Source: Candidatus Moraniibacteriota bacterium
GTDB taxonomy: Bacteria; Patescibacteriota; Minisyncoccia; Moranbacterales; UBA1568
Assembly (NCBI GenBank): GCA_016699425.1
Contig: CP064975.1
Location: 789,698-853,697, forward strand
DNA: 64,000 nucleotides
Reading direction: 5' to 3'
Below, piece after piece: positions 1 through 64,000 of the stretch (positions within the stretch are counted from its first letter, which is position 1; each line of letters opens with the position of its first letter). Both the position numbers and the translations under genes were made by a program. The notes beneath the pieces were generated by a model. The model had not been told where the DNA came from. It did not search any database and worked only from the letters and a program-made list of their open reading frames with translations.

Positions 1-1
1 C

Positions 2-1471
2 ATGAAGGAACTCCATGATACGGCATTTCGAAGACTGCTTCGTCACTCGTACCACTTCTTTTCCAATAATTTCTCAGGGAGCATAGTCGCTAAAGCAAAG
101 CGTTTTACCCGATCGTTCGAAACCTTTTTCGATGTCGTCAGTTTCCAACTCTGGTTCTCTTTGTTGGTATTGACCGGTATTATTGTTGTGCTGTTCATCA
201 AAGCACCGGTTTTGGCGTGGATATTTCTTGCCTGGACCGCCGTGTACATTTTCATCACCGGCTTGTTTATCCGGAAGAAAATAGGATATGACCTGAGTGA
301 AGCGGAAGCAGACTCTTCTGTTACCGCTCGCCTAGCCGATTCCATACTCAACGTCCTCAACATCAAAGTGTTCGGTGCCGATAAGCAGGAAAGGAAAAGC
401 TTCCAGGCCGTTACGGCAGATGAGGAAGAGAAGCGTCGCCGGGCGTGGAACTATGGTAACTTTCAGTATACTGTCCAAGGGTGCCTCATGGGAATCTTGC
501 AGGTCTCTGTTATTTTTCTTTCTATACGGCTCTGGTCTGCAGGAGAGCTTTCCATTGGCATGATCGTGCTGTTGCAGCTTTACATGCTTAATTTGTTTGA
601 TATTCTCTGGAACCTTGGGAAATCTCTTACTAAAGCAGTGAAGGCGATGACCGAGATGAAAGAAGTGGTGGATATTTTTGACTTGCCTATTGAAATTGCT
701 GACCCAGCCTCTCCGCAAAAGCTAGCGATTAAAGATGGCCATATTGTTTTTAATGACGTTACCTTTCGGTATCAGGACGGCGTATCTGTTTTTGAAAGTT
801 TCTCGCTTGAAATACAGCCGGGAGAGCGCATCGGCCTGGTTGGGCACTCTGGCGCCGGCAAATCAACCATTACCAAGCTTCTTCTTCGGTTCGCTGATGT
901 TAACCAAGGAAGTATTCTTATTGATGGCCAAGACATCCGGACACTGACTCAAAACGACCTACGCTCCGTTATCTCTTATGTACCCCAAGATTCCATTTTG
1001 TTTCACAGGAGCATTCGGGAAAATATCGCCTACGGAAAGCCAGAAGCCACTGACCAAGAAATCCAAGAAGTGGCTAAAAAAGCCCATGCCCATGGATTCA
1101 TTGCCAAACTCTCTAATGGCTACGAAACATTGGTAGGAGAGCGCGGCGTAAAACTCTCGGGCGGTGAACGCCAGCGCGTCGCCATTGCGAGGGCAATGCT
1201 AAAGAATTCTCCCATCCTTGTCCTGGACGAAGCGACCAGTTCTCTTGATAGTGTGAGTGAGGCTTATATTCAAGAAGCTTTCATCGAACTTATGAAGGAA
1301 AAAACCACGCTCGTGATTGCTCACCGCTTAAGTACCATTCAAAAAATGGATAGAATTGTCGTCCTGGAGGACGGCGCTATTGTTGAAGTTGGTACCCACA
1401 AAGAATTGCTTGCCAAACAAGGCGTATACGCGAATCTTTGGAGTCATCAGAGTGGAGGCTTCATCGAATAG
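2..1471 (+). CDS. ABC transporter permease/ATP-binding protein (MsbA-like exporter), 5'-truncated at window edge
   Basis: TM region then Walker A GHSGAGKST, ABC signature LSGGERQR, Walker B ILVLDEATS; ORF runs from window start. Confidence 0.85.
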   Translation: MKELHDTAFRRLLRHSYHFFSNNFSGSIVAKAKRFTRSFETFFDVVSFQLWFSLLVLTGIIVVLFIKAPVLAWIFLAWTAVYIFITGLFIRKKIGYDLSEAEADSSVTARLADSILNVLNIKVFGADKQERKSFQAVTADEEEKRRRAWNYGNFQYTVQGCLMGILQVSVIFLSIRLWSAGELSIGMIVLLQLYMLNLFDILWNLGKSLTKAVKAMTEMKEVVDIFDLPIEIADPASPQKLAIKDGHIVFNDVTFRYQDGVSVFESFSLEIQPGERIGLVGHSGAGKSTITKLLLRFADVNQGSILIDGQDIRTLTQNDLRSVISYVPQDSILFHRSIRENIAYGKPEATDQEIQEVAKKAHAHGFIAKLSNGYETLVGERGVKLSGGERQRVAIARAMLKNSPILVLDEATSSLDSVSEAYIQEAFIELMKEKTTLVIAHRLSTIQKMDRIVVLEDGAIVEVGTHKELLAKQGVYANLWSHQSGGFIE

Positions 1472-1747
1472 AGCCATATTCATTTCTTTGATAGAGGTTA
1501 TCCCGCACGGGATGCGTCGAAGAAAATCTTGAAATCGTGCTAAAATCTCCTTAACTGGCTTGATTTCTGGAGGTTCTAACTCGAGATGGCCCGCAGCGTA
1601 ACAAAGTGAAGCAAGGATGAGGAGAAAGTGCCCTGCGGCACTTTCGTGAGGGTGAGAAAGACGGAGCGATGTTTTGCCGAGCACGCAAAACCGCGAGTCG
1701 GGGTCGCGGAAGTTCATGAGCGACGGCGAGTGAACTATCTGTGACCG

Positions 1748-1764
1748 AATCCCTCCCTCTCCGC
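1748..1764 (+). repeat. 17-nt GC-rich motif AATCCCTCCCTCTCCGC (copy 1), tRNA-3'-end-like
   Basis: near-identical copies at 1855-1871 and 3886-3902 (latter preceded by GTTCGAATCC T-loop-like sequence); sits in 480-bp non-coding spacer. Confidence 0.4.
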
Positions 1765-1854
1765 CATGACCAATCCCCGGGCCTCTTCAGAGGTTTGGGG
1801 ATTTGTTCTATAGTGGAGAGGAAGGAGATGAGAAGTTTATACCCCGGAGGGGTA

Positions 1855-1871
1855 AATCCCTCCCTCTCCGC
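1855..1871 (+). repeat. 17-nt motif AATCCCTCCCTCTCCGC (copy 2)
   Basis: exact repeat of 1748-1764. Confidence 0.4.
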
Positions 1872-1951
1872 AGAAGGAAAATTTTTATTCTGTTTTTGAG
1901 AAGAAGCAGTAAAGCGTAATAGGAAGATACTAGGGACTTCCATTTTAAGCT

Positions 1952-2644
1952 ATGCCTGAACCAACCTGGCCAAAATCTGAAAAACCAGAGGAAGAACCGA
2001 GGGAGAAGCTCTCTGAAACCTTGCTTGGATATGACAATCCAAAAATGGCAGAAATCTTAGCCGAGACCGAGGAGGTCTTCAGTCACAATATAAGTGCTTC
2101 TAATGGAATGACGCATCTTTACGGCGATCTTGCCTACCCCCTTATGCCGCCAGAATTTGTGAGATTGCTCGATACCATAAAAGGAGAGGTACAGGGTGGA
2201 ATATTCGTAGATGCCGGATGCGGGAGTTCACCTGATGTACGAGCCGCCGGAAGACTCGGGATCAATAGAGTGGTAGGCATAGATCTTTTGTCACGGCCGG
2301 CCGATAGTCCTGACCCAAAAATTCAGCCCTATACTGAAGATGAGTTCTGGCAAGGGAAGACGATCCTTAAGATTGGAGATGAGATTACCAGAGGATTGGC
2401 TCGTATGAAATCGAGCATGGTTAATATAGTGCATATGCGAGCCCTGGATATTTTTTCAGGGGATGAAGAGCTTTGCCTCGATGAAATACACAGGGTATTA
2501 AAGGATGGTGGATATTTTATCCTCGACAGTAGCGGGAACTCTATATTCCGTAAGTTCGACCTGAATAAATTCGAGGAAGTTATCAATTATGGCGATGAAA
2601 TGAGAATACTCAAGAAAAAGACAATGGAAGATTTGGTTAAATAA
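1952..2644 (+). CDS. class I SAM-dependent methyltransferase (putative)
   Basis: motif I-like IFVDAGCGSS and post-I VLKDGGYFIL; start codon uncertain. Confidence 0.55.
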   Translation: MPEPTWPKSEKPEEEPREKLSETLLGYDNPKMAEILAETEEVFSHNISASNGMTHLYGDLAYPLMPPEFVRLLDTIKGEVQGGIFVDAGCGSSPDVRAAGRLGINRVVGIDLLSRPADSPDPKIQPYTEDEFWQGKTILKIGDEITRGLARMKSSMVNIVHMRALDIFSGDEELCLDEIHRVLKDGGYFILDSSGNSIFRKFDLNKFEEVINYGDEMRILKKKTMEDLVK

Positions 2645-2670
2645 TATTAATAAATCGAGAAAAATACACT

Positions 2671-3108
2671 ATGGCAACAATCAATCCTTATATTAACTTC
2701 AACGGAAATGCCGAAGAAGCGTTTACGTTTTACAAATCCATTTTCGGTGGAGAATTCGCTGGTATTACTCGTTTCAAAGACATAGCAAGCGCCGAGTTCC
2801 CAGTACCCGAAAATGAGGCAAATAAAATAATGCGCATTGCTCTGCCTATCGGCAAAAACATGTTAATTGCCAATGACGTTCCAGAAAGCATGGGACGGGT
2901 GAGCGAAAACGAGAACAGATCCAAAATAGCAGTCAGCGCAGAAAGCAAAGAAGAGGCCGATAGAATATGGAGCGGCCTTTCGGCAGGTGGGGCAGTCGAG
3001 ATGCCGATGGCAGAAAGCCCTTGGGGCACCTATTTTGCAATGTTTAGAGACAAATATGGCATTGAATGGACCGTGGAATTTGATCCAAAAAATAACGGAA
3101 AAAAATAA
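2671..3108 (+). CDS. VOC/glyoxalase superfamily protein (PhnB-like)
   Basis: N-terminus INPYINFNGNAEEAFTFYKSIFGG typical of PhnB/VOC family. Confidence 0.65.
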   Translation: MATINPYINFNGNAEEAFTFYKSIFGGEFAGITRFKDIASAEFPVPENEANKIMRIALPIGKNMLIANDVPESMGRVSENENRSKIAVSAESKEEADRIWSGLSAGGAVEMPMAESPWGTYFAMFRDKYGIEWTVEFDPKNNGKK

Positions 3109-3213
3109 TCATAACTTAGACTCGCGTGCCTCAGTAGAGTCTTAAAAAGACTCCCAGATTACCCTTCAACGGCCTTATCACTGGGTACTGAACCCGAGTG
3201 GCCCGCCAAGAAT

Positions 3214-3867
3214 ATGAAAAACATCTTGGACATAGATGATCTGTATCGGGCAACTATTATGGTTCTCAGCGACCGTCCTCATGAAACGGTTGACGCTGCT
3301 TTCTATCATGCCCGCTCTCGGGGGGATGAATTACACGAGTTTGTCGCAACTCTTTTCCTGAAAGAACACGTGATGGAGAAAGTTGTCATTAACGGCTCGG
3401 ATGGGCGGCACAAGGAAATGAATGATCCGGGAGCGGTTTGGCTTGGCGCGAATGCATGGGCATCGTCACTCAGAATGCGGGGCGTTTCCTCGCGGATTAT
3501 TCTGCATACTCCTCCTGCCTATGATACGCGAGAAGAAAGTCTCGCTTTCATTACTCTTGCTCAGAAGAAGGGCTGGAAAAGTGCAGTGATAGTCTCGCAG
3601 CCGCACCAGGTCCTGCGAGCCATGCTCAATGCGGTGGCGGCCATGCAGGAGCTCGGATACACCATGCGGATCTATGCTGTAGCGCCAAGTTCTGTTGCGT
3701 GGGAGAAGCTCGTCTACGGATCCCAAGGAGAGGAATGCTTGCCGCTCTCTGAACATATCCTGCCAGAGCGAAACCGCATCATCTCTTCTCATCGTGAGTA
3801 TAAGCTCCTCCCGATTCTTCCACGCCTCTTTCAGTATTGGAAAGATCGCGAGAAGATTCAAAGTTAA
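3214..3867 (+). CDS. DUF218/YdcF-like domain protein
   Basis: SAVIVSQPHQVLRA resembles DUF218 conserved core. Confidence 0.45.
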   Translation: MKNILDIDDLYRATIMVLSDRPHETVDAAFYHARSRGDELHEFVATLFLKEHVMEKVVINGSDGRHKEMNDPGAVWLGANAWASSLRMRGVSSRIILHTPPAYDTREESLAFITLAQKKGWKSAVIVSQPHQVLRAMLNAVAAMQELGYTMRIYAVAPSSVAWEKLVYGSQGEECLPLSEHILPERNRIISSHREYKLLPILPRLFQYWKDREKIQS

Positions 3868-3885
3868 TCGCATACTGATAGTTCG

Positions 3886-3902
3886 AATCCCGCCCTCTCC
3901 GC
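3886..3902 (+). repeat. 17-nt motif AATCCCGCCCTCTCCGC (copy 3) with upstream GTTCGAATCC, tRNA 3'-fragment-like
   Basis: GTTCGAATCC is the canonical tRNA T-loop sequence but flanking T-stem does not pair; lies at left edge of AT-rich island. Confidence 0.4.
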
Positions 3903-3987
3903 ACTGAGTATTTATTATCGGATGACCCGAGTGCCCGAAGATATAGGGCATGTAGATTATAGTCCCCGGAGGGTGTAAAGTTTCAAC

Positions 3988-4536
3988 ATGGATGAATCCA
4001 AAGATCCACTATTAAGTGAGCAAGAGGGTGTCTCAACAGGAGGATATGAATACTCCTTTGTTGCTATTCCCAAGCGCCACATAGTGATCGTCGCTGCCTA
4101 TATCCAACTGATATGGAAAGTGAAGAATTTTGAGAAAACAGTTTCCCCTGAGCAGGTGCTCGAAAATACAAAATCCCTTTTCCGGGAGAACCAAGATAGG
4201 ATTTCCGATAGTCTGTGGAAGGAACACTGCGCCGGATCTTTGAGAGAACTATTAGATTGCCACATGTCAGATCTGCCCTATGCACTTGCATCTCTACCTC
4301 CTCAAACGAACAGTACCGGGCAGCGCGAGCAGATATATGCGGACCTACAGTTATATAAGGAGTTTCTCAATGACCTCGCTCATTTGCAGGGAAACTCTGC
4401 TCTCAAGAATGCACGGTTGATACTGGGAGATACTACCCTGGCAGACATCGACGACAGAGTATTTGATAAAATATGCACACAGTTCATCGACCTGCTCTAT
4501 AGTCTCTTCAGACAACATTGTATGAAAGGCGACTAA
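3988..4536 (+). CDS. hypothetical protein (first gene of AT-rich island operon)
   Basis: 182-aa ORF, 4-nt gap to next ORF, visibly lower G+C than flanks. Confidence 0.5.
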   Translation: MDESKDPLLSEQEGVSTGGYEYSFVAIPKRHIVIVAAYIQLIWKVKNFEKTVSPEQVLENTKSLFRENQDRISDSLWKEHCAGSLRELLDCHMSDLPYALASLPPQTNSTGQREQIYADLQLYKEFLNDLAHLQGNSALKNARLILGDTTLADIDDRVFDKICTQFIDLLYSLFRQHCMKGD

Positions 4537-4540
4537 TACT

Positions 4541-7500
4541 ATGAACCAAATCGATTTACATAAAAAAATTGACGAATTAGTAAAAAAATCACCCCTTCTG
4601 GAAATGAAGGAGGAAGTTTCTGTATTCATGGAAAATGAGGATGCGAAAAGCTATTTTTATTCTACTGCAGATGAAAAATGGCTTCCTTGGCTTTGGAAAA
4701 ATTCATTTTTGGAATCAATAAAGGAAAAAGCTCAAGACTTAGATCGCTACAGTTACCGTACCCCAGAGCTGAACTACTTGGCCCGTATGGCTGAAAAGGA
4801 TCCAAAAACGGTAACTGATATTTTATTGGATACCCCGATTTCTTCTAGTAATTTCAATCCGGAAGTAGTTGATAGATTCTTTTGGATAGCTAGTGAGTTA
4901 CCAGCGGAAGAGCTGACAAGAGTAATTCCAAAAATGCGCGATGAGAAATGGATCTTCCTCATGAACAATTTTAATAGTCACGTTGGCTTCAAATTTGAAA
5001 GCATGTTTAAGACACTAAGCAAGGCAGGCGACGATAAGCATGCCCTTATTCTTAGTGATATACTCTTTGAAGTTCGGAAAAAAGATGCCCCAGAAGAAGA
5101 CAAGGACTTGTGGACCGAGAACCCATTTTACTTTAAAGACCTGGAATATTCTGGGGTATTCGATTTCCTTGAAGAAGTAAATGAAAAATATCTTAGTGAG
5201 TCGCTATCCTTAGTATCGAGTACGATGGGAAAGGTGATTCTGTTTAATGCAGATAAGCGTGAGCCTCGAAGCGCATTTTCTGTTGGTGATGGCCTGGCTT
5301 TTTACGAAATAGACTTTTTCTCGCTGGAAACAGGTCAGAAAAAACATACATCTTATCGTGATGATGTACGAGACCTCGTAGCGACCATGAAAACATTGGC
5401 AATACGCGCCTTTAAAGAGAGCTGTCCTGATAAGGAAAAAACGCAAGCTATTTTTGATGCTTACATAGCTACACTACCAGATAGTCAGGCTATGTGGCGC
5501 TTTCGCCTATTCGTTTATAGCCTCTGTCCAGATATTTTTAGTAAAGATATCAAGAAGGCCCTACTCCGTCTTTCAGAGGTCGAAAATCCGCACGATATTA
5601 CTATGGGAGCAGAATATCAACAACTCCTAAGACGGAGTTTAGATTTGTTTTCTGATCCAGAAAAGCAGAAGTTTAAAGAGGTTATTCTAGGAACTTTTTC
5701 AGACTTAGGTAATGAAAAACTTTCCAAGGGGGATGTATTTGGTATATTTTCTATCATTCAAAATTGGCTGACTGAAGAGGAGAAGGAGAAGGCTGAAAAA
5801 TATATTGGCCAAACACTGAAATCAGATTTCCAGCCAGAGCCCATGATTGGAAAAATGCGAGGTGGTTACGTTCAAGAGAAATCAGTGGTGTCTTCTGAAG
5901 AGTTGGCAGCTATGAGTGTGGTTGATATTTCTAAGAAACTGCAGAAAGATTGGATACCAAAAAATTTAACACGCGAAGAATATACTGAGAGCTCTATTAT
6001 TGAATATAGTGCAGAAGGCTTAGGAAAGGCGATCCAGGATGACATGACTAAGAGATTCCAAGATTACATCCAGAACGCCCCTCTGTTCTTTGAACGGGAA
6101 TTATTGGATGCGCACTATACTTACATCTTTGTACGAGGTGTCTATGAGGTTATTAAAAATACGAAAGGAAGTTTGGATATTGAGTGGGAAGGGCTATTCG
6201 GTCTAATTTCGTCAGTCATTACTTCATTTGAAAAGATTCCTGTAGAAGATGGAAAGAGAAAAAGAGATGGGGGGCACGTTTGGCTGGCTGGCTGGGATGC
6301 GGTGCATAACGCCATGGCAGAGGTAATGGAAGTGCTCCTTAAACAACGTGAGGATAAGACGGATGTAATCGAATTCAAAAAGTACAGAGATAAAATCCTA
6401 GTAATAATTAGATACCTTTTGGCGCATCCAAATCCTGATTTGGAAAGCGAGGTGTGCACGCCTCGATCAAATCAATCTTCAACTGGGAAGGGCCAATACG
6501 ATTGTTCCGATCCTTTCACTCACGCAATTAACTCTGTTCGTGGAAAAGCTTTTGAAGCATTAATAAGCTTTGTCTATAAGGACGGAGAACAATTTCCGAA
6601 AGAAGCTCCTGTAAAAGTTTCTTCTGATGTCGTAGCTATATACGAAGAACTTCTTGGTCGGGAAAATACCCGGGCAATTATGTTTTTGTTTGGGCATTAC
6701 TTGCCCTCTATCTACTTCCGTGACAAAAAATGGACTAGGACTTTATTCGATAAGTTATTCGGATTCGATACGCCTAAGCGAGACCTTGCTCTTGCGGCAT
6801 GGGAAGGCTACTTAACGAATAATCTTTACAACGAGATCTTCCAAGAATTGGAACCTTATTACTCTCGTGCTATTGAATTAAAACGAGAAGATTATACTCC
6901 ACGAGAGTATTTCAAGGATCTTGATGAAGTATTAGCAACGCATGTCGCGCTAGCTTTTATGCATTTTCCCCAGTTCACTTATGAATCAGCGCTTTTTAAA
7001 AAGTTCTGGCAAGAAAAGAATCTTAAAAGACAGACTGAATTTATCTCATTTATCGGTCGTTATTCTATATCTCGAGACCAGGCTAAGGAATGGTTAAAGA
7101 AAAGTAAAATAGATTCTAAGAAGTTGGAAAGTTTTTGGGATTGGATTTTAGAGGCACCAGTAGATCCAAAGGTGTTTGAATCATTTGGATTTTGGATGGA
7201 TGCCGAATGGAATGTTTTTGATCCTGCTTGGCAAGCTGAGCGCACACGAAAGACGCTAGAAAAAACAGGTGGTGCAATAGAGTGGAATCATAATCTTCAA
7301 GAATCGCTCCCTATCTTCGCAAAGGTATCCCCTCAAGACACTCTAACAATACTGAAATTGCATCTAGAATATGTTGCTAAGAAAGCTCCGCAACAGGGTT
7401 GGTTTCATCTTGATGACAAAGTTCAAGAAGTATTTCAGTTCCTCTACGAAAATCCTGAGACTAAAAAAGGAACTTACAACCTCATAGATATTTTATTGCC

Positions 7501-7549
7501 GCTTAGTAATGGAATGTTCTGGAAACTTAAAGATATCGTGAAGGAGTAA
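4541..7549 (+). CDS. large hypothetical protein (1002 aa), no recognisable catalytic motifs
   Basis: 3-kb uninterrupted ORF, AT-rich codon usage, followed by strong intrinsic terminator; no Walker/nuclease motifs found by eye. Confidence 0.7.
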   Translation: MNQIDLHKKIDELVKKSPLLEMKEEVSVFMENEDAKSYFYSTADEKWLPWLWKNSFLESIKEKAQDLDRYSYRTPELNYLARMAEKDPKTVTDILLDTPISSSNFNPEVVDRFFWIASELPAEELTRVIPKMRDEKWIFLMNNFNSHVGFKFESMFKTLSKAGDDKHALILSDILFEVRKKDAPEEDKDLWTENPFYFKDLEYSGVFDFLEEVNEKYLSESLSLVSSTMGKVILFNADKREPRSAFSVGDGLAFYEIDFFSLETGQKKHTSYRDDVRDLVATMKTLAIRAFKESCPDKEKTQAIFDAYIATLPDSQAMWRFRLFVYSLCPDIFSKDIKKALLRLSEVENPHDITMGAEYQQLLRRSLDLFSDPEKQKFKEVILGTFSDLGNEKLSKGDVFGIFSIIQNWLTEEEKEKAEKYIGQTLKSDFQPEPMIGKMRGGYVQEKSVVSSEELAAMSVVDISKKLQKDWIPKNLTREEYTESSIIEYSAEGLGKAIQDDMTKRFQDYIQNAPLFFERELLDAHYTYIFVRGVYEVIKNTKGSLDIEWEGLFGLISSVITSFEKIPVEDGKRKRDGGHVWLAGWDAVHNAMAEVMEVLLKQREDKTDVIEFKKYRDKILVIIRYLLAHPNPDLESEVCTPRSNQSSTGKGQYDCSDPFTHAINSVRGKAFEALISFVYKDGEQFPKEAPVKVSSDVVAIYEELLGRENTRAIMFLFGHYLPSIYFRDKKWTRTLFDKLFGFDTPKRDLALAAWEGYLTNNLYNEIFQELEPYYSRAIELKREDYTPREYFKDLDEVLATHVALAFMHFPQFTYESALFKKFWQEKNLKRQTEFISFIGRYSISRDQAKEWLKKSKIDSKKLESFWDWILEAPVDPKVFESFGFWMDAEWNVFDPAWQAERTRKTLEKTGGAIEWNHNLQESLPIFAKVSPQDTLTILKLHLEYVAKKAPQQGWFHLDDKVQEVFQFLYENPETKKGTYNLIDILLPLSNGMFWKLKDIVKE

Positions 7550-7561
7550 TTTTGGAATAGT

Positions 7562-7587
7562 AAAAACCGCCTGTGAGGGCGGTTTTT
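7562..7587. terminator. bidirectional rho-independent terminator
   Basis: AAAAACCGCC-TGTGAG-GGCGGTTTTT hairpin between convergent ORFs. Confidence 0.6.
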
Positions 7588-7597
7588 ACTAAGTTAC

Positions 7598-7933
7598 TTA
7601 TTGGATATTCACGAGTGTCTTACAGCCCGTATCCATAGTGCCCGTTACTTTCGCTTCTTGTTCTAGGAACTCACAGGAAGCTTTCTTGTCGAAGTTCTGC
7701 CAGTTAATCTTTCCATGGGTTGGCTTATCGATGAAGTAGGTAAGCACAACATCGTTTTTCTTGTTTCCATAACGATCAGTTGTTTCGGCATAGTACCAGA
7801 CAATGACATCGTAGGCCTGGATACTCGGAACATCGTACACCGTTTGGAAGATGGAGGTGGAAAGTTCTCCTGTATCCCTGAGAAGCGAGTTTTTACTGTA
7901 GAAGCTTTTGAGGTCAACTTTAACCGTCACCAT
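7598..7933 (-). CDS. hypothetical protein (111 aa)
   Basis: ORF convergent with 1002-aa gene, shares terminator. Confidence 0.4.
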   Translation of the reverse strand: MVTVKVDLKSFYSKNSLLRDTGELSTSIFQTVYDVPSIQAYDVIVWYYAETTDRYGNKKNDVVLTYFIDKPTHGKINWQNFDKKASCEFLEQEAKVTGTMDTGCKTLVNIQ

Positions 7934-8247
7934 TTTGGTATCTTTGGGACGAGAAAGCCAGCTATACCAAGCTTGGGTTTGAGAAGCCGGTTCTAGAGAA
8001 GGATGTTATCCTCGGATTCGGCCTCCAAGATGCCAAATCAGGCCGAGGAGAGTATGAGAGCCATCATGAACTCCAGAAACTTCTCAAAGATGCTCTAAGC
8101 CCTACAAATTGGCGTCTCATGAGCGATGGAGTCACTTATCGCCTTGGATTCCTCCAAGGGCGCTTAAGGGGCGTAGAAGGTGAGGAAAAGCTCAAAGACC
8201 TCCTAGAATCCGAGCAAAAGAAAAGAGACAAGAAAGTAATTAAATAG
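7924..8247 (+). pseudogene. start-less ORF remnant (about 107 codons, no in-frame ATG/GTG/TTG before codon 66)
   Basis: open frame from stop at 7921 to TAG 8245-8247 translating ...VILGFGLQDAKSGRGEYESHHELQKLLKDALSPTNWRL...; only in-frame start gives 42 aa. Confidence 0.3.
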
Positions 8248-8260
8248 CATTAATACCTCT

Positions 8261-8848
8261 ATGCACCGAAAACCATTTCTCCAGCTTCTCAAAGAATACG
8301 AGTTAACAGCTTCTCCTGACGAGAAAGAAGCTGTCGCAGAGCTTATTCAATATGTTTCAGAAAATCCAAACTGCTTCGGACGAGAAGCGAAAGATGGTGC
8401 CAAACATATTGCTGCTTCGGTCTTGCTCATCACGAGAGATTTCAAGAAAGCACTCTTTCTCTGGCATACAAAGATAGGGAGGTGGACACAGCCAGGTGGC
8501 CATGCCGATGGCAATCCCGACTTGCAAGGCGTTGCGCTCAAAGAGCTTGAGGAAGAAACAGGAATTACAGGCGCTCAGCTGGTGAGGCCCGCTCCCTTGG
8601 ACATCTACCGCTTTGATTATCCGTCTGAAGTCTTCGGTTATCGGAAAAGTATTTACAATCTTTGTTTTGCTGCTTTCCTGCCAGAAGGACAGGAGCCAAA
8701 GATAATGGAGCCTGAGAAATGTAAGGAAATGCACTTGGCTACTCCCGAAGAAGCCTTGGTCATGATTCAATCCGTGCATCATGAAGGGACAGAGCGACTC
8801 ATCCGAAAATGGCAGGCTTTGGCAAAGAAAAAAGAAGCAAGGGCGTAG
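8261..8848 (+). CDS. NUDIX hydrolase
   Basis: Nudix box GGHADGNPDLQGVALKELEEETGI. Confidence 0.8.
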   Translation: MHRKPFLQLLKEYELTASPDEKEAVAELIQYVSENPNCFGREAKDGAKHIAASVLLITRDFKKALFLWHTKIGRWTQPGGHADGNPDLQGVALKELEEETGITGAQLVRPAPLDIYRFDYPSEVFGYRKSIYNLCFAAFLPEGQEPKIMEPEKCKEMHLATPEEALVMIQSVHHEGTERLIRKWQALAKKKEARA

Positions 8849-8866
8849 CAATGCTTCTTTCGAAGT

Positions 8867-9493
8867 TCAATCTTTCCGAGCGAGGACCCAGAGGTGGCTT
8901 TCGGCGCTGCCGAAGTCTTTCTCATTGGCCATCTTCAGTATCGTGAAGCCGCTTTCCGTGATCATTCGCATGTTCGTTTCGGCATCAAAGAAACTCCAGG
9001 CCATCTCCGCACCGCAGAACGATTCTCGTTCTTTGTAGGGAACGTCCTCGGTACCAACCGTGATGAGAAGGTGCCCTTTCGGCTTGAGAAGTGCGCCGAC
9101 CTTTGAGAGCAATTCTTGGTGCCGCTCTCTTGGTACGTGGAAGAGCGAATACAGGGCGATCGCTCCATCGTAGTGCAGAGGAGTGAAAGGATGGTTCAGG
9201 AAGTCGCCCAGGATGTACTCTGCTTCCGGAACGCTCTTCTTGGCTTTCTTGAGATGCTTCGAAGAAAGCTCGATACCTGTCACCGAGAAACCCTGTTGTA
9301 CCAGGTAGAGGTCGTAGGGCACTCCAGGACCGGAACCAAGATCCAGCACGCTTGATTGCGCTGGAAGATTTGATCGCAGCTCTTCGAAGAACCCGGCCTC
9401 AAAGTCATTGAGTGACTGACGATTGCGGTAGACCACTTCGTAGTCACCCTTTTCGTAGCCTCGTTTCACTATATCCTGCATTTTCTTCTTCAC
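8867..9493 (-). CDS. class I SAM-dependent methyltransferase
   Basis: motif I VLDLGSGPG, post-I and motif II spacing typical. Confidence 0.8.
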   Translation of the reverse strand: MKKKMQDIVKRGYEKGDYEVVYRNRQSLNDFEAGFFEELRSNLPAQSSVLDLGSGPGVPYDLYLVQQGFSVTGIELSSKHLKKAKKSVPEAEYILGDFLNHPFTPLHYDGAIALYSLFHVPRERHQELLSKVGALLKPKGHLLITVGTEDVPYKERESFCGAEMAWSFFDAETNMRMITESGFTILKMANEKDFGSAESHLWVLARKD

Positions 9494-10230
9494 GCTAACC
9501 TCCGTAAACAGGTTTGGTTGAGGGGGCAGGTATCAGACTGGGGAGAGGATTCATGACAGAAATGCCTGCCTACAGACCAGAGTGCAGTACCGAGTAAAGC
9601 TGGAAACTGAGGGTAGTTTGCTTGCAAACAGTCATGCAGTTCCTTCAGTCCATCCTTGGTATCGGTGTCGAATAGACCGCTCCTGGAGAGAACCCGCTTG
9701 AGATGCACATCGAGAGCTAATGGGAGGCTACCGATATCCGTAAAATGAATGCCGAAGTCTCTTGCAAGCATGAGGATCGCAAGATTCGCTTTCTTTTCGC
9801 CGATCCCGCTTAACTTGAGGAAGTTCTTTCGAGCGGTAGCGACTGTTCCGTCGCCCTTCCACAAGTTTTCTGATTGGGCATCAAACTCAGATACCAACAC
9901 CGCACAGCTTGCGATGAGATACCTCGCCATGTTGCCGGGATACCTGTGGAGTGCTTTTTTCTCTGCGACAACCCGCTTCAGCTCCTCTATGTTCATTGAG
10001 GCAATCTTTTGGGCATCAAGATGTCCTAGACGTTCCTGCAAGACGAGAGGTGCCTCCCAAGCTAAGCGTGATTGGATGCTCTGATCAAAGATGAGTCCGA
10101 TCACAAAAGCGAGTGGGTTGCTGAATATCAAGGCGTTCGCTTTCTCTGAGTGCGAGTACCCCTTCTCTTCCGAGGACTCCTCCCTCCATATCGACTCCCC
10201 CTGAAGTAGTCCCTCTTTCACTGGGCTCAA
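9490..10230 (-). CDS. HhH-GPD superfamily DNA glycosylase (endonuclease III-like)
   Basis: HhH GIGEKKANLAI, LDVHLKRV matching EndoIII VDTHIFRV, C-terminal Cys cluster. Confidence 0.6.
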   Translation of the reverse strand: MSPVKEGLLQGESIWREESSEEKGYSHSEKANALIFSNPLAFVIGLIFDQSIQSRLAWEAPLVLQERLGHLDAQKIASMNIEELKRVVAEKKALHRYPGNMARYLIASCAVLVSEFDAQSENLWKGDGTVATARKNFLKLSGIGEKKANLAILMLARDFGIHFTDIGSLPLALDVHLKRVLSRSGLFDTDTKDGLKELHDCLQANYPQFPALLGTALWSVGRHFCHESSPQSDTCPLNQTCLRRLA

Positions 10231-10287
10231 CCATCTTCGACAGATTAGGATTTTCTTGCTAAACTTTAGGGCATTAATCCGCTTTTT

Positions 10288-11007
10288 TTGCGTATGGAAA
10301 ATCCCGCGACAGCTGCAGCGACCACCCTGCCAACAGAATCCACCCCGGCCCCGAAAGTGAAACAGTCAAAGCGCCAGGTCAGCAACCGGACCCTCATCCT
10401 CGGATTCATCGCCGCCTTTATCCTCGGGAGTGCCTACGGCTATCGCAGTCTCTTCATCGCGGCGACCATCGACGGCCAACCCGTGAGCCGCCTCGCCGTC
10501 ATCCGGCAACTGGAAAAGCAAGGGGGTGAAAACGCGCTCAACGCGCTCATCACCGAGCGACTTATCGCGGCCGAAGCCGTCCGTGCTGGAGTAGTTGTCG
10601 ATCCAGCCGACATCGACAAAGAGATTGAGAATATCAAGTCACAAGTGAGCGCCCAAGGCATGACGCTCGATGATGCGCTCGCCCAGCAAGGTATGACGCT
10701 CGATGATGTCCGCGAACAAATCACAACTCAGCAGCAATTGAAACTCATCCTTGGCGATTCCTTGAACGTCACTGACGCCGACATTGATGACTACATCGCC
10801 AAGACCAAACTCACGGTTCCGAAAAACATGAGCGAAGAAGATTTCCGATCCAAGATTAAAGCACAGCTCAACAGCCAGAAGTTCGGGACGGAAGCCGACC
10901 GCTGGATCACTGCCGCCCGCGAAAAAGCCGATATCAAGTACTTTGTCGGCTATGGCAAGGCCCCGGTCACAGAACCAGCAACGGCCACTGGCAGCGCCAC
11001 TCCCTAA
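10288..11007 (+). CDS. membrane-anchored SurA N-terminal-domain-like chaperone protein
   Basis: N-terminal TM helix then SurA_N-like region; contains 27-nt tandem duplication (GMTLDD x2). Confidence 0.5.
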   Translation: MRMENPATAAATTLPTESTPAPKVKQSKRQVSNRTLILGFIAAFILGSAYGYRSLFIAATIDGQPVSRLAVIRQLEKQGGENALNALITERLIAAEAVRAGVVVDPADIDKEIENIKSQVSAQGMTLDDALAQQGMTLDDVREQITTQQQLKLILGDSLNVTDADIDDYIAKTKLTVPKNMSEEDFRSKIKAQLNSQKFGTEADRWITAAREKADIKYFVGYGKAPVTEPATATGSATP

Positions 11008-11214
11008 GTTACCAGTCATCTCCCTTTTCCGATAACAACATCAGCTCACCTATTCCTGGTAGGCTGATGTTTTATTTTTTAACTTCTGTAGTAAGCTAGA
11101 GACTTAATATAGCGAGGACGACGCGAGTTTCTAGGAGGTGGCTGAAGGCTATTGTTAGCTGTACACTTATATATTTCATATCTAGTACTATACTGACAGT
11201 AGTGATAATACCCT

Positions 11215-11553
11215 ATGTATCAAGTGCCAGGTAAGAAATCCGTCCTCTCTACTAACTGCCCCAAACAGGCGCTTGAGATATTTGGTGATGCCCAGACACT
11301 TGCCATCATCGATACACTAGCCAGCGGTGAGCTCCGCTACTGCGCTCTCCAACGCGCCCTCGGCAACATGAACCCGGTCACGCTCGCCCGCCGGCTGAAG
11401 AAACTTGAAGCTGAGAGTATTATTGAGCGACGTGAGGAAACTATCGATAAATTGTCAGTTACCTACCGCTTGCAAGAGAAGGGTCGAGACATGCTCCCGG
11501 TCCTCCGAAGCATCAAGACTTTCGCCGAAACACACTTGAGAAATGGGATATGA
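11215..11553 (+). CDS. HxlR family winged-helix transcriptional regulator
   Basis: CP..AL...G..W...I...L..G..RY..L pattern typical of HxlR. Confidence 0.7.
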   Translation: MYQVPGKKSVLSTNCPKQALEIFGDAQTLAIIDTLASGELRYCALQRALGNMNPVTLARRLKKLEAESIIERREETIDKLSVTYRLQEKGRDMLPVLRSIKTFAETHLRNGI

Positions 11554-12128
11554 GTCGAGTACGAACCGCTGAAAAAATTCGTTGTCATTGGGTACCCGCT
11601 GAGCATACTCTCTACGAACGCTACCACGATACCGAGTGGAGCGTACCGGTGAAGCGTGATCGGATATTCTTTGAGTTCCTCCTCCTCGAAAGTGCTCAGG
11701 CTGGTTTGTCTTGGGCGACCATTTTGAAGCGACGCGCTGGCTATGCCCAGGCTTTTGCTGGTTTCGATGCCGAACAAGTCGCCCGTTTTAGCAGCCGCGA
11801 TATCGCCCGACTTATGAGTGACACCCGTATCATCCGGAATCGCCTGAAGATTGTGAGTGCCATCAGCAATGCCCAAGTATTCCTTGCCATCCGCCAAGAG
11901 TTCGGCACCTTCTCGAAATATGTCTGGCGCTTTGTCGGAGGGAAACCGCAGCATTCACCCCGATGGAAGCCCCGCACCACGAGTCCCGAAGCCACGTCCC
12001 TGGCAGCTGATCTAAAACGTCGTGGTTTCAAATTCTTTGGCCCTGTGATCGCCTACGCCTTTATGCAAGCGACCGGGCTTGTCGATGACCACGAACCGAC
12101 CTGCTTTCTCTCTCGTTCTAAAACCTAA
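11550..12128 (+). CDS. tag: DNA-3-methyladenine glycosylase I
   Basis: RCHWV...YHDTEWSVPV...FEFLLLESAQAGLSW hallmark of Tag. Confidence 0.85.
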   Translation: MSRVRTAEKIRCHWVPAEHTLYERYHDTEWSVPVKRDRIFFEFLLLESAQAGLSWATILKRRAGYAQAFAGFDAEQVARFSSRDIARLMSDTRIIRNRLKIVSAISNAQVFLAIRQEFGTFSKYVWRFVGGKPQHSPRWKPRTTSPEATSLAADLKRRGFKFFGPVIAYAFMQATGLVDDHEPTCFLSRSKT

Positions 12129-12150
12129 TCTTTCACAACTCTTTTCAACC

Positions 12151-12645
12151 ATGAATACACTCATCATTATCGGTGCGATTCTCGCCATCATCGGTGTCAT
12201 CGGTAGTCTCATCCCAGCCCTCCCCGGACCGGTTCTCGGCTATGCCGCCCTCGTGCTCCTCTACGTCGCCCGAGGTCCGACGGGTATCTCACTCGTTTCC
12301 CTCGGCGTCTTCGGCGTCTTGCTTATGCTCGTGACCATACTCGGGTATGTCGCCCCCGTCTGGGGTGCGCGGTTATCAGGTGCCTCCCGACGAGGACTCT
12401 GGGGCGCAGTCATCGGAGCGATCTTCGGAATTGTATTTTTCCTCCCACTCGGTCTCTTTCTCGGCGCCTTCATTGGAGCCATCCTCGGTGAACTTTCCAC
12501 TGGCAAAAATGGTGGTGCAGCTCTCAAAGCAGGTGTCGGTACCCTCCTGGGGTCTGTCATGATTATCATCCTGCAGACCCTCTTCGCCCTCGTGATGGCC
12601 GGATATTTCTTCTTCCGCCTTATCCATACATCATCCCTACTATGA
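12151..12645 (+). CDS. DUF456 family membrane protein
   Basis: multi-TM with GP.LGY motif; ATG at 12151 preferred over upstream TTG overlapping tag. Confidence 0.55.
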   Translation: MNTLIIIGAILAIIGVIGSLIPALPGPVLGYAALVLLYVARGPTGISLVSLGVFGVLLMLVTILGYVAPVWGARLSGASRRGLWGAVIGAIFGIVFFLPLGLFLGAFIGAILGELSTGKNGGAALKAGVGTLLGSVMIIILQTLFALVMAGYFFFRLIHTSSLL

Positions 12646-13349
12646 ACACCCGATTCTTTTCAGCGGCCAAGCGCGGCCACATCACCTGGGACTGGCTCGA
12701 TACGTATCATTCATTCAGTTTCGGCCACTTCTACGATCCTGAACTGATGGGTTTCGGGGCGCTGCGGGTCGTGAACGATGACACCATCGCACCAGATCAA
12801 GGCTTCGGTCAACATCCGCACAACGACATGGAAATCATCACCATCCCCCTCTCGGGCGCCGTCGAGCACCAGGACAATTCCGGTGCGCACGGCATCACAC
12901 CGACCGGCTCTGTCCAGGTCATGTCAGCTGGCCGACACGTCGCCCACTCAGAGCGGAACGCTTCAGCCACCGAACCACTCACTCTCTTCCAAATCTGGAT
13001 CGAGCCCAAAAGCTATGGCATCGACCCACGCTATGCAGAGGAGGCTTTTGATCCGAAGGAACGCGAAAACGCCTGGCAGCTCGTGGTTTCCAATGACGCT
13101 CGCGAAGGATCGCTTTCCATCCACCAAGATGCCTTTATCTCACTCGGCCGATACAGAGTGAATCGTCCCTTCCAGTATACCCTGCGAGAAGCCGGCCACG
13201 TCGCTTTCCTCATGGTGATCGCTGGTCAAGCACAGATCGCCGGGTACGAGCTCGGCCGCCGCGACGCACTCGGGATAAGTGACGCTGACAGCTTCAAAGG
13301 CATCATGACCGAGGCTGGCGAACTGATGGTCATCGAAGTTCCCGCCTGA
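12642..13349 (+). CDS. pirin family protein
   Basis: GFGQHPHNDMEIITIPLSGAVEHQD matches pirin N-terminal cupin motif. Confidence 0.85.
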   Translation: MNTRFFSAAKRGHITWDWLDTYHSFSFGHFYDPELMGFGALRVVNDDTIAPDQGFGQHPHNDMEIITIPLSGAVEHQDNSGAHGITPTGSVQVMSAGRHVAHSERNASATEPLTLFQIWIEPKSYGIDPRYAEEAFDPKERENAWQLVVSNDAREGSLSIHQDAFISLGRYRVNRPFQYTLREAGHVAFLMVIAGQAQIAGYELGRRDALGISDADSFKGIMTEAGELMVIEVPA

Positions 13350-13384
13350 GGGAGAAATGAAACGTTGACCGAAAAGAAAACCGC

Positions 13385-13420
13385 CCGATCTCTCGGGCGA
13401 TTATCTTTTCGGAGCTTAGG
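13385..13420. terminator. bidirectional intrinsic terminator
   Basis: AAAACCGCCCGATCTCTCGGGCGATTATCTTTT hairpin between convergent pirin and RRM genes. Confidence 0.5.
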
Positions 13421-13682
13421 CCTGGTCCCGGTTCTCGAGAGGGCGCGCCTCGTTGACTGTCAACGTGCGACCATCGAGTTCCTTGCCATGCCAGAGTTCG
13501 ATGGCTTTGGCTGCCTCTTCCGGAGTGGACATCTCGACGAACCCGAAACCGCGTGAGCGGCCTGTGGCTCGGTCGATGATGATCTTCGTAGAGACAACCG
13601 TACCAGCCTGCGAGAAGGCGACCTTCAGGTCTTCCTCTGTGGAGCGATACGGGATGCCACCGATGTACAGACGTGTCGACAT
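13416..13682 (-). CDS. RNA-binding protein (RRM domain)
   Basis: RNP-2 LYIGGI and RNP-1 RGFGFVEM. Confidence 0.85.
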   Translation of the reverse strand: MSTRLYIGGIPYRSTEEDLKVAFSQAGTVVSTKIIIDRATGRSRGFGFVEMSTPEEAAKAIELWHGKELDGRTLTVNEARPLENRDQA

Positions 13683-13902
13683 AGTGTGTAGAACTCTCTA
13701 GTTATGCAAACTACGTAAGACGACCTTCTGGCTTCATTCACGTAACTAGCGGGCACTGGAAAGTAGCCGACACCGTACACGCCGAAATTCCGACCGAGAA
13801 ACCTTACTGTTGCACCTAGAACATAGCATGAACCGGCCATAAAGGCAAGGGGCGAGACCTGTGCTACAATAGCCTTGAAACATAATCCTCGAACATTACC
13901 GT

Positions 13903-14124
13903 ATGCAGAAAACGACGCATTTCGCAGTTTCCCGGGACAAGCAGGGTGGGTATCGATGGAAGCTCGTTGGTGCCAATGGCGAGACTGTCGCTACCGGTGA
14001 GAGTTACAAGACGCGCACATCTATGATGAACGCTGTGAAGAAGCTCCGTGTCTGGGCCGCTACCGATCGAGTCGAGGAGCCGAAGAGCAAGCCAGCTCCG
14101 AAGAAAACGATTAAGAAAGCCTAG
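13903..14124 (+). CDS. DUF1508 (YegP-like) domain protein
   Basis: FAVSRDKQGGYRWKLVGANGETVATGESYKT pattern; extended -10 TGCTACAAT upstream. Confidence 0.75.
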   Translation: MQKTTHFAVSRDKQGGYRWKLVGANGETVATGESYKTRTSMMNAVKKLRVWAATDRVEEPKSKPAPKKTIKKA

Positions 14125-14182
14125 AGCCTATCCCTATAGGTTCTTCGTTACGCTGTCGGTATTTTCCGATTGGGGTAGGTCC

Positions 14183-15172
14183 TTAACCCGCGAAAGCGGG
14201 TTTTTCCTTTCTCTCCGTATCACTTGAAATCATCCAGCCCTTCCGGCGAACGAGCCACTGGAAAACAATGAGTCCGATATTCCACGGCAGCATGGACAGT
14301 ATCACGACGAGCATCGCCGCCGGATCACGGAAGAGCGTCTCAGCCAAAAATATCGCGAGGGTGAAATTCATATACGAGAGAGAAAGTGTCACGGTAATCC
14401 GGTCCCGGCGAGAACGCCAGAAACCGATGGCATAGCAAGCGAGATGGAACAAAACGAGCAACCCCGACATGATGAGGAAAGCGGTCAGAGCGTCGCTCCC
14501 GACGAAACCGCTCCGGATGGCTGCGCTGTTTTTCGAAGCAATCGTCCCAATCAGAAGCCATAGGGCGAGAATGGAACTGAAGCGTGAGAGTGACTGCCCC
14601 TTGACGATGAGGTCCCGACCGAATGGAAATGCCCGGACTGCCTGTGCGAGCGCAATCGGTACCGCCATGATAAACAGTAGGGTCCGAAATATCATCCACG
14701 GATCAAAGACTGTCGACTCCCCGCCCAGGAGGCCGAGAATGATCGGCAGCGTGATAACTGAGAGGAGCGATGTCCCTGCCGTCAGAAACAGTGCGAGCGG
14801 AACATTCCCTCGCACCATATCGACGAACAGGGGCGAAGTCATCCCCGCTGGCATCGCCGCCAAGAGCACCAGCGGCATCATGAGGTGCGGGAAGAAAACC
14901 ACTGCCAAAAGATAGACGAAGAGCGGAAAAACTACCAGCCGAAAAAGTGACACAGCCGCAAACAGTTTCATATCTCGCAGTTCGGAAAAAATTGCACGGG
15001 CATCGATCCGGAGTCCGCTCGTGAAAAAAATAAACTGCAGAAGGATACCAGTCCATCCAAAGTACGGCGAAAACCACGTAGGGAAAGCCAAGCCGCAACA
15101 TAAAGCCGCCGCCAGCCCGAGGAAAGGCAGATCATCGAGTCGGCGGTGGACACCGGTTGGCATGGAAGTCAT
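14183..15172 (-). CDS. bile acid:sodium symporter (BASS/AEC-like) family membrane transporter
   Basis: about 9-10 TM segments, family-level call only. Confidence 0.45.
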   Translation of the reverse strand: MTSMPTGVHRRLDDLPFLGLAAALCCGLAFPTWFSPYFGWTGILLQFIFFTSGLRIDARAIFSELRDMKLFAAVSLFRLVVFPLFVYLLAVVFFPHLMMPLVLLAAMPAGMTSPLFVDMVRGNVPLALFLTAGTSLLSVITLPIILGLLGGESTVFDPWMIFRTLLFIMAVPIALAQAVRAFPFGRDLIVKGQSLSRFSSILALWLLIGTIASKNSAAIRSGFVGSDALTAFLIMSGLLVLFHLACYAIGFWRSRRDRITVTLSLSYMNFTLAIFLAETLFRDPAAMLVVILSMLPWNIGLIVFQWLVRRKGWMISSDTERKEKPAFAG

Positions 15173-15795
15173 CGTGCGTGAATAATGGATTCGACAGCTG
15201 GAGCAATCCGATCAGAGATTTTTCGGTAGCCCGCATCGTTTGGGTGGATCGTATCACTCATGAGGGCTGGATCGCCGAAGACCCCCTGCAACGCGTCCTC
15301 GATATACAGCGCACCAGTCGCTCGTGCCAATGTCTGATACCGATCGTCTGCTCCCCCTCCTATGATACCGCTTCTCACACCGATAAGCACCACGGCCGCC
15401 CCAGCTGATTGAAACGCGGCAATCAATGACTGAAGATTTGCGAAAGTCTCATCGCGCGGCACCCGCTGGAGAAAATCATTCCCTCCCAGAAGTATGAGCA
15501 CGAGTCGCGGATGGACCACTTGTGCAGCGGTAACTCGAGTGAGCGCCTGACGCGTCGTATCACCCGCGACACCAAAGTTCAGGACTGGCTCGCCCACGGC
15601 CTCTGACAAAACCGTCGGCAAATCATGCCCCGAAGTCGCCCCTACCCCCGCGACGAGACTGTCTCCGAAAAAGAGTATCGGGCCTGTCTCACGAAGTGGC
15701 ACATTCTTTATAGACGCACCCCTGGACCAAAAAAACCATCCCACTCCGATAACGAGAACAAGAGAAAGAAGCGAAATAATAACTTTTGTCTGCAT
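15169..15795 (-). CDS. SGNH/GDSL hydrolase family protein
   Basis: FGDSL, GGNDF and DTIHPNDAGY blocks; 4-nt overlap with downstream transporter. Confidence 0.8.
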   Translation of the reverse strand: MQTKVIISLLSLVLVIGVGWFFWSRGASIKNVPLRETGPILFFGDSLVAGVGATSGHDLPTVLSEAVGEPVLNFGVAGDTTRQALTRVTAAQVVHPRLVLILLGGNDFLQRVPRDETFANLQSLIAAFQSAGAAVVLIGVRSGIIGGGADDRYQTLARATGALYIEDALQGVFGDPALMSDTIHPNDAGYRKISDRIAPAVESIIHAR

Positions 15796-15849
15796 GTTTT
15801 ATTTTATTTCTACTCGTATTTTACCCTGATTCAAGCCACTCTACGACCC

Positions 15850-15878
15850 TTGACTCAGGAATAGTTTTATGCTAGTAT
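15850..15878 (+). promoter_or_regulatory. sigma70-like promoter TTGACT-N17-TAGTAT
   Basis: hexamers at 15850-15855 and 15873-15878 upstream of small ORF 15933. Confidence 0.4.
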
Positions 15879-15932
15879 ATTGGCAACTGTTCTCTTTCCG
15901 ACCCACAACCCAATCGCTCAAGGGAGCATCTC

Positions 15933-16127
15933 ATGTCACTATTGGAAGAGTTTCACAATCGTTACAAGCATGGCCCGACAGAGCCAGCCAAAAAGATCCT
16001 CTTTGCGGTCTTAGGCGACCTGTTTGGTCGCAAAGGACTCAACAAGGAGTGGGACGGTATCGACGAAGAGACTCAGGAGGAGTTGCTGGAAACAAATCTG
16101 GAAATCATCCTGCGACATCTGCCCTGA
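15933..16127 (+). CDS. small hypothetical protein (64 aa)
   Basis: ORF with good upstream promoter-like hexamers. Confidence 0.4.
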   Translation: MSLLEEFHNRYKHGPTEPAKKILFAVLGDLFGRKGLNKEWDGIDEETQEELLETNLEIILRHLP

Positions 16128-16232
16128 AATAAGATTCCATCCCATAACCCACGAGGTGGTACGCATCTGCGTCCCACCTTGAACTTTTTTTAAACTTCAT
16201 CCCTCTCGATTCTGGATTCCGAATTCCAGATT

Positions 16233-16757
16233 CTATTTTCCCTTCTCATCCGGAATAAAGCGGAGTGCCGCACCATTCATACAATAGCGCCGTCCTGTCG
16301 GAGGCGGGCCGTCTTTGAAGACATGCCCGAGGTGACCACCAGCGGTCGACAAAACTTCCGTCCGCTCTATGAAAAAGCTGTCGTCGACACGCTCGATGAC
16401 CGCTTCGGGACGGATCGGACGAGTGAAGCTGGGCCAACCCGTACCCGAATCAAATTTGTCTTCCGAACGAAAAACTGGCTCGCCCGTATCAGCCGCGACA
16501 TACGTCCCGGATCGTTTCTCGGTATTCAGTGGGCTTGAAAACGGTGCTTCTGTCGCTCCCTCGCGCAGGATAGTGTACGCTTCCGGAGACAGTTTCCTGC
16601 GCCACTCATCTTCGGTCTGCCGTGGCTGATGTGAGAGCTCCTGCCGCACTTCCTGCGCCACCCGTCTAGTGTTCTGCCAATACCAGAACACTCCTCCCGC
16701 ACCGAGGCTGAGCAAAACCAATCCGACAATACAATATCTCATATATTTCAAAGACAC
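16233..16757 (-). CDS. msrB: peptide-methionine (R)-S-oxide reductase MsrB, membrane-anchored
   Basis: GWPSF...HLGHVFKDGPPPTGRRYCMN SelR motif incl. catalytic Cys. Confidence 0.9.
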   Translation of the reverse strand: MSLKYMRYCIVGLVLLSLGAGGVFWYWQNTRRVAQEVRQELSHQPRQTEDEWRRKLSPEAYTILREGATEAPFSSPLNTEKRSGTYVAADTGEPVFRSEDKFDSGTGWPSFTRPIRPEAVIERVDDSFFIERTEVLSTAGGHLGHVFKDGPPPTGRRYCMNGAALRFIPDEKGK

Positions 16758-16784
16758 GTGACTCTTCCTGGCTCAATGTCCTCA

Positions 16785-17558
16785 CTACGCTCGCAACCCA
16801 CGACCAGTTTTGAAGAGGTACCAGGTATAGCCGAAAAGACCAACCGTGAGTGTGATAAGGAGGCCAGCCGCAAAAGGCACGGAAACGTCTGAGACACCGA
16901 GGAAACCATAACGAAAACCGTTGATCATATAGAGGATCGGATTCCAATGCGAAACCGCCTGCCAAAATGGCGGGAGCATAGTCACTGAATAGAAAATCCC
17001 TCCGAGATAGGTCAGTGGCGTCAGAACAAAATTCGGTACGATGGAAATGCCATCAAAGCTGTTCGCAAAGACGCCATTGAGAAGCCCTACCATCGAAAAA
17101 AGAATCGAGGTAAGTAGCGCGAAGAGAAGCATGACGAGCGGATGAGCCATGGTGATGTCTGTGAAGAAGCTCGCCACCACCATGACGAGCGTGGCGATGG
17201 TCATGCCTCGCAGCACTCCGCCAGTGACATAGCCAGCGATGACGACTGGGTACGGTGTCGGCGAGACCATAATCTCTTCGAGTGTTTTCTGAAACTTGGC
17301 AAAGTAGAAAGACGAGACTGTATGCATGAATGAGCTCATGATGACTGACATCATGATCAGTCCGGGTACGATGAACTCCATGTAGGAATACCCGTTGATC
17401 GGTGCGATCTGCGAACCGATGAAGCCACCGAAGATGACGAAATAGAGCGACATCGTGACAACCGGCGGCAAGAGTGTTTGCGACCAGACCCGCAGGTATC
17501 GGATTGCTTCCTTACGGACAATCGTGAGATATGCTACCCAAAGTTCAGTCGAATTCAT
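16785..17558 (-). CDS. ABC-2 type transporter permease
   Basis: 6-TM ABC-2 architecture, directly downstream of ATPase. Confidence 0.8.
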   Translation of the reverse strand: MNSTELWVAYLTIVRKEAIRYLRVWSQTLLPPVVTMSLYFVIFGGFIGSQIAPINGYSYMEFIVPGLIMMSVIMSSFMHTVSSFYFAKFQKTLEEIMVSPTPYPVVIAGYVTGGVLRGMTIATLVMVVASFFTDITMAHPLVMLLFALLTSILFSMVGLLNGVFANSFDGISIVPNFVLTPLTYLGGIFYSVTMLPPFWQAVSHWNPILYMINGFRYGFLGVSDVSVPFAAGLLITLTVGLFGYTWYLFKTGRGLRA

Positions 17559-17562
17559 ACGC

Positions 17563-18480
17563 TTAGGATTTTTGAGTCTTCTGGACGAAGAATTCCTCGA
17601 GCCGATTCGTCTTGTTACGGAGACTTTTCACTTCGAGACCGAGTCCATGCAGTGCCAAGAGGGCTTTGTCCAGAGTATGATCCTTGGTCAGAGTCAGCTC
17701 GACGGATCGGTCACCGGCCATGGCCCGGAACGGCTGGAGCGAGTGCGTCATATCGACGGTCAACGCACTCCCCAGATCAAAGACAAACGTCTCCTCTTCC
17801 ATGGAGGCGAGCAATGTTTTGATTTCCCCGTGCTCCACAATCTCGCCCTGATTGATGATCGCGACGTGCCGACAGAGCTGTTCAGCTTCCTCCAGATAGT
17901 GGGTTGTGAGGATGATAGTGACACCTGAGGCATTTAGTTCGCGCAGGAAATCCCACATCCCTCGCCGGAGCTCGATGTCGACCCCGGCCGTCGGTTCATC
18001 GAGGATCAGGAGTCTCGGCTCGTGGACCAGCCCGCGGGCAATCATGAGGCGACGCTTCATACCACCCGAAAGGGCCCGGGCCTGTTCATGCCGCTTTTCC
18101 CACAAGCCCAGCTGTTTCAGATATTTCTCTGCGGCAATGAGTGCACGTTTCCGAGGGATGCCATAGTAACCAGCCTGATCAACGATGATGTCTTCGACCT
18201 TCTCAAAGATACCAAAGTTGAATTCCTGCGGGACAACACCGACATGCTGTTTCGCCTTGGCTGGTTCATCGTCGATCGAGAGTCCACCGATACGCACCTG
18301 ACCAGCATCCTTATTCACGAGTCCGGAGACGATACCGATCAGGGTCGTTTTACCAGCACCATTCGGACCGAGGAGAGCAAAGAAGTCCCCCTCCGCCACA
18401 TCGAGGCTGACCCCCTTGAGGGCCACTACGCCGCTACCGTAGGTCTTCTTCAGATTTTCGATCGACAATGCCGAGGCCAT
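17563..18480 (-). CDS. ABC transporter ATP-binding protein
   Basis: GPNGAGKTTL, LSGGMKRRL, ILDEPTAGVD. Confidence 0.9.
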   Translation of the reverse strand: MASALSIENLKKTYGSGVVALKGVSLDVAEGDFFALLGPNGAGKTTLIGIVSGLVNKDAGQVRIGGLSIDDEPAKAKQHVGVVPQEFNFGIFEKVEDIIVDQAGYYGIPRKRALIAAEKYLKQLGLWEKRHEQARALSGGMKRRLMIARGLVHEPRLLILDEPTAGVDIELRRGMWDFLRELNASGVTIILTTHYLEEAEQLCRHVAIINQGEIVEHGEIKTLLASMEEETFVFDLGSALTVDMTHSLQPFRAMAGDRSVELTLTKDHTLDKALLALHGLGLEVKSLRNKTNRLEEFFVQKTQKS

Positions 18481-18485
18481 AGCGA

Positions 18486-19004
18486 TTACTGTGCATTCGG
18501 CTTCAACGGCAGCGCACCGATAAAGTCCGCCTTGCCGAGCAGAACACCCTGGTTTCGAAGGATAGCGTACGCCGTCGTCACATGAAAGAAAAAGTTCGGC
18601 AAGTAAGACCGCAAAAGCGCCTCATGTCCCAACAGATACGTATCCGGGACATAAGGGAATGGGATATGACGGTCCTCAGCCCCCTCGAATTTCTCCCGAT
18701 TCAAAGTCTGAAGGTAGACCACAGTCTTGCGTGTGCGCTCAATCAGCTCCGCGAAGGTTGCCTCAATATCTTCCATCTTGGGGGGCTCTTCGCCAGCGAG
18801 CCGGGCCGAGATGGACTTCGCATTGTCCGATGCGATCTGAACCTGTTTCACTAGCGAGAACATATCCGGAGCGAGCCTGGCTTGGAGTACATCCTCATCA
18901 GACTTCCCGTTTTCAGTCGCCCAGACCTCGGCCTTCGCGAGTATGCCAGCGAGATTTTCAAGCATTGTGATAAAGACTGGTACCGAAGCATCATAGAGGT
19001 TCAT
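18486..19004 (-). CDS. DUF1993 family protein
   Basis: N-terminus MNLYDASVPVFITMLENL resembles DUF1993. Confidence 0.5.
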   Translation of the reverse strand: MNLYDASVPVFITMLENLAGILAKAEVWATENGKSDEDVLQARLAPDMFSLVKQVQIASDNAKSISARLAGEEPPKMEDIEATFAELIERTRKTVVYLQTLNREKFEGAEDRHIPFPYVPDTYLLGHEALLRSYLPNFFFHVTTAYAILRNQGVLLGKADFIGALPLKPNAQ

Positions 19005-19058
19005 ATCCTTGCCCTTAACAAATTAGGTCTGCGATAAACAAAAACGTAAACCGTAGCC

Positions 19059-19823
19059 TCAAAGGATTTCGTAGGTCAGTGTCACATTGACCGTCGTTTC
19101 GTTTGACCCTGGCTCGATCGATGGGGCCGGCACATTGGCAACCGCCGATTTCGCACTAAGCATATCCCCCTCTCCGCCAAAACCAAAGACATTCGGTGTT
19201 TCATAGATTGAAACAAGTTGTCCCATCTCAAACCCGGCGTCCGACGCGATCCGAATGGCTTTTGCCTTCGCTTTCTCTATGGCTTCCTTCCGTGCATCAG
19301 CCTTGGCTGCGTCTTCATCCTCAACCGTGAACGTGACTTGCGAAACACTGTTGGCACCCTTGGTCACCACGCCCGAGAGTAGGTCTCCGATCTTCTCGGT
19401 ATCGCGAACTGTGACACGAAGCGTCTGCGTCAACGAATAGCCACTGATACTCGGCTGCGGACAAGTTGAGAGCCCAGTGCAATTCGGATAGTCGTAACGT
19501 GGTGAGAGAGTGTATTCATCCGTTTTCAGATCTTTCTCCGCGACAGCTGACTCCTTGAGAAAGGCCGTAACAGCATTCATCTTTTCTGTATTCTTCGCCT
19601 GGACATCGACAACATCTTTCCCATCATCCGTCACGACCGAGACAGAGAACTTGGCGACATCCGGAGAAACCTCGATCCGACCCTCACCATCTGCTGAAAA
19701 AGTCCGAGTGGGATAGGTCTTGTCGACTGAGCGCGCGTATTCCACCGCAGCGAGGAGGGCAGCGATAGCGATCAGCAGCCAAGCAAGGGATTTGACTGAG
19801 TGGCGCGTGGATTCTTCGAACAT
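19059..19823 (-). CDS. SIMPL (DUF541) domain exported protein
   Basis: N-terminal TM, SIMPL-like core; last gene of efflux operon. Confidence 0.65.
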   Translation of the reverse strand: MFEESTRHSVKSLAWLLIAIAALLAAVEYARSVDKTYPTRTFSADGEGRIEVSPDVAKFSVSVVTDDGKDVVDVQAKNTEKMNAVTAFLKESAVAEKDLKTDEYTLSPRYDYPNCTGLSTCPQPSISGYSLTQTLRVTVRDTEKIGDLLSGVVTKGANSVSQVTFTVEDEDAAKADARKEAIEKAKAKAIRIASDAGFEMGQLVSIYETPNVFGFGGEGDMLSAKSAVANVPAPSIEPGSNETTVNVTLTYEIL

Positions 19824-19896
19824 AGGCAGGGAAAAAGGTTATTTAATGTACCCACAGTATATCACCCACGCCGGTACCCGCCTGAACGAGCCACCT

Positions 19897-20394
19897 CTAC
19901 ATCTGCGACTTCAATTGATCAATTGAGTCATTGAACGCTTTGGTCGTGAGGGAGGATCCGCCGACTCTATCGATGGCCGTGAGCTCAGTCAGTTTCTTCC
20001 CCTTCACCGCCGCCGACAACCCCTCAGCGAAGGCCAACTGTCGTTTCTTGGAAATATCGTTCGTGGCGAGCACTTCGGCCTTGGCATCGACAATCACCCC
20101 CGCTGCATCTACCGACAAGGTAAAGCCCACCTGATCCTCGCCCGATGGATTCTTATAACTCGCTTTTACCGAAACGTCCTTAGCTTTCACCGCGTCAGTC
20201 GCCAGTCCAGTGGAAGACTGCACGGATCCCTCCGGTGCTTTCGACGTTACAGTTTTAGTTGTATCACCTGACGTCGTGGTTATCGGTTTGGTAGCCTCAT
20301 TCCCCTTGGAGGGCATGAGGAACTTCACGGCTGCGACGAGCAGGGCAAGCGCCGCGACACCGAAAAAGAGCGTGCTTCTCTTTATTTGTGCCAT
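19897..20394 (-). CDS. membrane-anchored FMN-binding-domain-like protein (putative flavinylation substrate)
   Basis: C-terminus AIDRVGGSSLTTKAFNDSIDQL aligns to FMN_bind consensus VDAVSGATVTSKAV..A; paralog of 54384..54818. Confidence 0.5.
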   Translation of the reverse strand: MAQIKRSTLFFGVAALALLVAAVKFLMPSKGNEATKPITTTSGDTTKTVTSKAPEGSVQSSTGLATDAVKAKDVSVKASYKNPSGEDQVGFTLSVDAAGVIVDAKAEVLATNDISKKRQLAFAEGLSAAVKGKKLTELTAIDRVGGSSLTTKAFNDSIDQLKSQM

Positions 20395-20456
20395 ACTATA
20401 GAAAGTAAAGTGTTAAGTTCCTCCATTGTACTGATTTCACCGGAACAATCAACCCC

Positions 20457-21713
20457 TTATTCGTATCGCAAGGCCTCGATCGGATTCAGGCGAGCGGCCC
20501 GACTGGCTGGGTAATAGCCGAAAACGATGCCGATGGCTGCGGAGACGAGGAATGCCAGGATGATGGAATTTGTCGAAATCTCTGCGGCAATCCCATATCG
20601 ATTCATGACAGAGGCAATGACAAAGCCCCAGAAAATCCCGAAAAATCCGCCGAAGAATGTCAGTACGATCGCTTCGGCCAAGAACTGCAGTCGGATCTCT
20701 CGGCCGCGTGCGCCGATCGCTTTGCGAAGACCGATTTCCCGGGTCCGTTCGGTCACTGAGGTAAGCATCATATTCATGATACCGATGCCACCCACGACCA
20801 GTGAGATCCCCGCCACCGCACCGAGGAGCGTGGTGAAGGTACTCGTCACCGATGATGCTGTCGCGACGATATCCGCCTGGTTCAAGATCGAGAAATCCGC
20901 AGTCTCATCTGGAGCGATACCATGGGCCTCGAGCAGGGCCGCTTTTACATTCTCGGCCGCAGCGGTCATATCCTCGCCTGTGCGAATCTGGACATTGATA
21001 TTGGACAAGTATTTGTTGCCGATCAGAAACTGCTGGGCCGTCGAGACCGGGATATAAATCACGTCATCCGAACTGCCAAAGCCCGTCCCTCCGCGCGCCG
21101 CCGTCACACCGATGACAGTAAAGTCAACCGAGCCGATCCGAACCTTCTTGCCAATCGAACTGACGCCGTCGAACAGTTCCGTGACCACATCCGGCCCAAG
21201 AACAGCGACTTTTGCCAGTGATCGTTCATGAGTCTCCGTCAAAAAGGACCCTTCGGCCAACTTCACATTCCGAACGGTCGGATACTCACTCGTTACCCCC
21301 GTTACGCTCGTATTGGTATTTTTCCCCGCTGCCGTCACCTGTCGACTACGAGCCTGCGCTTCGACTGCAACGGCTTCGACCGCTGGAATCTTTTTGAGAT
21401 GAGTGACATCCGCCGTTGTCAGCGACTGAGCCGATCCTTGTGCCCCCTGCACCGGAGAGCCCGGTCCTTGCTGGGAACCAGGTCGGACGATGAGCAGGTT
21501 CGATCCGATGGCCTGGATGTTCTGTTGGATGGCGGTCTGCGCTCCCTGGCCGATCGCCACCATGACGATAACCGACGCGATCCCGATCACGATACCGAGC
21601 ACCGTGAGGCTCGAGCGTGATTTATTCACGGTGACCGCGGTATAGATTTCCTGCGTGAGATCGGTAAGATACATACGCGTATTATATTTTTTTTCGATTG
21701 CCTGTCCGGACAT
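20457..21713 (-). CDS. MacB-like ABC transporter permease (FtsX family)
   Basis: N-terminal TM, large periplasmic domain, C-terminal FtsX 3-TM bundle. Confidence 0.85.
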   Translation of the reverse strand: MSGQAIEKKYNTRMYLTDLTQEIYTAVTVNKSRSSLTVLGIVIGIASVIVMVAIGQGAQTAIQQNIQAIGSNLLIVRPGSQQGPGSPVQGAQGSAQSLTTADVTHLKKIPAVEAVAVEAQARSRQVTAAGKNTNTSVTGVTSEYPTVRNVKLAEGSFLTETHERSLAKVAVLGPDVVTELFDGVSSIGKKVRIGSVDFTVIGVTAARGGTGFGSSDDVIYIPVSTAQQFLIGNKYLSNINVQIRTGEDMTAAAENVKAALLEAHGIAPDETADFSILNQADIVATASSVTSTFTTLLGAVAGISLVVGGIGIMNMMLTSVTERTREIGLRKAIGARGREIRLQFLAEAIVLTFFGGFFGIFWGFVIASVMNRYGIAAEISTNSIILAFLVSAAIGIVFGYYPASRAARLNPIEALRYE

Positions 21714-22380
21714 CGCTCACGAGTTCGCCATCCCGAATCGAGAGGATACGGTCGGCATGAGCGGCAACTTCGTCTTCGTGAGTAATGAGAATGATAGTAT
21801 GCCCATGTTCACGATTGAGTCGCTCAAATGTTTCCAATACTTTTTCACCGGTCCGCGTGTCGAGGTTACCGGTCGGTTCATCAGCCAGGATGAGCGATGG
21901 ATTGTTGACGAGAGCCCGAGCGATGGCGACTCGCTGCATTTGCCCACCCGAAAGCTGATTGGAGCGATGTTTCCATCGAGCCTCATCGAGACCGACGGCT
22001 CGCAGCGCCTGAGCAACCCGTTCTGTCCGCTCCACTTGTGGCACTTCCAGATAGATGAGCGGCAGCATGACATTGCGGATGACCGTCGTGCGGGGCAGCA
22101 GATTGAATGACTGGAACACAAATCCGATTTTCTCCCGCCGGATAAGAGAAAGTTCGTCTTCAGAGAGCTTCGAGACATCCTGACCCTCAAAAAGATACGC
22201 GCCTGTTGTTGGTGTATCAAGCGCCCCCAGTATGTGCATGAGGGTCGATTTCCCGCTGCCACTCGGTCCCATGATAGAAACGAATTCCCCTTTGGCAACC
22301 GAGAATGAGACATCCTTCAACACGGTCGTCTGTTGATCACCGTTCATGTATGTCTTGGTGATACCGCGACACTCGAGCAT
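21682..22380 (-). CDS. ABC transporter ATP-binding protein (MacB/LolD-type)
   Basis: [36 protein letters not shown]; 32-nt overlap with permease. Confidence 0.9.
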
Positions 22381-22401
22381 ACTGATCGACGTTTCGTTAA
22401 A

Positions 22402-23610
22402 TTAACGTGGGAAGCCGCCCGAGCGATTACTGCCACCACCCGAACCCCGGAACAGATTGAGGATACTCCCTTGGCCAGCAGAAGTGCTACTGACTGAGGT
22501 GCTCACGGCAGCACCAGGGAGCTCAACCACGGTTCCTTCAGAAAGGCCGCTTACTATTTCAGTGACAGTGTCATTGGACAGTCCGGTGGAGATCTCCCGT
22601 TTCTCTCCAATCGACTGAGCTGTACTACTATTGGGCGTCTTCGGATTCTGATTCGCACCTCTATTAGTCTGCGGGCGGGTCCCATCCCCCATGACGGTCA
22701 CTACTGTCTTGCCGTCTGCGTTCGTGATAGCTGCATTCGGCACCACCAAGACACCAGATTTATCCGCCACACTGATATCAGCGGTTGCGCTCATGCCTGG
22801 CCGCAGCTCTCCCGGCTGCTGGTCGAGCTCGATTTCGGCCGTATACGAGACCACGTTCTGCGTCACCGTCCCGATAGTATCCAACTTCGACACCTTCCCC
22901 GAGATGGTGACATTGGGGAGCGCGACAAACGTCAGCTCGGCTGTGTTGCCCTCTTTCACCTTGGCCGCATCGACTTCATTGAGCTCGATGGAGACATGTA
23001 GTCGCTTCGTGATGACCGAGGCAAGGATACCAGTCTGGGATATCGTATCGCCGCTATCGACCGAAAGTCCCGTCACGATCCCATCAAAGGGCGCCCTGAT
23101 CGTATAATCCTGCAACTTATCGCGCATGTTCTGCAGGGCGATCTCGCTCTGCTTGACCGAGTCTGCGGCCAGCTGACGTTGGCGAGCACCATCCCGATCC
23201 AGTTTCGGATAGAGTTTATTCGTCTGTTTCGCCTTGATTTCCGTCTGATGCAAACTGAGCTCAGCGTTCACGACACTCCGACGGGCATCAGAATTGTCCA
23301 GGATAGCGATCACCTGACCCTTCGTCACTGCTTGATCATTTTGCACTGCCACTGTGGTCACTTCGATCGCGTCTCCCGCCACTACCGGTTTCAAATCAAC
23401 CTGAGAATCAGCTTCCACCTGGCCGCTCCCAGAGACGGTCACCTTCAAATCAGATCTCTCCACCCGTGCGGTACGGGGTGCGGACACAGTCGTATCTGTG
23501 CTGTTCGAACTTGATAGAAAAAAGTATCCACCATAAGCGACTATCCCGACAACAACCAGAGTCACAAACCAATGACTCCGCACATAGGATACTGACTGAG
23601 AAAGCTTCAT
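22402..23610 (-). CDS. efflux periplasmic adaptor (MacA/HlyD-like)
   Basis: N-terminal TM, coiled-coil, beta-barrel architecture. Confidence 0.75.
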   Translation of the reverse strand: MKLSQSVSYVRSHWFVTLVVVGIVAYGGYFFLSSSNSTDTTVSAPRTARVERSDLKVTVSGSGQVEADSQVDLKPVVAGDAIEVTTVAVQNDQAVTKGQVIAILDNSDARRSVVNAELSLHQTEIKAKQTNKLYPKLDRDGARQRQLAADSVKQSEIALQNMRDKLQDYTIRAPFDGIVTGLSVDSGDTISQTGILASVITKRLHVSIELNEVDAAKVKEGNTAELTFVALPNVTISGKVSKLDTIGTVTQNVVSYTAEIELDQQPGELRPGMSATADISVADKSGVLVVPNAAITNADGKTVVTVMGDGTRPQTNRGANQNPKTPNSSTAQSIGEKREISTGLSNDTVTEIVSGLSEGTVVELPGAAVSTSVSSTSAGQGSILNLFRGSGGGSNRSGGFPR

Positions 23611-23627
23611 AGCGTCTGGGTCAAAGA

Positions 23628-24212
23628 TTAACGAGTGCCTTTCGGAAACGGAACACCTGGTCGGCCCGCCTCTCCTTGCGGATCGAAGACCCGGATGAGC
23701 GCAGCGACGACCGTACCATCATCGCTCGGCTTGCCCAGGGCTACGACCATATCACCCACAGACAAGTCCTCGAAATTCACTCGATCACTTCCTTTGTTGT
23801 AGATGGTCGCATCGGTAACAGCGACGCTGCTCTCTTGGCCGGCCGGATTCCGGAGCGTCATCGTCCGATCAGCCAGTGAAAGAATCACCCCCGTCACCCC
23901 GTGACCACTCCGAAAGAGATCGCCATCCATCCGACGGAGCATTCCCTGATCCATCATAGGCATATCGCCCGGTCTGCCTTTCACAAAATTACGCTCATAA
24001 TTCTCGCCGAAACGATATGAAAAACGAGCCTTGTGCAGACCGGCCGAGAAACCGACTGCGAAACTCGCGACAGCTACGAGCACAACACCAATCACGACCG
24101 CAGCCAAGACAAATATCCGCTCCCGAGTCAGGCGACGCGAGACTGATGTGACTGGGCTGCCCATCGACTTTTCTGGGGACGAAATAGGCTTCGGTGTTGG
24201 TTCAGATTCCAT
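23628..24212 (-). CDS. hypothetical membrane-anchored protein
   Basis: first ORF of efflux operon, single TM. Confidence 0.45.
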   Translation of the reverse strand: MESEPTPKPISSPEKSMGSPVTSVSRRLTRERIFVLAAVVIGVVLVAVASFAVGFSAGLHKARFSYRFGENYERNFVKGRPGDMPMMDQGMLRRMDGDLFRSGHGVTGVILSLADRTMTLRNPAGQESSVAVTDATIYNKGSDRVNFEDLSVGDMVVALGKPSDDGTVVAALIRVFDPQGEAGRPGVPFPKGTR

Positions 24213-24230
24213 ACTTGTGAGCTATATGAT

Positions 24231-24653
24231 TTAGTGGACGACGTGCAATTGGAACTGTTCCTGCCGTGTTGCGAGACTGAGATACTTTGAGCGGAATGCG
24301 AGCGAGACGACCCCAAGGAAGAGCGGTGTGAGCAGAAGTGAGGCAGAGGCAGCGGGAAATGTCTCGGCGAGAGATGCAAGAAAATCCTCAGAATATGAAA
24401 GCGCCAACCCAAAATCAGTAAAGAGGAGTGAGATAATCCGCCAGAAGTCAGAGGAGAAAAAACTCTCACCAGCAACAGCAAAACTGACGAGCAAGAACAC
24501 TAACGAAACGGAAGCACACCCCGAGGCAACACGGGATCGGAACAAGATCTGTCGAGCAGCTTCGAGCTCGATAGCCGTCAGTATCCGACCAGAAAGCCCA
24601 GCGGGAACCTCTGGTCTTGCAGTCTCGAAAATTTCCTGTGTGGTTTGTGACAT
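24231..24653 (-). CDS. putative anti-sigma factor (membrane protein)
   Basis: TM protein immediately downstream of ECF sigma. Confidence 0.4.
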   Translation of the reverse strand: MSQTTQEIFETARPEVPAGLSGRILTAIELEAARQILFRSRVASGCASVSLVFLLVSFAVAGESFFSSDFWRIISLLFTDFGLALSYSEDFLASLAETFPAASASLLLTPLFLGVVSLAFRSKYLSLATRQEQFQLHVVH

Positions 24654-24681
24654 ATGGATGACTTCGATGGTAATACGCTCT

Positions 24682-25272
24682 TCACTCGGTTCCGGACGCA
24701 GACGACAGGCGGGCTCGAAGTTCCTGGATGGCGCGCTGATGCCGACTTTTCACCGTATTATACGGCTCACCCAAGATATCCGCCGCTTCATGAAGTGAAA
24801 AACCCTCTTGGTAAACGAGTACGATCAGAGACCGAGAGTGCTCCGTGAGTCGACCGAGTGCCTGATTCACCTCAGCCGCCGCATCCTCACGCATGAGTAG
24901 CTCAATCGGAAGCGGTTCGCTGTCAGGAATATTTTCAAAGGGCGTCTCAGCGCCGTCCGTCAGGAAAGCCGAAAATGGCACGGCCCGTTTTTTCTTGAGC
25001 CAATCGTACGCCGTGTTCTTGGCGATGGCAAACAGCCATGTCCGAAACGGCTTCCTTGCATCATAGCGATCGAGATGCCGCCACACTTTCACAAATGTCT
25101 CCTGCGCCAAGTCCTCTGCGACCGCACCATCACGGACAAGCTGGAAGACGAAAGCATAAATGGAGCCAAGGTGTTTTTCGAGCAGCGTCTTGAAAGCGAG
25201 CTCATCACCCGAACGATAGGCTTCAACGAGCGCCGTGTCCTCCGCATGACTGGTGTAAGGTCGTTGTATCAT
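24682..25272 (-). CDS. RNA polymerase sigma factor, ECF subfamily
   Basis: region 2 ...LAQETFVKVWR... and region 4 HTH SLHEAADILGEPYNTVKSR. Confidence 0.85.
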   Translation of the reverse strand: MIQRPYTSHAEDTALVEAYRSGDELAFKTLLEKHLGSIYAFVFQLVRDGAVAEDLAQETFVKVWRHLDRYDARKPFRTWLFAIAKNTAYDWLKKKRAVPFSAFLTDGAETPFENIPDSEPLPIELLMREDAAAEVNQALGRLTEHSRSLIVLVYQEGFSLHEAADILGEPYNTVKSRHQRAIQELRARLSSASGTE

Positions 25273-25553
25273 CAGTTCTCACTCGGGAGATCATCACTCG
25301 AAAGTCCAGAGAGCAGTATGTCGATATCATGCAGCATCGTCGCCATGACATCTCCGCTTTCCGTTTCACCCTTCGCGCTCTCCAAAGCCTTCTCCTGCTG
25401 GGAGGCTGCCTCCGCAGCTTCGAGCGCCTGTCGCTCCCGCTCAGCTAATCGTATCTGCTCATCTCGAACAATCCAGAAGATGACTCCGACAGAGGCCATG
25501 AGTAATAGAGCTGAGAGGCCAATGACACTATACCGCGTAAATTTGCCACTCAT
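25272..25553 (-). CDS. hypothetical membrane-anchored coiled-coil protein
   Basis: 93-aa ORF 1-nt overlap with sigma factor start. Confidence 0.4.
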   Translation of the reverse strand: MSGKFTRYSVIGLSALLLMASVGVIFWIVRDEQIRLAERERQALEAAEAASQQEKALESAKGETESGDVMATMLHDIDILLSGLSSDDLPSEN

Positions 25554-26245
25554 ATATTCTGTTCATGTGCCGTCCGAAGCGGTAACAAAATTGTCGTCTG
25601 ATAGTACTCGATCAGGCTCTCTTTCGCCTGGATGACCTTCCATCTCGCATCCTCCAGGATCGCTGGACGTGTCGCTTGAGCCTCCTTGGACGTCCCATCG
25701 GACACCGACCGATACGTATCATACGCTCCGAGCAATGCTTCGGCCCGTCGTTCGAATTCCGGGAACGCTGCCTCGATCGCCTGTGTGTCGACACCACGGT
25801 CCTTAAGCATATTGGTCATCGCCTCCGTACGTTTCCAAAGCGCGATGAGATCACGCTCTTTCTTCTCCCGCAGGCCAGTGAGCGTCCCATCGCTCCGGGA
25901 GGTTATCGGTGGCAATGCCACAGAGACTGGTGGCACATCCGGCTTCGTCACTGTGGACGACGGGGTTTCTGACGGACTCGGGGCAGTTATGGATTCGTTC
26001 TTTATCTCTTCAATTTTTTGCGCGCATTCTGCATCGGAGTACCCCGTGTACTCCTTGCACCGATCGACATTCATGTATTTTTTGATAAGTGTCGTGCAAG
26101 TACTATCGCCGAAACCAGTGCGCTTCTTGCACTCTCCGACCGCTAGCTCGAGAGCAGATGCTGCCCGCAATACGGACGCGACAACAAACAGACTCACGGT
26201 CGTGCCAACCAGGAGAACGAAAGTGATAAAGATGATTCTTGGCAT
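25550..26245 (-). CDS. secreted Cys-containing hypothetical protein
   Basis: start chosen at MPRIIFITF (signal/TM) rather than upstream start overlapping ruvX. Confidence 0.45.
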   Translation of the reverse strand: MPRIIFITFVLLVGTTVSLFVVASVLRAASALELAVGECKKRTGFGDSTCTTLIKKYMNVDRCKEYTGYSDAECAQKIEEIKNESITAPSPSETPSSTVTKPDVPPVSVALPPITSRSDGTLTGLREKKERDLIALWKRTEAMTNMLKDRGVDTQAIEAAFPEFERRAEALLGAYDTYRSVSDGTSKEAQATRPAILEDARWKVIQAKESLIEYYQTTILLPLRTAHEQNI

Positions 26246-26360
26246 ACAGAAAAGTGAGTGCACTGTCCCTCTAGTATAGACTACTGTCAATCGATGGTAA
26301 CGGGCGCGATTCCAGAGTCTCATCTCGGGCAGTATCAACCCACCAGAGACTATAGACGGT

Positions 26361-26774
26361 TCACTGTTTCTGATCCAACCACTGCTGGAGGATGATGCAA
26401 GCCGCCTCCGCATCGTCCTGTTTGCTCACCTGCCGTTCGCCCCGCTGGATGAGCGCTTGCTGAGCGAGCTTGGTGGTGAACATCTCATCCTGATAAGCAA
26501 TCCTGACACCGAGTCTCCGACTCATCAAGCGACCAAGTTTCTCGCCAGGATATTCCACCGTCGCGCGATTCACATGCGATGGGATACCAATCACGACCGT
26601 CCCGACTCCCTCTTCGACGATGAGCCGGGCGACACGGTCCAAGAACCCCGTATCGTTGCGTTCCGTTATAAACGGGATAGCGATACGCGTTTCGGCGTGA
26701 GCAAGTGCGATGCCGATATCACGTGACCCCCAATCGATACCGAGAAAATTCTCCCTTTGAGCCGGCTCCGTCAT
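26361..26774 (-). CDS. ruvX: Holliday junction resolvase-like RuvX (YqgF)
   Basis: LGIDWGSRDIGIAL and DEMFTT RNase H-like fold motifs. Confidence 0.85.
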   Translation of the reverse strand: MTEPAQRENFLGIDWGSRDIGIALAHAETRIAIPFITERNDTGFLDRVARLIVEEGVGTVVIGIPSHVNRATVEYPGEKLGRLMSRRLGVRIAYQDEMFTTKLAQQALIQRGERQVSKQDDAEAACIILQQWLDQKQ

Positions 26775-27547
26775 ACCTGGGTCAACAGTTCATAACCGTC
26801 CCGTGTGATAAGCACCGTGTCCTCCGTGTGGGCGGACAGCTTTCCGTCCCGGGTGCAGAACGTCCAGCCATCATCAGCCAGTCCTACCCGATATGTCCCC
26901 ACGTTCACCATCGGCTCGAGGGCCACAGTCATCCCCGCCGCAAAATGGAAGCTCGGTAGACCAGAGTCAAGATAATTCGGTATCTGCGGGTCTTCGTGAA
27001 GCTCACGACCGACACCATGTCCGACCAAGTCACGCACACAGGCATACCCGGCCGCCTTGACTATATCCTCGACCGCTTTGGCGTACGCATCCGAAGTCGA
27101 CCCATCATGGAGCGTCGCCACCCCAGCCGATAGCGCCGCCTCGGTAACGGTTTTGATCCTCGTTGCCTCAGGTGAAGCGGCGCCGATGACCTTCATCCGG
27201 GCCATATCCGAGACCATTCCCCGATAGCGCATCCCGATATCGATCTTCAAGAGATCGCCATCCGCGAGGACACGATCGACCCGAGGGATGCCATGGACGA
27301 CCTCTTCATTGATCGAAAGGCAGACAGCTGCCGGAAAAGGCGGGGCACCCCACGCCTTACCGTATCCCTTGAAAATCGGCTCGCCACCAGCTTGCTGAAT
27401 CAAAGTTTCAGCCAATTCACCTAGCGTCCCAGTCGACACGCCCACAGCAGCGGTAGACAAGAGCTCTGTCACGACTCGAGCGAGCCGCTGGCAGGATTCC
27501 CTGAGCGCGGCGATCTCCGTGTCGTCTTTTATCCAGTGCTTGGACAT
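26771..27547 (-). CDS. map: type I methionine aminopeptidase
   Basis: metal ligands D..D..H..E..E in conserved blocks; start at MSKHWIKDD. Confidence 0.85.
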   Translation of the reverse strand: MSKHWIKDDTEIAALRESCQRLARVVTELLSTAAVGVSTGTLGELAETLIQQAGGEPIFKGYGKAWGAPPFPAAVCLSINEEVVHGIPRVDRVLADGDLLKIDIGMRYRGMVSDMARMKVIGAASPEATRIKTVTEAALSAGVATLHDGSTSDAYAKAVEDIVKAAGYACVRDLVGHGVGRELHEDPQIPNYLDSGLPSFHFAAGMTVALEPMVNVGTYRVGLADDGWTFCTRDGKLSAHTEDTVLITRDGYELLTQV

Positions 27548-27548
27548 A

Positions 27549-28211
27549 TCAATCCGGCCGGACATGCTCGAGGATAAACTTGAACACCCGGTAGGTTTCC
27601 TGATTCCCGTCGACATGGAGCAACTGGCCGGTCGACTCGAAGTATCGAATCACAGGCAAGGTTTTCTGGTGAAATATCTGATGACGCTTCCGAACTCCAT
27701 CCTCGGTATCATCCACCCGTTGCGCGATGTGTCCACCGCAATACCGGCACGGTTTGGTACTATCGATCAGATTCTTACCGAGGATATAGGTGCGTTTGCA
27801 ACCCTCGCAAGCATAGCGTTTGGAAATACGTTCGACAGAAACTGCTTCCGGCACATCGATGAAAATTACTTTATTCAAAGTCCGACCAGATTCTTCCAGA
27901 ACCTTGAGAACTTCGTCAATCTGACTCTCCCCTCGAGGGATACCATCAATCAGCAGCCCAACCGTCTCGGGTACAGAATGCACCGCGTCAACGAGCACTG
28001 CGAACACGGTATCGTCGGGAGCGAGTTCGTGCTTCACATTGATGAACTCATTTACCTGCCGCCCGAGCTCAGTATCATGCGCCGCGACCGCCCGTAACTC
28101 CGCACCGATATCGATATGTGCCAGATGAAGCGAGCTCTTGAGCAATTCCGCTTGGGTGCTTTTTCCGCTGCCGGCCGAACCGAGCAGAATATAGGTGTCT
28201 TTGAGAGGCAT
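27549..28211 (-). CDS. adk: adenylate kinase (Zn-binding LID)
   Basis: P-loop GSAGSGKST, LID with CEGC...CRYC. Confidence 0.9.
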   Translation of the reverse strand: MPLKDTYILLGSAGSGKSTQAELLKSSLHLAHIDIGAELRAVAAHDTELGRQVNEFINVKHELAPDDTVFAVLVDAVHSVPETVGLLIDGIPRGESQIDEVLKVLEESGRTLNKVIFIDVPEAVSVERISKRYACEGCKRTYILGKNLIDSTKPCRYCGGHIAQRVDDTEDGVRKRHQIFHQKTLPVIRYFESTGQLLHVDGNQETYRVFKFILEHVRPD

Positions 28212-28331
28212 GTGGTTAAAAATTTCTAATTACTCAATTTCTCATTTCTAAACAATTTCCAATGAAAGAAGTCTCGTATTGAAACATTGCTCCATTGTTT
28301 GAAGATTGTGAATTGAAACTTGAAAATTCTC

Positions 28332-29636
28332 TTAGAGTCCTTCGTAGCTGCGCATCATGAGCTGACTCTGAATATGCTTCACCAGCTCGAGAACGACCGA
28401 CACGACGATGAGGATACTCACGCCACCGATCGAAAGTGCTTGGATACCGGTCATCCCCTGGACCGCTATCGGGAGGACCGCTATAACCCCGAGAAAGAGT
28501 GCTCCCGTGAAGGTGATCCGTGTGATGATGTGATGGAGATACTCAGCCGTAGACATCCCGGGCCGGATACCGGGCACATAGCCGCCCTGCTTCTGGAGAT
28601 TCTCCGAAATCTTCACCGGATCAAAGACAACTGCGGTGTAGAAATAGGTGAAGAGTACGACGAGGACGAAGTACGCAATGCCGTAGACCCACTGGTTCTG
28701 GAGAAATGTCGCAACGGAGATAGCAATATCCGCAATCCGGGCATTTGGCGAAGTGACAAAAAAGTTTGCGAGCATGGTCGGGATGAGGATAAGCGACACC
28801 GCAAAGATGATCGGGATCACGCCCGCCTGGTTCACTCGGAGCGGCAGGTGTGTCGCCGATCCGCCGTAGACACTTGAGCCGCGCACCCGCTTGGCATAGG
28901 CGATAGGGATGGTCCGCTGTCCTTCATTGATGAAGATCACACCCGCAACGGTGATGAGCCCCAGCGCGAGGAAGACGAGATAGGTGAAGAACTGCGATGG
29001 ATCCCACGTCGCCAAGAGCCGCGAGGCCCCCGTCGGCAGCGCTGCGACGATCCCCGCAAAGATGAGCATGGAGACACCATTGCCCAACCCCTTCTCGGTG
29101 ATGAGTTCACCCAGCCACATGAGAAACACGGTGCCCGCCGTCGCCGAGAGGATGATCACCACGATCGTAAACGGTGTGATATCGGTGAGGATGTTCTGCG
29201 ATCGCAGAAGCGAGATCATGCTGAATGACTGGAGCGCCGCCAGAGGCACGGTAAGCCAGCGCGTCCACATATTGAATTTCTGACGGCCCTGTTCACCCTC
29301 TTCTTTGTACAGCTTCTCGAGCACCGGGAAGATGGTCTGCATGAGCTGCATGATGATACTCGCGGTGATATACGGCGCCACACCGAGGAGCACCACCGAG
29401 ATATTGGACAGTCCACCACCTGAAAAAATATTCAAGAGACCGAGGAGCGCATTGTCCTCAAAGAGTCGCTTCAACTGAAAGACATCCACCCCTGGCAAGG
29501 GGATATTCGCGACAAGCCGGTATACCACCAAGAGCCCCACGATAAAGAGGATCTTCTTACGAAGGTCCGGGGTGCGGAAGATTTGAGAGAAAATATCGTA
29601 CATAGAGGCGTCAATCACTCCTGTCCATTCGGCCAC
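28332..29636 (-). CDS. secY: preprotein translocase subunit SecY
   Basis: 10-TM SecY architecture and conserved N-terminal plug region. Confidence 0.95.
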   Translation of the reverse strand: MAEWTGVIDASMYDIFSQIFRTPDLRKKILFIVGLLVVYRLVANIPLPGVDVFQLKRLFEDNALLGLLNIFSGGGLSNISVVLLGVAPYITASIIMQLMQTIFPVLEKLYKEEGEQGRQKFNMWTRWLTVPLAALQSFSMISLLRSQNILTDITPFTIVVIILSATAGTVFLMWLGELITEKGLGNGVSMLIFAGIVAALPTGASRLLATWDPSQFFTYLVFLALGLITVAGVIFINEGQRTIPIAYAKRVRGSSVYGGSATHLPLRVNQAGVIPIIFAVSLILIPTMLANFFVTSPNARIADIAISVATFLQNQWVYGIAYFVLVVLFTYFYTAVVFDPVKISENLQKQGGYVPGIRPGMSTAEYLHHIITRITFTGALFLGVIAVLPIAVQGMTGIQALSIGGVSILIVVSVVLELVKHIQSQLMMRSYEGL

Positions 29637-29726
29637 AAAACATCCTCATTTTAGGCCAAAACCAAGGAAATGGCAATCGTCAGAAAAATGCTACACTAGA
29701 GGCAGAATTTCTCTCTCTTTAACCTT

Positions 29727-30449
29727 ATGTCGAATCCTTGGGAACAGTCATCGATCACGGTTCCAGCAGCAGAACAGCAGACCATCACTGAACTCCTCGA
29801 CGCCCGGCTCGAAAAGCTCGGCATTGACGAGAACATCCGAGAGAGTGTCATAGCGCTCAACCAGCTCAACTTTGTCACAACCGAGTCCTGCGAAGGCCAC
29901 CTTGACCACGGCAATATCGCGCCGCGCATCCGCTTCGAAGCCCCTAGTCGGCCAGAATGGCGCTATATCGGCGAACGCGAAGCGTTCGAATCTGTCGCCC
30001 AAGCCAATGGAATTACCGTTGCAGACATCCGCGAAACACAAAGACCGAAATACGGCGAGGATGTCGGGCACGATGAAGCACTAGAAGAACGTGCTTTCCA
30101 AGCACTCCAGCAAGCTCGCACCACAACACCGCACGAAAAGGAAACATCTGAATTCATCCGCTTCCGCGAAGCGACCGATGTGCTTGCCGAAAAACTAAAG
30201 GCATGGATCACCGAATACGAACGGTCACACGAGAGCGATGTCAAGCTCACCGTCGATGTCTTTGATGATCCAGCGTTTGGCCAGTATGGTTATTTTCTGC
30301 ATGTCGGTGGCGCGGACTATCTCGATATGGCCGACCCCGAAGCGCTCCAGCAATTACCCGAAGCTGAACAAGAAAAACGCCATAAACAACACACCGCCTA
30401 TCGAGAAGCCATGAAGGCCTTCACGGATTTCCTACGACAGAAAATCTAA
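29727..30449 (+). CDS. hypothetical protein (inserted between secY and rplO)
   Basis: 240-aa acidic ORF on opposite strand to ribosomal operon. Confidence 0.5.
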   Translation: MSNPWEQSSITVPAAEQQTITELLDARLEKLGIDENIRESVIALNQLNFVTTESCEGHLDHGNIAPRIRFEAPSRPEWRYIGEREAFESVAQANGITVADIRETQRPKYGEDVGHDEALEERAFQALQQARTTTPHEKETSEFIRFREATDVLAEKLKAWITEYERSHESDVKLTVDVFDDPAFGQYGYFLHVGGADYLDMADPEALQQLPEAEQEKRHKQHTAYREAMKAFTDFLRQKI

Positions 30450-30503
30450 GAAAGAGAGGGTCTCGGTGTCATCTCCGTTAACTGGGTGTTATGAGGACCC
30501 CTC

Positions 30504-31124
30504 CTATGCTGCTTTCGATCTAAGAATCTTACTCTCTCCATCTTTCACCAAAACGGCCTCGTCGTCAGCCAAAGGAATGAATTGATATTCTTTATACTCT
30601 CTCTGCATTACCTCAAGCTCATCTCTCTGCTCTTCTACGAAGTGAGGCCAGGGCACAAAGTTGACTAACGACAATCCCTCAAACGAAGTTAGTCCAGGCG
30701 CTCTCCCTGGATCATCGGCATCTTTTGCCAGTTCGACCGTGGGTCCCGCGAGAAGTGCGCCCGCACTCGAACCAATGTATACCGCTCCTTCCTGGACTCT
30801 TTTCTTCACAACCTCATTCAGTCCACTCTTTCTTACCTCCTGAAGAAGATAAAAAGTATTCCCTCCGCTAAAGAAAATTACATCTGCTTTACTTATTTTT
30901 GGCATCCACACTTCCTTAGCAACAGAGGCGACATCTATCACTGCTACTTCTTGAAAAATTTTCCGACAAGCTTCAATATCAGCTTGAAGCCAAGGTTTCG
31001 GACCGTCTTCTACGGTTGCAGCTGTATCAATAAAGATCAGGTTCATTTCGCTCGCAGGTCTTGGAAGTGCAGACACGAGAAGATTCAAAGTTTTCGAGGC
31101 AACAGAGGTGAGATAAAGAAGCAT
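30504..31124 (-). CDS. peptidase S51 (PepE-like) / type-1 glutamine amidotransferase-like protein
   Basis: FFSGGNTFYLL and IGSSAGA blocks. Confidence 0.65.
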   Translation of the reverse strand: MLLYLTSVASKTLNLLVSALPRPASEMNLIFIDTAATVEDGPKPWLQADIEACRKIFQEVAVIDVASVAKEVWMPKISKADVIFFSGGNTFYLLQEVRKSGLNEVVKKRVQEGAVYIGSSAGALLAGPTVELAKDADDPGRAPGLTSFEGLSLVNFVPWPHFVEEQRDELEVMQREYKEYQFIPLADDEAVLVKDGESKILRSKAA

Positions 31125-31244
31125 AAATAGTCGTTAATCTTACGCCAGTATACCAGGTCCGAATGTCATATCCGGAGTACGAAAAAGAGGCTCAGATAAG
31201 CCTCGGATTTCGGTGCTCCCATCGATGGAAGAATCTGGACTCGA

Positions 31245-31580
31245 TTATTTCGGCGCATTTAAATCGTTAAGCATGGCCTTGAGCAGCTGCTGTGTATCGT
31301 CTTGTGTTTTACCTACTTTCAATAATATTTTTCCTAAATAATCCAAACCTCCCCCAACCACCACTTGGTTATAAGATGTTGTATCGCCAAATGGACCAGG
31401 GCCAGCTCCTTTTTTGGCAAGACTAATAATATCCTGGACATCCTCGATTTCTTCCGATGTGAGAGAATTGGCATGTGCCATTATTGACTCCAACACCAAT
31501 TCTATATGGCGATGCCTATTAGGCACAGCCTCTTTCTCTTTAATCTCTTTTTGATGGAACTCTGGAGTCTCTGGACCCAT
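31245..31580 (-). CDS. hypothetical protein
   Basis: 111-aa ORF. Confidence 0.4.
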   Translation of the reverse strand: MGPETPEFHQKEIKEKEAVPNRHRHIELVLESIMAHANSLTSEEIEDVQDIISLAKKGAGPGPFGDTTSYNQVVVGGGLDYLGKILLKVGKTQDDTQQLLKAMLNDLNAPK

Positions 31581-31733
31581 ATGTTTTGAATATTATCATG
31601 GGTTCTTAACCTTCTCTCGGAGGTACAAAAAAGAACTTCAAATAAGCCTCTATTTTAACTGCTCCGCCTGATTGCCAGCACGAGAACCTCTCTACAAGAG
31701 GAAGCTTTTTTACCCAGGATTAGTAGCTGGACT

Positions 31734-32168
31734 TTATTCCTCAATCATTGAGCCGCCAGCTCGCAGCACTTCAGCCGCGCCAGTGGTGAGCTCGATGTCC
31801 TTGCCGATGACGAGTTTCTTGGTGAGCTTGCCCGTGTTGACGATTTTCACGCCGGCGCGACGGACGACTTTGCCAAAGATTTTCTTCTCGACAAACGCAT
31901 CGCGCGTCACCTTCTCGCCATCCTGGAAATGTTTCTCGAGACGATCCAATGTCACGGTGAAGAGCTTCTGATAAACCGACTTGAACCCGCGAAGTTTCTT
32001 CATCCGTTCGACGAGCGAAGAGCGACCACCTTCAAAGAGTGGATCTTTCTTCTTACCATGTGCGCCCTGGCCTTTGGTCCCGCGACCAGCGGTCGTGCCG
32101 CGTTTCCCTCCGCGACCAATGCGTTGTGTCTTCTTCCGCGGGGCGAGTTGTAATTCGTGGATCTGCAT
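31734..32168 (-). CDS. rplO: 50S ribosomal protein L15
   Basis: KKTQRIGRGGKRGTTAGRGTKGQ. Confidence 0.9.
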   Translation of the reverse strand: MQIHELQLAPRKKTQRIGRGGKRGTTAGRGTKGQGAHGKKKDPLFEGGRSSLVERMKKLRGFKSVYQKLFTVTLDRLEKHFQDGEKVTRDAFVEKKIFGKVVRRAGVKIVNTGKLTKKLVIGKDIELTTGAAEVLRAGGSMIEE

Positions 32169-32177
32169 AGGAGTATC

Positions 32178-32768
32178 TTAGGCGGCGACTTCCGCTGGGC
32201 TAACTTTTTCTTTGACTTCTTTGACCTCCGACTTGGCTTCGACGGCTTTTTCCGCCACAACTTCTTCTGGCTTGGTGCGGAGCTTCTGGAGGGCGAGGAG
32301 TGTTGCCTGAGCAACATTCAGATTATTGGAGCTCCCGAGACTCTTGGCGATGATGTCTTTTGCTCCAAGAAGATCCATAACCGCTCGTACGGCACCTCCG
32401 GCGATGAGCCCACGACCAGCTGTGGCGGGTTTGAGAAGCACCTTGGCACTCCCGTACTTGGCATTCACATCGTGCGCGATCGAGCTCCCTGTAAGCTGGA
32501 CTGTGATCATGCTCTTCTTCGCGGCCTGGAAGGCTTTCTGGATCGCATCCGAGACATCGCTCCCTTTGGCGACACCGACACCGACTTTGCCTTTGCGATT
32601 GCCGATGACGAGGGTCGCGCGGAAACGGAAACGCCGTCCGCCCTTCACGACACGCGTTACGCGCGCGAGATTGAGCATTTTCTGATCGTACTCCGGTCGT
32701 TCACGGCGCTGTCCCCGTGGTCCACCGCGACGTGGCCGCCCACCCTTCGATTGTTCATTTGTCGCCAT
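32178..32768 (-). CDS. rpsE: 30S ribosomal protein S5
   Basis: VVKGGRRFRFRATLVIGNRKGKVGVG. Confidence 0.9.
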   Translation of the reverse strand: MATNEQSKGGRPRRGGPRGQRRERPEYDQKMLNLARVTRVVKGGRRFRFRATLVIGNRKGKVGVGVAKGSDVSDAIQKAFQAAKKSMITVQLTGSSIAHDVNAKYGSAKVLLKPATAGRGLIAGGAVRAVMDLLGAKDIIAKSLGSSNNLNVAQATLLALQKLRTKPEEVVAEKAVEAKSEVKEVKEKVSPAEVAA

Positions 32769-32803
32769 AGAGCGTGATTATAGAGCGTTTACGTATTCAA
32801 AAC

Positions 32804-33160
32804 TTACATGGTAATGCCTGCTCCTCGCACGGCTTCAGCGACAGCCTTCACCTTGCCATGATAGAGGTAGCCGGCCCGATCGAACACCGCCGCCTTCACA
32901 CCGAGCTTGACCAGACGTTCACCGAGAAGCTTACCGATCGCGCTCGCCTCAGCGACGGTATTCTTTCGCTTCTTACCGAGCTCGAGGAAATTGGCCTGAG
33001 CCAGGGTCTTACCCGCCTGGTCATCGATGGCTTGTACAGAGACGCCTCGGAGACTACGATGGACAGCAACCCGCGGACACGCTGGCGTACCGATTATCTT
33101 CGATCGAACTCTGACATGCCGCCGGATGCGCTTTTCGATTTTGTTCTGTAGCTTCTTCAT
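32804..33160 (-). CDS. rplR: 50S ribosomal protein L18
   Basis: RVAVHRSLRGVSVQ...AAVFDRAGYLYHGKVKA. Confidence 0.9.
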   Translation of the reverse strand: MKKLQNKIEKRIRRHVRVRSKIIGTPACPRVAVHRSLRGVSVQAIDDQAGKTLAQANFLELGKKRKNTVAEASAIGKLLGERLVKLGVKAAVFDRAGYLYHGKVKAVAEAVRGAGITM

Positions 33161-33176
33161 AAAGTTTCATTCTCAA

Positions 33177-33713
33177 TTAGGCCGCGGCTTTCTTGCCTTC
33201 TTTGTGCCGCACCTGCTCACCGACATAGCGGAAGCCTTTGCCCTTATACGGTTCGACGGGTTTGAGCTTCTTCACCACTGCGGCAAATTGTCCGACTTTC
33301 TGCTTGTCGAGGCCCGTTATCGTGAGCACATTATTCTCGATTTTCACTTCGAGACCATCTGGCACCTCCATCACCACAGGGTGAGAGAAACCCAGCGCAA
33401 GGGTCAGTTTCTTGCCAGCGGCCGTCATGCGATAGCCGACGCCATTGAGCTCCAACGCTCGAGAGAATCCAGTCGTCACACCTTCGAAGAGGTTCTTCAC
33501 GAGCTTGGCCATCGTCCCCCACATAGCGAGAGCCTGAAGTGAACTCCCCTTCTTCTCGATCGTGATCTGGCCGTCCGCGATCGTGATCGAGACGTCGAGC
33601 GTATGCGTCAGAGACAGCGTGCCCTTCGGACCCTTCACGGTCAACACGTTTGCGTGCAGTGAGGCTTCGCAATTGGCCGGGATCTGAAATGGCTTTTTTC
33701 CGATTCTACTCAT
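33177..33713 (-). CDS. rplF: 50S ribosomal protein L6
   Basis: MSRIGKKPFQIP. Confidence 0.9.
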   Translation of the reverse strand: MSRIGKKPFQIPANCEASLHANVLTVKGPKGTLSLTHTLDVSITIADGQITIEKKGSSLQALAMWGTMAKLVKNLFEGVTTGFSRALELNGVGYRMTAAGKKLTLALGFSHPVVMEVPDGLEVKIENNVLTITGLDKQKVGQFAAVVKKLKPVEPYKGKGFRYVGEQVRHKEGKKAAA

Positions 33714-33723
33714 AGTCGTGATA

Positions 33724-34128
33724 TTACCAGGCTTGGCAGATATATTCCCCTCCGAGTCGGCGCTTGTGCGCTGCGAGTCCAGTCATGAGTCCCTGAGAGG
33801 TCGAGATGATCGAGATGCCATAGCCGTTCTTCACTTTGACAACCTCATTCTGCTTCACATAGACACGGCGGCCCTCCTTGCTGATCCGCTCAATTTCCTG
33901 GATGGCCGGCTCACGCTTCGTGAGCGAAACCTGGCGATACTTCAAGCCGATGACCAGAGTCTTTCGGATGCCCTCTTCAATCACCTCCACGCTCTCGACA
34001 AAGCCTTCCGCCTTGAGAATCTCGGCGATCGCCAGTTTCATTCGGGAAGCCGGAAGAGCAACGCTCGGATGGCCGGCGCGCTGGGCATTCCTGATTCGAG
34101 TAAGCATTTCTGCGATTGGGTCTAACAT
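33724..34128 (-). CDS. rpsH: 30S ribosomal protein S8
   Basis: DPIAEMLTRIRNA. Confidence 0.9.
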   Translation of the reverse strand: MLDPIAEMLTRIRNAQRAGHPSVALPASRMKLAIAEILKAEGFVESVEVIEEGIRKTLVIGLKYRQVSLTKREPAIQEIERISKEGRRVYVKQNEVVKVKNGYGISIISTSQGLMTGLAAHKRRLGGEYICQAW

Positions 34129-34158
34129 AATCGAGTGTGATGTTTGAGGATCTCGTAA

Positions 34159-34344
34159 TTACCACGATGACTTCCGAACGCCTGGTATCTCGCCTTTGCT
34201 CGCGAGCTCACGGAAGCAGATGCGGCAGATATCGTACGCCCGGAGATACCCATGCTTCCGGCCACAGCGCCAGCAACGCCGCACGATCCGAGTCGAGAAC
34301 TTCGGCGTCTTCTGAGAGCGAGCGTAGGTCGATGTTTTTGCCAT
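34159..34344 (-). CDS. rpsZ: 30S ribosomal protein S14 type Z (zinc-binding)
   Basis: 61-aa [13 protein letters not shown]...[23 protein letters not shown]; ATG at 34344 within longer track ORF. Confidence 0.85.
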
Positions 34345-34355
34345 ATGCTTCGTGT

Positions 34356-34919
34356 TTAGTGTGAGGCTTCTTGGGTAACCGTCTGGAGTGGGAGACCGAG
34401 GGCACGGAACAGACATTCGCCAGCTGTTTTGTCTTTGGCGGTCGTGACAATCGTGACTTGGAAGCTGAAAACGGTCTGGACTTTTTCCGGAATGATTTCT
34501 GGGAAGACCATGTGTTCTTTGATACCGATATTGCAATTGCCATAGGTATCGACCGATCGGAGTGTGATGCCCTGGAAATCACGCACGCGCGGCAGGGCCA
34601 CATGGACGAGCCGGTCGAGGAAGTCCCACATCCGCTTGCCGCGTATGGTCACACGCATCCCGACTTCGAGCTCTTCACGGATCTTGAACCCGGCGATGGC
34701 CTTGCGCGCCTTGGTCGCGACGACCTTCTGCCCGGTGATCATCTCGAGTGACGAACGAATCTCTTCGATCCGGTTCGCCTCCTTGAGGAACTTGCCGACG
34801 CCCACGTTCACGACCACCCGGTCGATTTTCGGGAGTGCATTCGGATTCTCCGTTTTGAGGAGCTGCTTCAGCGCCGGGAGAGCCTTCTGTTCGTAATTTT
34901 TCTTGGTGAGGGATGACAT
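34356..34919 (-). CDS. rplE: 50S ribosomal protein L5
   Basis: conserved L5 blocks. Confidence 0.9.
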
Positions 34920-34923
34920 ATCG

Positions 34924-35232
34924 CTAGTTCAAATCTTTGCCGGATTTCTTACTGACGCGGACTTTCTCGGTGCCACTGACCCGGTACCCGACACGCGATG
35001 GCTTGCCAGTCTCCGGGTCAACGAGCATGACATTCGAGACATGGATCGGCATCGCCAGTTCCACACGCTCACCCTTTTCACCCGCTGTCTTAGCCTTGCG
35101 ATGACGCTTGCCCATATTCGCTCCTTCGACGATGACCTTATCGAGCGTCGGAAACACGCGAGACACGGTGCCACGCTTGCCCCGGTCCTTGCCGGCTATT
35201 ACTTGCACTTGGTCGCCTTTCTTGATCTTCAT
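34924..35232 (-). CDS. rplX: 50S ribosomal protein L24
   Basis: MKIKKGDQVQVIAGKDRGKRG; start at 35232. Confidence 0.85.
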   Translation of the reverse strand: MKIKKGDQVQVIAGKDRGKRGTVSRVFPTLDKVIVEGANMGKRHRKAKTAGEKGERVELAMPIHVSNVMLVDPETGKPSRVGYRVSGTEKVRVSKKSGKDLN

Positions 35233-35236
35233 AACC

Positions 35237-35608
35237 TTAGAGTACTTCAGGAGCGAGTGAGACGATTTTTGCGAATCCCTTTTCGCGCAGTTCACGGGCA
35301 ATCGGTCCGAAGATACGGGAACCCTTCGGATCCTGCGTCGTGCCTTCGAGGATGACGGCCGCGTTCTCATCGAAACGGATATAGGAGTTGTCCTTGCGAC
35401 GATGGGCGGTCCGCTGGCGGACGATGACTGCCTTTACCTTGTCACCCTTCTTCACGAGACCACGCGGCTCCGCGACTTTGACCGAGGCCACCACGATATC
35501 GCCGAGACCAGCATACCGGCGGCGTGTGCCACCGAGCACCTTGAAGCACTCGATGACTCGGGCCCCGGAGTTGTCTGCGACGATCAGTCTGGATTCTGCT
35601 TGGATCAT
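35237..35608 (-). CDS. rplN: 50S ribosomal protein L14
   Basis: [17 protein letters not shown]. Confidence 0.9.
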
Positions 35609-35628
35609 AGTCTAGTCTCAGGGAGCAT

Positions 35629-35889
35629 TTATTCAGCAATGACGATATGGTGTTTCTCTTTCGAAAGCGGGCGGCACTCGCGAAATGTCACCACCGTACC
35701 GAGCGCGTATTCCTTACCCTCCGTTTCCACCTTGTAGCGCTTCGTTGCTTGGTACTGTTTCTTATATTTCGGGTGCGTCTTGAGGGTCTCAACAGCGACC
35801 ACCACCGTGTTCTTCATGCGATTCGAAACCACCGTGCCTTTCCAGGTCGGGGTATTCTTCTGCTTACTGGTGTTCGGTGCTGTCGTCAT
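35629..35889 (-). CDS. rpsQ: 30S ribosomal protein S17
   Basis: GTVVSNRMKNTVVVAVE. Confidence 0.9.
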   Translation of the reverse strand: MTTAPNTSKQKNTPTWKGTVVSNRMKNTVVVAVETLKTHPKYKKQYQATKRYKVETEGKEYALGTVVTFRECRPLSKEKHHIVIAE

Positions 35890-35911
35890 ACACTTGTTAC
35901 ATTCATCGGGC

Positions 35912-36109
35912 TTAATCTTGTTTCATGCCTTCTTCACGCTCGAGCGTCAGGAGCCGGGCGATATCGCGCCGCGTTTTCCGATGCTCGCTGTGCTGCTTCG
36001 AAGCGCGTGTCGCGAGATCGAAACGGAGCACTCGCAGGCGATCACGGAGCTCGAGCAAGGTCTTCTCGCGCTCACCGACTGTTTTTTCCCGCCATTCTTT
36101 CGCTTTCAT
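35912..36109 (-). CDS. rpmC: 50S ribosomal protein L29
   Basis: [10 protein letters not shown]...; alternative start 36130. Confidence 0.8.
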   Translation of the reverse strand: MKAKEWREKTVGEREKTLLELRDRLRVLRFDLATRASKQHSEHRKTRRDIARLLTLEREEGMKQD

Positions 36110-36113
36110 ACGC

Positions 36114-36530
36114 TTATTCTTTGACAACAAATCGGCTCTTCACAGACAGTTTGTGGGCTGCGAGCCGCATCGCCTCAGCCGCTGTAGTTTTCGAGACACC
36201 ATCGAGCTCAAAGAGCATCCGACCAGCCGAAACCTTGGCCGCAAAATGGTCCGGCGTCCCCTTCCCCTTCCCCATCGGGACCTGCTCGCCCTTCTTGGTA
36301 ATCGGCTTATCTGGGAAAATACGGATCCAGACCTTGCCACCGCGCTGAATGAACCGGGTCATAGCCCGCCGCGCCGCTTCAATCTGACGAGCCGAGATGA
36401 TACCGCCCTCAGTCGCCTTCAGCCCGAAAGCGCCAAAGCTAATCTTGTCGCCACGCGACGCCACCGTACCAACGGGATTGTATCCGCGTTGGACTTTTCG
36501 GTGCTTCACTTTTCGGGGCATGAGGTTCAT
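36114..36530 (-). CDS. rplP: 50S ribosomal protein L16
   Basis: [13 protein letters not shown]. Confidence 0.9.
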
Positions 36531-36554
36531 AGCCGTCTTCTTCTGGTATCGAGA

Positions 36555-37224
36555 TTATTCTTCGGTCTTTTCCTTTTCTTCAAACTTCTCTCCCTTGTAA
36601 ATCCAAACCTTCACACCGATGACACCATAGGTTGTCCGTGCTTCATAGCGAGCGAAATCCACTTCAGAACGGAGCGTATGGAGCGGGATTTTCCCGCGGG
36701 ACAGCCACTCACGTCGGGACATCTCGGCACCACCCAGCCGGCCCGCGATTTCGATCTTTACGCCGAGGATAGCTTTGTTCGCTTCGACCTGGTCGAGCGT
36801 GCCCTTCAGGACGCGGCGAAACGGGGTGCGTTTCTCGAGCTGCTCCGCCACCTGCTGAGCGACAAGCATCGCGCTCTCTTCCATATACTTCACTTCCTGG
36901 ACTTCGACTTTGAGGTCGACTTTCTTGCCGGCAAAGAAACGCTTGCGGAGAACCCGGGTGAGGTCCTCAATCCCGGTACCACCGCGGCCGATGAGGACGC
37001 CCGGACGAGACGTCCGGATGATCAGCTTCATCATGCCCGTGGATCGCTCGATCTCAACTGAAGCGATGGCCGCGCTCTTCCACTGCCTCTGGATGAACGC
37101 TGCGCATCTCGACATCCTTCCGGAGATTGGTGCGGAGGCTCTTCTTGCTATCGGCAAACCAGCGTGACTGCCAGTCAGCGGTGATGCCGAGTCGAATTCC
37201 AGTTGGATTGGTCTTGTTTCCCAT
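36555..37224 (-). CDS. rpsC: 30S ribosomal protein S3 with apparent +1 frameshift near 37101
   Basis: ATG 37224 gives [41 protein letters not shown] then stops at 37054; rest of S3 ([19 protein letters not shown]...[13 protein letters not shown]) is in the +1 frame (track ORF 36555..37157). Confidence 0.8.
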
Positions 37225-37229
37225 AGCGC

Positions 37230-37682
37230 TTAGGCTTGCTTGTTTTCAGACTTCTTAACAGTTGTTGGTTTCTTGGCGGTCATCGTCGAAGTTTTGGCGA
37301 CCTTCTTCACTACTGCTTTCTTCGCGACAGCTTTCACCGACGCCTTCGGAGCACGCTCATCCAGGATGATATGGATTTTCGATGTCCGACGGAGGATCGG
37401 TGTCGCCTGACCAAATGCCTTTGGTGTGAAGCGCTTTAGCCGAGTACCGTCGAGCACACGGACTTCTTTCACGTACAGAGCCTCTTCGGCGAGTTTAAAA
37501 TTGTTCTTCGCGTTGGCGATGGCGCTCTTCAGAAGCACAGTAATCGGCTGAGAGCTCCGCTTCACCTGTCGACGGAGCTGGACGAGCGCCGCCGCGACAG
37601 GCAACCCCACAATCGAGTGGGTGACCAATCGCACCTTGCGAGGGGCGATGCGCAGATTGTTCAGCTTGGCTACAACGCGCAT
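37230..37682 (-). CDS. rplV: 50S ribosomal protein L22 (C-terminal Lys/Ala-rich extension)
   Basis: conserved L22 core. Confidence 0.9.
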
Positions 37683-37692
37683 AGAGTCTCAG

Positions 37693-38028
37693 TTATTTCT
37701 TGTCAGAACTTTTGGCGGCCTTCGCAGCATCGAGTTCACGTTGCTTGCCAGCGAGCTCGATTTCCTTCTGCATCTTGCCACCGTGGCGAGAGAACTTCCG
37801 CGTTGAAGAAAACTCGCCCAGCCGATGACCAACCATTTCTTCAGTCGCCAGCACGGGAATGAAGTCCTTGCCATTGTGAACACCAAAGGTAAAGCCTACC
37901 ATCTCAGGCGCGATGATGCAAGCACGCGACCAGGTCTTGATGACCGTGCGGTCGCCGTGTTTCCGTCCTTCGAGCTTCTTCAAGACTCTCGGGTCGACGT
38001 ATGGTCCTTTTTTGAGACTGCGTGACAT
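37693..38028 (-). CDS. rpsS: 30S ribosomal protein S19
   Basis: [12 protein letters not shown]...[13 protein letters not shown]. Confidence 0.9.
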
Positions 38029-38131
38029 AATTCTTGACTATCTACCAACAACCGACAACTGACGACAATGCTCCTCTCTGGATGACTCGGGCATTACGGT
38101 GAGTTGTAGGTTGTCGGTTGTATGTCGTTAG

Positions 38132-38959
38132 TTATTTCTTATTGCGGCGGCGAATGATGTACTGGTTGCTACGGTGCTTACGTTTGCGAGTTTTCTTACC
38201 GAGTGCCGGCTTCCCCCATGGTGTCTTCGGGTGCATACCAAGCGGCTGCCGACCTTCACCACCACCGTGCGGGTGATCGACCGGGTTCATGGCCGTACCC
38301 CGGACTGTCGGACGACGGTTCATGTGACGGGCGCGACCCGCCTTGCCGATACGCTCGGCACTGTGTTCAAAATTACTCACCTGGCCGATTGTCGCATAGC
38401 AGTCCTTTGGAACGAGACGGACCTCGCTCGAGGACAGTTTCACCTGCGCCATCGGTCCATCGAGCGCCATGAGGGTCGCCTGGGAACCAGCACTCCGGAC
38501 GATCTGTCCGCCCTTGCCGCGCTGCATTTCGATATTGCAGATGGTCGTACCAGCAGGAATATTGGAAAGCAGAAGTCGATTTCCAGGCGCGACCGGCGCT
38601 TCCGGACCCGACACAACCGTCTGCCCAGCTCGCATATCATGTGTCGCAAGGATATAGCGCTTTTCTCCGTCTGCATAGGTGAGAAGGGCAATCAAGGCCG
38701 AGCGATTTGGATCTTTCTCGATCGAGGCGATCTTTGCCGGGATACCGTGCTTGTCCTGCTTGAAATCGATCATGCGGTAGCGCCGTTTGGCTCCCCCGCC
38801 CTGGTGACGGACAGAAATTTTTCCGAGCGAGCGACCGGCTTTCTTCGGCAACGGGGCCAGCAATGTCTTTTCCGGTTTCTTGTCCGTCAAAGCATCCGGC
38901 TTCACGACTGACATGAAGCGGCGACCAGCAGTATTCTTTTTGTAGATCTTGATGGCCAT
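38132..38959 (-). CDS. rplB: 50S ribosomal protein L2
   Basis: [14 protein letters not shown]...HGGGEGR. Confidence 0.9.
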
Positions 38960-38963
38960 AGTC

Positions 38964-39305
38964 TTAGATACCGGCTTGGAATAACTGGATTGATTCGCCC
39001 TTCTTGAGCCGGACGAGCGCTTTTTTCACCGAACTCCGCTGACCGACCGTTCGGCCGAGGTTTTTACGCTTGCCCGGAAGGCGCACCATATTCACAGCGA
39101 TGACTGTGACACCATAGGCTTCCTCGACCGCCCGTTTCACCTCAGTCTTGGTCGCCGCACTTGCCACCTGGAATACATACTGGTCGAGCGCGTTCACAGC
39201 ATATGCCTTTTCGGTGATGCGTGGACGAAGCAATACGCGCGTCGCCAAGGACGAGAGTTGCTTCTCGACTTTCATTTCTTTGGTTGCGGTCGGTTTCGTA
39301 GCCAT
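38964..39305 (-). CDS. rplW: 50S ribosomal protein L23
   Basis: start at ATG 39305 (MATKPT...) downstream of rplD stop. Confidence 0.85.
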
Positions 39306-39309
39306 ACGA

Positions 39310-39951
39310 TTATTTCTTCCAGCTCTTGAAGCGAGTATCAATTTCCATGAGCGCATTCTTGCTCATGAGCACGTACTCAGCCGAGAGGAGGTGCAGGACA
39401 TTCAGGTCGGGATTGTGAACGACGGTAGCGGTCGGGATGTTGCGTATCGCACGCCCCTCGGACTGTTCAGCGGTCATGAGGCTCACGACGACTTTGCGTG
39501 GATTGATGGCGAGTGCGTCCAGCGCCGTATTGAAGGCCTGTGTCTTCTGGTTGGCGACAGCGAGCGTGTCTGCCACGACAAGTTTTCCGGTGCGAAGCTT
39601 TTCCGACAAAGCGATGAGGACGGCTTTCTGGCGCATCTTTTGGCTGACTTCACGGTAGAAATTCCGCTCATTCGTCGGTCCGTGGGTGACGCCACCTTTG
39701 CGCCAGAGCGGACTCCGGACGGAACCGGCCCGAGCACGCCCCGTTCCCTTCTGTTTCCATGGCTTCTTGCCAGTCCCCGCACGTTCGCTCCGGTCCTTGG
39801 TATGGGCGATAGTGCTCCGGAGATTGCCCATGAGGACGGTGAAAACTTGGTGAACGAGCGCATCATTGCGCTTCACATCAAAGATCCGGTCGTCGAGCTC
39901 AATCGTTTCGACATCCTGTCCGGCTAAGTTTTTGACAGTGATCTTGGACAT
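39310..39951 (-). CDS. rplD: 50S ribosomal protein L4
   Basis: conserved L4 blocks. Confidence 0.9.
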   Translation of the reverse strand: MSKITVKNLAGQDVETIELDDRIFDVKRNDALVHQVFTVLMGNLRSTIAHTKDRSERAGTGKKPWKQKGTGRARAGSVRSPLWRKGGVTHGPTNERNFYREVSQKMRQKAVLIALSEKLRTGKLVVADTLAVANQKTQAFNTALDALAINPRKVVVSLMTAEQSEGRAIRNIPTATVVHNPDLNVLHLLSAEYVLMSKNALMEIDTRFKSWKK

Positions 39952-39959
39952 AAGGTCAG

Positions 39960-40559
39960 TTATTTGGCGCTGCGGATTTCAACGATACGACCCGTTACCC
40001 CGGGCACCGCGCCGCGAACACCGAGAATACCCTTCTCCTCATCAATGAAATCAACAACGAGATTCTTCACGGTGAATCGATCTGCACCCATCCGTCCCGC
40101 CATGCGGCGGCCCTTGATGACGTGCTCCGGAAATGTCGCCCCGATTGATCCGGGCTTCCGCAGGTCATGCTTGCCACCATGACTCCCGCGACCCCCTGCA
40201 AAACCGTGACGCTTCACGACACCCTGGAAACCTTTGGCCTTGGTAATGCCCGAGATATGAACCTTCTCACCGACAACAAACTGAGCAACCGTGAGAGTTG
40301 AGGCAACCGCGAGCGACTCAAGTGTCTTCACTGCTTCTTCCTCGGTTGTGTCGTTGAGATCGAGGCGGAACTCACGGGCCGTCATGACTTTCTTGGTCTT
40401 GGGATGGGAAAGCTGGACGGCGACATAGCCGTTCTTCTCAGTCGTCCGATGCAGCGCGATAGTGTTCGGTTCGCACTCGATCAGAGTCACGTTCAACGCT
40501 CCCTTGGCTTCATCAAAGAGTGTCGTCATGCCAAGTTTTTTCCCCAAAAGACACTTCAT
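39960..40559 (-). CDS. rplC: 50S ribosomal protein L3
   Basis: start at MKCLLGKKLGMTTLF (40559). Confidence 0.85.
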   Translation of the reverse strand: MKCLLGKKLGMTTLFDEAKGALNVTLIECEPNTIALHRTTEKNGYVAVQLSHPKTKKVMTAREFRLDLNDTTEEEAVKTLESLAVASTLTVAQFVVGEKVHISGITKAKGFQGVVKRHGFAGGRGSHGGKHDLRKPGSIGATFPEHVIKGRRMAGRMGADRFTVKNLVVDFIDEEKGILGVRGAVPGVTGRIVEIRSAK

Positions 40560-40886
40560 ATGATTCGCTCGTGACTTACTTTCTGATTTCAACAAAAAAA
40601 CTGGATCGCCGTCCACGCGTGCCAGTTCCTGTCTGGCTCGCTTAGTATCCCCGCCCGCAACGCTTCGCGTAGCGATGCGGACGGACCACATCTGACTACA
40701 CTTAGCTTACGCGTCCATCACTCTATGGACAGGGACTTGAACGAGTACCTCACTATTTTCTTTAAAATCCTTGTTTCTGGATGGGCTGCGCAAAGCCACC
40801 GAGGAACCGAGCAAGGTGTATAAGAATACATCGAGCTCGGGCCGGAGATGAAGCGAAAGCAGATCGCCAGAAACAAGGATTTTAAA

Positions 40887-41216
40887 CTACATTTTGATCT
40901 CAATATCCACCCCCGCTGGCAAATCCAGATTTGTGAGGTTGTCGATCGTCTTTGCATTCGGGTTCAGGATATCGATGAGCCGCTTATGCACCCGCATCTC
41001 ATACTGATCGCGCGCATTCTTGTGGACGAACGTCGACCGATTGACCGTCACCTTGTGGATCTCGGTCGGGAGCGGAACTGGGCCAGTGATTTCGGCACCT
41101 GTTCGCTCTGCGGTTTCGACGATCTTCCGAGCCGACTGATCGATGACCTTGTGGTCATACGCCTTGATCTTGATGCGGACTCGCGTCGTCACTTCCTCTT
41201 TTTTCTTGGTAGCCAT
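40887..41216 (-). CDS. rpsJ: 30S ribosomal protein S10
   Basis: [28 protein letters not shown]; start 41216. Confidence 0.9.
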
Positions 41217-41287
41217 GATTGTGAATGAGTTCTTTTGAGAGAACAGTCCCCAGCGCCTCACGAGGTGCTGGGTCAGTTCCGTCAAAG

Positions 41288-42478
41288 TTACTTGATGATT
41301 TTTGTCGCGACACCGGCACCGACGGTACGACCACCTTCACGGATAGCAAAACGCATACCCTCTTCCATGGCGACCGGAGCGATGAGCACGATCTTGAGTT
41401 TCACCGTGTCACCTGGCATGACCATTTCCGTCCCCTCCGGGAGGATGACTTCGCCGGTCACATCCGTCGTCCGAATATAGAACTGCGGCTTGTAGCCTTT
41501 GAAGAACGGGGTGTGACGGCCGCCTTCTTCCTTGTTCAGGATATAGACTTCGCCCTCAAATTCAGTGTGCGGAGTGATTGATCCAGGCTTGGCCAACACC
41601 TGGCCGCGCTCGACGTCTTCCTTTTTGATACCCCGGATGAGGAGACCGGCGTTGTCACCTGCCTGGCCACGGTCGAGTTGCTTGTTGAACATCTCGATAC
41701 CGGTCACGACCGTCTTGGCTGTGTCACGGATACCGACGATTTCGACTTCTTCGTTGATATTGACGACCCCCCGCTCGATTCGGCCAGTGACGACGGTTCC
41801 ACGGCCTTCGATGGAGAAGATGTCTTCGATCGGCATGAGGAACGCCATTTCTGTGTCACGGACTGGTTCTGGGATACGCTCGTCAAGTGCCGCGACGAGG
41901 TCGAGGATCGGCTTGGCATCGGCGTCATCGATTGACTTGGACTCAAGTGCCTTCAGACCACTCCCACGAATGACCGCGGCATTGTCGCCATCGAAATCGT
42001 ACTTGGAAAGAAGTTCGCGGACTTCGGCTTCGACGAGGTCGATAAGCTCGGCATCGTCCACCATATCCACCTTATTGAGGAACACAACGATGTTCTTCAC
42101 ACCGACCTGGCTCGCCAAGAGGATATGCTCACGCGTCTGCGGCATCGGACCGTCTGTTGCAGACACAACGAGAATCGCACCGTCCATCTGGGCGGCACCA
42201 GTGATCATGTTCTTGATATAGTCCGCGTGGCCAGGACAGTCGACATGCGCGTAGTGGCGTTTGTCGGACTCGTACTCACAGTGAGACGTCGAGATAGTGA
42301 TACCGCGCTCCTTTTCCTCCGGCGCCTTGTCGATCTCGTCGACACCTTTTTCCTTGGCAAAGCCCTTCATGGAGAGCACGTGAAGGATGGCGGCCGTCGT
42401 GGTCGTCTTACCGTGGTCGACGTGACCGATCGTGCCGACGTTTACGTGCGGCTTAGTTCGCTGAAATTGCTCTGCCAT
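41288..42478 (-). CDS. tuf: elongation factor Tu
   Basis: [26 protein letters not shown]; ATG at 42478 (track ORF starts at upstream GTG). Confidence 0.95.
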
Positions 42479-42798
42479 ACTGTTGACTGACACCCGAAGC
42501 CGTCTTTGACGACTTTCTTGTGTACATCATTAAGTAAATGATTGATTACGAAAAATTTTTCATTTTCCTGGTCCGTCCTCACCAACAGACAAAAACGGCT
42601 CAGGAAAGCGTCAATCAGGATAATAGCAAGGAGAAAAAATCCTGTCAACCCCAGCACCCTTTCTACAAAAAAATAGTCCCTTCTTCGTGTTTATGCCGTG
42701 AAGTGGCTATGCCTTTTGTCTTCAAATTACTCGAGATTCTCCTCTGAAATGGTGCGGGGTCAAGTCCAGCCCTGTTTCACGCCGTAAACCAGTCTTCC

Positions 42799-43221
42799 TT
42801 AGTATTTTCCAAAGGCCTTCAGGAGCGCATCACGACATGCCTTGCCGTGTGGCGATCCAGGGAAACCAGCCATTCTCCCTTCTTTTATACTTCCATCCGG
42901 GAGAGAAATAGTCGCAATGATTGTGTACACTTCTAATTCATCGGGTGGCATATATTGAAACTGAGCAGCGGCACCGGACGCAAGCGTATTGAGTGTCTTG
43001 GCTATTGCTTTCTTATCAAATTCTGTCACAACAACTCCTCTCTCAAAGAAGAGGTCACCCCCTGTCTCTGCTTGAGATTCGGACGGGAGTGCCTCGAGTA
43101 CTGCACCCGCCGCCGCAGCACCCGCTACCTTTAGAAATGTCCGCCGACTCATAACCGCTTTATCTTCCGGGGAAAGTTCCTTTTCTGTTGGAGCCGAGGA
43201 CACGCTCTCAAAACCTAGCAT
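42799..43221 (-). CDS. Tat-signal exported hypothetical protein
   Basis: SRRTFLKVAGAAAAGA twin-arginine motif. Confidence 0.55.
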   Translation of the reverse strand: MLGFESVSSAPTEKELSPEDKAVMSRRTFLKVAGAAAAGAVLEALPSESQAETGGDLFFERGVVVTEFDKKAIAKTLNTLASGAAAQFQYMPPDELEVYTIIATISLPDGSIKEGRMAGFPGSPHGKACRDALLKAFGKY

Positions 43222-43749
43222 AAGGAGGATTTTAGAAATTATCTACTTTCCTTATTCTACACCTCTTTCAGGTTCAATATGAATAGCCCCCTCATCACTC
43301 CACATATCCAAGACCAGTGATGCCCTGATGGCCCTTCTGAGTGGGATTTCCTGATTATTCTTAAATGAAGATCCCGCGGCGGCTGATGCCACACGCGGGA
43401 TATCGGAATTTCTTGCTGACTTTAATCTGGAAGCTACTCGATGAACATCCCATAATAGCCATCGGGAGCCACGCGGAACTGATGCGGGGCTTGTTTCGCC
43501 CCTCCTTCATATCCCCACACATAGGACGTCCGGGGTACCCATTCTTCCGCCCTCACCAGCTTTCCGTACCGCGTACACTCCTCCCATTCCCTGTCAGGAG
43601 TAAAGACGTACACGCAGTACTGAACACCCGTTTCCGGATGCGCCATAAACGCCAGTGAGATCAAGGATCGATATGTGAGGCGTTGCCAGTGCTCCTTTCT
43701 CATGCGAGCGATGAGTGTGAAGAAAGACGCTGGATAAATCGGGACAGTA

Positions 43750-44954
43750 GTTACCGTTACCTTTTCAGTTGATAGTAGGACGCTTTTTTTCAAAAAGTTT
43801 TACTGCTTCTACGCCTAGTTTTACTAATGTCTCAGGCCAGCGAGCCTGTTTTTTGATACTCAAAGAGAGTGAAGGGTAACCGTTCAAATATTTAAATTTA
43901 GCTTCACAATCTGTAAAAGGCTTGGTTCTCCTCCGTATCATCCACGCATTCAACCAACACTGAGCCGAAGCAAAACTCTGAAAACCCTTGATCGTCTTCA
44001 GCCTCCCATTGAGATGGGAATTGTAGAGTTCAATGAGATTGGTGTTGTTGGGACAGCCTGGCAGCAGCAAGTAATTGAAGAGTTCCTCCTGCCGGTACGC
44101 TATCTCACTTACGATGTTTTTGAGCAGACGTTTCTCTCTCTTGATGCTCGCGGCAAAAGATCGAATGGCGTTCGTCACATCCTCTCGTTCTCCAAACACG
44201 CTCTCCTTGAGAGCGTAAAAGAAGGGCCGGTATCGCTCTTCACTCCGCACCCGTAAAGCCACCCGGATATTCTCCAGGTAGTGGTTGTGGCAGAGCTGCA
44301 GCCGAGCCGACGGAAAAACCTTCAGGAGAGCCTTTTTCAGGCCAGAGCGGTCATCGGCGACCACGATCTGAAGATCATAGCCAAGTTGCTTCACTTGATG
44401 GAAGAAACGTGAGAAGGACACCTCATCTTCCGCTGTATACAAAGCCCCGAAGGGAATATCGTGGGTCAAGTAATCAATGCCGTAGAGAAAAGGAATCTTT
44501 CTCGCAAAGCCTTTGACCGCCACATACTTCCCATCCATGACAAGGATGCCCGAGAAGCGTCTCGGGTCACAGAGGGTTTGCGTCAGAGCGTCATTGGAAG
44601 GAAGTTGTGCTAATTCTCTTGTAACTCTCACGAAGGCTTGTTTTCCCGAGAGACCATATTCATCTCCTAATTTACGAAACGGTACCCCATCAATATGCTC
44701 GATCCACAGCAGTCTCGGATCATGCCCGAAGTAACGAGAAAAAGAATGTTCACAAGCACGACACAGGTAGTGATGGCTGTAGCCTTGGGAGCCATTCTTC
44801 ACCGTCTCACGACTGCTGCAGCGGGGACAGTGACGTGACCATTTTTTTTGACATGCTGAATGAAATTTAAGGCTTAAAGTCAACTTTACAGCCGGTTTGA
44901 GGCTCTAGTCTAACAAGAACAACACTTTCCATCAACTGAAAAGGTAACGGTATC
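43750..44954 (-). mobile_element. IS element (IS1/IS1595-like) with 24-bp terminal inverted repeats and 9-bp target-site duplication
   Basis: IRL 43750-43773 G[T]TACCGTTACCTTTTCAGTTGAT, IRR 44931-44954 reverse complement (1 mismatch); TSD GGGACAGTA at 43741-43749 and 44955-44963. Confidence 0.8.
43765..44883 (-). CDS. DDE transposase with N-terminal zinc ribbon
   Basis: CPRCSSRETVKNGSQGYSHHYLCRACEHSFS resembles IS1 InsA / IS1595 zinc finger; fills the IS. Confidence 0.7.
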   Translation of the reverse strand: MTLSLKFHSACQKKWSRHCPRCSSRETVKNGSQGYSHHYLCRACEHSFSRYFGHDPRLLWIEHIDGVPFRKLGDEYGLSGKQAFVRVTRELAQLPSNDALTQTLCDPRRFSGILVMDGKYVAVKGFARKIPFLYGIDYLTHDIPFGALYTAEDEVSFSRFFHQVKQLGYDLQIVVADDRSGLKKALLKVFPSARLQLCHNHYLENIRVALRVRSEERYRPFFYALKESVFGEREDVTNAIRSFAASIKREKRLLKNIVSEIAYRQEELFNYLLLPGCPNNTNLIELYNSHLNGRLKTIKGFQSFASAQCWLNAWMIRRRTKPFTDCEAKFKYLNGYPSLSLSIKKQARWPETLVKLGVEAVKLFEKKRPTIN

Positions 44955-45476
44955 GGGACAGTACGGCCGTCAGAAAACCTATCGGTCGTTACCTGCACGT
45001 AATAGTCACCGGCCACTGCTCCGTTAAAGCGATCTCGCACGCTTACAACGCATGTCTCTGCAGCGGGCAGCTGGTTATGTTTCACCAGTACATCCAGCAG
45101 GGCCACATCGGCGGCACTGAACGTAATTCCCGCCAAGGTAATCAAATCAGCGAGACTCCCCTGAAGACCCACGAAAGGCTCGATCAAATAGTCGCCAGAC
45201 GACATAGCAGCTCTCCCTCTTGGTTGGTGGTAAGGTTCTTCCCGTTCCGTAGTTTTACGGAAGTGCAAGATATCATAAAACTATTTCTCTAGGCAAACGC
45301 CCCACGCGTCCAAGAGAATCAAACAACTTTTTCGTACGAGTCAGAAATGCCCCCATTACAAAAAACTCGTCCTTTTTAATGAGCTCCCGACCTTGTCGGG
45401 CAGCAGGAGAGAGGCGATGTAAAAGCCCGGGAAGGACCCGGGCTTTTACGTACGCTGACTCAAATTTGCTGGAAAA

Positions 45477-47585
45477 TTATTTCTCTTCTTTGGCCGCTCC
45501 ACCCGTCTTGGCACCCATGATTTCTTCCGCCACGTTCCGTGGGACTTCCGCATAGTGAGCGAATTCCATGGAGTAGCTCGCCCGGCCCTGACTCATCGAG
45601 CGCATTTGAGTCGCATAGCCGAACATGCTGGCGAGCGGAACTTCGGCCGTTACTTCCTTCACACGCGCATTGCCCTCGCCCCGGTCGGTCATTTCCTTGA
45701 TGATGCCACGCTTCGCATTCAGGTCGCCGACGATATCGCCCATGAAGCTCTCTGGCATAATAACGGCGACTTTCATGATCGGCTCGAGGATGATCGGCTT
45801 GGCGCGCCGCATTGCCTCCTTGAAGGCAAGCGAACCGGCGATCTTGAACGCCGCTTCGGATGAGTCGACGTCGTGGAATGATCCGTCATAGACCGTCGCC
45901 TTCACATCGACGACCGGATAACCCGCCAAGACACCCGTCTGGGTCGCCTCTTCGATGCCCTTGTTGATCGGCTTGATGAATTCCTGTGGGATGACACCGC
46001 CTTTGGTCTCGTCGAAGAATTCATAGCCCTTACCCTGCTCATTCGGCTCGAGCCGGATCCAACAATGGCCGTACTGCCCGCGACCACCCGACTGACGGAC
46101 ATACTTGCCTTCGGCTTGAGCCATCTCACGAATTGTTTCACGATAAGCGACCTGCGGTCGACCGACATTCACTTCGACTTTGAATTCGCGACGCATGCGA
46201 TCGACGATGATATCGAGGTGCAGCTCGCCCATACCCGAGAGGATAGTCTGGCCCGAGTCTTCATCCGTGTGAACGCGGAAGGTCGGATCTTCTTCGGAAA
46301 GTTTCTTTAAGGCAACGCCCATCTTTTCCTGATCAGCCTTCGTCTTCGGTTCGACTGCGATATCGATGACCGGCTCCGGAAAGACAATGTTTTCGAGAAT
46401 CACCGGCGCTTCTGGATCACACAGCGTATCACCGGTCATGGTCGCCTTCATCCCAACGAGGGCACCGATATCACCAGCTGCGAGATCTTCGATGTCCTCA
46501 CGATGATTAGCATGCATCCGGAGGATACGACCGATTCGTTCCTTTTCATTTTTTGTGGAATTGAGGACATACGATCCAGCCTTGACCGTACCGGAATAGA
46601 CACGGAAAAAGGTGAGCTGGCCGACGAATGGGTCGGTCGCGACCTTGAACGCGAGCGCGGAAAATTTTTCGTTGTCGTCAGTCTTGCGCTCCACTTCCTG
46701 CTCGGTCTTGGCATCGATGCCCGTAACTGGTGGAATATCGACGGGTGACGGGAGATAATCGACGACCGCATCGAGCACGAGCTGAACGCCTTTGTTGCGG
46801 AGCGCCGTCCCCGTCATGACCGGATGGAGTCGGACCTCGATGGTTGCCTTACGCAGAGCCGCCTTCAGTTCCGGCACAGAGATTTCAACCCCCGAGAGGA
46901 ATTTCTCGGTCAGCGCATCATCGCTCTCGGCGATCTTTTCCACCATTTTCTCGCGCCACTCTTTGGCCTTCTCGGCGTATTCAGCCGGGACCTCGCTTTC
47001 AATTACCTTCTCACCCATCTCCCCTTCAAAGGTATAGGCCTTCATGGTCATGAGGTCGATGAGACCGTAAAAGTCCCCACGGAGGCCGAGCGGATACTGG
47101 ATCGCGACCGCGTTCGGCGTAAGACGATTCCAAATAGACGTCAATGCATCTTCGAAGACAGCCCCTTCCTTGTCGATCTTGTTGATGAAACACATGCGCG
47201 GCACTTTGTATTTTTCCGCCTGGCGCCAGACCGTCTCGGACTGCGGCTCCACGCCTTCCTTGCCATCGAACACAACCACACCACCGTCGAGGACACGGAG
47301 AGAGCGTTCCACTTCTACCGTAAAGTCCACATGTCCGGGTGTGTCGATGATATTGATATGGTGGTCCTTCCAGTAGCACGTCGTCGCGGCGCTGGTGATG
47401 GTGATACCACGCTCCCGCTCCTGCTCCATCCAGTCCATGGTCGCCTCACCTTCGTGCACCTCGCCGATCTTGTGCGTGATGCCAGTGTAGAAGAGGATAC
47501 GCTCAGTCGTCGTCGTCTTACCGGCGTCGATGTGCGCGATGATACCAATATTGCGATACTTCTCGATGGCGATTTTACGGGGCAT
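45477..47585 (-). CDS. fusA: elongation factor G
   Basis: [23 protein letters not shown], full five-domain length. Confidence 0.95.
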
Positions 47586-47690
47586 ACTTTGTTTAACCTA
47601 CAACTTACGACTTACGACCAACAACTCCTGAATCATCCCTTACCTCTCTTTGTTCTGTTGTGGGTTATGGGTTGTCGGTTGTTGGTTAGC

Positions 47691-48158
47691 TTACGCGAAA
47701 TGAGCGAAGGCCTTGTTGGCTTCGGCCATGCGGTGCGTCTCATCGCGTTTCTTCATCGCCGAACCAATCTTGTTCGAAGCATCGATCAGCTCATCGGCGA
47801 GCTTGTTGGCCATCGACTTTCCCTTGCGGTTACGGCAAGCATCGCGGATCCAGCGCATAGCGAGGACTTGGCGCCGTTCGCCCGAAACTGGAACTGGGAC
47901 CTGATAGTTGGCCCCACCGACACGACGGCTCTTCAATTGGAGCAACGGCGCGACATTCTTGATGGCCTGCTCAAAAGTGTTGAGACCGGCTTTTTTGGTC
48001 CGCTCGGCGATGATATCAAACGCATCATAGATGATCCGTTCGGCCGTACTCTTCTTGCCCGCCCACATGATCATCCCGACAAAATGCCCCACGAGCGGGT
48101 TCCCGAAACGGGCATCCGCCTTCCATTCCTTATCAAACTGTCGTTTTCTCCGTGGCAT
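47691..48158 (-). CDS. rpsG: 30S ribosomal protein S7
   Basis: conserved S7 blocks. Confidence 0.95.
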   Translation of the reverse strand: MPRRKRQFDKEWKADARFGNPLVGHFVGMIMWAGKKSTAERIIYDAFDIIAERTKKAGLNTFEQAIKNVAPLLQLKSRRVGGANYQVPVPVSGERRQVLAMRWIRDACRNRKGKSMANKLADELIDASNKIGSAMKKRDETHRMAEANKAFAHFA

Positions 48159-48270
48159 AGTTGTCGAGCTTCTTAGGTAATAGTAAGTAGCTTGTAGCGG
48201 ACTCTCAAAAAATTTTCTTCCCTTCTCTCTAATAAGCTACCAGCTACGAGCCACTAGCTCTCGAGAGAAT

Positions 48271-48714
48271 TTAGTCTTTCTTCTTCTCCTTCTTGGCACC
48301 GTACTTGGAGCGGCTCTGCTTGCGAGTATTCACCCCAGCGGCGTCAAAGATCCCACGCACGACGTGATACCGCACACCCGGCAAGTCCTTCACCCGGCCG
48401 CCGCGGATCATGACGATTGAGTGCTCCTGGAGATTGTGACCTTCACCACCGATATAGGCAGTGACTTCCATACCATTGGTCAGGCGGACACGGGCGATCT
48501 TGCGCAAGGCTGAGTTCGGCTTCTTCGGAGTCATCGTCGTCACCTTCAGACACACACCACGCTTGTACGGGCTATCGGTCTTGGTGATGCGGTTCTTGAC
48601 CGTATTGATGACGAAGGTCATCGCCGGAGACTTAGATTTCTTCCGAGCAGTCTTGCGGGGACGCTTGATGAGTTGGTTGATCGTGGCCACAGCAGAGATT
48701 TCGTTATGAGACAA
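48271..48714 (-). CDS. rpsL: 30S ribosomal protein S12 (short N-terminal extension)
   Basis: [11 protein letters not shown]...[10 protein letters not shown]. Confidence 0.9.
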
Positions 48715-48869
48715 ACAAAAAAAGACTAGGTGTCGAATGTGGAGCCAGTGTATCGGATGAGGAGGGGCTTGTCAAGATAGCCAAAAGTTAGCCCACGAGG
48801 AGGAACCCGCTCATTGATTGGTCCCGTGTTCCCCCTCCTCTCACTCGGGGTCTGCCGGTTCTTGCCACT

Positions 48870-49595
48870 CTAATGTGTGAACCCTAGGAACAGATTCAGG
48901 AAGAATCCGATAATCATCGAGATGAGGTGGCTCGTCGGGGGGAAAATAAGCAAAAGAATCAGGAAAAAGAACCCGTATTGTTGGAAGAAAAATTGGGTCT
49001 TCTCCTTGATCGGAAAGAGGGTAAAGAGCAATCTCGATCCGTCAAGCGGGGGAAACGGTAACAGATTGAAACATCCGAGAACGATATTCCAAAAGATCAC
49101 AAAGAGGAGCAGCCCGAAGGTAATGCCAGGCAATGATCCTGCCATCGCATCGGCCAGAAAACCGAAACGTTCGAAGAAACCATCCCCACCGCGGATGACG
49201 ATAGAAAATCGGTTAAGAATATCGATCTTTGCAATGGACGAAAGAGGCAAGACAGCCGCCATGACAGCCGCTACCCCCGCAATCAGGAAGTTCGAGAAAG
49301 GACCAGCGAGTGCGACCATGAGCGGTCCCCACTTCTGATCGCGCAGATTGTAGGGGTTATACGGCACCGGTTTGGCATAGCCGAACGCGAAACCAGTCGG
49401 GATGAGGAGGAGTGGGATGAGGATGGAACCGACCGGATCGATGTGACTGATCGGGTTCAGCGACAACCGTCCCTCGTATTTCGCCGTCAAGTCTCCCAGC
49501 CAGAGCGCCACGAACCCATGTGACACTTCATGCAAGATAATCGAGTAGAGGAGAATCGAAAAATAGAACGCGATCAAGACTATTTCGTTCGACAT
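48870..49595 (-). CDS. site-2 protease family (peptidase M50) membrane metalloprotease
   Basis: HEVSHG zinc motif and LLPFPPLDGSR. Confidence 0.85.
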   Translation of the reverse strand: MSNEIVLIAFYFSILLYSIILHEVSHGFVALWLGDLTAKYEGRLSLNPISHIDPVGSILIPLLLIPTGFAFGYAKPVPYNPYNLRDQKWGPLMVALAGPFSNFLIAGVAAVMAAVLPLSSIAKIDILNRFSIVIRGGDGFFERFGFLADAMAGSLPGITFGLLLFVIFWNIVLGCFNLLPFPPLDGSRLLFTLFPIKEKTQFFFQQYGFFFLILLLIFPPTSHLISMIIGFFLNLFLGFTH

Positions 49596-49786
49596 ATGGC
49601 AGAAAAATTAAGCAGTTCGAATAAAGAATATGGATCAGAAAGAATTCCCATGGCCAGACAAAACAGACAAAAACCACTGGCTCCGGCGCTTGCTAAAACT
49701 ATAATACCATGCTAGACTCTCGAGTACTGTGCTTCCTCGTATCGAACCATAATTCTCAATTCATCATTCTTGATTCTATCCATCGT

Positions 49787-49963
49787 ATGAGCCGCGTCTG
49801 CCAACTTTCCGGCCGGGGGACCCAAACCGGTAACAAGATCAGTCATTCCAAGCGCCACACCCGCCGCACGTTTGCGATCAATTTGCAAACCAAGCACATC
49901 GGTGGCATGAAGCTGCGCCTCTCGACCCGCGCCATCCGCACCCTGGCCAAGTCCGCCGCCTAG
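49787..49963 (+). CDS. rpmB: 50S ribosomal protein L28
   Basis: [34 protein letters not shown]; internal Met of track ORF 49709..49963. Confidence 0.8.
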
Positions 49964-50180
49964 GGGCTGATGCCGATGATGTAGAATCAATCCGCTCCGG
50001 CGGATTTTTTCATAGCTCTTGACAGTGTTTGATGCGAGTAGCATGATGGCCAGGTTGGTCCGGTTACCCAATCTGACGCTTGGCACTCAACCGAGTGAAC
50101 CAAGGAAAGATTTCGTGACAAGATCACCAAGATCTTCGCTACTTAACAACTCAACTACCCCACCCAGGAGAATTTGCATC

Positions 50181-50816
50181 ATGCCGATGAGCTTCTGTTC
50201 TGCCGACGATCTCGCGCTCCTGAAGGAGCTCAGCGCTACCGTGGCGCTTATCCCTTTCGACGGGACCCGTTTCCAACACTACCAGGCCTGCGGGCTCTGC
50301 TCCGATGGAAGCCGCTTTCACATGAAGGGCTATTTCCCGGCGCTCTGCCAACAAAACGGCGGAGGCGATTCGATGATGTTCGAATACAAGACGCACGGCA
50401 CTGCCATGTGCTTTGGCTTGGAAAGTCCGCTCTCGCCAGATGACATCTGGTGGCGCGCCTACTTGCCGAAGTTTCGGCACGCTCAGGATGTGGCTGGCGG
50501 GCAAATCAAGCAGTTCAATTTCGTCCACCACTGGCCCTGCCGCGCCGCGCTCGACGAGGGTATTTCCCTGGAGCATTCCATCCTACTCGCCCTCATGAGC
50601 AAGACTCGGCTGAAACGCGCGGGTGTCTTCCCTGAAGTGGCTATCCTGATGTGGGCCGACACTGCTCCCGGCCACCATGAACTGTCACGAGTCAAAATCG
50701 ACCCGTATATCCAGTGGATGACCGCGCATCGTCCCGGGCTGCTCCCGCTCTGGCAACGCCACGATCAGCTTCTGGCGCTCGAATTGCCCGGATCGAAGCT
50801 TCAAGCAGCAGCCTAG
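50181..50816 (+). CDS. Cys-containing hypothetical protein
   Basis: ATG 50181 with AGGAG 11 nt upstream; upstream TTG start less likely. Confidence 0.4.
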   Translation: MPMSFCSADDLALLKELSATVALIPFDGTRFQHYQACGLCSDGSRFHMKGYFPALCQQNGGGDSMMFEYKTHGTAMCFGLESPLSPDDIWWRAYLPKFRHAQDVAGGQIKQFNFVHHWPCRAALDEGISLEHSILLALMSKTRLKRAGVFPEVAILMWADTAPGHHELSRVKIDPYIQWMTAHRPGLLPLWQRHDQLLALELPGSKLQAAA

Positions 50817-50913
50817 CCTCCAAGACGAGACACGAACCAGACACTATGAAGACACCAACCGATCAACGATCGGACGGTGTTCTTTTTTTATCCAACCGAA
50901 ATACAACAAGATG

Positions 50914-51468
50914 CTACACTGCTGACAGTGAGACTCCAGCTGGCGGAGTTTGAGAATCCAGAGATTTGCTTTTGAGAAAGATCCAGACACCGGCCGCCGT
51001 GAGCCCAGTGAAGGCGATGAGAGACCAGTCAGCGATCGAAAGCCCGATGAGCGTCCAATCAACCGTCGCGCAATTCCCCGTCCCACCGAGCGCAAAGACG
51101 ACATCATCGATGAATGATCCGAAAGAGACCGCGCAACCCTCAGTGGCATCGTGGGCGACCGGAAAGCGCTGTAGTATGACATTGCGAAACGCTACCAGCC
51201 AGCCGAGGAAAGCAAAGACAGCAACCACCGCGCCGGACACGCGCACACTGAAGCGTGGCCACCAGGCCATGTATCCCACGAGTGCCGAGAGGCCGACCAA
51301 AGCATAGCCGAAACGCTGGACGATGCAGAGCGGACAGGGAGTGAGTCCGATCACCCGGACGAGAATCATGGCAAAGATGAGAAGTGCTGCGCAATACAGC
51401 GCGATGAGGAGGAGGAGCGTCTTCGGGTTACGGAGCGCTTCAAGCCCCTTCGAAACAATTCGGTTCAT
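50914..51468 (-). CDS. disulfide bond formation protein B-like (DsbB family)
   Basis: 4 TM, CPLC pair in first loop and second Cys pair (GCAV...GNCAT) in second loop. Confidence 0.7.
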   Translation of the reverse strand: MNRIVSKGLEALRNPKTLLLLIALYCAALLIFAMILVRVIGLTPCPLCIVQRFGYALVGLSALVGYMAWWPRFSVRVSGAVVAVFAFLGWLVAFRNVILQRFPVAHDATEGCAVSFGSFIDDVVFALGGTGNCATVDWTLIGLSIADWSLIAFTGLTAAGVWIFLKSKSLDSQTPPAGVSLSAV

Positions 51469-51583
51469 AAATAAATCGACACAGATGAACGTATACCCCT
51501 ATAAGTATAGCAGCCAAAGGAACTGAAAAAGAAGAGGTGGCCCGGAATCATCAGGGTCACCTATCTCAGGAAAGCTAGTAATC

Positions 51584-51916
51584 TCAGCGTCGCTGCGCTA
51601 TCTCCGCATAAAAAAGCAGTGCGAGTGCAGCGATTACGCTCATCTGTAAGGCTGGCCCAAGCAGACCAATTAGGTCAGCAGGCGCTTCTCCTCGTGGATA
51701 GAGTATCGCCAAAAGGAGGACACCGTTATAGGCCACTGCATACTTCAGTAGCTGATCAGCGTCCTGAGAACAGAAAACGGTTTTAAGTCGGCTCCAGGAA
51801 CGGGCTATAAACTTCGGCCCAAACCGGGTTTCAATCAAGATCACGATCAGCACCGTGACCAGAACCATTATAATGCCGATCACCAACACGGCAAAGAGTT
51901 GCCAGAGACTGACCAT
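51584..51916 (-). CDS. hypothetical membrane protein
   Basis: 3 predicted TM helices. Confidence 0.4.
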   Translation of the reverse strand: MVSLWQLFAVLVIGIIMVLVTVLIVILIETRFGPKFIARSWSRLKTVFCSQDADQLLKYAVAYNGVLLLAILYPRGEAPADLIGLLGPALQMSVIAALALLFYAEIAQRR

Positions 51917-52111
51917 GATGGACCTCCAATATGTGGTCAGGTTGAGGAAAAGAACGTAGCTCTAGGATAACACAGCCCACTACCACTTTACAGTGTTTCT
52001 GTCAAGTTTTACTGATTGATGACACCAGTCTTATGGCTTTAAATAGCAATAAACTAAACACAGTTGGAAATCTCCCATCCAAGAAAAAGTTTCTATTTAC
52101 CCATTCTCCTA

Positions 52112-52342
52112 TTACATCGCCGACGCTGAGCTTTCAGACGCACACATGCGGCAATTCGCCTTGTGTGTCGCGAGCTCAAAGATCGCTGACGCACCGACGA
52201 GCACATATACCACCTTGGCAAGCATCGATGACATACCACCGAGGAGACTGGCGACGAGATCTGTCTCGAGCAATCCGACCGAGAGCCAGTTCAGCCCACC
52301 CACGACCAAGAGCAAAAACGCGACCATGTGAAGTTGTTTCAT
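52112..52342 (-). CDS. DUF378 family membrane protein
   Basis: VGGLNWLSVGL...YVLVGASAIFEL. Confidence 0.7.
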   Translation of the reverse strand: MKQLHMVAFLLLVVGGLNWLSVGLLETDLVASLLGGMSSMLAKVVYVLVGASAIFELATHKANCRMCASESSASAM

Positions 52343-52470
52343 AAGAATAGTATTAGATTGAATAGGTCTAGTACGTAGAGACCGACCGAAGGCTAATCCC
52401 TCCCTACGCCCCTATTGTACTCCTGAAAACTTCCTTTTTGGATTTTCCGTCAAGCACAGTCCGAGAAAAG

Positions 52471-52752
52471 TTATTTCTGACTAATTGTTCCTCGCTCACC
52501 TTTTCGCAGAGAAATATCGACATCCAGCAGTGTATCTCCGAGGTTTTTTTCGAGCAACGGTTTTAGATCATCGAGCGCTTTATTGTAAACGGAGTTGCCC
52601 ACGACTTGCAGGAAGAAATCCAGAATGTTTCCAGCAGCAACGACTCCTATCTTCTCATTTCGTTCTTCAGCGAAATAAGCAATTATCTCATCGATAACCA
52701 AGCGACGCCTTGCATCCGACAACACATCCCAATCGCGTTTTACCTCACCCAT
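52471..52752 (-). CDS. DUF2164 family protein
   Basis: family-level resemblance of N-terminal region. Confidence 0.55.
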   Translation of the reverse strand: MGEVKRDWDVLSDARRRLVIDEIIAYFAEERNEKIGVVAAGNILDFFLQVVGNSVYNKALDDLKPLLEKNLGDTLLDVDISLRKGERGTISQK

Positions 52753-52791
52753 ATACCCTTTTCAACAACAAATCTGATTAGCGCACTACTT

Positions 52792-53442
52792 CTACTTCGG
52801 CATCTTCAGGACATCGACGACGCGCCCATTGATGACGAAGTTGTCATCCGGCGTGAGAAAAATCGGCTGATGACGTTTGTCCGTCGACTCCGGCATGAGC
52901 GCGATAGTCCGACCGTCGACCGAGCGATAGGTTTTTACGGTGGCGAGCCCGTCGATCACGACCAGCACGCGGTCCCCGCTCTTGTAGTCCTTCACATCGG
53001 CGTCGACGAGGATGAAGTCACCGTTCTGAATTGTTTTCCCATTCACCTTAGCTCGATTCATGGACGTCCCCGATACCTGAACGGCAAAGACATTGTGATC
53101 CTTCACGAGTCGCTTCGAAACACGGAGATACCCCTCGACATACTGGTCCGCAAACATGGTCGCTGCACCAGCACTCGCCGCACCAAAGACCGGAATCTGG
53201 ACAAAGTTATCCGAGCTCACACCCTTCAGGAGGATACCCCGGTCCTCGCTCGTCCGCTCAATATAGCCCTTATTCTCGAGCGCATTCAGATAGAGGAAGA
53301 AACTTCTCAGACTTTTCAGATTGAGCCCGAGCTTGCCGCTCTCTTCTTTGATTTCACGCACGGTCGGCATTTCGCCGTGCTCGGTGAAGAACTGCTTGAT
53401 CGCCTGGAGCACAATCCGCTGCTTTTGGGTGAGGATTTCCAT
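52792..53442 (-). CDS. lexA: LexA repressor (wHTH + S24 peptidase)
   Basis: MEILTQKQRIVLQAIK wHTH; cleavage AG, Ser in VSGTSM, Lys in KVNGK; ATG 53442; TTGACA-N16-TATACT upstream (53471-53498, minus strand). Confidence 0.85.
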   Translation of the reverse strand: MEILTQKQRIVLQAIKQFFTEHGEMPTVREIKEESGKLGLNLKSLRSFFLYLNALENKGYIERTSEDRGILLKGVSSDNFVQIPVFGAASAGAATMFADQYVEGYLRVSKRLVKDHNVFAVQVSGTSMNRAKVNGKTIQNGDFILVDADVKDYKSGDRVLVVIDGLATVKTYRSVDGRTIALMPESTDKRHQPIFLTPDDNFVINGRVVDVLKMPK

Positions 53443-53509
53443 ATGTTTGTTTACTCTACTTACACTATAGAGTATACAACTGGTTCGGAGGGTGTCAACT
53501 GTCCAGAAT

Positions 53510-54373
53510 TTAGAACAACTCCCCCACCCAATCCGGACTAACGATCGTCTGGCCATCGGCGCGGAAGACAAGGTATGTCGCGGCCAGTGCCCTGGCAAGC
53601 GTCGGAAATTGCTCCGGCGGAGCGAAGAAGAGTCCCGAGGTCATGCAGTCGGCCGCCCATGCATCTGGTGCGACCGCCGCGCAGCCGACGACTGTCTCGA
53701 CGCTTTTCCGTGCGCCCATATCGACGAGGTGATGCCACTTCCCAAACCGCCGCCGGAAGCTGTCAGAAACAGCCAGTCCTCGGTTGCAAAGCTCGACGAT
53801 CCCTGCTGCGACATCGGGTTTCCCGGGATACTCGATCGCCACGCGCCATGGCTGGCCATCGGTCTTGGTCGTCGCAACCATATCGCCCCCTCCATCGACG
53901 ATGAAATGTCCGTACCCCGCGGTACGGATGAGATCGGCAATCCGATCGATACAGTACCCCTTGCCGATGCCACCGAGATCAAAGGCCACCGGACCATCAA
54001 GTGTGAGTACTTCACCGTCAATTGACCATATGGGCAATGCCTCGCCGTATTCGACTGGTCGCACACCTGACTGTGCACCATAGCCTGCACCCTCGAGCAC
54101 GCCACCGACAATCGGATCATAGACACCACCCGTCAGCTGGCGCAAAAGCGCGGCTCGTTCGAGGAGCCGGGCGAACTCTGATGAAACTGGGTAGCTGCCG
54201 GCGGCCACTTCACGATACGCATTCACTTCCGATCCCGGGAGAAAGCGCGAAAAGCGGGACTCGAAGTCCCGCGCATAGCCGATAATCGTTTCATCCAAAC
54301 GCTCTGGGAGAGACTCGGCATCGATCACGATCGACCAGGCCGTCCCCAGTCCCTGGAAATCGATTGTCTGCAT
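53510..54373 (-). CDS. apbE: FAD:protein FMN transferase (ApbE family), no signal peptide
   Basis: DLGGIGKGY and downstream ApbE blocks; N-terminus MQTIDFQGLGTAW lacks signal/lipobox. Confidence 0.8.
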   Translation of the reverse strand: MQTIDFQGLGTAWSIVIDAESLPERLDETIIGYARDFESRFSRFLPGSEVNAYREVAAGSYPVSSEFARLLERAALLRQLTGGVYDPIVGGVLEGAGYGAQSGVRPVEYGEALPIWSIDGEVLTLDGPVAFDLGGIGKGYCIDRIADLIRTAGYGHFIVDGGGDMVATTKTDGQPWRVAIEYPGKPDVAAGIVELCNRGLAVSDSFRRRFGKWHHLVDMGARKSVETVVGCAAVAPDAWAADCMTSGLFFAPPEQFPTLARALAATYLVFRADGQTIVSPDWVGELF

Positions 54374-54383
54374 TGCTTATCTG

Positions 54384-54818
54384 TTAGAGCTGGCTCTTCA
54401 GCTTGTCGATGACGCTATTGAACGCATCGGTTGTCATCGATGATTTGCCGATCCGGTCCACTGCTGTGAGTTCGGAAAGTTTCTTGCCCTTAATGACCGC
54501 TGCAAGTCCCTGGGCGAACTCGATCTGATGCTCATCGGCTTCATTCGTCTCGACCGCTACTTCACGGACATCGGTGATGACACCTTCTGCATCCAGGACA
54601 AGCGTAAACCGCACACTGTCATACCCGTCATTCGGCACGGGGTAGCCCACCTCGGCACTCACCTCTCGCGGCTTATCAACAGCGACCTTGGTCACCGCTA
54701 TCGGCGTTTCCTCGGTGCGCGCGGCTGGGAGAAGCTTCAACGTGTACCGACAGTACACAAACGCCGTGAGCACGAGCACGACTGCGATAGCGATGATCCC
54801 CTTGGGTATCTTTTGCAT
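54384..54818 (-). CDS. membrane-anchored FMN-binding-domain-like protein, paralog of 19897..20394
   Basis: C-terminus AVDRIGKSSMTTDAFNSVIDKLKSQL aligns to FMN_bind consensus; N-terminal TM. Confidence 0.55.
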   Translation of the reverse strand: MQKIPKGIIAIAVVLVLTAFVYCRYTLKLLPAARTEETPIAVTKVAVDKPREVSAEVGYPVPNDGYDSVRFTLVLDAEGVITDVREVAVETNEADEHQIEFAQGLAAVIKGKKLSELTAVDRIGKSSMTTDAFNSVIDKLKSQL

Positions 54819-54930
54819 AGGTTTATTTTTTTCTTACACCCGAGAAAAGAAAAATCTCTCGAGATCTCTGCCTTTATGGTACCACAACAGGCTCTTTCTC
54901 CGCCAAGACCCAGCGTACATCTGTCGAACG

Positions 54931-55839
54931 TTACTTCCAATATACCTGAGACGTCGTCACGATTTCCTTCCACGGCCCGTCCGGCACGGCGTCCGCGACA
55001 ACAAAGCGCCAATCGACGATATCGATATCCTTCAGTCCCAGACACTGACTCGCAGCCGGGGAAAGGTCGAGACCGGCGTGCTTATTGGTCTTGCTCTCGG
55101 GAGTGGCTGTGCCAAAGACATAGGCGCTGTCGTTTTCCTTGAAGGGTCCCACGTCTTGCCACTGAGCGTAGCAGGTTTTCTCACCCTTGGTCACTTCGAT
55201 CCACCGGTTCTTGAGCATGGATTCATCATCCTTCCACGTCCGGTCCTTGGCCCAGGGGATGATCGAAGCAGCGTCTTTCTTACGCTTTCCCTTGGAATCG
55301 AAGTCATTGTACGGCAAAGCAAAATAGAATGGATTCTCCTGTGGCGTAAACTTGGCCGGGAAGTTGCCATTCCGTTTGTCCGGATCGTCTACACCCCCAA
55401 AATGTTTGACCCATTTCTCATCCCACGCACTCGGGAGATTGGAGATATCCTTATTGTCGTCCCCCGCCTCCTCGCCCACCCAGAAAAGTGTCGTCGTCAC
55501 ATCCTGATGGAGAGGGTACGGCGGGTCCTCTGCAACTGTGTCGTCTCCAATTCCTTCAGGTTTCGGCAGAGCCGTCTCGGCCGGTGTGACCAATGAGGGT
55601 GCCATCTCGACAGGACTCATGGGGGTGTCTATGTTCTCTTCCGTCAGCGTCTCTTCCGGTGTCGCGCTTCCAACGTTCGCTCCAACAGAAAGCACCGCTT
55701 CTCCTCCTTGAGGGGCTGTCTCACTCTCCGTATCTTCCGAACTCGAAATCTTTTTCCCGACAGCGACAAACGCGAGGGACGTCCCAATGATGATGGAACT
55801 CAACAACATGAGTACTCCCACGCGATGTAAACTTCTCAT
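54931..55839 (-). CDS. secreted protein with RlpA-like double-psi beta-barrel domain (putative)
   Basis: signal/TM then ...WIEVTKGEKTCYAQWQDVGPF...AGLDLSPAASQCLGL resembles DPBB/RlpA. Confidence 0.45.
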   Translation of the reverse strand: MRSLHRVGVLMLLSSIIIGTSLAFVAVGKKISSSEDTESETAPQGGEAVLSVGANVGSATPEETLTEENIDTPMSPVEMAPSLVTPAETALPKPEGIGDDTVAEDPPYPLHQDVTTTLFWVGEEAGDDNKDISNLPSAWDEKWVKHFGGVDDPDKRNGNFPAKFTPQENPFYFALPYNDFDSKGKRKKDAASIIPWAKDRTWKDDESMLKNRWIEVTKGEKTCYAQWQDVGPFKENDSAYVFGTATPESKTNKHAGLDLSPAASQCLGLKDIDIVDWRFVVADAVPDGPWKEIVTTSQVYWK

Positions 55840-56063
55840 GCAGTATTTTTAGTGTTTAGGGGAGACTGTTCTCTCCAGAACCTCTCAACATTCAAACAAA
55901 CACGCGGCCCATGAAACGGGCGGAAGGAACTCTATTGTACCAGTATAATCGGCGTCCGACAAAGTCCGCATATCCTACGCTGAGAGAGATATCCACTCCC
56001 CGCCACCGAGATAGAAAGTGCAGATCTGAGCGACAAAAAATCCCCTTGGCGGGGATAATTGGC

Positions 56064-56347
56064 ATCAGAGCTCTTGAGAGGAGAGGAAGGCGTGGTACTG
56101 CATCGTCTTCCTCTCGAATAGGTCGGCTAGACAGGAGCAGGACTCCCATACTAACCTCCCTCCAGTGCTAGCTGTACGGTGTTCGACCTCGCCCACCCCA
56201 TCCGTTTAGAGGAGGAAGTGAGGAAACCAAACCTCTCCATACCATTTTCCGAACGAAGACCCATTCGGTGCTGTCCAACTCACGCCAAGCGACGTGAGGG
56301 CACTGGAAGAACTGACTTAGAGAGCATGCTCTCTCAAGAATGCTGAT
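56064..56347 (+). other. noncoding unit bracketed by about 20-bp inverted repeats (ATCAGAGCTCTTGAGAGG ... GCTCTCTCAAGAATGCTGAT)
   Basis: same bracket sequences as units at 62666-62862 and 62880-63136; lies in 680-bp ORF-free divergent region. Confidence 0.35.
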
Positions 56348-56517
56348 GATCGAGAAAATATTCTCGAACTCCAGGGTAACAGACCATCGCCGATCGGTCA
56401 ATCCCGCAGGATTCTGACACCACCTAAAAAGCTGATACAATATCCTTGACTGAGAATACTGCAAGCCTGCGGAATAACCGGGTGTGTGATTTCTTCACTT
56501 ACATAATCAGCATCGAT

Positions 56518-57465
56518 ATGAATAAACCACTTGTCGTAGCCGGTGTTGTTCTTACCCTCTTCTCGCTCACCGCGCTCGCTCTCGCCTGGTGGTCAGCCTA
56601 TCGGGTGACACAAATACAGAAAACAATGAACACGGCTGACAAAAATCCAACACTCGATTCACACACGCCGTCAGGCGATGACTCACCCACACCTGTTCTT
56701 GATCAATCGCAAGATGCTCTGGTAATGACCAAGCCAATAACAGATGAAAAATATACTCTCGTAACGCTCGGTGACCTCTCGGTCAATCGGCAAGCCTACA
56801 ATGGCCACCCGATTGAAATCATCGACTATATGGACACGGGACCCCTTCCCTCACCCAATGGGACGAAAAAGTATACTGAGTACATCAAAATCCTCTCGCC
56901 AGATTATGTCCGAGGGCTTGACCTGGTCTATCCTCCATTCACGACCGATGATCCGGCTCGCTATGCCCGTGTGGCGCCGCTCTACCGCGGCGAGCAACGA
57001 GTGAGCATCAAGGGGAAATTTGTCATCGACCTCATGAAGACACCGACGCGTCCGATAGAAAACGACGTCATCGTGGTTGATCACTTCGACATTCTCCCCT
57101 TCCCAGAGCCGGAAAAGGGAGTGATCACGAAAGAAATTTTCTCCCAGATGATCGAGGATGGCACAATCGCATCGCTGAATCGGAAACGCATCACCTATGA
57201 AGGCGAGTACGGCTCCGGTTTCGAAGTGTCGCTCCTCGATAAACTGATTTGGGCGAACTTCATTGAAACCGAAATGGGCAATGCCGTCGATGAACTCGAA
57301 CGATTCATGCGTACTCACTCCGAAATGAAGAAAGAAGATGGGCAAATGAAGTCCAAAGTCCGAGTCACCGGTGTGCTCTATGCCACCCCCGGACAGCGTT
57401 ATGGCCACCTCGGACGCACCCTATATCAGATGATGGTCGACACGGTTGTTTTCCTCGAACAGTAA
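56518..57465 (+). CDS. membrane-anchored hypothetical protein
   Basis: start at MNKPLVVAGVVLTLF (56518). Confidence 0.55.
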   Translation: MNKPLVVAGVVLTLFSLTALALAWWSAYRVTQIQKTMNTADKNPTLDSHTPSGDDSPTPVLDQSQDALVMTKPITDEKYTLVTLGDLSVNRQAYNGHPIEIIDYMDTGPLPSPNGTKKYTEYIKILSPDYVRGLDLVYPPFTTDDPARYARVAPLYRGEQRVSIKGKFVIDLMKTPTRPIENDVIVVDHFDILPFPEPEKGVITKEIFSQMIEDGTIASLNRKRITYEGEYGSGFEVSLLDKLIWANFIETEMGNAVDELERFMRTHSEMKKEDGQMKSKVRVTGVLYATPGQRYGHLGRTLYQMMVDTVVFLEQ

Positions 57466-57684
57466 CGTTCACACCAGACACCCGCCCATCTCCTTCGAAA
57501 TGACGCCCTTCCTGGTACCATACTGCGGCACAAGAATTGCCTCGTGACCCAAAAAGAAAAGCTCCCGATGTCGGTATTCTGACAACTGGGAGCTGAACAC
57601 CTGGTAAGTGACCACGAGGACCGCCCGAGAAGATCCGAATGTACCGACAAAAACGGAAACTCAGCCTGAATCAGGAGAGCTCTC

Positions 57685-58413
57685 TCATGTGGACGCATTC
57701 AGCATGCGCTGCGCCGCCATCCTGACCGCTGTCGGTAGCATCAGCCATTCATACGGCAGCACGATTTCCCGCAGCTTGAGCGCAGCCGCCCTGATGTCAT
57801 ATGTCCCATCGAGGACACCCTGCAACAGCGTAGACGGAATCTCCACTGCTCCCATCAGAAGTGGTGGACCATCGCCCGGTCTCTCCGTGACCTCATGGAC
57901 GGTCGGATAGGTGAAAAAACGGTCGCACCCGAGGCTTTTCTTGCCGCGCCGGATGTGATCGAGCTCCGCCTCGAGAACGTGCTCGTGCACCCGTAGGCCA
58001 TGCATCCCCTGACCCCCGTGAGCATCGATGTCTGCCGGGTGGATGTTGTACATTGGCAGCCCGCATATTGGATAGGCAATGGAGGAGTCAAATGGCACGA
58101 TCACATTGCAGCCAACAAGAAACACGAGGCGACATTGACGGGCCTGAGCTACCCTCGAAAGCTCATTGAGAAATCCGCGTTTTTCGTACGTATACTGAAA
58201 CGACGTACTCCCTACTTCGATGACTACGCTGGGATAGTCGAGATCATTCGCCTTTTCAATGCAACCCGCACCCGGTTTGGTACTCACGAGCACGATCTGC
58301 CCGACTTCCGGGATCTGACCGGCGTGATGAGCCTTCATGATGGAAAACATACCGGTACCATTGCCGGAGGCGATGACCATCAGGTTCACTTCGCCACTTG
58401 TACGCTTGGGCAT
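57685..58413 (-). CDS. formyltransferase family protein (PurN-like)
   Basis: VIASGNGTG N-terminal and NIHP...TVHEVTERPGDGP blocks. Confidence 0.55.
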   Translation of the reverse strand: MPKRTSGEVNLMVIASGNGTGMFSIMKAHHAGQIPEVGQIVLVSTKPGAGCIEKANDLDYPSVVIEVGSTSFQYTYEKRGFLNELSRVAQARQCRLVFLVGCNVIVPFDSSIAYPICGLPMYNIHPADIDAHGGQGMHGLRVHEHVLEAELDHIRRGKKSLGCDRFFTYPTVHEVTERPGDGPPLLMGAVEIPSTLLQGVLDGTYDIRAAALKLREIVLPYEWLMLPTAVRMAAQRMLNAST

Positions 58414-58577
58414 GGGAGCCCTCCTCTCTTGTAATCACAACACTCTATAAACCGGCCTCCCATGAGGAAGGCCACCAAAGAACTAGTCACCGAGTATCGC
58501 AAATTCGGACGTCCCAGTCAAATGGAAATCACCAAGGATCACATCCGATGCGGCTTTCTATTTTTTCCGAGCCGTAT

Positions 58578-58606
58578 TTGACGAGGGAACAAATGTTCCC
58601 TATAAT
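58578..58606 (+). promoter_or_regulatory. sigma70 promoter TTGACG-N17-TATAAT with embedded LexA (Cheo-type) box GGAACAAATGTTCC
   Basis: -35 58578-58583, -10 58601-58606, perfect inverted repeat GAAC-N4-GTTC at 58587-58598 between them. Confidence 0.55.
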
Positions 58607-58625
58607 CAGAGAAGGAAAACCACCT

Positions 58626-59198
58626 ATGGAAACAGCCACCGCCCTCGCCAAAATCCAAGCCTTCTATGAAAAGAGGTGGCGCATGCCGACCGTGCGCGAA
58701 GTCATGTCGCTCATCCGCACTCGATCGATGAAGCAGACAACCGCCCTCATCGAGGGACTCGTCGAGTCCGGTGCGATCGAACGCGACAAGAATGGCAAAC
58801 TCCTCCCGAGTCACCTCTTCGGCAGCATCCGTAAGCTCGGACTCGTCGAAGCTGGTTTCCCCTCGCCCGCCGAAGAGGAGCTCCTCGATACTCTGACGCT
58901 CGACGAGTGGCTCATCCGCCGGCGCGAAGCGACTTACATGCTCGAGATCAAGGGCGAATCGATGATCAATGCCGGTATCCGACCCGGCGACACCGCCCTC
59001 GTCGAACGCGGCCGCGAACCAAAACATGGTGACATCGTCATCGCAGAGGTCGACGGCAAGTGGACGATGAAGTACTACCACGTCGAGTCGCGAGGACGTA
59101 TCGCGCTCGTCCCAGCCAATCCGAAATTCCCGACCATCTACCCGCAAGAAGAACTCCACATTGAGGCAATCGTCACGGCCATCATCCGGAAATACTAA
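58626..59198 (+). CDS. second LexA-like repressor (wHTH + S24 peptidase)
   Basis: IKGESMINAGI (Ser) and KHGDIVIAEVDGKWTMKYY (Lys); start 58626 after AAGGA; 58593 alternative. Confidence 0.8.
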   Translation: METATALAKIQAFYEKRWRMPTVREVMSLIRTRSMKQTTALIEGLVESGAIERDKNGKLLPSHLFGSIRKLGLVEAGFPSPAEEELLDTLTLDEWLIRRREATYMLEIKGESMINAGIRPGDTALVERGREPKHGDIVIAEVDGKWTMKYYHVESRGRIALVPANPKFPTIYPQEELHIEAIVTAIIRKY

Positions 59199-59202
59199 CC
59201 CT

Positions 59203-60513
59203 ATGTCCGCCCCCATCGTTCTGGGGAGATTCCCCCGTGCCATCCTCCACATCGATGGTGATGCTTTTTTCGCGTCATGCGAGCAAGCAAGGAATCCCGA
59301 ACTCCGCGGAAAGCCGGTCATCTGCGGAGCCGAGCGCGGCATCGCCGCGTCGATGAGCTATGAAGCCAAAGCCAAGGGCGTCACCCGTGCCATGCGCCTC
59401 TTCGAAATAAAGAAACTCTGTCCGGACGCGGTCGTCCTCCCCTCCGACTACGAGACGTATTCGCTCCTCTCCAAACGCTTCTACGAAGTCGTCCGCCGCT
59501 ACACATCCGATGTCGAGGAATACGGCATCGACGAATGCTTTGCCGATATCACCGGTTTGCAGCGACCGCACAAGAAAAGCTATGCCGCGATTGCCGCAGC
59601 GATCCAGTCGGACCTCCAGCGCGAGCTCGGCTTCACCTTTTCCATCGGCCTCGCCTCGACCAAAGTCCTCGCCAAGATCGGCTCGAAGTGGGCGAAGCCC
59701 CATGGCCTGACCGCTATCCCGAACAAATATATCCACCGCTACCTCGAGACGCACCCCGCGGGAAATGTCTGGGGCATCGGTCCGCAGACGACCGCGCTCC
59801 TCCAGAAATTCGGTATTCATACCGCGCTCGACTTCGCCCACCGCGACGAAGCCTGGGTGAAACACTACTGCTCGAAACCGTTCCAAGAGATCTGGCACGA
59901 GCTCCGGGGAAAGAGCGTCATGCCGCTCGCGACCGCGCCACGGACCGACCACTCCTCGGTGCAAAAGATGAAGACCTTCACCCCGCCGTCAAACGACCCG
60001 CGCTTCGTCTTTGCCCAGCTCGCGAAAAACATCGAGAGCGCCTGCATGCGCGCGCGGCAGTACCGGCTCGAGGCCAAGCGGGTGTACATCCTGCTCCGGA
60101 CGCAATCGTTCGAGCATCACTCGACCGAGCTCACGCTCTCGCGGCCGACCAATTTCGCCCACGAACTCCTCGACATCGCCCGTCCGGCCTTCGCCGAACT
60201 CTTCCGCCCCGGCACCTTCTACCGCGCGACCATGGTCACGCTCGCCGAGCTCACCGTCCCCGAATCGCAGCCTGATCTCTTCGGTGGATCACTCCGAGTG
60301 GACAACTATCGCCGGCTCTACGAGGGCATCGACCAGGTCCGCGCCAAGTACGGCAAGCACACCATCCATTTCGGCTCGTCATTCATGGCGCACGACGGCG
60401 CACAGCACACGGGCGACCGCGCCGACACCCCCGAGCGCCAGCGCCATCTCCTCAAGGGCGAGACCAAACGCCGCCGCCTCGGCATCCCCATGTTCACCGC
60501 CGAACTCTCCTAA
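59203..60513 (+). CDS. dinB: Y-family DNA polymerase (DinB/UmuC-like)
   Basis: ILHIDGDAFFASCE and GIDECFADITG catalytic motifs; starts 4 nt after LexA-like stop. Confidence 0.85.
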   Translation: MSAPIVLGRFPRAILHIDGDAFFASCEQARNPELRGKPVICGAERGIAASMSYEAKAKGVTRAMRLFEIKKLCPDAVVLPSDYETYSLLSKRFYEVVRRYTSDVEEYGIDECFADITGLQRPHKKSYAAIAAAIQSDLQRELGFTFSIGLASTKVLAKIGSKWAKPHGLTAIPNKYIHRYLETHPAGNVWGIGPQTTALLQKFGIHTALDFAHRDEAWVKHYCSKPFQEIWHELRGKSVMPLATAPRTDHSSVQKMKTFTPPSNDPRFVFAQLAKNIESACMRARQYRLEAKRVYILLRTQSFEHHSTELTLSRPTNFAHELLDIARPAFAELFRPGTFYRATMVTLAELTVPESQPDLFGGSLRVDNYRRLYEGIDQVRAKYGKHTIHFGSSFMAHDGAQHTGDRADTPERQRHLLKGETKRRRLGIPMFTAELS

Positions 60514-60515
60514 CC

Positions 60516-60561
60516 AAAAAAAACCGCCCCGGTTCCCTCCAAGGCGGCTTTCAATTTTTCC
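60516..60561. repeat. 46-nt terminator-like direct repeat A (AAAAAAAACCGCCCCGGTTCCCTCCAAGGCGGCTTTCAATTTTTCC)
   Basis: 39/46 identical to 63187-63232; hairpin CCGCC..GGCGG flanked by A- and T-tracts. Confidence 0.5.
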
Positions 60562-60567
60562 TTTTCA

Positions 60568-61440
60568 TTAGCTTTTCTGAATCAAGCTAACTAGTGCTTT
60601 TACGGAGGACAGCTCTGGCTCCTCAATTTTTTTTGCGTCAATAATCCGCGGAGGTTTAGTATCGTCACTAAAAGTAACATAATAGTAATTGCCCCTATCT
60701 ATAATTCCATGACCAATTTCTTGAGAAGTTGCTGCTTTATATTTCCCTTCAATTGTTTTTTCTTTAATTACCTCAAAACGAACTTCATAATCTGAATCTC
60801 TCCTTTTCCCAAGCGGTGCATGGGAACCAATCCTGATAAGATGCCGCTGACCAACCTCCGTGAAAGGAATGAACTGCGATCCCCTCCCAAGGAGAAAGTT
60901 CCCCTGCTTGTAAGGATTAAGATTAAAGTTCACTAATTTTGAAACGCTTTTGGCCGCCTTTTTTGCCGACCTATCGACAATCCTTGTCTCCTCAGTGCTT
61001 TTTCCCTCCACCCAATGAAGATTAAATCCAAATCGAATTTTCTTTTTTTCTCTTAAGTAATCCTTCCATAATCCCTGATGCTTAACATCATAACCATCCC
61101 GAGTCTTCCATTTATCTTTGCCGAATGGTTTAGCCCACCTATATACGCTACTATTTGCGCTATCAACTACATACCTAGAATCACTAAGAACAGTAATCGA
61201 AGTAATTCCAAGTTGAGAGATTTCCTTGGTATTCCTATTTATCCACTTCAGCGCATTAACCAATGCCTGTAATTCCATCGCCCCACTTGTTCCGCCAGAA
61301 TAAGGAAACTTAATCTCCCTATTTGGTAGATTAAGAAACTTGGGATACACGACAAGCATCGCACATCCAACCATTTCACCTGGATTGGTGATTGCTGATC
61401 CGTCTATATAAATCACCAGTTCATCTTCGCTATCCAACAT
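60568..61440 (-). CDS. RNase H (type 1) domain protein with 140-aa uncharacterised C-terminal domain
   Basis: DEDD residues in IYIDGS / MELQAL / LSDSRY / IVDRSA; start at ATG 61440; AT-rich. Confidence 0.7.
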   Translation of the reverse strand: MLDSEDELVIYIDGSAITNPGEMVGCAMLVVYPKFLNLPNREIKFPYSGGTSGAMELQALVNALKWINRNTKEISQLGITSITVLSDSRYVVDSANSSVYRWAKPFGKDKWKTRDGYDVKHQGLWKDYLREKKKIRFGFNLHWVEGKSTEETRIVDRSAKKAAKSVSKLVNFNLNPYKQGNFLLGRGSQFIPFTEVGQRHLIRIGSHAPLGKRRDSDYEVRFEVIKEKTIEGKYKAATSQEIGHGIIDRGNYYYVTFSDDTKPPRIIDAKKIEEPELSSVKALVSLIQKS

Positions 61441-61463
61441 GTCGAGCCAATATAGTTTGGGAT

Positions 61464-61545
61464 GCACCAAGACGGGAATCGAACCCGTACGATCCAAAGA
61501 TCATCTTCTTGTAGAATTTCAAAAAAATTAGAAACTCTAGTAGGA
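61464..61545 (-). other. tRNA-like T-arm/acceptor fragment (GTACGGGTTCGATTCCCGTCTTGGTGC) plus long AT-rich hairpin; not a complete cloverleaf by eye
   Basis: perfect T-arm ACGGG-TTCGATT-CCCGT on minus strand; no matching 5' acceptor strand found. Confidence 0.3.
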
Positions 61546-61630
61546 AGATGTGTCTACCATTCCACCACTCGAGCAAAGCTTTTACCCATAATACTATCTC
61601 CAGCTAAATCAATATTAAGCAGAAAAAGAG

Positions 61631-62206
61631 TCAGGACAGTATCTTTTCGTTACGCTTTTGAAGTAAATATCCCGCTATACCTAAAATAATTGGCATGGCT
61701 AGTCCCATAATTACAATTGTATCCACTCGTTCATTTATTCGAACATACGCCCCTTCTAAATCCTCAACACTTTCATTCAAAACATCCTGTTTATCCTTCA
61801 ATGTTCTTGAGGTTATTGCCTTATCAGTATCATAAAGTATTGTCTCTTCGATTGAGTTCTGCCTTGCCTCCAAACCAGTTACTCGCTGATTTACCAAGGC
61901 AAGTGATGTGCCCTGGTTATTTTTCAGCACCTCCCGCAATGATAACAGCTCTTTCTCAAGAGCCAGGTTTTTCTTATTTAGATTTTCAATTTTTTCCAAG
62001 ATCTCATCCTTATTCCTTATCAAAGAGAATGGGAAACTATCAATTCTTGTCTGATAGAGTAGGTAGCCAATAGAAAGGACGGCGTAGACTATAGTGAGAC
62101 TGAGAACGAGACTCTGTTTTCTCTTCCTTCTTTCTTCTAAAGACTTCTGAAGAGCCAAGTACTCAGAGAAAGACTCAGATAGCTTTTTTTGTGAGGAATA
62201 GGCCAT
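61631..62206 (-). CDS. hypothetical coiled-coil membrane protein
   Basis: 2 TM helices flanking coiled-coil; AT-rich. Confidence 0.5.
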   Translation of the reverse strand: MAYSSQKKLSESFSEYLALQKSLEERRKRKQSLVLSLTIVYAVLSIGYLLYQTRIDSFPFSLIRNKDEILEKIENLNKKNLALEKELLSLREVLKNNQGTSLALVNQRVTGLEARQNSIEETILYDTDKAITSRTLKDKQDVLNESVEDLEGAYVRINERVDTIVIMGLAMPIILGIAGYLLQKRNEKILS

Positions 62207-62209
62207 ACC

Positions 62210-62416
62210 TTATTTCTTTGGGAAAGCTTCATCAATCGCTTCAGCAACAATATCGAGCTCCTTTTCCAGTTCAGTTGAAATCTCCTCCTCAGTAACAATT
62301 TTTTTTTCAATAAGGATCTTCTCTATTGCATTCAATCTCGCATTTCTCGCAAAATCAAAGGCCGATCTTGGACCAACCTTTGAATTTATTCTATCTAAAA
62401 ATTCTTGCAGCTTCAT
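62210..62416 (-). CDS. small hypothetical protein (68 aa)
   Basis: 3-nt gap to downstream ORF. Confidence 0.4.
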   Translation of the reverse strand: MKLQEFLDRINSKVGPRSAFDFARNARLNAIEKILIEKKIVTEEEISTELEKELDIVAEAIDEAFPKK

Positions 62417-62665
62417 ATCTTTTCTTTTGTGATAAAAACCCGGCCGAAACCGTGAGTCCTAAGTAACTTCCTTGTAGAGGGAAGATAGTCTAAAAACCTA
62501 GTTCGGTCAAGCATACAAAAAACCAGTCTTGCGACTGGTTTCGTGCCTTACACGGTATCAGAAGGAAATTCCTTGATCCTTGGATATTCGTGCGGAGAGT
62601 GCTGATCATATAAAGTGGGACCTCTTCACGGAGTCGCCCACCAAAGGGCTGTCCCACCGACAATA

Positions 62666-63136
62666 ATCAATACTCTTGAGAGAGAAGAAGTCTGGGTGTG
62701 ACCATGACTTCTCCGAGGAAGAAAAAGTCCGACGAGAGCAAGCGGCGCAGAGGGTAACGCGTCGCAGGTGGAGGAGAACGGAGAAGCTCTTCGTCGGCCC
62801 TGACGACACTGGATGCCAGGGGAAATTTTCAGGAGCGCATTCGCTCTCTCAAGAGAACTGATATTCGATTGTAAACTGCATCAATACTCTTGAGAGAGAA
62901 GGAATCGAAGCGGTTGCGACGATTCCCTCTCGAGTGGGTTGCCGATCACAGATTGCCTGCGACCGGGCCCCCGGCGCCTTGCCCGCAGATACCGGGAAGT
63001 ATGCTGCAAGCCTCAGTCTGCCCGAGAGTGGTAGGGTCCCCCTGGGTTGGGGTGGTGAGAGGGACCGCTCGGAGCGACGACGACCTTGCGCCGGAAAGAA
63101 CAAAAGAGAACCCGAGGCTCTCTCAAGAATATTGAT
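62666..63136 (+). ncRNA. candidate structured RNA, possibly RNase P RNA (rnpB), built from two tandem inverted-repeat-bracketed units
   Basis: 5' TCAATACTC/TTGAGAGAG pairs with 3' CTCTCTCAA/GAATATTGA (P1/P2-like); P3-like hairpin GAAGTC..GACTTC; GAGGAAGAAAAAGTCCGAC (cf. GAGGAAAGUCCGGGC); GGGTAACGC; GGTGAGAGGGAC; AGAGAACCCGAGG before 3' stem (cf. ACAGAACCCGGCUUA); no credible ORFs. Confidence 0.35.
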
Positions 63137-63186
63137 CTGTGAAATAGCGTAGGGAGAGTATCGCAAATCCGGCTATCTAAGTCAAC

Positions 63187-63232
63187 AAAAAAAACCACCC
63201 AGGATCACTCCGAGGCGGCTTTCAATTTTTCC
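63187..63232. repeat. 46-nt terminator-like direct repeat B
   Basis: AAAAAAAACCACCCAGGATCACTCCGAGGCGGCTTTCAATTTTTCC, last 20 nt identical to repeat A. Confidence 0.5.
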
Positions 63233-63261
63233 GTATCCCGCGAACACGAGACGATCAAGCG

Positions 63262-64000
63262 CTATTTCCTCCCAATCAGAAGCATGACCAACTTCACCAT
63301 TTTTTCCTTGTCTCTCGGATGGCTTTCAGCAATGAGGAGCGTGATCGCCGTGAGCGCCTCGGGCGTAAGGCGTGTGGCATCGAGTAGCCGAGTCATGTTC
63401 AGAAACCACACGAAAGCATACGCACCCGTGCGTTTGTTCCCATCCACAAATGGATGATTTTTCACGATGAAATAGAGAAGATGCGCTGCCTTGGCTTCGA
63501 CACTCGGGTAGACATCTCGGCCACCGATCGCCTGCATCACATTTCCGACAATCCCCTCCAGTCCTTGTTTGCCCCGCTCCTGTGCGAACAGTTCTGTGGC
63601 TTCATGTTTCTTCAGTAGTTCGGCTTTCAGGATACTGACGGCCTCGGCCAATCGAGCGCCGGTCAAGATCACCTTCTTCTTTGTCGGCTTGGCAACATCA
63701 AACACCTCCCGGTCATAAGCATCGAGAGATACCCAGGTATCGGCAAACGATCGCACGAGCTCGAGGATACTCCCCGTATCGGTTTTCATCCCGGCTGGCA
63801 GCAAAGCCCTCACGTCAGCGACGGCTTGCGAGAACGCCTCATAATTCTTCCCGATCCGTGAACGATTGATAGTGTAACCCTCCACGAGATGACGGCGCAG
63901 CACACCGGTCGCCCACCTCCGAAACTGGGTCGCTTTCTTGGAATTAACACGGTAACCCACAGAAATGATCACATCCAGGTTGAAATACTCTACTTGGTAG
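63262..64000 (-). CDS. RhuM-family / Fic-DOC domain protein, 5'-partial (continues past window end)
   Basis: ...YQVEYFNLDVIISVGYRVNSKKATQFRRWAT RhuM core; HPFVDGNKRTGA Fic motif; frame open to position 64000. Confidence 0.75.
   Translation of the reverse strand, partial: YQVEYFNLDVIISVGYRVNSKKATQFRRWATGVLRRHLVEGYTINRSRIGKNYEAFSQAVADVRALLPAGMKTDTGSILELVRSFADTWVSLDAYDREVFDVAKPTKKKVILTGARLAEAVSILKAELLKKHEATELFAQERGKQGLEGIVGNVMQAIGGRDVYPSVEAKAAHLLYFIVKNHPFVDGNKRTGAYAFVWFLNMTRLLDATRLTPEALTAITLLIAESHPRDKEKMVKLVMLLIGRK

Follow-up and report, generated by a model that had tools for sequence, protein, structure and literature searches.

Rnf, Nqr, NosR and flavin-based extracellular electron transfer all rest on flavinylation by ApbE, and systems that combine an ApbE with an FMN_bind substrate are well known. 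In the textbook view, ApbE is an exported lipoprotein that acts outside the membrane. The ApbE of the Rnf and Na+-NQR complexes (RnfG/NqrC) is of this kind, a periplasmic lipoprotein. In Listeria extracellular electron transfer, PplA is flavinylated by FmnB, an exported lipoprotein that needs FAD export, and flavinylation outside the cytosol relies there on an ECF transporter by which flavin leaves the cell interior (PMC9973259). Cytosolic ApbEs also exist, and the enzyme acts on a 7-residue linear tag; leaderless forms are known for soluble cytoplasmic reductases, and in Klebsiella pneumoniae a cytoplasmic ApbE that lacks a signal peptide modifies an FMN_bind-type site on a soluble multidomain NADH:fumarate reductase, likewise cytoplasmic (PMC12052999). 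A further group, the FMN-bind1/2 proteins (3O6U, 8P2A, 8P2B; Huang et al., mSystems 2024, PMC11334425), comprises small ‘non-descript’ FMN_bind domains, alone or as repeats, that carry the canonical [ST]GA[ST] and are described as extracytosolic. Lastly, an eLife 2021 genomic survey that dropped genes without a signal peptide found extracytosolic flavinylation to be strikingly under-represented in the candidate phyla radiation (PMC8238504).

The locus examined here lies in a 64-kb stretch of Candidatus Moraniibacteriota DNA (the window), where apbE (53510..54373, minus strand) starts 10 nt past the stop of a gene for a 144-aa membrane protein (54384..54818, minus strand). By sequence, the 287-aa apbE product is a complete, intact ApbE-family flavin transferase. 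Pfam ApbE (PF02424) matches it with E 7.5e-39 and 134.3 bits (cut-off 25.6), solved FAD:protein FMN transferase structures in the PDB match with E ~1e-16 (1.5e-16), and alignment with E. coli ApbE/Ftp reveals H215, D242, G162-G163, S203, S205, R207, G137/G139/Y140 and D143 to be invariant. The catalytic His (H215), the GG of the FAD/Mg site and the GKGY motif are conserved, so the family assignment made in the original prediction stands on profile, structures and catalytic residues alike. The same prediction held that the enzyme has no signal sequence and that its reading frame cannot be extended upstream, and both statements are upheld. The N-terminus is not hydrophobic and carries neither a signal peptide nor a lipobox, a lipoprotein or Sec signal at this end being typical of the family without defining it. 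Compared with E. coli ApbE, the 287-aa protein is missing ~33 N-terminal residues, which in the E. coli enzyme hold the lipoprotein signal and linker. Residues 9-263 cover profile positions 1-258 of 266, and because position 1 of the profile falls at residue 9 there is no room for a leader. The DNA in front of the start codon reads ...TAA CAG ATA AGC A followed by ATG, with a TAA in frame two codons upstream, and for this reason the frame is not extendable.

Could the missing leader be an artefact, produced by a start mis-call, a frameshift or an upstream sequencing error? The original prediction had itself allowed for such an error, which is excluded by the in-frame TAA together with the comparative data. 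The nearest ApbE (P0260, from a Moraniibacteriota MAG) is 99% identical, four aligned orthologs share the N-terminus, and the same N-terminus recurs in 41 independent assemblies. Counted from the earliest start codon that follows the upstream stop, the 41 distinct ApbE reading frames of the related loci measure 286-313 aa, in-frame stops lie 0-12 codons upstream of apbE in L058-L062, and the best 120 of 623 clusters of ApbE homologs are just as short (269-304 aa). No hydrophobic or Tat-like N-terminus was found among the 41 locus ApbEs, in which the maximal 19-residue Kyte-Doolittle mean at the N-terminus is at most 1.2, as against 1.71 for the E. coli ApbE lipoprotein signal, and none has an internal segment of transmembrane hydrophobicity (maximal mean 1.5). 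With the 10-nt gap to the preceding gene and the profile beginning at residue 9 added to these observations, the chance that the absence of a signal peptide is artefactual is negligible, and the window ApbE is probably a truly cytoplasmic enzyme.

Its neighbor, the proposed substrate, is a single-pass membrane protein with a predicted divergent FMN_bind domain at approximately residues 50-144. The hydrophobic N-terminal anchor, approximately residues 7-23 (GIIAIAVVLVLTAFVYC; 54750..54800, minus strand), was placed by hydropathy and flank charge, coincides with an AlphaFold2 helix at residues 6-28, and is followed by no AxA-type cleavage site. A 165-aa paralog (19897..20394, minus strand) consists of an anchor, a Ser/Thr/Lys-rich linker and the same domain. 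Both proteins thus have a single hydrophobic helix at the N-terminus, joined by a linker to a ~95-residue C-terminal domain for which AlphaFold2 gives pLDDT > 90, and BLASTP aligns them with 50% identity over 105 residues (E 7e-32), in agreement with the paralogy and common C-terminal block that had been proposed for them.

The domain contains a motif, read directly from the sequence of the 144-aa protein as D121-R-I-G-K-S-S127-M-T-T (54429..54458, minus strand), that aligns column-wise with D-A-V-S-G-A-T-Y-T-S of the solved FMN-binding domain 8p2a and also fits D-Q-F-T-G-A-T-I-T-P of E. coli RsxG. The residue-for-residue alignment to FMN_bind claimed in the original prediction, with Ser in place of the flavinylated Thr, therefore holds, and the predicted FMN acceptor is Ser127 (codon at 54438-54440, minus strand), which aligns with that Thr. 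A six-frame scan places the equivalent D142-R-V-G-G-S-S148-L-T-T of the paralog at 19942-19971 (minus strand). Compared with the canonical D-x-x-[ST]-G-A-[ST], the core in the window proteins is G-K-S-S or G-G-S-S rather than [ST]-G-A-[ST]. Across 305 motif instances of the family, the acceptor position (127 in the 144-aa protein) is Ser in 84% and Thr in 15%, so that 99% carry one or the other. Position 121 is D in 93%, the first core position (124) is G in 91%, and the third core position (126) is S in 87% and A in 13%, while positions 129 and 130 are T in 99% and 98%, and positions 132 and 133 are A in 97% and F in 99%. Distant family members carry the canonical D-R-V-S-G-A-S-L-T-T. No other instance of a canonical D..[ST]GA[ST] was found in any frame of the 64-kb window, and this includes the flavinylation motif expected of RnfD/NqrB.

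An HMM check of the FMN_bind relationship gave a divided outcome. Neither window protein is matched by Pfam, FMN_bind (PF04205) included, or by NCBIfam, even at E up to 10, which read literally is the outcome that the original prediction had named as speaking against it; the relationship is still found through relatives, 12 of 32 close homologs giving weak FMN_bind matches (best E 1e-4). A full HMMER search with the family profile reached 1,372 representative clusters (50% identity) at E <= 1e-3, among them the two-domain proteins P0248 (E 3e-16) and P0250 (E 3e-15), which pass the Pfam FMN_bind gathering score of 22 with 38.4 and 31.9 bits, respectively. When a profile of the domain only, including distant family members, was run against PDB sequences, 8p2a and 8p2b were the top two matches, with the family's D-r-v-g-g-a-S placed on D-A-V-S-G-A-T of 8p2a; the FMN-bind1/2 proteins are the best structural and sequence matches. 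A full-length profile returned ribosomal S26 and flagellin only, at E ~0.06 or weaker, and these matches were judged spurious. Alignment of the family with E. coli RsxG by hhalign had a probability of 4% and covered the beta-sheet and GKK region only, and in a Foldseek search of the PDB no match had an E below 0.01, IscU and RnfG ranking level. The reading of the domain as IscU was rejected, as the family has no conserved Cys. Transitive homology and the weak matches in relatives support the assignment of the window proteins to a putative divergent branch of FMN_bind. In the databases, one small-protein homolog is named ‘FMN-binding protein’ by NCBI and one ‘YpmB’ by JGI.

The family occurs in Candidatus Moraniibacteriota and other Patescibacteria, and most of its genes are paired with apbE. 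In 51 non-redundant loci holding 57 FMN_bind-like genes, a same-strand apbE follows 43 of these genes at -44 to +22 nt, and SIMPL, or DUF378 and then SIMPL, directly follows 10 more. Near-complete Moraniibacteriota contigs with the pair include CAVZUR010000004.1 (403 kb), JBAQEZ010000003.1 (767 kb) and JAUSGT010000002.1 (636 kb). The pair is also retained where all other synteny is lost. This is the case in Kaiserbacteria-type loci and on L058 and L062, two contigs on which UGA is a sense codon (code 25, UGA = Gly); the former encodes a 7-repeat protein and then a 284-aa ApbE, and the latter a 290-aa ApbE preceded by one protein with 3 repeats and one with a single repeat. It is further retained at L060, where the small protein has a canonical SGAS motif, and at L059 in a 25%-GC genome. 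The best explanation of this pattern is that the two adjacent genes encode a predicted enzyme-substrate pair, and it is likely that the 144-aa protein is flavinylated by its ApbE.

A rival hypothesis would leave the small proteins unmodified. They would have a degenerate FMN_bind-, IscU- or PepSY-like fold with some other role, for example together with SIMPL, to which ten copies are linked in place of ApbE. The cytosolic ApbE would then have a different target or would work in flavin salvage as an FAD pyrophosphatase, a notion that gains from the description of Treponema Ftp, a member of the ApbE family, as a metal-dependent flavin-trafficking protein (PMC4436053). The hypothesis also draws on the G-K-S-S core, which deviates from the canonical motif at three positions, on the lack of a Pfam match for the window proteins, on the level ranking of IscU with RnfG by Foldseek and on the JGI name YpmB. 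However, apbE adjacency is near-universal across very divergent lineages, the acceptor is Ser or Thr in 99% of instances with the flanking D, T-T and A-F invariant, and the motif grades continuously into canonical S-G-A-S within the family. Moreover, IscU would need the Cys that the family lacks, and substitution of the motif Asp, Gly or Ala lowers flavinylation without abolishing it (review, PMC12052999). The hypothesis is for these reasons considered unlikely, and the reading of the adjacent genes as enzyme and substrate is retained in what follows.

On which side of the membrane, then, does the FMN_bind domain lie? In the window clade K3 and K6 precede the helix and R24, K28 and R34 follow it (2 versus 3), and the mean over 239 family members is 2.0 Lys/Arg before and 1.8 after. 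With counts so nearly equal, the positive-inside rule alone does not fix the topology. One possibility is that the enzyme-substrate relationship holds but the small protein is inserted N-out/C-in, in which case flavinylation and function would both be cytoplasmic and there would be no compartment problem. The leaderless ApbE fits such an orientation, as do the window clade’s three Lys/Arg within 15 residues after the helix against two Lys before it, the basic residue found straight after the helix in 127 of the 239 members, and the known pairing of a cytoplasmic ApbE with a cytoplasmic FMN_bind substrate in Klebsiella (PMC12052999). However, the net-charge difference across the helix favors N-in/C-out in 189 of the same 239 proteins, and the long Ser/Thr-rich linker of the paralog is typical of envelope proteins.

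The architecture of relatives also argues against an inward-facing domain. P0121 has an N-terminus that appears by eye to be a hydrophobic, signal-peptide-like segment, followed by seven repeats with Pro/Thr-rich linkers between them, and P0236 combines an N-terminus of similar appearance with three repeats and an InlB B-repeat domain. P0259, P0256 and L056 are fusions in which a polytopic membrane domain precedes the FMN_bind domain, and a 6-helix model obeying the positive-inside rule puts the FMN_bind domain outside. In Kaiserbacteria-type loci a stand-alone 167-aa protein, whose gene lies beside the pair, is a homolog of this membrane domain (E 1e-27 to 1e-33), and this constitutes a Rosetta-stone link to a putative membrane partner; no homolog of this 6-helix partner was found in the window. 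Finally, the L059 operon encodes a NOX/ferric-reductase-type protein (Ferric_reduct, FAD_binding_8, NAD_binding_1), an ApbE and P0248, whose two FMN_bind domains follow a helix with seven Lys before it and two basic residues after it. Charge thus gives P0248 a clear N-in orientation, its operon partner is an outward-directed NOX-like reductase, and the operon is a predicted path for electrons from NAD(P)H to the outside. The signal-peptide-like N-termini, Pro/Thr linkers, 6-helix fusions and NOX-like neighbor of these relatives together point to an outward-facing domain. We consider that the FMN_bind domain probably faces outwards and that the N-out/C-in arrangement is improbable. The mismatch between a leaderless ApbE and an outward-facing substrate is most probably real and clade-wide. 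The original prediction had asked where flavinylation occurs, and the question was a legitimate one that extends beyond a single gene to a whole bacterial radiation.

Another way of resolving the mismatch would be for flavinylation to occur outside the membrane, either by a leaderless ApbE that is secreted in an unrecognized way or piggy-backed, or by a second, exported ApbE encoded elsewhere, our view being of 64 kb of the genome. ApbE canonically modifies FMN_bind domains on the outer side of the membrane (PMC8238504, PMC12052999). However, none of the 41 ApbE orthologs has a hydrophobic or Tat-like N-terminus or an internal segment of transmembrane hydrophobicity, and it is the leaderless apbE copy that is kept beside the substrate gene in every lineage examined. 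An RR pair occurs within the first 14 residues of 21 of 243 substrates and in neither window copy, which argues against Tat hitch-hiking as a general route. Tat export of a pre-folded flavoprotein, a candidate prompted by the [RK]-R-N-L-I-I of one clade, was rejected as a general mechanism on the same rarity of RR. Flavinylation outside the membrane is therefore regarded as quite unlikely.

Since ApbE is leaderless across the clade and the FMN_bind domain is probably outside, cytoplasmic flavinylation before export is the most likely solution. The mechanism that we infer, which covers the occurrence of flavinylation, the topology, the timing of modification relative to export and the role as an electron relay, would begin with recognition of the short linear motif by ApbE in the cytoplasm. 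With FAD and Mg2+, the enzyme would attach FMN through a phosphoester linkage to Ser127 of the 144-aa protein, and the same ApbE would attach FMN to Ser148 of the 165-aa paralog. Flavinylation would take place before or during Sec-dependent membrane insertion, such that FAD export would not be needed, and the flavinylated domain, tethered to the membrane, would then relay electrons outside the cytosol in the manner of RnfG, NqrC or PplA. The chain as a whole, from cytoplasmic flavinylation of the substrate pair through export to a surface relay, is offered as a tentative model. More tentative again is its generalization, in which Patescibacteria would make cell-surface flavoproteins by a reversed route, a cytoplasmic ApbE modifying FMN_bind proteins before their translocation without FAD export. 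No precedent for flavinylation ahead of Sec export was found in the literature searched.

The proposed system resembles each of the described ones in part. Unlike Rnf and Na+-NQR, it has an ApbE without a lipoprotein signal, no RnfD/NqrB-type or other subunit genes were seen next to the window pair, the motif core reads G-[KGT]-S where theirs is [ST]-G-A, and the domain is too divergent for Pfam FMN_bind. The likeness to Listeria lies in a monoderm-type cell, surface-tethered FMN_bind domains with a dedicated ApbE, multiple domain copies in relatives (seven in P0121, three in P0236 and two in P0248) and the plausible role of passing cytosolic reducing power to the outside. It differs from Listeria in its leaderless ApbE, and no gene resembling Ndh2, EetA/B, DmkA or FmnA was seen in the vicinity of the pair. 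The Klebsiella enzyme shares the missing signal peptide, but substrates of the window type are small and membrane-anchored or secreted and have no catalytic (reductase) domain. With the FMN-bind1/2 proteins it shares small FMN_bind domains that stand alone or in repeats, whereas the clade described here has G-x-S-[ST], a leaderless ApbE and a home in the candidate phyla radiation.

The gene identities themselves are not new, as NCBI already calls the enzyme ‘FAD:protein FMN transferase’ and one small-protein homolog ‘FMN-binding protein’. What is new is the clade-wide compartment mismatch with its implications. The system departs from the known ones in that a leaderless ApbE is systematically paired with membrane-anchored or secreted substrates, that the motif core of these substrates is non-canonical and their family is missed by Pfam, and that it is located in the candidate phyla radiation. 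A literature search found no papers linking ApbE to Patescibacteria or the candidate phyla radiation. Because ApbE is always leaderless in this clade and the substrate family is too divergent for Pfam, our results suggest that the reported under-representation of flavinylation in the radiation could in part be an artefact. If the model is correct, the Pfam-missed family of 1,372 clusters hides widespread extracytosolic electron transfer in a radiation reported to be nearly without it, and attachment of flavin before export would mean that a Sec substrate can acquire a covalent cofactor by a sequence of steps that is new. Such a route would be economical for organisms that must scavenge flavins, and it would bring electrons to the cell surface in fermentative, respiration-poor symbionts, the clearest case being the L059 operon with its NOX-like reductase, ApbE and double FMN_bind protein.

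A membrane electron-transfer partner was not found near the window pair, whose neighbors encode LexA, DUF378, DUF2164, DsbB and unknowns. LexA, DUF378 and DsbB were considered as parts of the system but, among the loci surveyed, recur in Moranbacteria-type ones only, and their presence was treated as synteny; lexA has a near-consensus promoter of its own. Directly downstream of the 165-aa paralog lies a gene for a SIMPL/DUF541 protein with an N-terminal anchor (19059..19823, minus strand; Pfam SIMPL E 2.4e-48). A literature search yielded nothing that ties SIMPL to flavinylation. SIMPL is a recurrent neighbor of the module, present in 18 related loci, and the ortholog of the paralog at L037 has the same gene order, with the second FMN_bind-like gene (FMNb2) followed by SIMPL.

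Among the related loci, L059 (GCA_054921735.1, 25% GC) has a reductase-ApbE-FMN_bind operon (L059:87-3379) that encodes a membrane protein of the NOX/ferric reductase type with Ferric_reduct, FAD_binding_8 and NAD_binding_1 domains, a leaderless ApbE of 296 amino acids and one membrane protein with two FMN_bind domains. This operon looks like a complete electron path from NAD(P)H to the cell surface. What could serve as the membrane partner elsewhere? In the Kaiserbacteria-type class of gene order, the pair of small FMN_bind-like gene and apbE is adjoined by divergent genes for three small polytopic membrane proteins of 106, about 150 and 167 amino acids, all with conserved His residues (at about 4.6-5.9 kb in L006, L035, L041, L043, L044 and L052). 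The 167-residue protein, a candidate partner for electron transfer across the membrane, matches no Pfam family, and it occurs in other genomes fused to an FMN_bind-like domain (the homologs P0259 and P0256, and L056:5479-6390; E 1e-27 to 1e-33). A FAD_binding_4 oxidase and a Flavodoxin_2/FMN_red protein are likewise recurrent in Kaiserbacteria-type loci.

In the window, apbE is followed directly downstream by lexA (52792-53442, minus strand), which is preceded by a near-consensus promoter on the same strand (53471-53498; TTGACA-16-TATACT, 11/12 matches). A lexA homolog also lies close by in 23 related loci, and the window carries a Y-family polymerase (IMS) gene at 59161-60513; the proximity of lexA to apbE probably reflects synteny and not function. 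Further downstream, all on the minus strand, are genes for DsbB (50914-51468), DUF378 (52112-52342) and DUF2164 (52471-52752) proteins, the first two of which also recur in Moranbacteria-type loci. Just upstream of the small gene are genes for proteins of 302 (54931-55839, minus strand) and 339 amino acids (56446-57465, plus strand), both with N-terminal anchors and neither with a Pfam family. Because their conservation is limited to the closest relatives (L010, L011 and L013), these two proteins lie outside the core module.

The second FMN_bind-like gene of the window, the paralog at 19897-20394, has different neighbors. Next to it is a SIMPL/DUF541 gene (19059-19823, minus strand), a member of the "oxidative stress defense" family of E. 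coli YggE. SIMPL/DUF541 genes repeatedly adjoin FMN_bind-like genes or apbE, in 18 related loci and several different gene orders (L018, L026, L028, L029, L034, L037, L038 and L048 among others); no SIMPL-flavinylation connection was found in the two flavinylation surveys searched. An MsrB (SelR) methionine sulfoxide reductase gene (16233-16757, minus strand) is located 2.3 kb away from the paralog and its SIMPL neighbor, and its product is probably extracytoplasmic, since it has a hydrophobic N-terminal anchor. Together, MsrB and SIMPL hint at repair of oxidative damage in the envelope. Directly upstream of the paralog is a MacB-type exporter set (20457-23610, minus strand) composed of a MacB_PCD/FtsX permease, an ORF that by the look of its sequence is a candidate ABC ATPase, and an HlyD-like membrane-fusion adaptor. 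Such an adaptor is unusual here, as the host organism is presumed to be monoderm.

Many contigs bearing this Patescibacteria-type module are titled "uncultured Bdellovibrionales", "Pseudomonadales" or "Undibacterium sp." (L013, L019, L020, L022 and others, as well as homologs P0017 and P0357), labels that probably represent wrongly assigned MAG taxonomy. In two further contigs (L058:3250-7125 and L062:5001-7928) UGA is a sense codon: it occurs in ApbE where Gly is conserved (GK*Y, DPKT*), an indication of genetic code 25. The database translations of P0121, with seven FMN_bind-like repeats, and P0236 read UGA as Trp, and W therefore appears at family G positions.

Follow-up and report, generated by a model that had tools for sequence, protein, structure and literature searches.

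A candidate family of structured noncoding RNA genes with a common terminal helix in Candidatus Moraniibacteriota

The window, by which we mean the whole stretch of 64,000 nucleotides analysed here, contains three noncoding units, A, B and C, which are well supported as a candidate new structured RNA family in an uncultured lineage. Together with their relatives in other genomes, these units probably form an undescribed family of structured noncoding RNA genes of Candidatus Moraniibacteriota, in which a scaffold of two helices, P1 and P2, carries paralogue-specific domains; this assessment includes the mechanism that we propose for them below. The units show the general features of structured noncoding RNA genes, namely a promoter and terminator, strand-specific pairing and compensatory substitutions across species. 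Bacteria of the candidate phyla radiation (CPR) make up a large share of bacterial diversity and have tiny genomes and unusual ribosomes. To our knowledge almost no noncoding RNAs have been described from them, and our literature search found no described family of such RNAs for Patescibacteria or Moranbacteria. The family would offer a concrete and testable way into the RNA processing or ribosome-linked functions of an uncultured lineage.

Three units in the window and their strand

An earlier note on this DNA had reported an inverted-repeat bracket, ATCAGAGCTCTTGAGAGGAGAGGAAG and GCTCTCTCAAGAATGCTGAT, around noncoding sequence. Both arms were located, the second at 56328-56347 as described and the first at 56064; being 26 nt long, the first arm ends at 56089 and not at 56090. 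The unit that they enclose (unit A) lies in a divergent noncoding gap of 678 bp between ORFs at 54931-55839 (minus strand) and 56518-57465 (plus strand), and the same arms also enclose 62666-62862 (unit B) and 62880-63136 (unit C), in agreement with what had been noted. The interiors of the three units are indeed unrelated, with no detectable similarity among them by alignment or BLAST, and no second copy of any interior was found within the window. The description of the unit A interior as GC-rich holds only mildly, its GC content being 55% and that of the window 52%. The 16-nt palindrome AGAGAGCATGCTCTCT is present at 56319-56334; it combines a short conserved hairpin with the distal end of the closing helix. 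The arms themselves stood as the conserved bracket, and the conserved part proved larger than had been stated, as it includes a hairpin, P2, beside one arm. The features of the three units and their surroundings, all on the minus strand, are as follows.

56064-56347, minus strand: unit A, predicted structured RNA gene of 284 nt
56081-56115, minus strand: P2 hairpin of unit A, GAGAGGAAGACG - loop - CGCCUUCCUCUC, directly abutting the P1 3' strand
56373-56401, minus strand: probable sigma-70-type promoter of unit A, read from the sequence (TTGACC at 56401-56396, a 17-nt spacer, TACCCT at 56378-56373)
56030-56056, minus strand: predicted intrinsic terminator of unit A, AUCCCCGCCAAGGGGAU then UUUUUUG, beginning 7 nt past the unit
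62880-63136, minus strand: unit C, 257 nt, predicted first gene of a two-unit array (covariance model, 79.3 bits)
62666-62862, minus strand: unit B, 197 nt, predicted second gene of the array (covariance model, 59.7 bits)
62542-62665, minus strand: trailer RNA element of about 125 nt, conserved and structured, directly after unit B
63157-63185, minus strand: predicted promoter of the C-B array, from a promoter scan (TTGACT, 17 nt, GATACT; TG precedes the -10)
62516-62541, minus strand: predicted terminator of the C-B-trailer operon, read from the sequence, ACCAGUCGCAAGACUGGU then UUUUUU, within alignment A3 and the trailer fold

The conserved sequence of these units is concentrated well beyond chance. 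With at most one mismatch allowed, the window has 6 matches to the motif GCTCTCTCAAGA (0.49 expected), and none of 100 shuffled sequences reached that number; 5 of the 6 matches fall inside units A, B and C. A covariance model of the 3' module (junction, P2 and P1 3' strand) gave exactly three strong matches in the window, all on the minus strand, including one of 58.9 bits at 56064-56128 in unit A; the E-values of this model are rough.

The earlier note had written unit A in plus-strand orientation and had assigned no strand, and several observations place the RNA on the minus strand. Under strict DNA complementarity the A.C and C.A positions of the arms count as mismatches; these account for almost all of the apparent mismatches of the closing helix when it is read on the plus strand, and on the minus strand they are G.U pairs. 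The 19-nt arms, complementary at 15-18 of 19 positions when read in the orientation of the earlier note, are complementary at 16-19 of 19 on the minus strand with G.T counted as a pair. Of the units first collected, all 15 have the more stable fold in reverse complement, and in the full set 23 of 24 units fold better on the minus strand, with a summed minimum free energy of -2834 versus -2467 kcal/mol. Unit A folds on the minus strand at -121.2 kcal/mol (z = -4.19), a value equalled by none of 200 shuffles; a slightly larger stretch around it folds on the plus strand at -106.4 kcal/mol (z = -3.16).

Signals for transcription lie on the same strand. Every stand-alone unit or array has a promoter-like TTGACn-17-TAnnnT, a leader of about 20-30 nt, the unit or units, and then a hairpin with a U-run, and all 24 units share one orientation relative to promoter, terminator and 16S rRNA gene. 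The unit A promoter was missing from the list of a simple scanner because its -10 hexamer is weak; it recurs in the orthologues as TTGACC-17-TAyyCT at three loci (L061, L055 and L056; related loci are designated by L and a number, and the window units where needed as wA, wB and wC) and as TTGACA-17-TACGCT at a fourth (L021). The site at 56030-56056 is the sole terminator-like site detected in 55800-56600, and the orthologues have different hairpins and U-runs at this position. Minus-strand folding, promoters and terminators together point to minus-strand transcription units; that the units are transcribed, where their RNAs begin and end, and that P1 is cleaved are predictions from the sequence.

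Shared scaffold and covariation

In all types of unit the ends are joined by P1, a terminal helix of 16-19 bp in which the 5' end, AUCARUAUUCUUGAGAGAG, pairs with the 3' end, CUCUCUCAAGAGUAUUGAU. The P1 5' strand is followed by a short UCUC element and a UUUCC stretch, and a variable, paralogue-specific, well-folded domain of 100-300 nt, enclosed by a type-specific GC-rich long-range stem (P3), branches off on this 5' side. The 3' side carries a junction, (G)ACCUAUUC, which in most types is preceded by a hairpin, P4, and is followed by P2, a 12-bp hairpin that adjoins the P1 3' strand. No spacer separates P2 from P1, so that the two can stack end to end as one quasi-continuous helix of about 28 bp.

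Pairing in both helices is maintained by compensatory change in our comparison set, which consists of about 15 closely related genomes aligned with MAFFT, a method that is not structure-aware. Pairs make up 95% of the P1 cells and no more than 52% once the partner strand is slid, and double changes occur at 6 pairs in 15 cells, a level reached by none of 500 shuffles. The P1 core is swapped as GGGAG/CUCCC and GAGGGAG/CUUCCUC, and a C10-G pair is changed to G-C, in units that were not retrieved by pattern; the U8.G wobble of P1 is present in 18 of 20 units. Across 20 units P2 has 79.6% of its cells paired, compared with no more than 62% after sliding, with 24 double-change cells, a number as high in none of 500 shuffles. 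The base of P2 is conserved (GAGARGRA...UYCUYUC) and its distal part varies in a compensatory manner. The near-invariant 12-bp core of P1 is unusual for an RNA helix and would suit sequence-specific DNA recognition equally; this invariance is partly a matter of ascertainment, since an exact bracket pattern served to retrieve most of the loci, and units found through adjacency or synteny do show variation in the bracket. Small ORFs or a Shine-Dalgarno mimic in P2 were considered and rejected, as the P2 sequence is too variable and the tiny ORFs are not conserved.

Unit A follows the common plan. On the minus strand it begins with the P1 5' strand (56347-56329), followed by the short hairpin formed from the palindrome; here it is the UCUC element that forms the palindrome, and this conserved small hairpin can compete with the top of P1. 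Stem P3 (CUUCCAGUG / CACUGGAGG) then encloses three hairpins and is followed by hairpin P4, the junction GACCUAUUC, P2 and the P1 3' strand (56082-56064). A hammerhead-like CTGATGA...GAAA at the right end of the unit was rejected, being absent from units B and C and from the orthologues and lacking the core, and RNase P-like motifs (GGAAGAAAAAGTCCG and CAGAAGTCCCCCGGCTTGA) were rejected because they occur on the plus strand only and gave no Rfam RNase P match.

Syntenic orthologues of unit A are present in at least four other genomes. These were fetched via the neighbouring protein, and hence independently of the bracket, and the resulting alignment holds six syntenic copies from five genomes whose neighbour proteins range from 99% to about 68% identical to those of the window. 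The predicted structure has 86 pairs; 92.7% of its cells are paired, and sliding lowers this to 54% or less. Double changes affect 11 pairs in 19 cells, a total reached by 1 of 500 shuffles, with 4 of the 11 pairs falling in one interior hairpin. Many of the one-sided changes convert G-C to G-U or A-U to G-U, keeping the pairing on the minus strand only. The bracket is retained in the orthologues, whereas the flanking noncoding DNA and the terminator sequences have diverged, and this retention of structure between diverged flanks is the signature of purifying selection on RNA structure. Apical domains have been replaced even between syntenic orthologues (wA versus L021, and wC versus L041).

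Relatives in other genomes and linkage to 16S rRNA genes

Beyond the window the bracket was found at 17 further loci by pattern scans, and additional loci were fetched via the neighbouring protein. Scanning one genome per species with the exact pattern yielded 13 loci, 10 of them with complete units, and a metagenome scan gave 7 additional loci. All 10 loci with complete units are in assemblies of Candidatus Moranbacteria/Moraniibacteriota or in assemblies labelled 'uncultured Bdellovibrionales'; at the loci bearing the latter label (L011 and L014), the 16S 3' ends and spacers match those of Moranbacteria loci. Adjacency revealed four units within 1.2 kb in L014, and one further unit (L020b) was found with the 3'-module covariance model. 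Exact-pattern scans, synteny, adjacency and the covariance model together yielded 24 distinct units of 180-388 nt, all from Candidatus Moraniibacteriota-type assemblies, an apparent restriction that is partly due to ascertainment because most loci were retrieved by exact pattern. A scan of viral contigs with the 5' arm gave 10 matches, none with the second arm, and these were dismissed as chance; BLAST searches of phage and plasmid collections with both regions of the window gave no match.

The interiors of the units fall into at least 6 sequence clusters plus singletons, and wA, wB and wC belong to three different clusters. Similarity between interiors runs between orthologues of different genomes and not within a genome, and genomes sampled at more than one locus each have a number of distinct paralogues, with three of them in the window and four in L014. 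Units in tandem are spaced by AU-rich linkers of 15-18 nt. Interior types are combined with P2 variants in a mosaic fashion, suggesting that recombination has taken place through the identical arms. No protein gene is common to all loci. Template/variable-repeat pairs of a diversity-generating retroelement were rejected as a source of the different interiors, these being single-copy in the window.

Several units appear, from their sequence context, to be co-transcribed with 16S rRNA. At three loci (L011, L015 and L041) a unit follows the 16S gene on the same strand, 200-280 nt past its 3' end; the units of L014 start about 380 nt past that end, behind their own promoters. L016, L017 and probably L047 were placed in the 16S context by the shared flanking hairpin of that slot, and L013 because its units are preceded by the 16S stalk and trailer. 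The 16S rRNA is followed first by the 3' half of its processing stalk (UUAGGACUAACC), whose pairing partner is the leader; a small hairpin comes next, then the unit, and the trailer of about 125 nt and a terminator complete the series. The unit sits outside the 16S processing stalk, within the 3' external spacer. In L015 the 16S model was matched end to end (1-1533) with no insertion. The trailer is present in one copy at each of the seven 16S-linked loci (7/7) that have downstream sequence. The slot after the 16S gene holds different unit types depending on the genome and is empty in L013 and L014, where the units lie just downstream with their own promoters. A possible UUGAU remnant was seen in an empty 16S slot. 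Pairing of conserved segments with 16S rRNA in the manner of a guide or chaperone was rejected, the duplex energies being no better than those of shuffled sequences.

The C-B array of the window shares elements with these 16S-linked loci. A gap of 17 nt separates unit C from unit B, behind which the trailer is found although there is no 16S gene there, and the hairpin of the C-B-trailer terminator also ends the 16S transcription units in L011, L015 and L041. A five-genome alignment of the trailer (A3) has 7 pairs with double changes and hardly any variation in the 3' half; the fold has z = -2.55. The unit C interior is related to that of L041 only, and the unit B interior groups with L017 by similarity, with L013a and L014y of the same type by inspection. 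The 30-nt sequence of the C-B promoter is repeated at 58492-58521, upstream of a formyltransferase gene (repeat D14).

This array lies in a segment that varies between strains. The window and its close relative L061 (87-90% nucleotide identity) are colinear except at 60530-63186, a stretch of 2.66 kb in whose place L061 has other genes; in the window it contains the trailer-B-C operon together with an RNase H-domain gene and two small ORFs. The segment is bordered by a terminator-like direct repeat of 52 nt. Homologues of the RNase H gene at five other loci (L064-L068) have no units nearby, and its association with the units is therefore incidental.

Alternative explanations and proposed function

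The main rival to an RNA gene family is that the units are IVS-like passengers, that is, functionless or selfish spacer insertions excised by RNase III via the basal helix and spread by recombination through the arms. In candidate phyla radiation bacteria, rRNA genes commonly carry short insertions of the IVS type (PMC11270868), and the units resemble the IVS of 23S rRNA in having a long basal helix, formed from both ends, around a variable interior within rRNA transcription units, in their sporadic occurrence between operons and strains, and in their presumed removal by a double-strand-specific nuclease (RNase III). The location in the 16S 3' external spacer, the variable filling of the 16S slot, the mosaic of P2 variants and interiors with hypervariable apical regions, and the placement of the C-B operon in a 2.66-kb segment missing from a close relative would all fit dispensable elements of this kind. 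We nevertheless regard this explanation as unlikely. Whereas IVS lie inside mature 23S rRNA (helices 25 and 45), the units are outside mature rRNA, in the 16S 3' external spacer or free-standing, and many stand alone with a conserved promoter and terminator of their own. They also keep a conserved junction and P2, which excision alone would not need, as well as covarying interior helices and several paralogue types per genome. These arguments apply to unit A, a stand-alone gene that has remained syntenic despite diverging flanks, with compensatory changes in helices far from the basal stem.

Three readings of the arms as DNA or leader elements fare worse. The earlier note had offered MITE-like elements as one explanation, with the arms as terminal inverted repeats for a transposase encoded elsewhere, and the conserved, near-perfect 19-bp inverted repeats around a noncoding interior of 150-350 bp, the several copies per genome and the presence or absence at the slot beside 16S do recall such non-autonomous transposons. 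This suggestion did not hold up and is now highly improbable: the flanks of 20 units show no target-site duplication or direct repeat at the arms, the interiors are unrelated within a genome and orthologous between genomes, unit A is stable in position, and the strand-asymmetric G.U pairs and compensatory changes reflect RNA pairing, with orientation fixed relative to promoter and terminator. The window's only transposase (IS256 family, 43765-44883) has unrelated inverted repeats of 22 bp, and the phage and plasmid collections held no copies. Equally remote is a role as a cis-regulatory leader (riboswitch or attenuator) of the downstream gene on the same strand, for unit A the ORF at 54931-55839 and then the 144-aa and ApbE genes. 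Unit A and its orthologues are always upstream of the 144-aa/ApbE cluster, on the same strand and with a terminator between, but this reading fails because contexts are heterogeneous, other members lying after 16S rRNA, in tandem or before unrelated genes. Moreover, the terminator has, by inspection, no alternative pairing to P1, a separate promoter-like site (55962-55934) lies between terminator and gene, and the window and L061 have an extra gene between the unit and the 144-aa gene. Conserved inverted repeats of suitable length around 150-350 bp could also mark invertible DNA switches (invertons), in which a recombinase would flip the interior; this is scarcely credible, since the orientation is constant in 24 of 24 units, no invertase or recombinase is adjacent, and G.U asymmetry is unexpected for DNA sites.

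We therefore favour a family of structured RNA genes, and propose that the P1-P2 helix protects the RNA ends and serves all units as a module for processing. RNase III, the obvious candidate, would cut it, or other nucleases would trim back to it, freeing unit-length stable RNAs from polycistronic precursors. P1-P2 would probably also dock one shared protein, and the variable domain would carry a paralogue-specific role. Expression would be from the units' own promoters, in tandem arrays or within the 3' external spacer of an unlinked 16S rRNA gene. The processing role is suggested by the constant length, near-constant sequence and conserved U.G wobble of P1-P2, and by the fact that it bounds every unit in arrays and in the rRNA spacer beside a classical RNase III stalk; conservation of sequence beyond the needs of pairing points to one shared protein partner. 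Searches of the window itself found neither an RNase III signature nor a candidate binding protein. The alternative suggestion of the earlier note, a common processing signal for several small RNAs, thus finds agreement in the promoter and terminator boundaries, the compensatory changes and the 16S linkage, with cleavage at the stem as the part that we infer. At least three to four paralogues per genome sampled at several loci, conserved promoters and terminators, covarying structure and repeated wiring to 16S would make an idle family unlikely in a genome of about 1.2 Mb.

A more ambitious and rather improbable proposal is that the units are subunits of a CPR-specific ribonucleoprotein or RNA-only assembly made in step with 16S rRNA. 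If so, P1-P2 would dock a common protein in the manner of Ro and Y RNA or, as the P1 strands are all interchangeable, the paralogues could alternatively pair in trans, and the interchangeable interiors would each contribute a different activity, be it in ribosome biogenesis, RNA quality control or host-cell interaction.

Comparison with known RNAs gave no assignment for the units. At gathering thresholds Rfam 15 had no matches on the whole window, and on 17 related loci it matched only 16S rRNA and one SAM riboswitch, outside the units; in E-value mode the unit regions returned only noise (at most 22.5 bits, E at least 0.29). ARAGORN found no tRNA-like genes in the window or the 17 loci. Fragmented rRNA or a disguised housekeeping RNA was rejected in the absence of local Rfam matches to LSU, SRP, tmRNA, 6S or RNase P. 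A 6S RNA was further rejected on structure, the folds being multi-branched junctions and not rod-like with a large central bubble, and a CsrB-like protein sponge was rejected because only 16 of 109 GGA motifs (about 82 expected) are in predicted loops.

Likenesses to described systems are partial. The Y RNAs, YrlA and YrlB also form small, sometimes tandem paralogous families with a conserved end helix that has a non-Watson-Crick feature; in Y RNAs this helix is the binding site of Ro60/Rsr, the remainder is variable and there is a link to rRNA metabolism, all of which resembles the units. Unlike Y RNAs, the units have no Rfam Y RNA match and no tRNA-like module, their helix sequence is unrelated and they are 2-3 times longer; no Rsr/TROVE or RtcB gene was among the neighbours examined, which cover part of each genome. 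The small RNA 3'ETS-leuZ and tandem sibling small RNAs derive from rRNA or tRNA precursor spacers or are tandem paralogues with shared modules, and the units are like them in their stable-RNA spacer origin or tandem arrangement with shared modules. Those RNAs, however, are 50-150 nt long and act by base pairing through conserved single-stranded seeds, whereas the units are 180-390 nt, highly structured and conserved in a double helix. MITEs share with the units terminal inverted repeats around a few hundred bp of noncoding DNA and several copies, and differ from them in target-site duplications, which the units lack, and in the units' interiors unrelated within a genome, fixed orientation, syntenic orthologues and G.U pairing. 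Like raiA, HEARO, ROOL, GOLLD and OLE, the units combine a complex conserved structure with no known function and restriction to a lineage; unlike these they have no Rfam 15 match, and they join one invariant scaffold to interchangeable interiors in several paralogues per genome. Such a combination of an invariant helix scaffold with interchangeable folded domains would be an unusual evolutionary mode for an RNA family, and the unit alignments are a ready seed for a new RNA family model.

Trailer element and its copies

A conserved, structured RNA element of about 125 nt follows unit B, the second of the two bracketed RNA units in the C-B array, and has the sequence pattern ...GACUCCGUGAAGAGG...CGCACGAAUAUCCAAGGAUCAAGGAAUUUCCUUCUGAUACCGUGUAAGGCAC. 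In several Moraniibacteriota this trailer lies at the end of the 16S rRNA transcription unit, immediately 5' of the terminator; the copy in the window has no 16S gene at that place. The trailer gave no match to Rfam.

Copies of the trailer element in the window and in related loci from other assemblies
Window 62542-62665, minus strand
L011 6610-6745, minus strand
L015 4470-4607, minus strand
L041 858-1005, plus strand
L014 ~395-560, plus strand
L013 ~2230-2380, minus strand

The 16S leader of L015 (6800-6900, minus strand) opens with the hairpin GAGAGGAAAUGUUCCUCU, which is similar to the purine/pyrimidine P2 stem of the RNA units and is followed by a boxA-like UUUUCUUUAAAAAC.

Four related loci, L011, L013, L014 and L016 (records CAZGXN01, CAYWVL01, CAYNMD01 and CAYLPD01), come from assemblies titled "uncultured Bdellovibrionales bacterium". 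Their 16S spacers, trailers and RNA units match Moraniibacteriota loci, as do the 16S 3' ends of L011 and L014, and judged by sequence these labels are probably wrong.

Variable segment and promoter of the C-B operon

The trailer-B-C operon, an RNase H-domain gene and two small ORFs lie in a 2.66-kb segment flanked by a 52-nt direct repeat (60515-60566 and 63186-63237, 87% identical), itself a bidirectional terminator-like hairpin with an A-run and a T-run. The close relative L061 has DUF924 and a 187-aa gene in place of this segment, and holds additional copies of the 52-nt repeat.

An identical 30-nt promoter sequence (TTGACT-17-GATACT) is found on the minus strand at 58492-58521 and 63156-63185, and is predicted to drive transcription of the C-B RNA array as well as of the formyltransferase gene.

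At 6764-8543, L061 has additional genes for two enzymes of purine biosynthesis, SAICAR synthase and AIR carboxylase; the window has just ~250 bp at this place (57465-57713).

Transposase element and other repeats

43765-44883, minus strand, IS256/Mutator-family transposase gene (element span 43752-44952)

Perfect 22-bp inverted repeats (TACCGTTACCTTTTCAGTTGAT) lie at both ends of this gene, and the element has the EF-Tu gene (41288-42493) on one side and, on the other, a 702-aa ORF (45477-47585) that is probably EF-G. Unexplained repeats elsewhere in the window are a 31-nt inverted repeat (40750-40780/40867-40897, spacing 86 nt), a 30-nt inverted repeat (38037-38066/38103-38132, spacing 36 nt) and three copies of AATCCCTCCCTCTCCGC (1748, 1855 and 3886).

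Follow-up and report, generated by a model that had tools for sequence, protein, structure and literature searches.

The lexA2-polymerase cassette and its promoter

The DNA examined was a 64-kb window, i.e. the whole stretch that was analysed, of the Candidatus Moraniibacteriota contig CP064975.1 (GCA_016699425.1). Within it, a gene encoding a LexA-fold, UmuD-like and predicted autoproteolytic repressor of 190 aa, here called lexA2 (58626..59198, + strand), is followed on the same strand by a gene encoding a Y-family DNA polymerase of 436 aa (59203..60513, +). The lexA2 stop codon occupies positions 59196-59198 and the polymerase ATG starts at 59203, leaving a gap of 4 nt. Upstream of lexA2, a -35 hexamer TTGACG (58578..58583, +) and a -10 hexamer TATAAT (58601..58606, +) are separated by a 17-nt spacer, and this promoter, which matches the consensus at 11 of 12 positions, was the top-scoring one in the region 52000-61000. 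The spacer is filled by a putative operator, AGGGAAC-AAAT-GTTCCCT (58584..58601; core GAAC-N4-GTTC at 58587-58598), an inverted repeat with 7-bp arms that shares base 58601 with the start of the -10 hexamer. An earlier note on this DNA had described a perfect palindrome between the -35 and -10 elements; the location stands, but because the AAAT centre is not self-complementary the element is better called a spaced inverted repeat. A Shine-Dalgarno-like AAGGA, read from the sequence (58612..58616, +), lies 9 nt before the lexA2 ATG.

The divergent neighbour of lexA2 is a formyltransferase (PurN-like) gene (57685-58413), and an RNase H-like ORF lies convergently 3' of the polymerase gene. Between these two convergent genes sits a GC-rich hairpin (60519..60552) with a 14-pair stem and a T-run on the - strand, the + strand continuing with CTTTCAATTTTT, which is likely to be a bidirectional terminator. 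Rfam and tRNA scans of positions 50000-64000 detected no RNA genes, no imuA, imuB or dnaE2 was found downstream of lexA2 at the locus, and neither a conserved small divergent ORF nor a ddrR-like neighbour was found beside the cassette. No conserved extra small ORF was found in the long-leader cassettes of loci L008 and L009.

The LexA2 protein was modelled by AF2 with an overall pLDDT of 78.9. Its N-terminal residues 1-62 (58626..58811, +) form a winged HTH (wHTH) domain, as judged from the AF2 fold (H3-17, H23-29, H35-48, E51-53 and E59-61; pLDDT about 89-91) and from a profile alignment to the LexA N-terminal domain, with a recognition helix, RSMKQTTALIEGLV, at approximately residues 33-46 (58722-58763, +). 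The Pfam model LexA_DNA_bind (PF01726) stays below threshold on LexA2 itself (E 0.024) and is significant in the homologues P0083 and P0094. The S24 domain (Pfam S24, E 7.8e-26) carries a predicted self-cleavage site at Ala76-Gly77 (58851..58856, +), from which a UmuD-type arm, GFPSPAEEELLDTLTLDEWLI, runs to 58916, the nucleophile Ser112 in a GESM motif (58959..58961, +) and the general base Lys149 in a WTMKY motif (59070..59072, +); the cleavage site and both residues are invariant in the family. LexA2 shows two hallmarks of a LexA, the N-terminal wHTH and an S24 domain in which an Ala-Gly site is combined with a Ser/Lys dyad. In agreement with the earlier report of a second full-length wHTH and S24 protein at this place, full-length LexA structures led the Foldseek matches of the model, with Thermotoga maritima LexA (3k2z, TM 0.66) in first place, and the lexA2-family profile aligned end to end with LexA (LexA residues 10-195).

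The cassette is common: of 185,579 species genomes, at least 570 carry it. The point made before, that such a module is remarkable for a tiny genome, loses some of its force accordingly. A polymerase gene lies downstream of the lexA2 homologue in 77 of 80 loci from many phyla, the taxonomic labels of many of the MAG contigs being unreliable.

Operator conservation and the two LexA proteins

The sequence GAAC-N4-GTTC is the Bacillus-type LexA box. The cassette operator has the same core dyad and spacing as this Cheo box and also overlaps the promoter, whereas its flanks (GGGAAC...GTTCCC) and the recognition helix of the cognate protein differ. In the 64-kb window GAAC-N4-GTTC occurs once (1.44 expected), and GGAAC-N4-GTTCC with up to two mismatches was matched 23 times versus 31 expected, i.e. 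without enrichment. Since a single occurrence is at chance level, the window by itself makes no case for a function, and it is the comparative data, namely those from 80 orthologous loci, the co-variation and the decay in HTH-less relatives, that decide in favour of a functional palindrome. The orthologous loci (1.145 Mb) contain 63 exact boxes versus 15 expected, and 47 of the 63 lie within 150 bp upstream of a lexA2 homologue, where 0.16 would be expected. An exact GAAC-N4-GTTC is found in 57 of the 80 orthologous promoters, which bears out the proposed Cheo-type box, and symmetric variants are found in most of the others. Nearly all of the 57 share the layout TTGACA-3nt-box-2/3nt-TATAAT, with the box between the -35 and -10 elements, and this placement is conserved across phyla; TTGAC is kept at the corresponding position in about 75 of the 80 loci.

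Where the core differs, the dyad is preserved by symmetric double changes (GTAC-N4-GTAC, GGAC-N4-GTCC). Five operator classes could be distinguished, each with its own helix-3 sequence in the LexA2 homologue encoded in cis: GGGAAC with SM[KR]Q, GTGAAC with S[KT]N[AS]V, TAGAAC with SK[AS]AV..Y, GGAC with SKGGVS, and GTGTAC (summarised as GTAC) with S[PI]N[AS]VT. These classes probably correspond to clades and hence represent few independent events; paired with their recognition helices, they serve as a specificity table for LexA-type winged-helix domains. Loss of the DNA-binding domain is accompanied by loss of the palindrome. All ten HTH-bearing Moranbacteria-type cassettes keep 6 of 6 arm pairs, whereas the HTH-less ones (5/5) have only 1-4 of the 6 left, and these HTH-less positional orthologues retain the -35 element, the 17-nt spacing and the -10 element.

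The regulon search covered up to 349 kb plus 10-kb flanks. In 349 kb of Moranbacteria-type DNA, the full box GGGAAC-N4-GTTCCC was found at the cassette promoter and nowhere else, in line with the self-contained module put forward before. The two recA genes present in related loci, including L030, have no box upstream, a number too small to generalise, and recA is absent from the 64-kb window. As far as these sequences go, the regulon appears to consist of the cassette alone, and the comparative evidence points to autoregulation through an operator in the cassette's own promoter. The earlier note had regarded a box at random frequency genome-wide as grounds for rejecting the idea; the frequency in the window is indeed random, and this does not refute it because the regulon appears to be limited to the cassette.

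The canonical LexA of the window, LexA1 (52792..53442, - strand), has 216 aa with A91-G92, S127 and K170, passes the LexA equivalog TIGR00498 (113.3 bits; cutoff 110.95), matches LexA_DNA_bind and S24, and is 74-98% identical to its homologues across Moranbacteria. LexA1 and LexA2 share 25% identity overall and their recognition helices are unrelated. The lexA1 promoter, TTGACA-N16-TATACT (53498-53471, -; within 53449..53498), is followed downstream of its hexamers by a putative LexA1 operator, the direct repeat TAGTGTAAG-TAGAGTAAA (53467-53449, -), and, as had been noticed, no GAAC-N4-GTTC lies upstream of lexA1. This lexA1 motif, TGTAAG-N4-GTAAAC, recurs as an exact TGTAA-N5-GTAAAC at a fixed position in 13 lexA1 loci, and in 1.36 Mb 14 of the 15 matches to TGTAAG-N4-GTAAA lie in lexA1-type promoters; a second copy of the motif precedes a Fic/RhuM-like gene in L001. 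From these sequence patterns, the operator of LexA1 appears to be a direct repeat, distinct from the operator of the cassette, and the suggestion that the two repressors recognise different operators was thereby strengthened. The cassette or either motif may already appear in the Patescibacteria SOS paper of Sanchez-Osuna et al. 2017. A later study from the same laboratory places that work among direct-repeat LexA motifs (PMC7739468), which would fit the LexA1 motif and not the palindrome.

Three other readings of the palindrome or of the cassette were weighed against these data. Chance formation of the palindrome within the spacer would agree with its single occurrence in 64 kb, but the box stands at the same place in 57 of 80 orthologous promoters, is concentrated just upstream of lexA2 homologues and decays upon HTH loss, so that the probability of this reading is negligible. 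It is quite improbable that the palindrome is instead a LexA1 operator, with the cassette an ordinary member of the SOS regulon and LexA2 not acting at its own promoter. GAAC-N4-GTTC is the classic LexA box in many Gram-positive-type lineages and LexA1 shares genomes with the cassette; however, the lexA1 promoters in 13 or more loci lack this box and carry another conserved motif, the operator class follows the cis-encoded helix 3 across phyla, loss of the cis-encoded HTH coincides exactly with decay of the palindrome, and LexA1 and LexA2 have unrelated recognition helices and only 25% identity overall. The cassette might also be part of a prophage or another mobile element, LexA2 being a CI/ImmR-like repressor and the polymerase gene a cargo, given that phages and ICEs often carry S24 repressors, that a 2.66-kb low-GC insertion lies directly downstream (60530-63186) and that the cassette is spread over many phyla. 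This is very improbable, because no integrase, phage or conjugation genes adjoin the cassette, its chromosomal neighbourhood, with purine-synthesis genes and a Fic gene, is conserved in L001, L002 and L104-L107, no close match exists among 72,556 plasmids and 50,697 phages (all below 60% identity, the best being UmuD), and the wHTH fold is of the LexA type rather than CI/XRE.

UmuD-like features of LexA2 and organisation of the polymerase

Beyond what had been noticed before are the UmuD-like character of the S24 domain, the existence of HTH-less forms, and a RecA-NT-like motif and C-terminal tail in the polymerase. The LexA label given to LexA2 holds for its fold, although it fails the LexA equivalog TIGR00498 (93.0 bits; cutoff 110.95) and its S24 domain scores higher as UmuD. 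It falls narrowly under the UmuD cutoff (NF007621 / PRK10276; 108.7 bits versus 110), which is still its top-scoring NCBIfam model, and in profile comparisons the S24 domain reached 95.5 bits against UmuD and 72-79 bits against LexA C-terminal domains. By sequence scores, the S24 half is closer to UmuD than to LexA. The closest plasmid-borne relatives are UmuD/SamA (39% identity). The cleavage-site region of LexA2 aligns to the C24-G25 FPSPA region of UmuD, and its arm, AGFPSPAEEEL, which is invariant in the family, matches the CGFPSPAADY of UmuD. The cleavage site and arm are better conserved than any other segment in the family (top-residue frequency 0.81; S24 core, 0.72; wHTH, 0.51) and are predicted by AF2 to be disordered; cleavage by itself could explain this high conservation. 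LexA2 differs by its 62-residue wHTH from the stand-alone UmuD form, which has a short N-terminal arm and lacks a DNA-binding domain; that form is seen in its close relatives of 128-136 aa.

These HTH-less relatives of 128-136 aa adjoin the orthologous polymerase, keep the cleavage site and the catalytic dyad intact, and are under purifying selection (dN/dS 0.04-0.13). A takeover of the HTH-less forms by LexA1 was considered and rejected: their promoters have TAGTGTAAG/T in common with the LexA1 motif, yet the second repeat is missing, and TATAGTG is an ancestral -10 region already present in HTH-bearing relatives, which counts against such a takeover. The overlap at TAGTGTAAG/T is at most a weak lead.

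The polymerase, with IMS and IMS_C domains, keeps all of its catalytic residues, D18/D20 (59254-59262, +) and D110/E111 (59530-59535, +), as expected of the catalytically intact Y-family enzyme reported earlier. Its designation as DinB holds for the DinB-like core, but all ten Pol IV equivalog models scored below cutoff (top 232.5 bits; cutoff 371). Nevertheless, Pol IV models, at about 200-230 bits, are the top NCBIfam models, the UmuC model NF002955 gave 136.9 bits (cutoff 431), and the top PDB match was Pol IV (7yll, 158.7 bits). The catalytic core thus appears from its sequence to be DinB-like rather than UmuC-like, which counts against a dual role of LexA2; E. coli DinB works without UmuD'. 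A QPDLF sequence (60268..60282, +), conserved as Q.+LF in 70 orthologues, is presumably a beta-clamp-binding motif, judging from known QLxLF motifs. It is followed by a RecA-NT/DUF4113-like motif, NYRRLYEGIDQVRAKYGKHTIHFG (60304..60375, +), whose D....+GKH+..+G+S pattern is conserved in the 70 orthologues and which was recognised after the published definition of the RecA-NT motif (PMC6511836). In hhalign this motif falls on RecA residues 7-28, a weak match (P 0.038); DUF4113 is below cutoff (16.7 bits versus 24, E 0.0074), and only the RecA-NT-like part of the UmuC DUF4113 region is recognisable. A conserved C-terminal tail, GETKRRRLGIPMF (60457..60495, +), keeps the pattern GE+.R.R++IP in 70 orthologues. 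In UmuC and YqjW such C-tails bind the small subunit, and the layout of clamp motif, RecA-NT motif and tail goes with small-subunit-binding polymerases (PMC6511836). The polymerase can thus be described, from its sequence features, as a DinB-like catalytic core with a UmuC-style C-terminal organisation.

Because the S24 domain is UmuD-like, HTH-less forms have been retained and the polymerase carries these motifs, LexA2 is probably also a UmuD' precursor, by analogy with UmuDAb. The alternative is that LexA2 is a repressor alone and that the polymerase acts by itself as a Pol IV/DinB, the likeness to UmuD being a phylogenetic legacy, much as in the lexA-dinB model of Geobacter or the LexA2 model of Pseudomonas putida. 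We consider this possible, at rather less than even odds. The full LexA fold, the DinB-like core with Pol IV as the top NCBIfam and PDB matches, the weak RecA-NT and DUF4113 evidence, and the precedent of lexA-polY operons with a purely regulatory LexA (PMC6511836, PMC3901139) all speak for it. In contrast, HTH-less derivatives cannot repress, yet strong purifying selection has kept them beside the polymerase with cleavage site and catalytic dyad intact, no other segment is as conserved as the arm past the cleavage site, and the C-tail of the polymerase is conserved.

Proposed mechanism and comparison with known systems

The domain architecture, the catalytic residues, the synteny, the conservation of the operator, its co-variation with helix 3 and its decay with HTH loss were all observed, and they argue for a two-gene, self-repressed and DNA-damage-inducible translesion synthesis (TLS) operon separate from the main SOS circuit of the host, a reading to which we give a probability of about 0.78. 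Based on them we infer DNA binding, RecA-dependent cleavage and mutasome formation along the following lines. A LexA2 dimer would bind AGGGAAC-N4-GTTCCCT in the promoter spacer through its wHTH and exclude RNA polymerase. Upon DNA damage, RecA-ssDNA filaments would stimulate self-cleavage of the S24 domain at Ala76-Gly77 by Ser112/Lys149, leading to derepression, and lexA2 and the polymerase gene would then be expressed, probably with translational coupling across the 4-nt gap. The cleavage product Gly77-Tyr190 is a probable UmuD'-like subunit that would bind the polymerase through the GFPSPAEEEL arm and the C-tail, a step that we hold at even odds; with the same odds, Gly77-Tyr190, the polymerase and RecA docked on the RecA-NT-like motif would assemble into a probable Pol V-like mutasome.

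The closest parallel to such a double use is UmuDAb (UmuD1389) of Acinetobacter baumannii/baylyi, a UmuD homologue that, like LexA2, carries a DNA-binding extension at its N-terminus and has its A-G cleavage site far from that end (A83-G84; A76-G77 in LexA2). UmuDAb represses error-prone polymerase genes and is cleaved after DNA damage (PMC8565304, PMC13062779), and after cleavage it supports Pol V mutagenesis (PMC13062779). With its UmuD-like S24 half and N-terminal DNA-binding domain, LexA2 fits a UmuDAb-type hybrid that would repress. However, UmuDAb is not encoded in a polymerase operon, whereas LexA2 heads a two-gene operon with a DinB-like polymerase; UmuDAb depends on DdrR, a divergently encoded co-repressor, and regulates about 159 genes in a host that lacks LexA, with true UmuC proteins as partners, whereas the cassette has no ddrR-like neighbour and coexists with LexA1; and the N-terminal domain of LexA2 is a bona fide LexA-type wHTH.

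The arrangement is also related to lexA2-imuA-imuB-dnaE2 of P. putida and to LexA2 of Xanthomonas, in which a second LexA with an operator unlike that of LexA1 heads an autoregulated polymerase operon. Such LexA2-headed cassettes have a very small regulon (PMC3901139, PMC3789691, PMC9578287). Those cassettes carry imuA, a dead ImuB and DnaE2, whereas here a single active polymerase is combined with a UmuD-like S24 protein. In Geobacter sulfurreducens lexA-(imuB-C)-polY, lexA is likewise autoregulated and co-transcribed with a Y-family polymerase gene, but the operator is a larger palindrome (GGTT-N10-AACC) and lexA is separated from polY by an ImuB-C gene, in contrast to the 4-nt gap and the lack of a third gene in this cassette. 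The Geobacter LexA does not bind recA (Jara et al. 2003, as summarised in PMC6511836). As in E. coli UmuDC (Pol V), an S24 protein with a GFPSPA arm is encoded directly upstream of a Y-family polymerase with a RecA-NT motif and a tail, and in E. coli self-cleavage of UmuD activates an accessory subunit; nevertheless, UmuD lacks a DNA-binding domain and LexA represses it in trans, and UmuC is a distinct clade, its model scoring 137 bits on the cassette polymerase against a cutoff of 431. Finally, the streptococcal HdiR-UmuC and the non-canonical Bacteroidetes LexA-dinB pairs are minimal SOS-like units of a self-cleaving S24 repressor and an error-prone polymerase (PMC8565304, PMC3901139); the repressors of both have an XRE/CI-type HTH and LexA-less hosts, whereas the cassette encodes a LexA-type wHTH and coexists with LexA1.

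Taken together, we tentatively suggest, at slightly under even odds, that one polypeptide may be a LexA-type repressor when intact and a UmuD'-like subunit of a Pol V-like mutasome when cleaved, in a widespread family whose at least 570 species would span Patescibacteria, Nitrospirota, Omnitrophota and others and whose HTH-less descendants would record the step from repressor to accessory subunit. If this dual role is true, the behaviour of UmuDAb, described as 'unique to A. baumannii' (PMC13062779), would be a general design found in many uncultured phyla, and the family would offer a natural series from HTH-bearing hybrids to HTH-less UmuD-like proteins with a decayed operator, in which the kinship of UmuD and LexA could be tested. 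For CPR bacteria, with their very small genomes, it would mean that inducible mutagenesis is retained in the form of a small module with its own wiring, insulated from the LexA1 circuit.

Layout of the lexA2-polymerase cassette

In the host, a Candidatus Moranbacteria/Moraniibacteriota (Patescibacteria) bacterium, lexA2 (58626-59198, + strand; 190 aa) ends 4 nt before a polymerase gene (59203-60513, +; 436 aa), behind which lies a GC-rich hairpin (60519-60552). The ORFs, domains and catalytic residues all agree with the proposal of the earlier note that a second LexA-like gene precedes a Y-family polymerase gene. The promoter proposed there, TTGACG-N17-TATAAT with a GAAC-N4-GTTC box between its two elements, was also seen, with the -35 hexamer at 58578-58583 and the -10 hexamer at 58601-58606 (+ strand). 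It matches 11 of 12 positions of the sigma-70 consensus with a 17-nt spacer, is the best sigma-70 match in 52000-61000, and lies at the end of the intergenic region 58414-58625, with a Shine-Dalgarno-like AAGGA 5' of the lexA2 ATG (58626, +). An inverted repeat, AGGGAAC-AAAT-GTTCCCT (58584-58601), takes up the spacer, and its core, GAACAAATGTTC (58587-58598), is the sole box of the window. The 7-bp arms of the repeat are perfectly complementary, but the description "perfect palindrome" is slightly loose because the AAAT centre is not self-complementary. In the best related contig, JBATNG010000027, LexA2 is 98% identical and synteny extends across 52149-60529.

In about 30 of 80 related cassettes the -10 hexamer ends approximately 6-8 nt before the start codon, which implies that their lexA2 mRNAs are leaderless or nearly so. 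In L013, L018, L025-L027, L035-L037, L040, L045, L049, L051, L054, L056, L060, L064 and others, the box position relative to the ATG is -25 to -29. By contrast, the window lexA2 has a leader estimated from the promoter at about 13-19 nt and the Shine-Dalgarno-like element. In one Moranbacteria subclade (L008, L009, L010) the leader is 150-280 nt long and lexA2 and the polymerase gene are 170-230 nt apart; no conserved small ORF was found in either stretch. The translations of these two stretches in L008 (3274-3550 and 4124-4352) have a short common motif, so they might be inserted repeats.

Between the cassette and a Fic-like gene lies a low-GC segment (60530-63186; 2.66 kb, about 46% versus about 54%), which contains two small ORFs and encodes a 309-aa protein with an RNase H domain (60568-61497, -); since different genes replace it in the sister contig L001, the region is variable or inserted. 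At 62666-62862 and 62880-63136 lie two units in tandem, approximately 200-260 nt long and each bounded by 19-nt inverted repeats (ATCAATACTCTTGAGAGAG / CTCTCTCAAGAnnAnTGAT). They might be MITE-like elements, or else structured RNAs; the second folds at -104.4 kcal/mol (z -2.8), and neither has an Rfam match. In locus L023 (15213-15831), seven tandem 103-bp repeats each contain a tRNA 3'-end-like GGTTCGAATCC.

Conservation of the box and its likely repressor

Among 185,579 species genomes scanned, at least 570 loci were found, and 80 of these were kept for comparison; the LexA2 family forms about 79 clusters (50% identity, E <=1e-30) among 1.84 billion representatives. The polymerase gene lies downstream of the lexA2 homologue in 77 of the 80 loci, mostly 2-40 nt away. 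An exact box is present up to 400 bp upstream in 57 loci and a one-mismatch box in 8 more, and most of the remainder have the symmetric variants GTAC-N4-GTAC or GGAC-N4-GTCC. The layout of boxed promoters is nearly constant: TTGACA, 3 nt, box, 2-3 nt, TATAAT. In a Kiritimatiellia contig (L068, 9962-12164), a lexA2-like gene is followed by one other gene and then by recA, in place of a polymerase gene, and a near-box, GAACGATTGTTT, abuts its start codon.

The possibility that the box occurs at random frequency received a divided answer. Within the window there is no enrichment (1 box versus 1.44 expected, and relaxed searches at or under expectation), whereas 1.145 Mb of related loci contain 63 exact boxes versus 15 expected, 47 of them up to 150 bp upstream of a lexA2 homologue versus 0.16 expected. 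The box is thus more than chance across relatives, a case that cannot be argued inside the window.

Three comparative observations suggest that the box is bound by the cis-encoded LexA2: operator classes that follow the recognition helix, loss of the palindrome where the DNA-binding domain is missing, and a different motif at lexA1 promoters. Operators and recognition helices vary together: GGGAAC-N4-GTTCCC pairs with helix S-M-[KR]-Q (11 loci, window included), GTGAAC...GTTCAC with S-[KT]-N-[AS]-V (about 43 loci), TAGAAC...GTTCTA with S-K-[AS]-A-V-x-Y (about 8), (C/A)GGAC...GTCC with S-K-G-G-V-S (5) and GTGTAC...GTACAC with S-[PI]-N-[AS]-V-T (4). Changes of operator class are symmetric in both half-sites; the classes are probably clades, and the independent co-variation events are therefore few. 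In 349 kb of Moranbacteria-type DNA, the full box, with no mismatch or one, matches only at the cassette promoter, and the box is absent upstream of recA in both recA loci captured (n=2). The regulon of LexA2 is probably the cassette alone. The earlier suggestion of an autoregulated, self-contained module is supported by an operator that tracks the cis-encoded helix and by the confinement of the full box to the cassette.

Some Moranbacteria encode, in the same neighbourhood (flanking purine-synthesis genes, Fic gene downstream) and directly before the orthologous polymerase gene, a 128-136-aa protein that lacks the winged helix-turn-helix (HTH) and shows about 80% identity to LexA2 across the S24 half (L104 4001-4393, L105 4001-4393, L107 1351-1761, L012 9989-10378, L014 715-1101). 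Their promoters retain TTGAC, the 17-nt spacing and TATAGT. Of the 6 arm pairs of the palindrome, however, only 1-4 are still complementary in five of five independent lineages, against 6/6 in 10 of 10 HTH-bearing relatives. These HTH-less promoters (TATAGTGTAAGT/TATAGTGTAATT) also agree over 9-10 nt with repeat one of the LexA1-type motif described below, which might reflect capture by LexA1 or simply an ancestral -10 context.

As the earlier note had stated, no box precedes the canonical lexA1; none was found in lexA1 promoters of the window, L001, L002 or lexA1-bearing metagenome loci. The window lexA1 promoter (TTGACA-N16-TATACT plus direct repeat; 53449-53498, -) carries after its -10 a direct repeat, TAGTGTAAG-TAGAGTAAA (53467-53449), with a 9-bp period and the pattern [AG]TGTAAG-N3-[AG]TGTAAAC. 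Its consensus, TGTAAG-N4-GTAAAC, recurs in at least 13 Moranbacteria lexA1 loci (L081-L093) and is a candidate direct-repeat-type LexA1 operator; in 1.36 Mb, 14 of 15 matches to TGTAAG-N4-GTAAA were counted to lexA1-type promoters, one of these 14 being upstream of a Fic/RhuM-like gene (L001 14211-14229, -). A direct repeat at lexA1 and an inverted repeat at the cassette agree with the idea that the two repressors may recognise different operators. A paper by Sanchez-Osuna et al. (2017) is reportedly devoted to the Patescibacteria SOS network. A later paper of that group places the Patescibacteria LexA motif among direct repeats (PMC7739468), which fits the LexA1 motif and not the cassette palindrome.

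Features of LexA2 and of its polymerase

LexA2 has the architecture of LexA with a UmuD-flavoured cleavable half, as several results indicate. Its S24 domain is recognised by Pfam (E 7.8e-26), with no significant LexA_DNA_bind match, and NCBIfam ranks UmuD first (108.7 bits, cutoff 110) and LexA second (93 bits, cutoff 110.95), both below the curated thresholds for the LexA equivalog and the UmuD subfamily. A 48-sequence family profile aligns end-to-end with Thermotoga maritima LexA (3k2z, 95.5 bits), with E. coli UmuD in the S24 domain only (95.5 bits), and with isolated LexA C-terminal domains at only 72-79 bits. The AlphaFold2 model (pLDDT 78.9) has a three-helix, two-strand winged HTH at residues 3-61 (pLDDT about 90) and an S24 beta-domain after disordered residues 70-95, and its top Foldseek matches are full-length LexA structures (3k2z, TM 0.66), followed by UmuD' and LexA C-domains. 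Ala76-Gly77, Ser112 and Lys149 are invariant in the family, and identity to LexA1 is only 25%. Segment 72-100 (LG.VEAGFPSPAEEEL.DT.TLDE.LI), disordered in the monomer model, is the best conserved (top-residue frequency 0.81, versus 0.72 in the core and 0.51 in the wHTH).

The polymerase has IMS and IMS_C domains with D18/D20/D110/E111 intact and a core nearest to Pol IV (best PDB match 7yll, 158.7 bits). Its scores lie under all curated Pol IV cutoffs and far under that of UmuC, so that these thresholds place it neither with the DinB equivalogs nor with UmuC. Past the little finger, the window copy and 69 orthologues conserve a QxDLF motif, a YxxxDxxxxKYGKHT motif and a tail, GE..R.R..IP. The second motif matches DUF4113 below threshold (E 0.0074) and falls on RecA residues 7-28 in hhalign (P 0.038). 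For small-subunit-binding polymerases (UmuC, YqjW/UvrX), Timinskas and Venclovas describe exactly such an arrangement, with a conserved tail behind a RecA-NT motif (PMC6511836).

Proposed regulation and relation to known systems

We propose, with a probability of about 0.8, that LexA2 represses its own operon until cleaved: a LexA2 dimer would sit on the -35/-10 spacer and block RNA polymerase, and RecA*-triggered cleavage at A76-G77 would allow expression. That the cleavage product would then act as a UmuD'-like subunit is an extension to which we give even odds. It is suggested because the S24 half is UmuD-like, because segment 72-100 is the most conserved and disordered in the monomer model, because HTH-less forms, unable to repress, persist beside the polymerase with the A-G site, Ser and Lys retained (dN/dS 0.04-0.13), because the polymerase motifs are arranged as in partner-binding polymerases, and because of a precedent, the LexA-like Acinetobacter UmuD1389 (UmuDAb), which represses and in cleaved form supports mutagenesis with UmuC2015 (PMC13062779). 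Against it, and for a LexA2 that acts as a repressor without such a role, count the DinB-like catalytic core of the polymerase, the weak RecA-NT evidence, and conservation near the cleavage site that could serve cleavage alone.

A second LexA with its own operator heading a mutagenesis operon is already established, and the cassette is not categorically new. Examples are lexA2-imuA-imuB-dnaE2 of Pseudomonas putida and Xanthomonas (PMC3901139, PMC9578287, PMC3789691), Leptospira, where LexA regulons with differing operators coexist (PMC3789691), and, according to the passage on Geobacter in PMC6511836, lexA-imuB-C-polY, with two LexA regulons of differing operators; the Erill group notes that lexA duplications often go with motif divergence (PMC8565304). 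Unlike these cases, the cassette has a single active Y-family polymerase without imuA, imuB or dnaE2, a repressor with a UmuD-like cleavable half, HTH-less derivatives and a spread over uncultured phyla. Beyond the earlier note, the analysis adds the evidence for self-recognition, the UmuD-like character of a repressor that probably has two roles, and the wide spread of the family.

Follow-up and report, generated by a model that had tools for sequence, protein, structure and literature searches.

Putative terminator-promoter repeats at a variable locus beside a conserved structured RNA in a Moranbacteria-like genome

Main finding

Three short repeats, here named A, B and C, lie close to each other in the 64-kb stretch of DNA analysed (the window), and we consider it probable that they are homologous copies of a short intergenic terminator or terminator-promoter module of a Moranbacteria-like lineage of the CPR (Patescibacteria). 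The core of such a module, approximately 46 nt in length, would consist of a GC hairpin between an A-tract and a T-tract, acting as an efficient stop to transcription on the minus strand and as a weak one on the plus strand. In the full module, a near-consensus promoter (TTGACT-17-GATACT) would come directly after the core and a short leader after the promoter, so that the next gene is restarted. The module appears to punctuate a variable region beside a conserved structured RNA (located downstream of the 16S rRNA gene in two relatives), and the genomes would differ in the genes held between the RNA terminator and the first module copy, and also between successive copies. The interval between A and B would then combine foreign AT-rich cargo with native RNA genes; copy A would end an RNase H-fusion gene and also close a convergent polymerase gene, and copy B would act both as the terminator of a RhuM/Fic gene and as the promoter of the RNA units. 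Recombination within the conserved modules, or next to them, may bring about the turnover of the cargo.

Reuse of one terminator-promoter module by a reduced CPR genome to join up a variable region would, as far as the repeats alone are concerned, be modest news, and the module should aid the annotation of operons and their boundaries in the poorly understood CPR genomes. The locus is of more interest than the repeats, as it appears to be a hotspot with differing cargo beside a 16S-linked, un-catalogued structured RNA. If the modules are recombination anchors, they would offer a simple mechanism of accessory-gene turnover where few recognisable mobile elements exist.

Repeat copies in the window

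Copies A (60516-60561) and B (63187-63232), both assigned to the minus strand and having the same orientation, are identical at 41 of 46 positions including the final 20 nt, and when extended the match covers 52 nt at 87% identity. An earlier note on this DNA had given the same coordinates, orientation and identical last 20 nt, with the identity at 39/46. The pair is not unique: there is a third copy, C (58524-58572, minus strand; nhmmer E 1.1e-12, and alignments), which lies between divergent promoters. Copy C is decayed: it carries one indel, has lost the T-tract and does not form a stable hairpin (fold z +0.5 and -0.8). No other copies were detected in the 64-kb window at nhmmer E<0.01. Also, a 19-nt core allowing up to 3 mismatches was found 3 times, compared with 0.01 times expected from shuffles of the window. 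The resemblance between B and C extends beyond the core, since B with its promoter (63156-63233) and C with its promoter (58492-58569) are 79% identical over 80 nt (nhmmer). All three copies reside within 4.7 kb in one orientation and the remaining 59 kb are devoid of them, which would be odd for a general-purpose terminator.

Terminator and promoter features of the module

Both A and B fold as hairpins with A/T tracts on either side. On the minus strand the hairpins reach -22.1 kcal/mol for A (z -3.55) and -19.5 kcal/mol for B (z -2.34), and each is followed by T8, whereas the plus-strand hairpins are weaker (-11.5 and -8.3 kcal/mol, respectively). The description of the repeats as bidirectional terminators is thus correct as to the hairpins and tracts, and not as to their symmetry, the two strands being strongly asymmetric. 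Copy A, which was called as a terminator by a consensus scan, separates the polymerase gene from the RNase H-fusion gene convergent with it, 2 nt after the stop of the former and 6 nt after that of the latter (60568), and copy B is found 29 nt after the RhuM/Fic stop (63262). By fold and position, A and B are putative intrinsic terminators, and both their termination and the promoter activity discussed below are predicted. In copy C, no hairpin with a U-tract of the intrinsic-terminator type was recovered. Neither C nor the copy L064-1 of a related contig is preceded by a gene end; both lie between divergent promoters, where a terminator is needless, and this weakens the terminator-module reading.

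Copies B and C run on into the conserved promoter TTGACT-17-GATACT, and copy A is without it. The promoter half of module C (58493-58521, minus strand), which includes a TG, is homologous to that of module B (63157-63185, minus strand), which according to the promoter scan and the alignment reads into the structured RNA units. The full form with terminator, promoter and leader is common to B, C, L124-1, L134-1 and the copy of L131.

Copies in related contigs

Nine further copies were found in four related metagenomic contigs (L064, L124, L134 and L131), giving a 12-member family with the consensus GGAAAAATTGAAAGCCGCCTCGGAGTGATCCTTGGCGGTTTTT. Every one of the 12 copies is situated at a gene junction, adjoining a gene end or a promoter, and in L134 copies are found at ordinary gene ends, for example those of the M23 peptidase and formyltransferase genes. 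Of the two readings proposed in the earlier note, that of terminators of one family flanking the segment is borne out by the positions relative to the stop codons, by the hairpins with T8 and by this family at gene junctions. Many dispersed copies at ordinary gene ends had been named as the pattern of a generic terminator family; the copies do stand at gene ends, but they are few and clustered at the locus.

The loop and flank sequences are shared by the 12 copies at 80-95% identity, and the hairpin loop GGAGTGATCC is conserved as well. In the 12-copy alignment 85.7% of the cells pair, with covariation no greater than in shuffles. Sequence shared without covariation indicates homologous copies rather than convergent hairpins. 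Copy B is 95% identical to both L064 5391-5432 and L124 3179-3220, and its identity to L064-2, L124-2 and L134-2 (92-95%) is above that of the surrounding DNA (73% for the RNA tail of L134). Since the copies are more alike between genomes than the nearby DNA, and a conserved loop is needless for a plain terminator, this too weakens the terminator-module reading.

Compared with intrinsic terminators between convergent genes, the copies have the same build, namely an A-tract, a GC-rich hairpin and a T-tract within bases of the stops, and A closes two convergent genes. Ordinary terminators, however, are non-homologous across genes, whereas here 12 copies are 80-95% identical without compensatory variation and half of them are fused to one and the same promoter.

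In a scan of genome contigs with a 17-nt degenerate core at least 120 matches were obtained, mostly by chance, and among the matches listed that in L064 was the sole real one. A metagenome scan with a 22-nt pattern yielded nine loci, of which L131 and L134 are real and the other seven were rejected as chance matches inside one protein-coding gene family. Neither the repeat nor the inverted repeat of the RNA units had a match in scans of the viral collection, and BLAST of 57-64 kb against plasmids and phages returned just an 84-nt match to the RhuM/Fic gene.

Genes flanking the A-B interval

On the left side, the promoter attached to copy C precedes, and would drive, a formyltransferase-family gene coding for 242 aa (57685-58413, minus strand; Pfam Formyl_trans_N E 1e-6; ribosome-binding site and ATG read from the sequence). 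The divergent promoter, TTGACG-17-TATAAT (58578-58606, plus strand; 11/12 consensus matches), belongs to a LexA-like gene and is overlapped by a GAAC-N4-GTTC box (58587-58598) that was read directly and that we take to be an SOS box of the Cheo type. It is followed by the LexA/UmuD-like S24 peptidase gene itself (58626-59198, plus strand; Pfam Peptidase_S24 E 1.7e-25), with a start proposed from the promoter position, and by a gene of a Y-family (DinB/UmuC-like) DNA polymerase (59203-60513, plus strand; Pfam IMS E 8e-48 and IMS_C; 60-64% GC), whose stop precedes copy A. On the right side, Pfam domains and open reading frames confirm that a RhuM/Fic gene is immediately outside the interval (63262-63972, minus strand; Virulence_RhuM and Fic; PADLOC PDC-S23 E 1e-77). 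Its product may be N-terminally truncated, as the reading frame begins at profile position ~82-90 of the PDC-S23 models (312-331 positions).

Structured RNA in the A-B interval

The right part of the interval is made up of a conserved structured RNA of approximately 630 nt. It includes a terminator hairpin (62520-62545) with a ~120-nt conserved RNA tail (62520-62665 together, minus strand), recognised by identity to L064 and L134. Tail and terminator are 96% identical to L064 6595-6772 over 178 nt (95% over 185 nt in another search), the tail shows 73% identity to L134 426-636, and reading of the sequences reveals compensatory changes in the terminator stem of L134. Next to the tail there are two tandem RNA units (62666-62862 and 62880-63136; 62666-63136 together, minus strand), each closed by 19-nt inverted repeats and having a variable interior. 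The units fold with z -9.5 on the minus strand and -2.2 on the plus strand. Their subterminal hairpin covaries across seven units, both bases being changed in 6 of its 12 pairs, a score not reached by any of 500 shuffles. The segment 62509-62692 and the units bounded by inverted repeats are conserved in L064, L124 and L134.

No Rfam family matches 62.4-63.2 kb at E<=10 on either strand, and hence 5S, 6S, tmRNA and group I intron were rejected as readings of this region. It had been called RNase P-like in the earlier note; that assignment was abandoned, as 62440-63180 does not match the bacterial RNase P models at the gathering score or at E<=10 on either strand. The regions of L064, L124 and L134 that are homologous to it likewise gave no match to RNase P at E<=1.

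Comparison of the locus across relatives

The structured-RNA locus is present in three of the four related contigs, just downstream of the 16S rRNA gene in two of them. In L064 and L134 the order is 16S or its downstream spacer, RNA unit, tail with terminator, cargo and repeat copy. The cargo in this slot is Shedu in L064 and an Mrr-like nuclease (Mrr_cat) in L134. The close relative L124 has the RNase H and tRNA-like genes and is without the window sequence 61621-62506. The AT-rich cargo varies independently of copy B.

The GC percentage is ~37-42% over 60.55-62.5 kb, as opposed to 52% for the window, and 52-58% over 62.5-63.15 kb, so only the former part of the proposed AT-rich 2.6-kb segment deserves that name. 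Among relatives the cargo differs from genome to genome, but the A-B segment is not present or absent as a unit, L124 being without 61621-62506 only. The interval is a composite of AT-rich cargo and conserved structured RNA and not one unit.

Defence and other variable-gene hotspots, as well as the so-called minimal mobile elements, consist of a fixed slot in which accessory genes are exchanged by means of flanking homology. The present locus is similar in that the slot between the RNA terminator and the repeat copy holds Shedu or the Mrr-like nuclease, and the RhuM/Fic gene (PDC-S23) is one slot further. It differs in that the cargo of the window is no recognised defence system and that one of the conserved flanks is itself a repeated module.

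Alternative explanations

The most serious alternative, which we nevertheless regard as unlikely, is that the copies are recombination sites bounding exchangeable cassettes, either attC- or att-like or serving as 46-95-nt RecA homology anchors after DNA uptake. A cassette would enter at a resident copy and end up between two direct copies, and the clearest candidate would not be the A-B interval but the GC-rich pair of LexA-like and Y-family polymerase genes that C and A enclose. Indeed, direct copies exactly bound gene sets of the opposite strand, C and A doing so for the polymerase pair of the window and two copies, in L064 as in L134, for the 'MSNPFE' gene, but replacement of a co-directional gene between two pre-existing modules would give the same picture. 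At either end of the blocks formed by the copies, homology breaks off sharply and the flanking DNA is unrelated, the copies including the loop are conserved above the flanking DNA, and GC percentage shifts at the copies, jumping from 62% to 40% across A. Also the absence of a gene end to terminate at C and L064-1, and the decay of C, are what would be expected of an insertion by-product. Homologs of the RNase H-fusion, S24 and IMS genes adjoin a large serine recombinase in L121; in the window, however, Pfam revealed no recombinase or integrase among all open reading frames of 57.7-64 kb, the 10 largest of 45.5-55.8 kb and those of the other AT-rich islands. No pair of empty and filled sites was found between near-identical genomes. 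L134 was considered to represent an 'empty site' with respect to the polymerase pair, but the case is weakened by the formyltransferase-family genes downstream of the module: that of the window and that of L134 are barely similar and only distantly related, and their comparison is thus no true presence/absence test. Finally, the copies are 80-90% identical and not identical, which makes any such event old.

In integrons, attC sites are imperfect palindromes, usually diverse in sequence, which in one orientation separate variable and often single-gene units. Same-orientation imperfect palindromes between unrelated variable units are also what is seen here. Unlike in cassette arrays, the genes between the copies are on either strand, several have promoters of their own, and the copies are more alike than attC sites usually are. 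Neither the window nor the examined parts of L064, L124 and L134 yielded an IntI-type tyrosine recombinase, attI or Pc, and the R''/R' core motifs (RYYYAAC/GTTRRRY) were not seen by eye in the alignment of the copies.

It is a rather speculative and improbable extension that the locus is a cassette platform of CPR bacteria, independent of recombinases or using an unknown one. The ~46-95-nt modules would then be portable junctions for capture and swapping of genes beside the 16S-linked RNA (defence systems, the SOS polymerase pair, and the RNase HI-OB gene with a possibly chargeable, non-decoding tRNA-Leu-like RNA), and the units bounded by inverted repeats with their variable interiors would form a second cassette system at the RNA level.

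REP/BIME elements of enterobacteria and Correia elements (CREE) of Neisseria are short palindromic intergenic repeats found at gene ends; they can terminate transcription, and Correia elements can also supply promoters. They occur in tens to hundreds of chromosomal copies in both orientations, and terminal inverted repeats together with a TA duplication mark the Correia elements. We find it quite improbable that the 46-mer belongs among the miniature mobile palindromes (REP/BIME, Correia or MITE-like), spreading by itself through a transposase supplied in trans from elsewhere and being a terminator only incidentally. The copies are likewise short, imperfect intergenic palindromes at 3' ends of genes, with several near-identical, sharply bounded representatives within and between genomes and with sequence conserved without covariation. 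The copy number is very low, however, with 3 in 64 kb, all within 4.7 kb of a single locus, and the copies of one locus share their orientation, whereas mobile palindromes usually insert both ways. Neither a target-site duplication nor a RAYT/IS200-like gene is visible, the viral collection gave no match, and true copies in the metagenome scan were confined to L131 and L134.

The second reading of the earlier note, in which the 2.6-kb interval is one integrated element with A as attL and B as attR, is highly improbable: in its favour are the direct orientation of the repeats, their length of about 46 nt and a partly AT-rich, compositionally foreign interval, but that interval contains RNA genes, in its right third, which relatives conserve as chromosomal genes, the AT-rich part ends 0.7 kb before B, the cargo varies piecemeal (only 61621-62506 being missing from L124), copy C lies outside the interval, no integrase was found among the scanned open reading frames of the window, and the promoter module to which B is directly joined is used elsewhere too.

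AT-rich cargo of the A-B interval

The RNase H fusion and the two small genes reported earlier for the interval are indeed there, and what was described as a tRNA-like fragment turns out to be complete, a tRNA-Leu-like gene of full length in which the anticodon arm is altered. The fusion gene (60568-61440, minus strand) is AT-rich and codes for a 290-aa RNase HI with a C-terminal OB-fold domain.

The tRNA-Leu(UAA)-like gene (61463-61574, minus strand) is preceded by a promoter of its own, and its variable arm is long. Alignment to phage tRNA-Leu(taa) genes shows that it has acceptor, D, variable and T arms of the Leu(UAA) type and that an extended hairpin of ~35-37 nt takes the place of the anticodon arm. 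The Rfam tRNA model gives 27.7 bits in the window (threshold 29) and 42.2 bits for the L124 orthologue. ARAGORN detects the gene with intron options only, and the anticodons called disagree: the gene in the window is read as Ser(act), that in L124 as Asp(gtc). For this gene, no cloverleaf was recovered in which the anticodon loop is 7 nt long and the anticodon can be read. Group I introns have been reported in tRNAs of Patescibacteria (PMC13011429). The insert was rejected as an intron, since at ~30 nt it is too short for group I introns and it does not have the bulge-helix-bulge geometry; none of the excisions tried restored a Leu anticodon loop.

The two small AT-rich genes, coding for 191 and 68 aa (open reading frames at 61631-62416, minus strand), belong to the 61621-62506 block and are preceded by a promoter-like site, TTGACC-17-TATCTT, detected by the promoter scan (62482-62510, minus strand). 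Neither protein has a significant Pfam, PADLOC or PHROG match, and as the RNase H-fusion protein is also without a PADLOC match, the AT-rich cargo was rejected as a known defence system. The 191-aa protein contains two predicted transmembrane segments and a coiled coil.

Terminator modules of one family

Two direct repeats described in an earlier note, A (60516-60561) and B (63187-63232), proved real, being identical in 41 rather than 39 of their 46 nucleotides. The mismatches fall at positions 11, 15, 18, 21 and 26, the final 20 nt all match, and the ungapped alignment reaches 52 nt at 87%. They do not form a unique pair, as a decayed third copy, C, is present at 58524-58572 (nhmmer E 1e-12); nhmmer found no further copies at E<0.01 in the whole 64 kb. 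With at most three mismatches allowed, the 19-nt core was found three times, compared with 0.01 expected from dinucleotide shuffles of the window.

On the minus strand A folds into a 14-bp hairpin (-22.1 kcal/mol) and B into an 11+3-bp hairpin (-19.5 kcal/mol), each followed by T8. The plus-strand folds are weaker (-11.5 and -8.3 kcal/mol, respectively) because G-U pairs turn into C-A. Copy A lies 6 nt past the stop codon of the RNase H-fusion gene (minus strand) and 2 nt past that of a Y-family polymerase gene (plus strand), and copy B 29 nt past the stop codon of the RhuM/Fic gene (minus strand). Copy C has lost its folding (z about 0) and its T-tract. About 30 extra nucleotides on one side are common to B and C and constitute a promoter on the minus strand (TTGACT-17-GATACT, extended -10 TG). 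The full unit therefore consists of a terminator, a promoter and a short leader, in this order; alignment of such modules (A5) identifies A as the terminator part without the promoter.

Repeat copies were also found in related metagenomic contigs: two each in L064 and L124, four within 2.8 kb in L134 and one in L131. The alignment of these and the window copies, twelve altogether, yields GGAAAAATTGAAAGCCGCCTCGGAGTGATCCTTGGCGGTTTTT, with the hairpin paired in 85.7% of cells and no covariation beyond shuffles across the twelve copies. Copies in L064, L124 and L134 that match B at 92-95% have unrelated flanks. Judged by sequence, the copies are related by descent and have not converged on a terminator shape, and the earlier suggestion of terminators of one family was right. 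In three respects the copies are more than ordinary terminators: they are homologous with unusually high conservation, one promoter is fused to many of them, and those found are restricted to a variable locus next to an uncatalogued, 16S-linked RNA. We rate the repeats as a variant of the palindromic or terminator modules that recur between genes at hotspots of variable genes.

Reuse of a regulatory region was observed at one further position. The promoter and ~90-nt 5' leader of the window formyltransferase-family gene (58434-58521) recur in L124 (2500-2600, 82% identity) ahead of an unrelated gene of 168 aa. Promoter-leader modules are therefore reused between genes, like the terminators.

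Composition of the A-B interval

The window RNase H-fusion protein matches Candidatus Moraniibacteriota MAG protein IPJ68_04440 at 100%, which places the genome in CPR/Patescibacteria, and its L124 counterpart at 87%. The neighbourhood at 44-56 kb is core chromosome (EF-G, S7, S12, M50 peptidase, DsbB, ApbE). Read in terminator orientation (the window minus strand), L064 and L134 share one order: an inverted-repeat unit of structured RNA, a tail of ~120 nt, a terminator, AT-rich cargo and a repeat copy. The 16S rRNA gene directly precedes the structured RNA in L064, and the L134 sequence begins in the homologous 16S-downstream spacer. The cargo is Shedu SduA in L064 (E 6e-111), an Mrr_cat nuclease-like protein in L134, and only a tRNA-like gene and the RNase H-fusion gene in L124. 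The window has the latter two genes and an 886-bp block (61621-62506) comprising 68-aa and 191-aa genes with their promoter. This block is missing from L124, an otherwise collinear close relative, where the RNA terminator abuts the promoter of the tRNA-like gene instead; both block junctions coincide with a promoter -35 motif (CTTGA/TTGA).

The right part of the interval is shared with L064 (62515-62692, 96% over 178 nt; 62509-62692, 95% over 185 nt) and with L134 (62480-62690, 73%). Thus the right third is conserved and native, and on this sequence comparison variable cargo makes up the left two thirds. This makes the A-B interval composite, and not one 2.6-kb insertion with att borders, the other possibility raised earlier. 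Its reported AT-richness holds for ~60.55-62.5 kb (37-42% GC) but not for 62.5-63.15 kb (52-58% GC; window mean 52%). Three other AT-rich islands (2301-2700, 4201-7600 and 30801-31400), one of which encloses a 1002-aa ORF (4541-7549) with no Pfam match, contain neither a repeat copy nor a recombinase.

The L064 contig is labelled Bdellovibrionales. Its 16S 3' part (7397-8000) has 604 nt for 428 model positions and therefore carries an insertion, which we take to be of the kind typical of CPR rRNA genes. Because of this insertion and the 95-96%-identical DNA in common with the Moraniibacteriota window, the label is probably wrong.

Structured RNA and the RhuM/Fic gene

Between the B promoter and the RNA terminator lies a structured RNA of ~630 nt (62520-63150, minus strand; z -9.5, compared with -2.2 on the plus strand), with counterparts at L064 6595-7117, L124 1-926 and L134 119-601. 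The window RNA has two tandem units and then a conserved tail; 19-nt inverted repeats (ATCAATAYTCTTGAGAGAG / CTCTCTCAAGAGTATTGAT) close each unit. The unit interiors are variable, with lengths of about 160-390 nt and dissimilar sequences; only L124 unit 3 and the L134 unit are alike (73%). A subterminal 12-bp hairpin covaries across seven units from four genomes: both bases differ in 6 of 12 pairs, pairing holds in 92.9% of cells, and none of 500 shuffles reaches the score. The 19-bp helices resemble stems processed by RNase III. The region was earlier called RNase P-like; it has no Rfam match, so this identity was rejected, and no Rfam family reached gathering score in the whole 64 kb.

The RhuM/Fic ORF (63262-63972, minus strand) is a match (E 1e-77) to PDC-S23, a candidate defence family in PADLOC. 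The profile is covered only from position ~82-90 (of 312-331) onward, and a stop codon immediately precedes the matching part; the ORF may have lost its 5' end or carry a frameshift. Only 28 nt of the window lie beyond it.

The tRNA-Leu-like gene and the RNase HI-OB fusion

A complete tRNA-Leu(UAA)-type body is encoded at 61463-61574 (minus strand; L124 965-1077), scoring 27.7 bits (window) and 42.2 bits (L124) with the Rfam tRNA model. In the acceptor arm, the D and T arms and the long variable arm it is nearly the same as tRNA-Leu(taa) genes carried by large phage contigs in IMG/VR (L140-L144), and its anticodon stem is capped by an extended hairpin of 35-37 nt where a 7-nt loop is normal. 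ARAGORN reported no tRNA genes in the whole 64 kb and detects this one in intron mode only, with contradictory anticodons. In both genomes the gene adjoins the RNase HI-OB gene and has a promoter of its own. LeuRS is not known to read the anticodon, and the RNA might therefore be chargeable but non-decoding; it could also be a pseudo-tRNA or a processing signal. Group I introns have been described in Patescibacteria tRNAs (PMC13011429), and the insert falls far short of their length.

The adjoining RNase HI and OB-fold fusion (60568-61440, minus strand) represents a rare family: 19 homologues were found in 5.8 billion proteins. Homologues on contigs L121 and L122 lie beside genes for SRAP, S24 peptidase, Y-family polymerase and a large serine recombinase, and the window gene is convergent with an S24/Y-family polymerase pair.

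Opposite-strand genes between direct copies

This LexA-like S24 peptidase and polymerase pair is GC-rich (60-64%) and occupies, on the opposite strand, exactly the space between C and A. Similarly, L064 and L134 have a homologous opposite-strand gene (product starting MSNPFE, 48% identical between the two) between two direct copies. C and the L064 copy L064-1, situated at the 5' ends of opposite-strand genes, have no gene end to terminate. Two histories would fit. Two modules may already have been in place, with replacement of the co-directional gene between them. Alternatively, a gene cassette may have entered at a resident copy, which we consider an unlikely, minority hypothesis: no recombinase was found among the scanned window ORFs, nor was a clean pair of empty and filled sites, because the window and L134 have only remotely similar formyltransferase-family genes after the module.

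The pair has its own promoter, a near-consensus TTGACG-17-TATAAT (58578-58606) ahead of the LexA-like gene, overlapping a GAAC-N4-GTTC box at 58587-58598. This palindrome, GAACAAATGTTC, has the Cheo-type SOS box pattern, which suggests that the pair is autoregulated.
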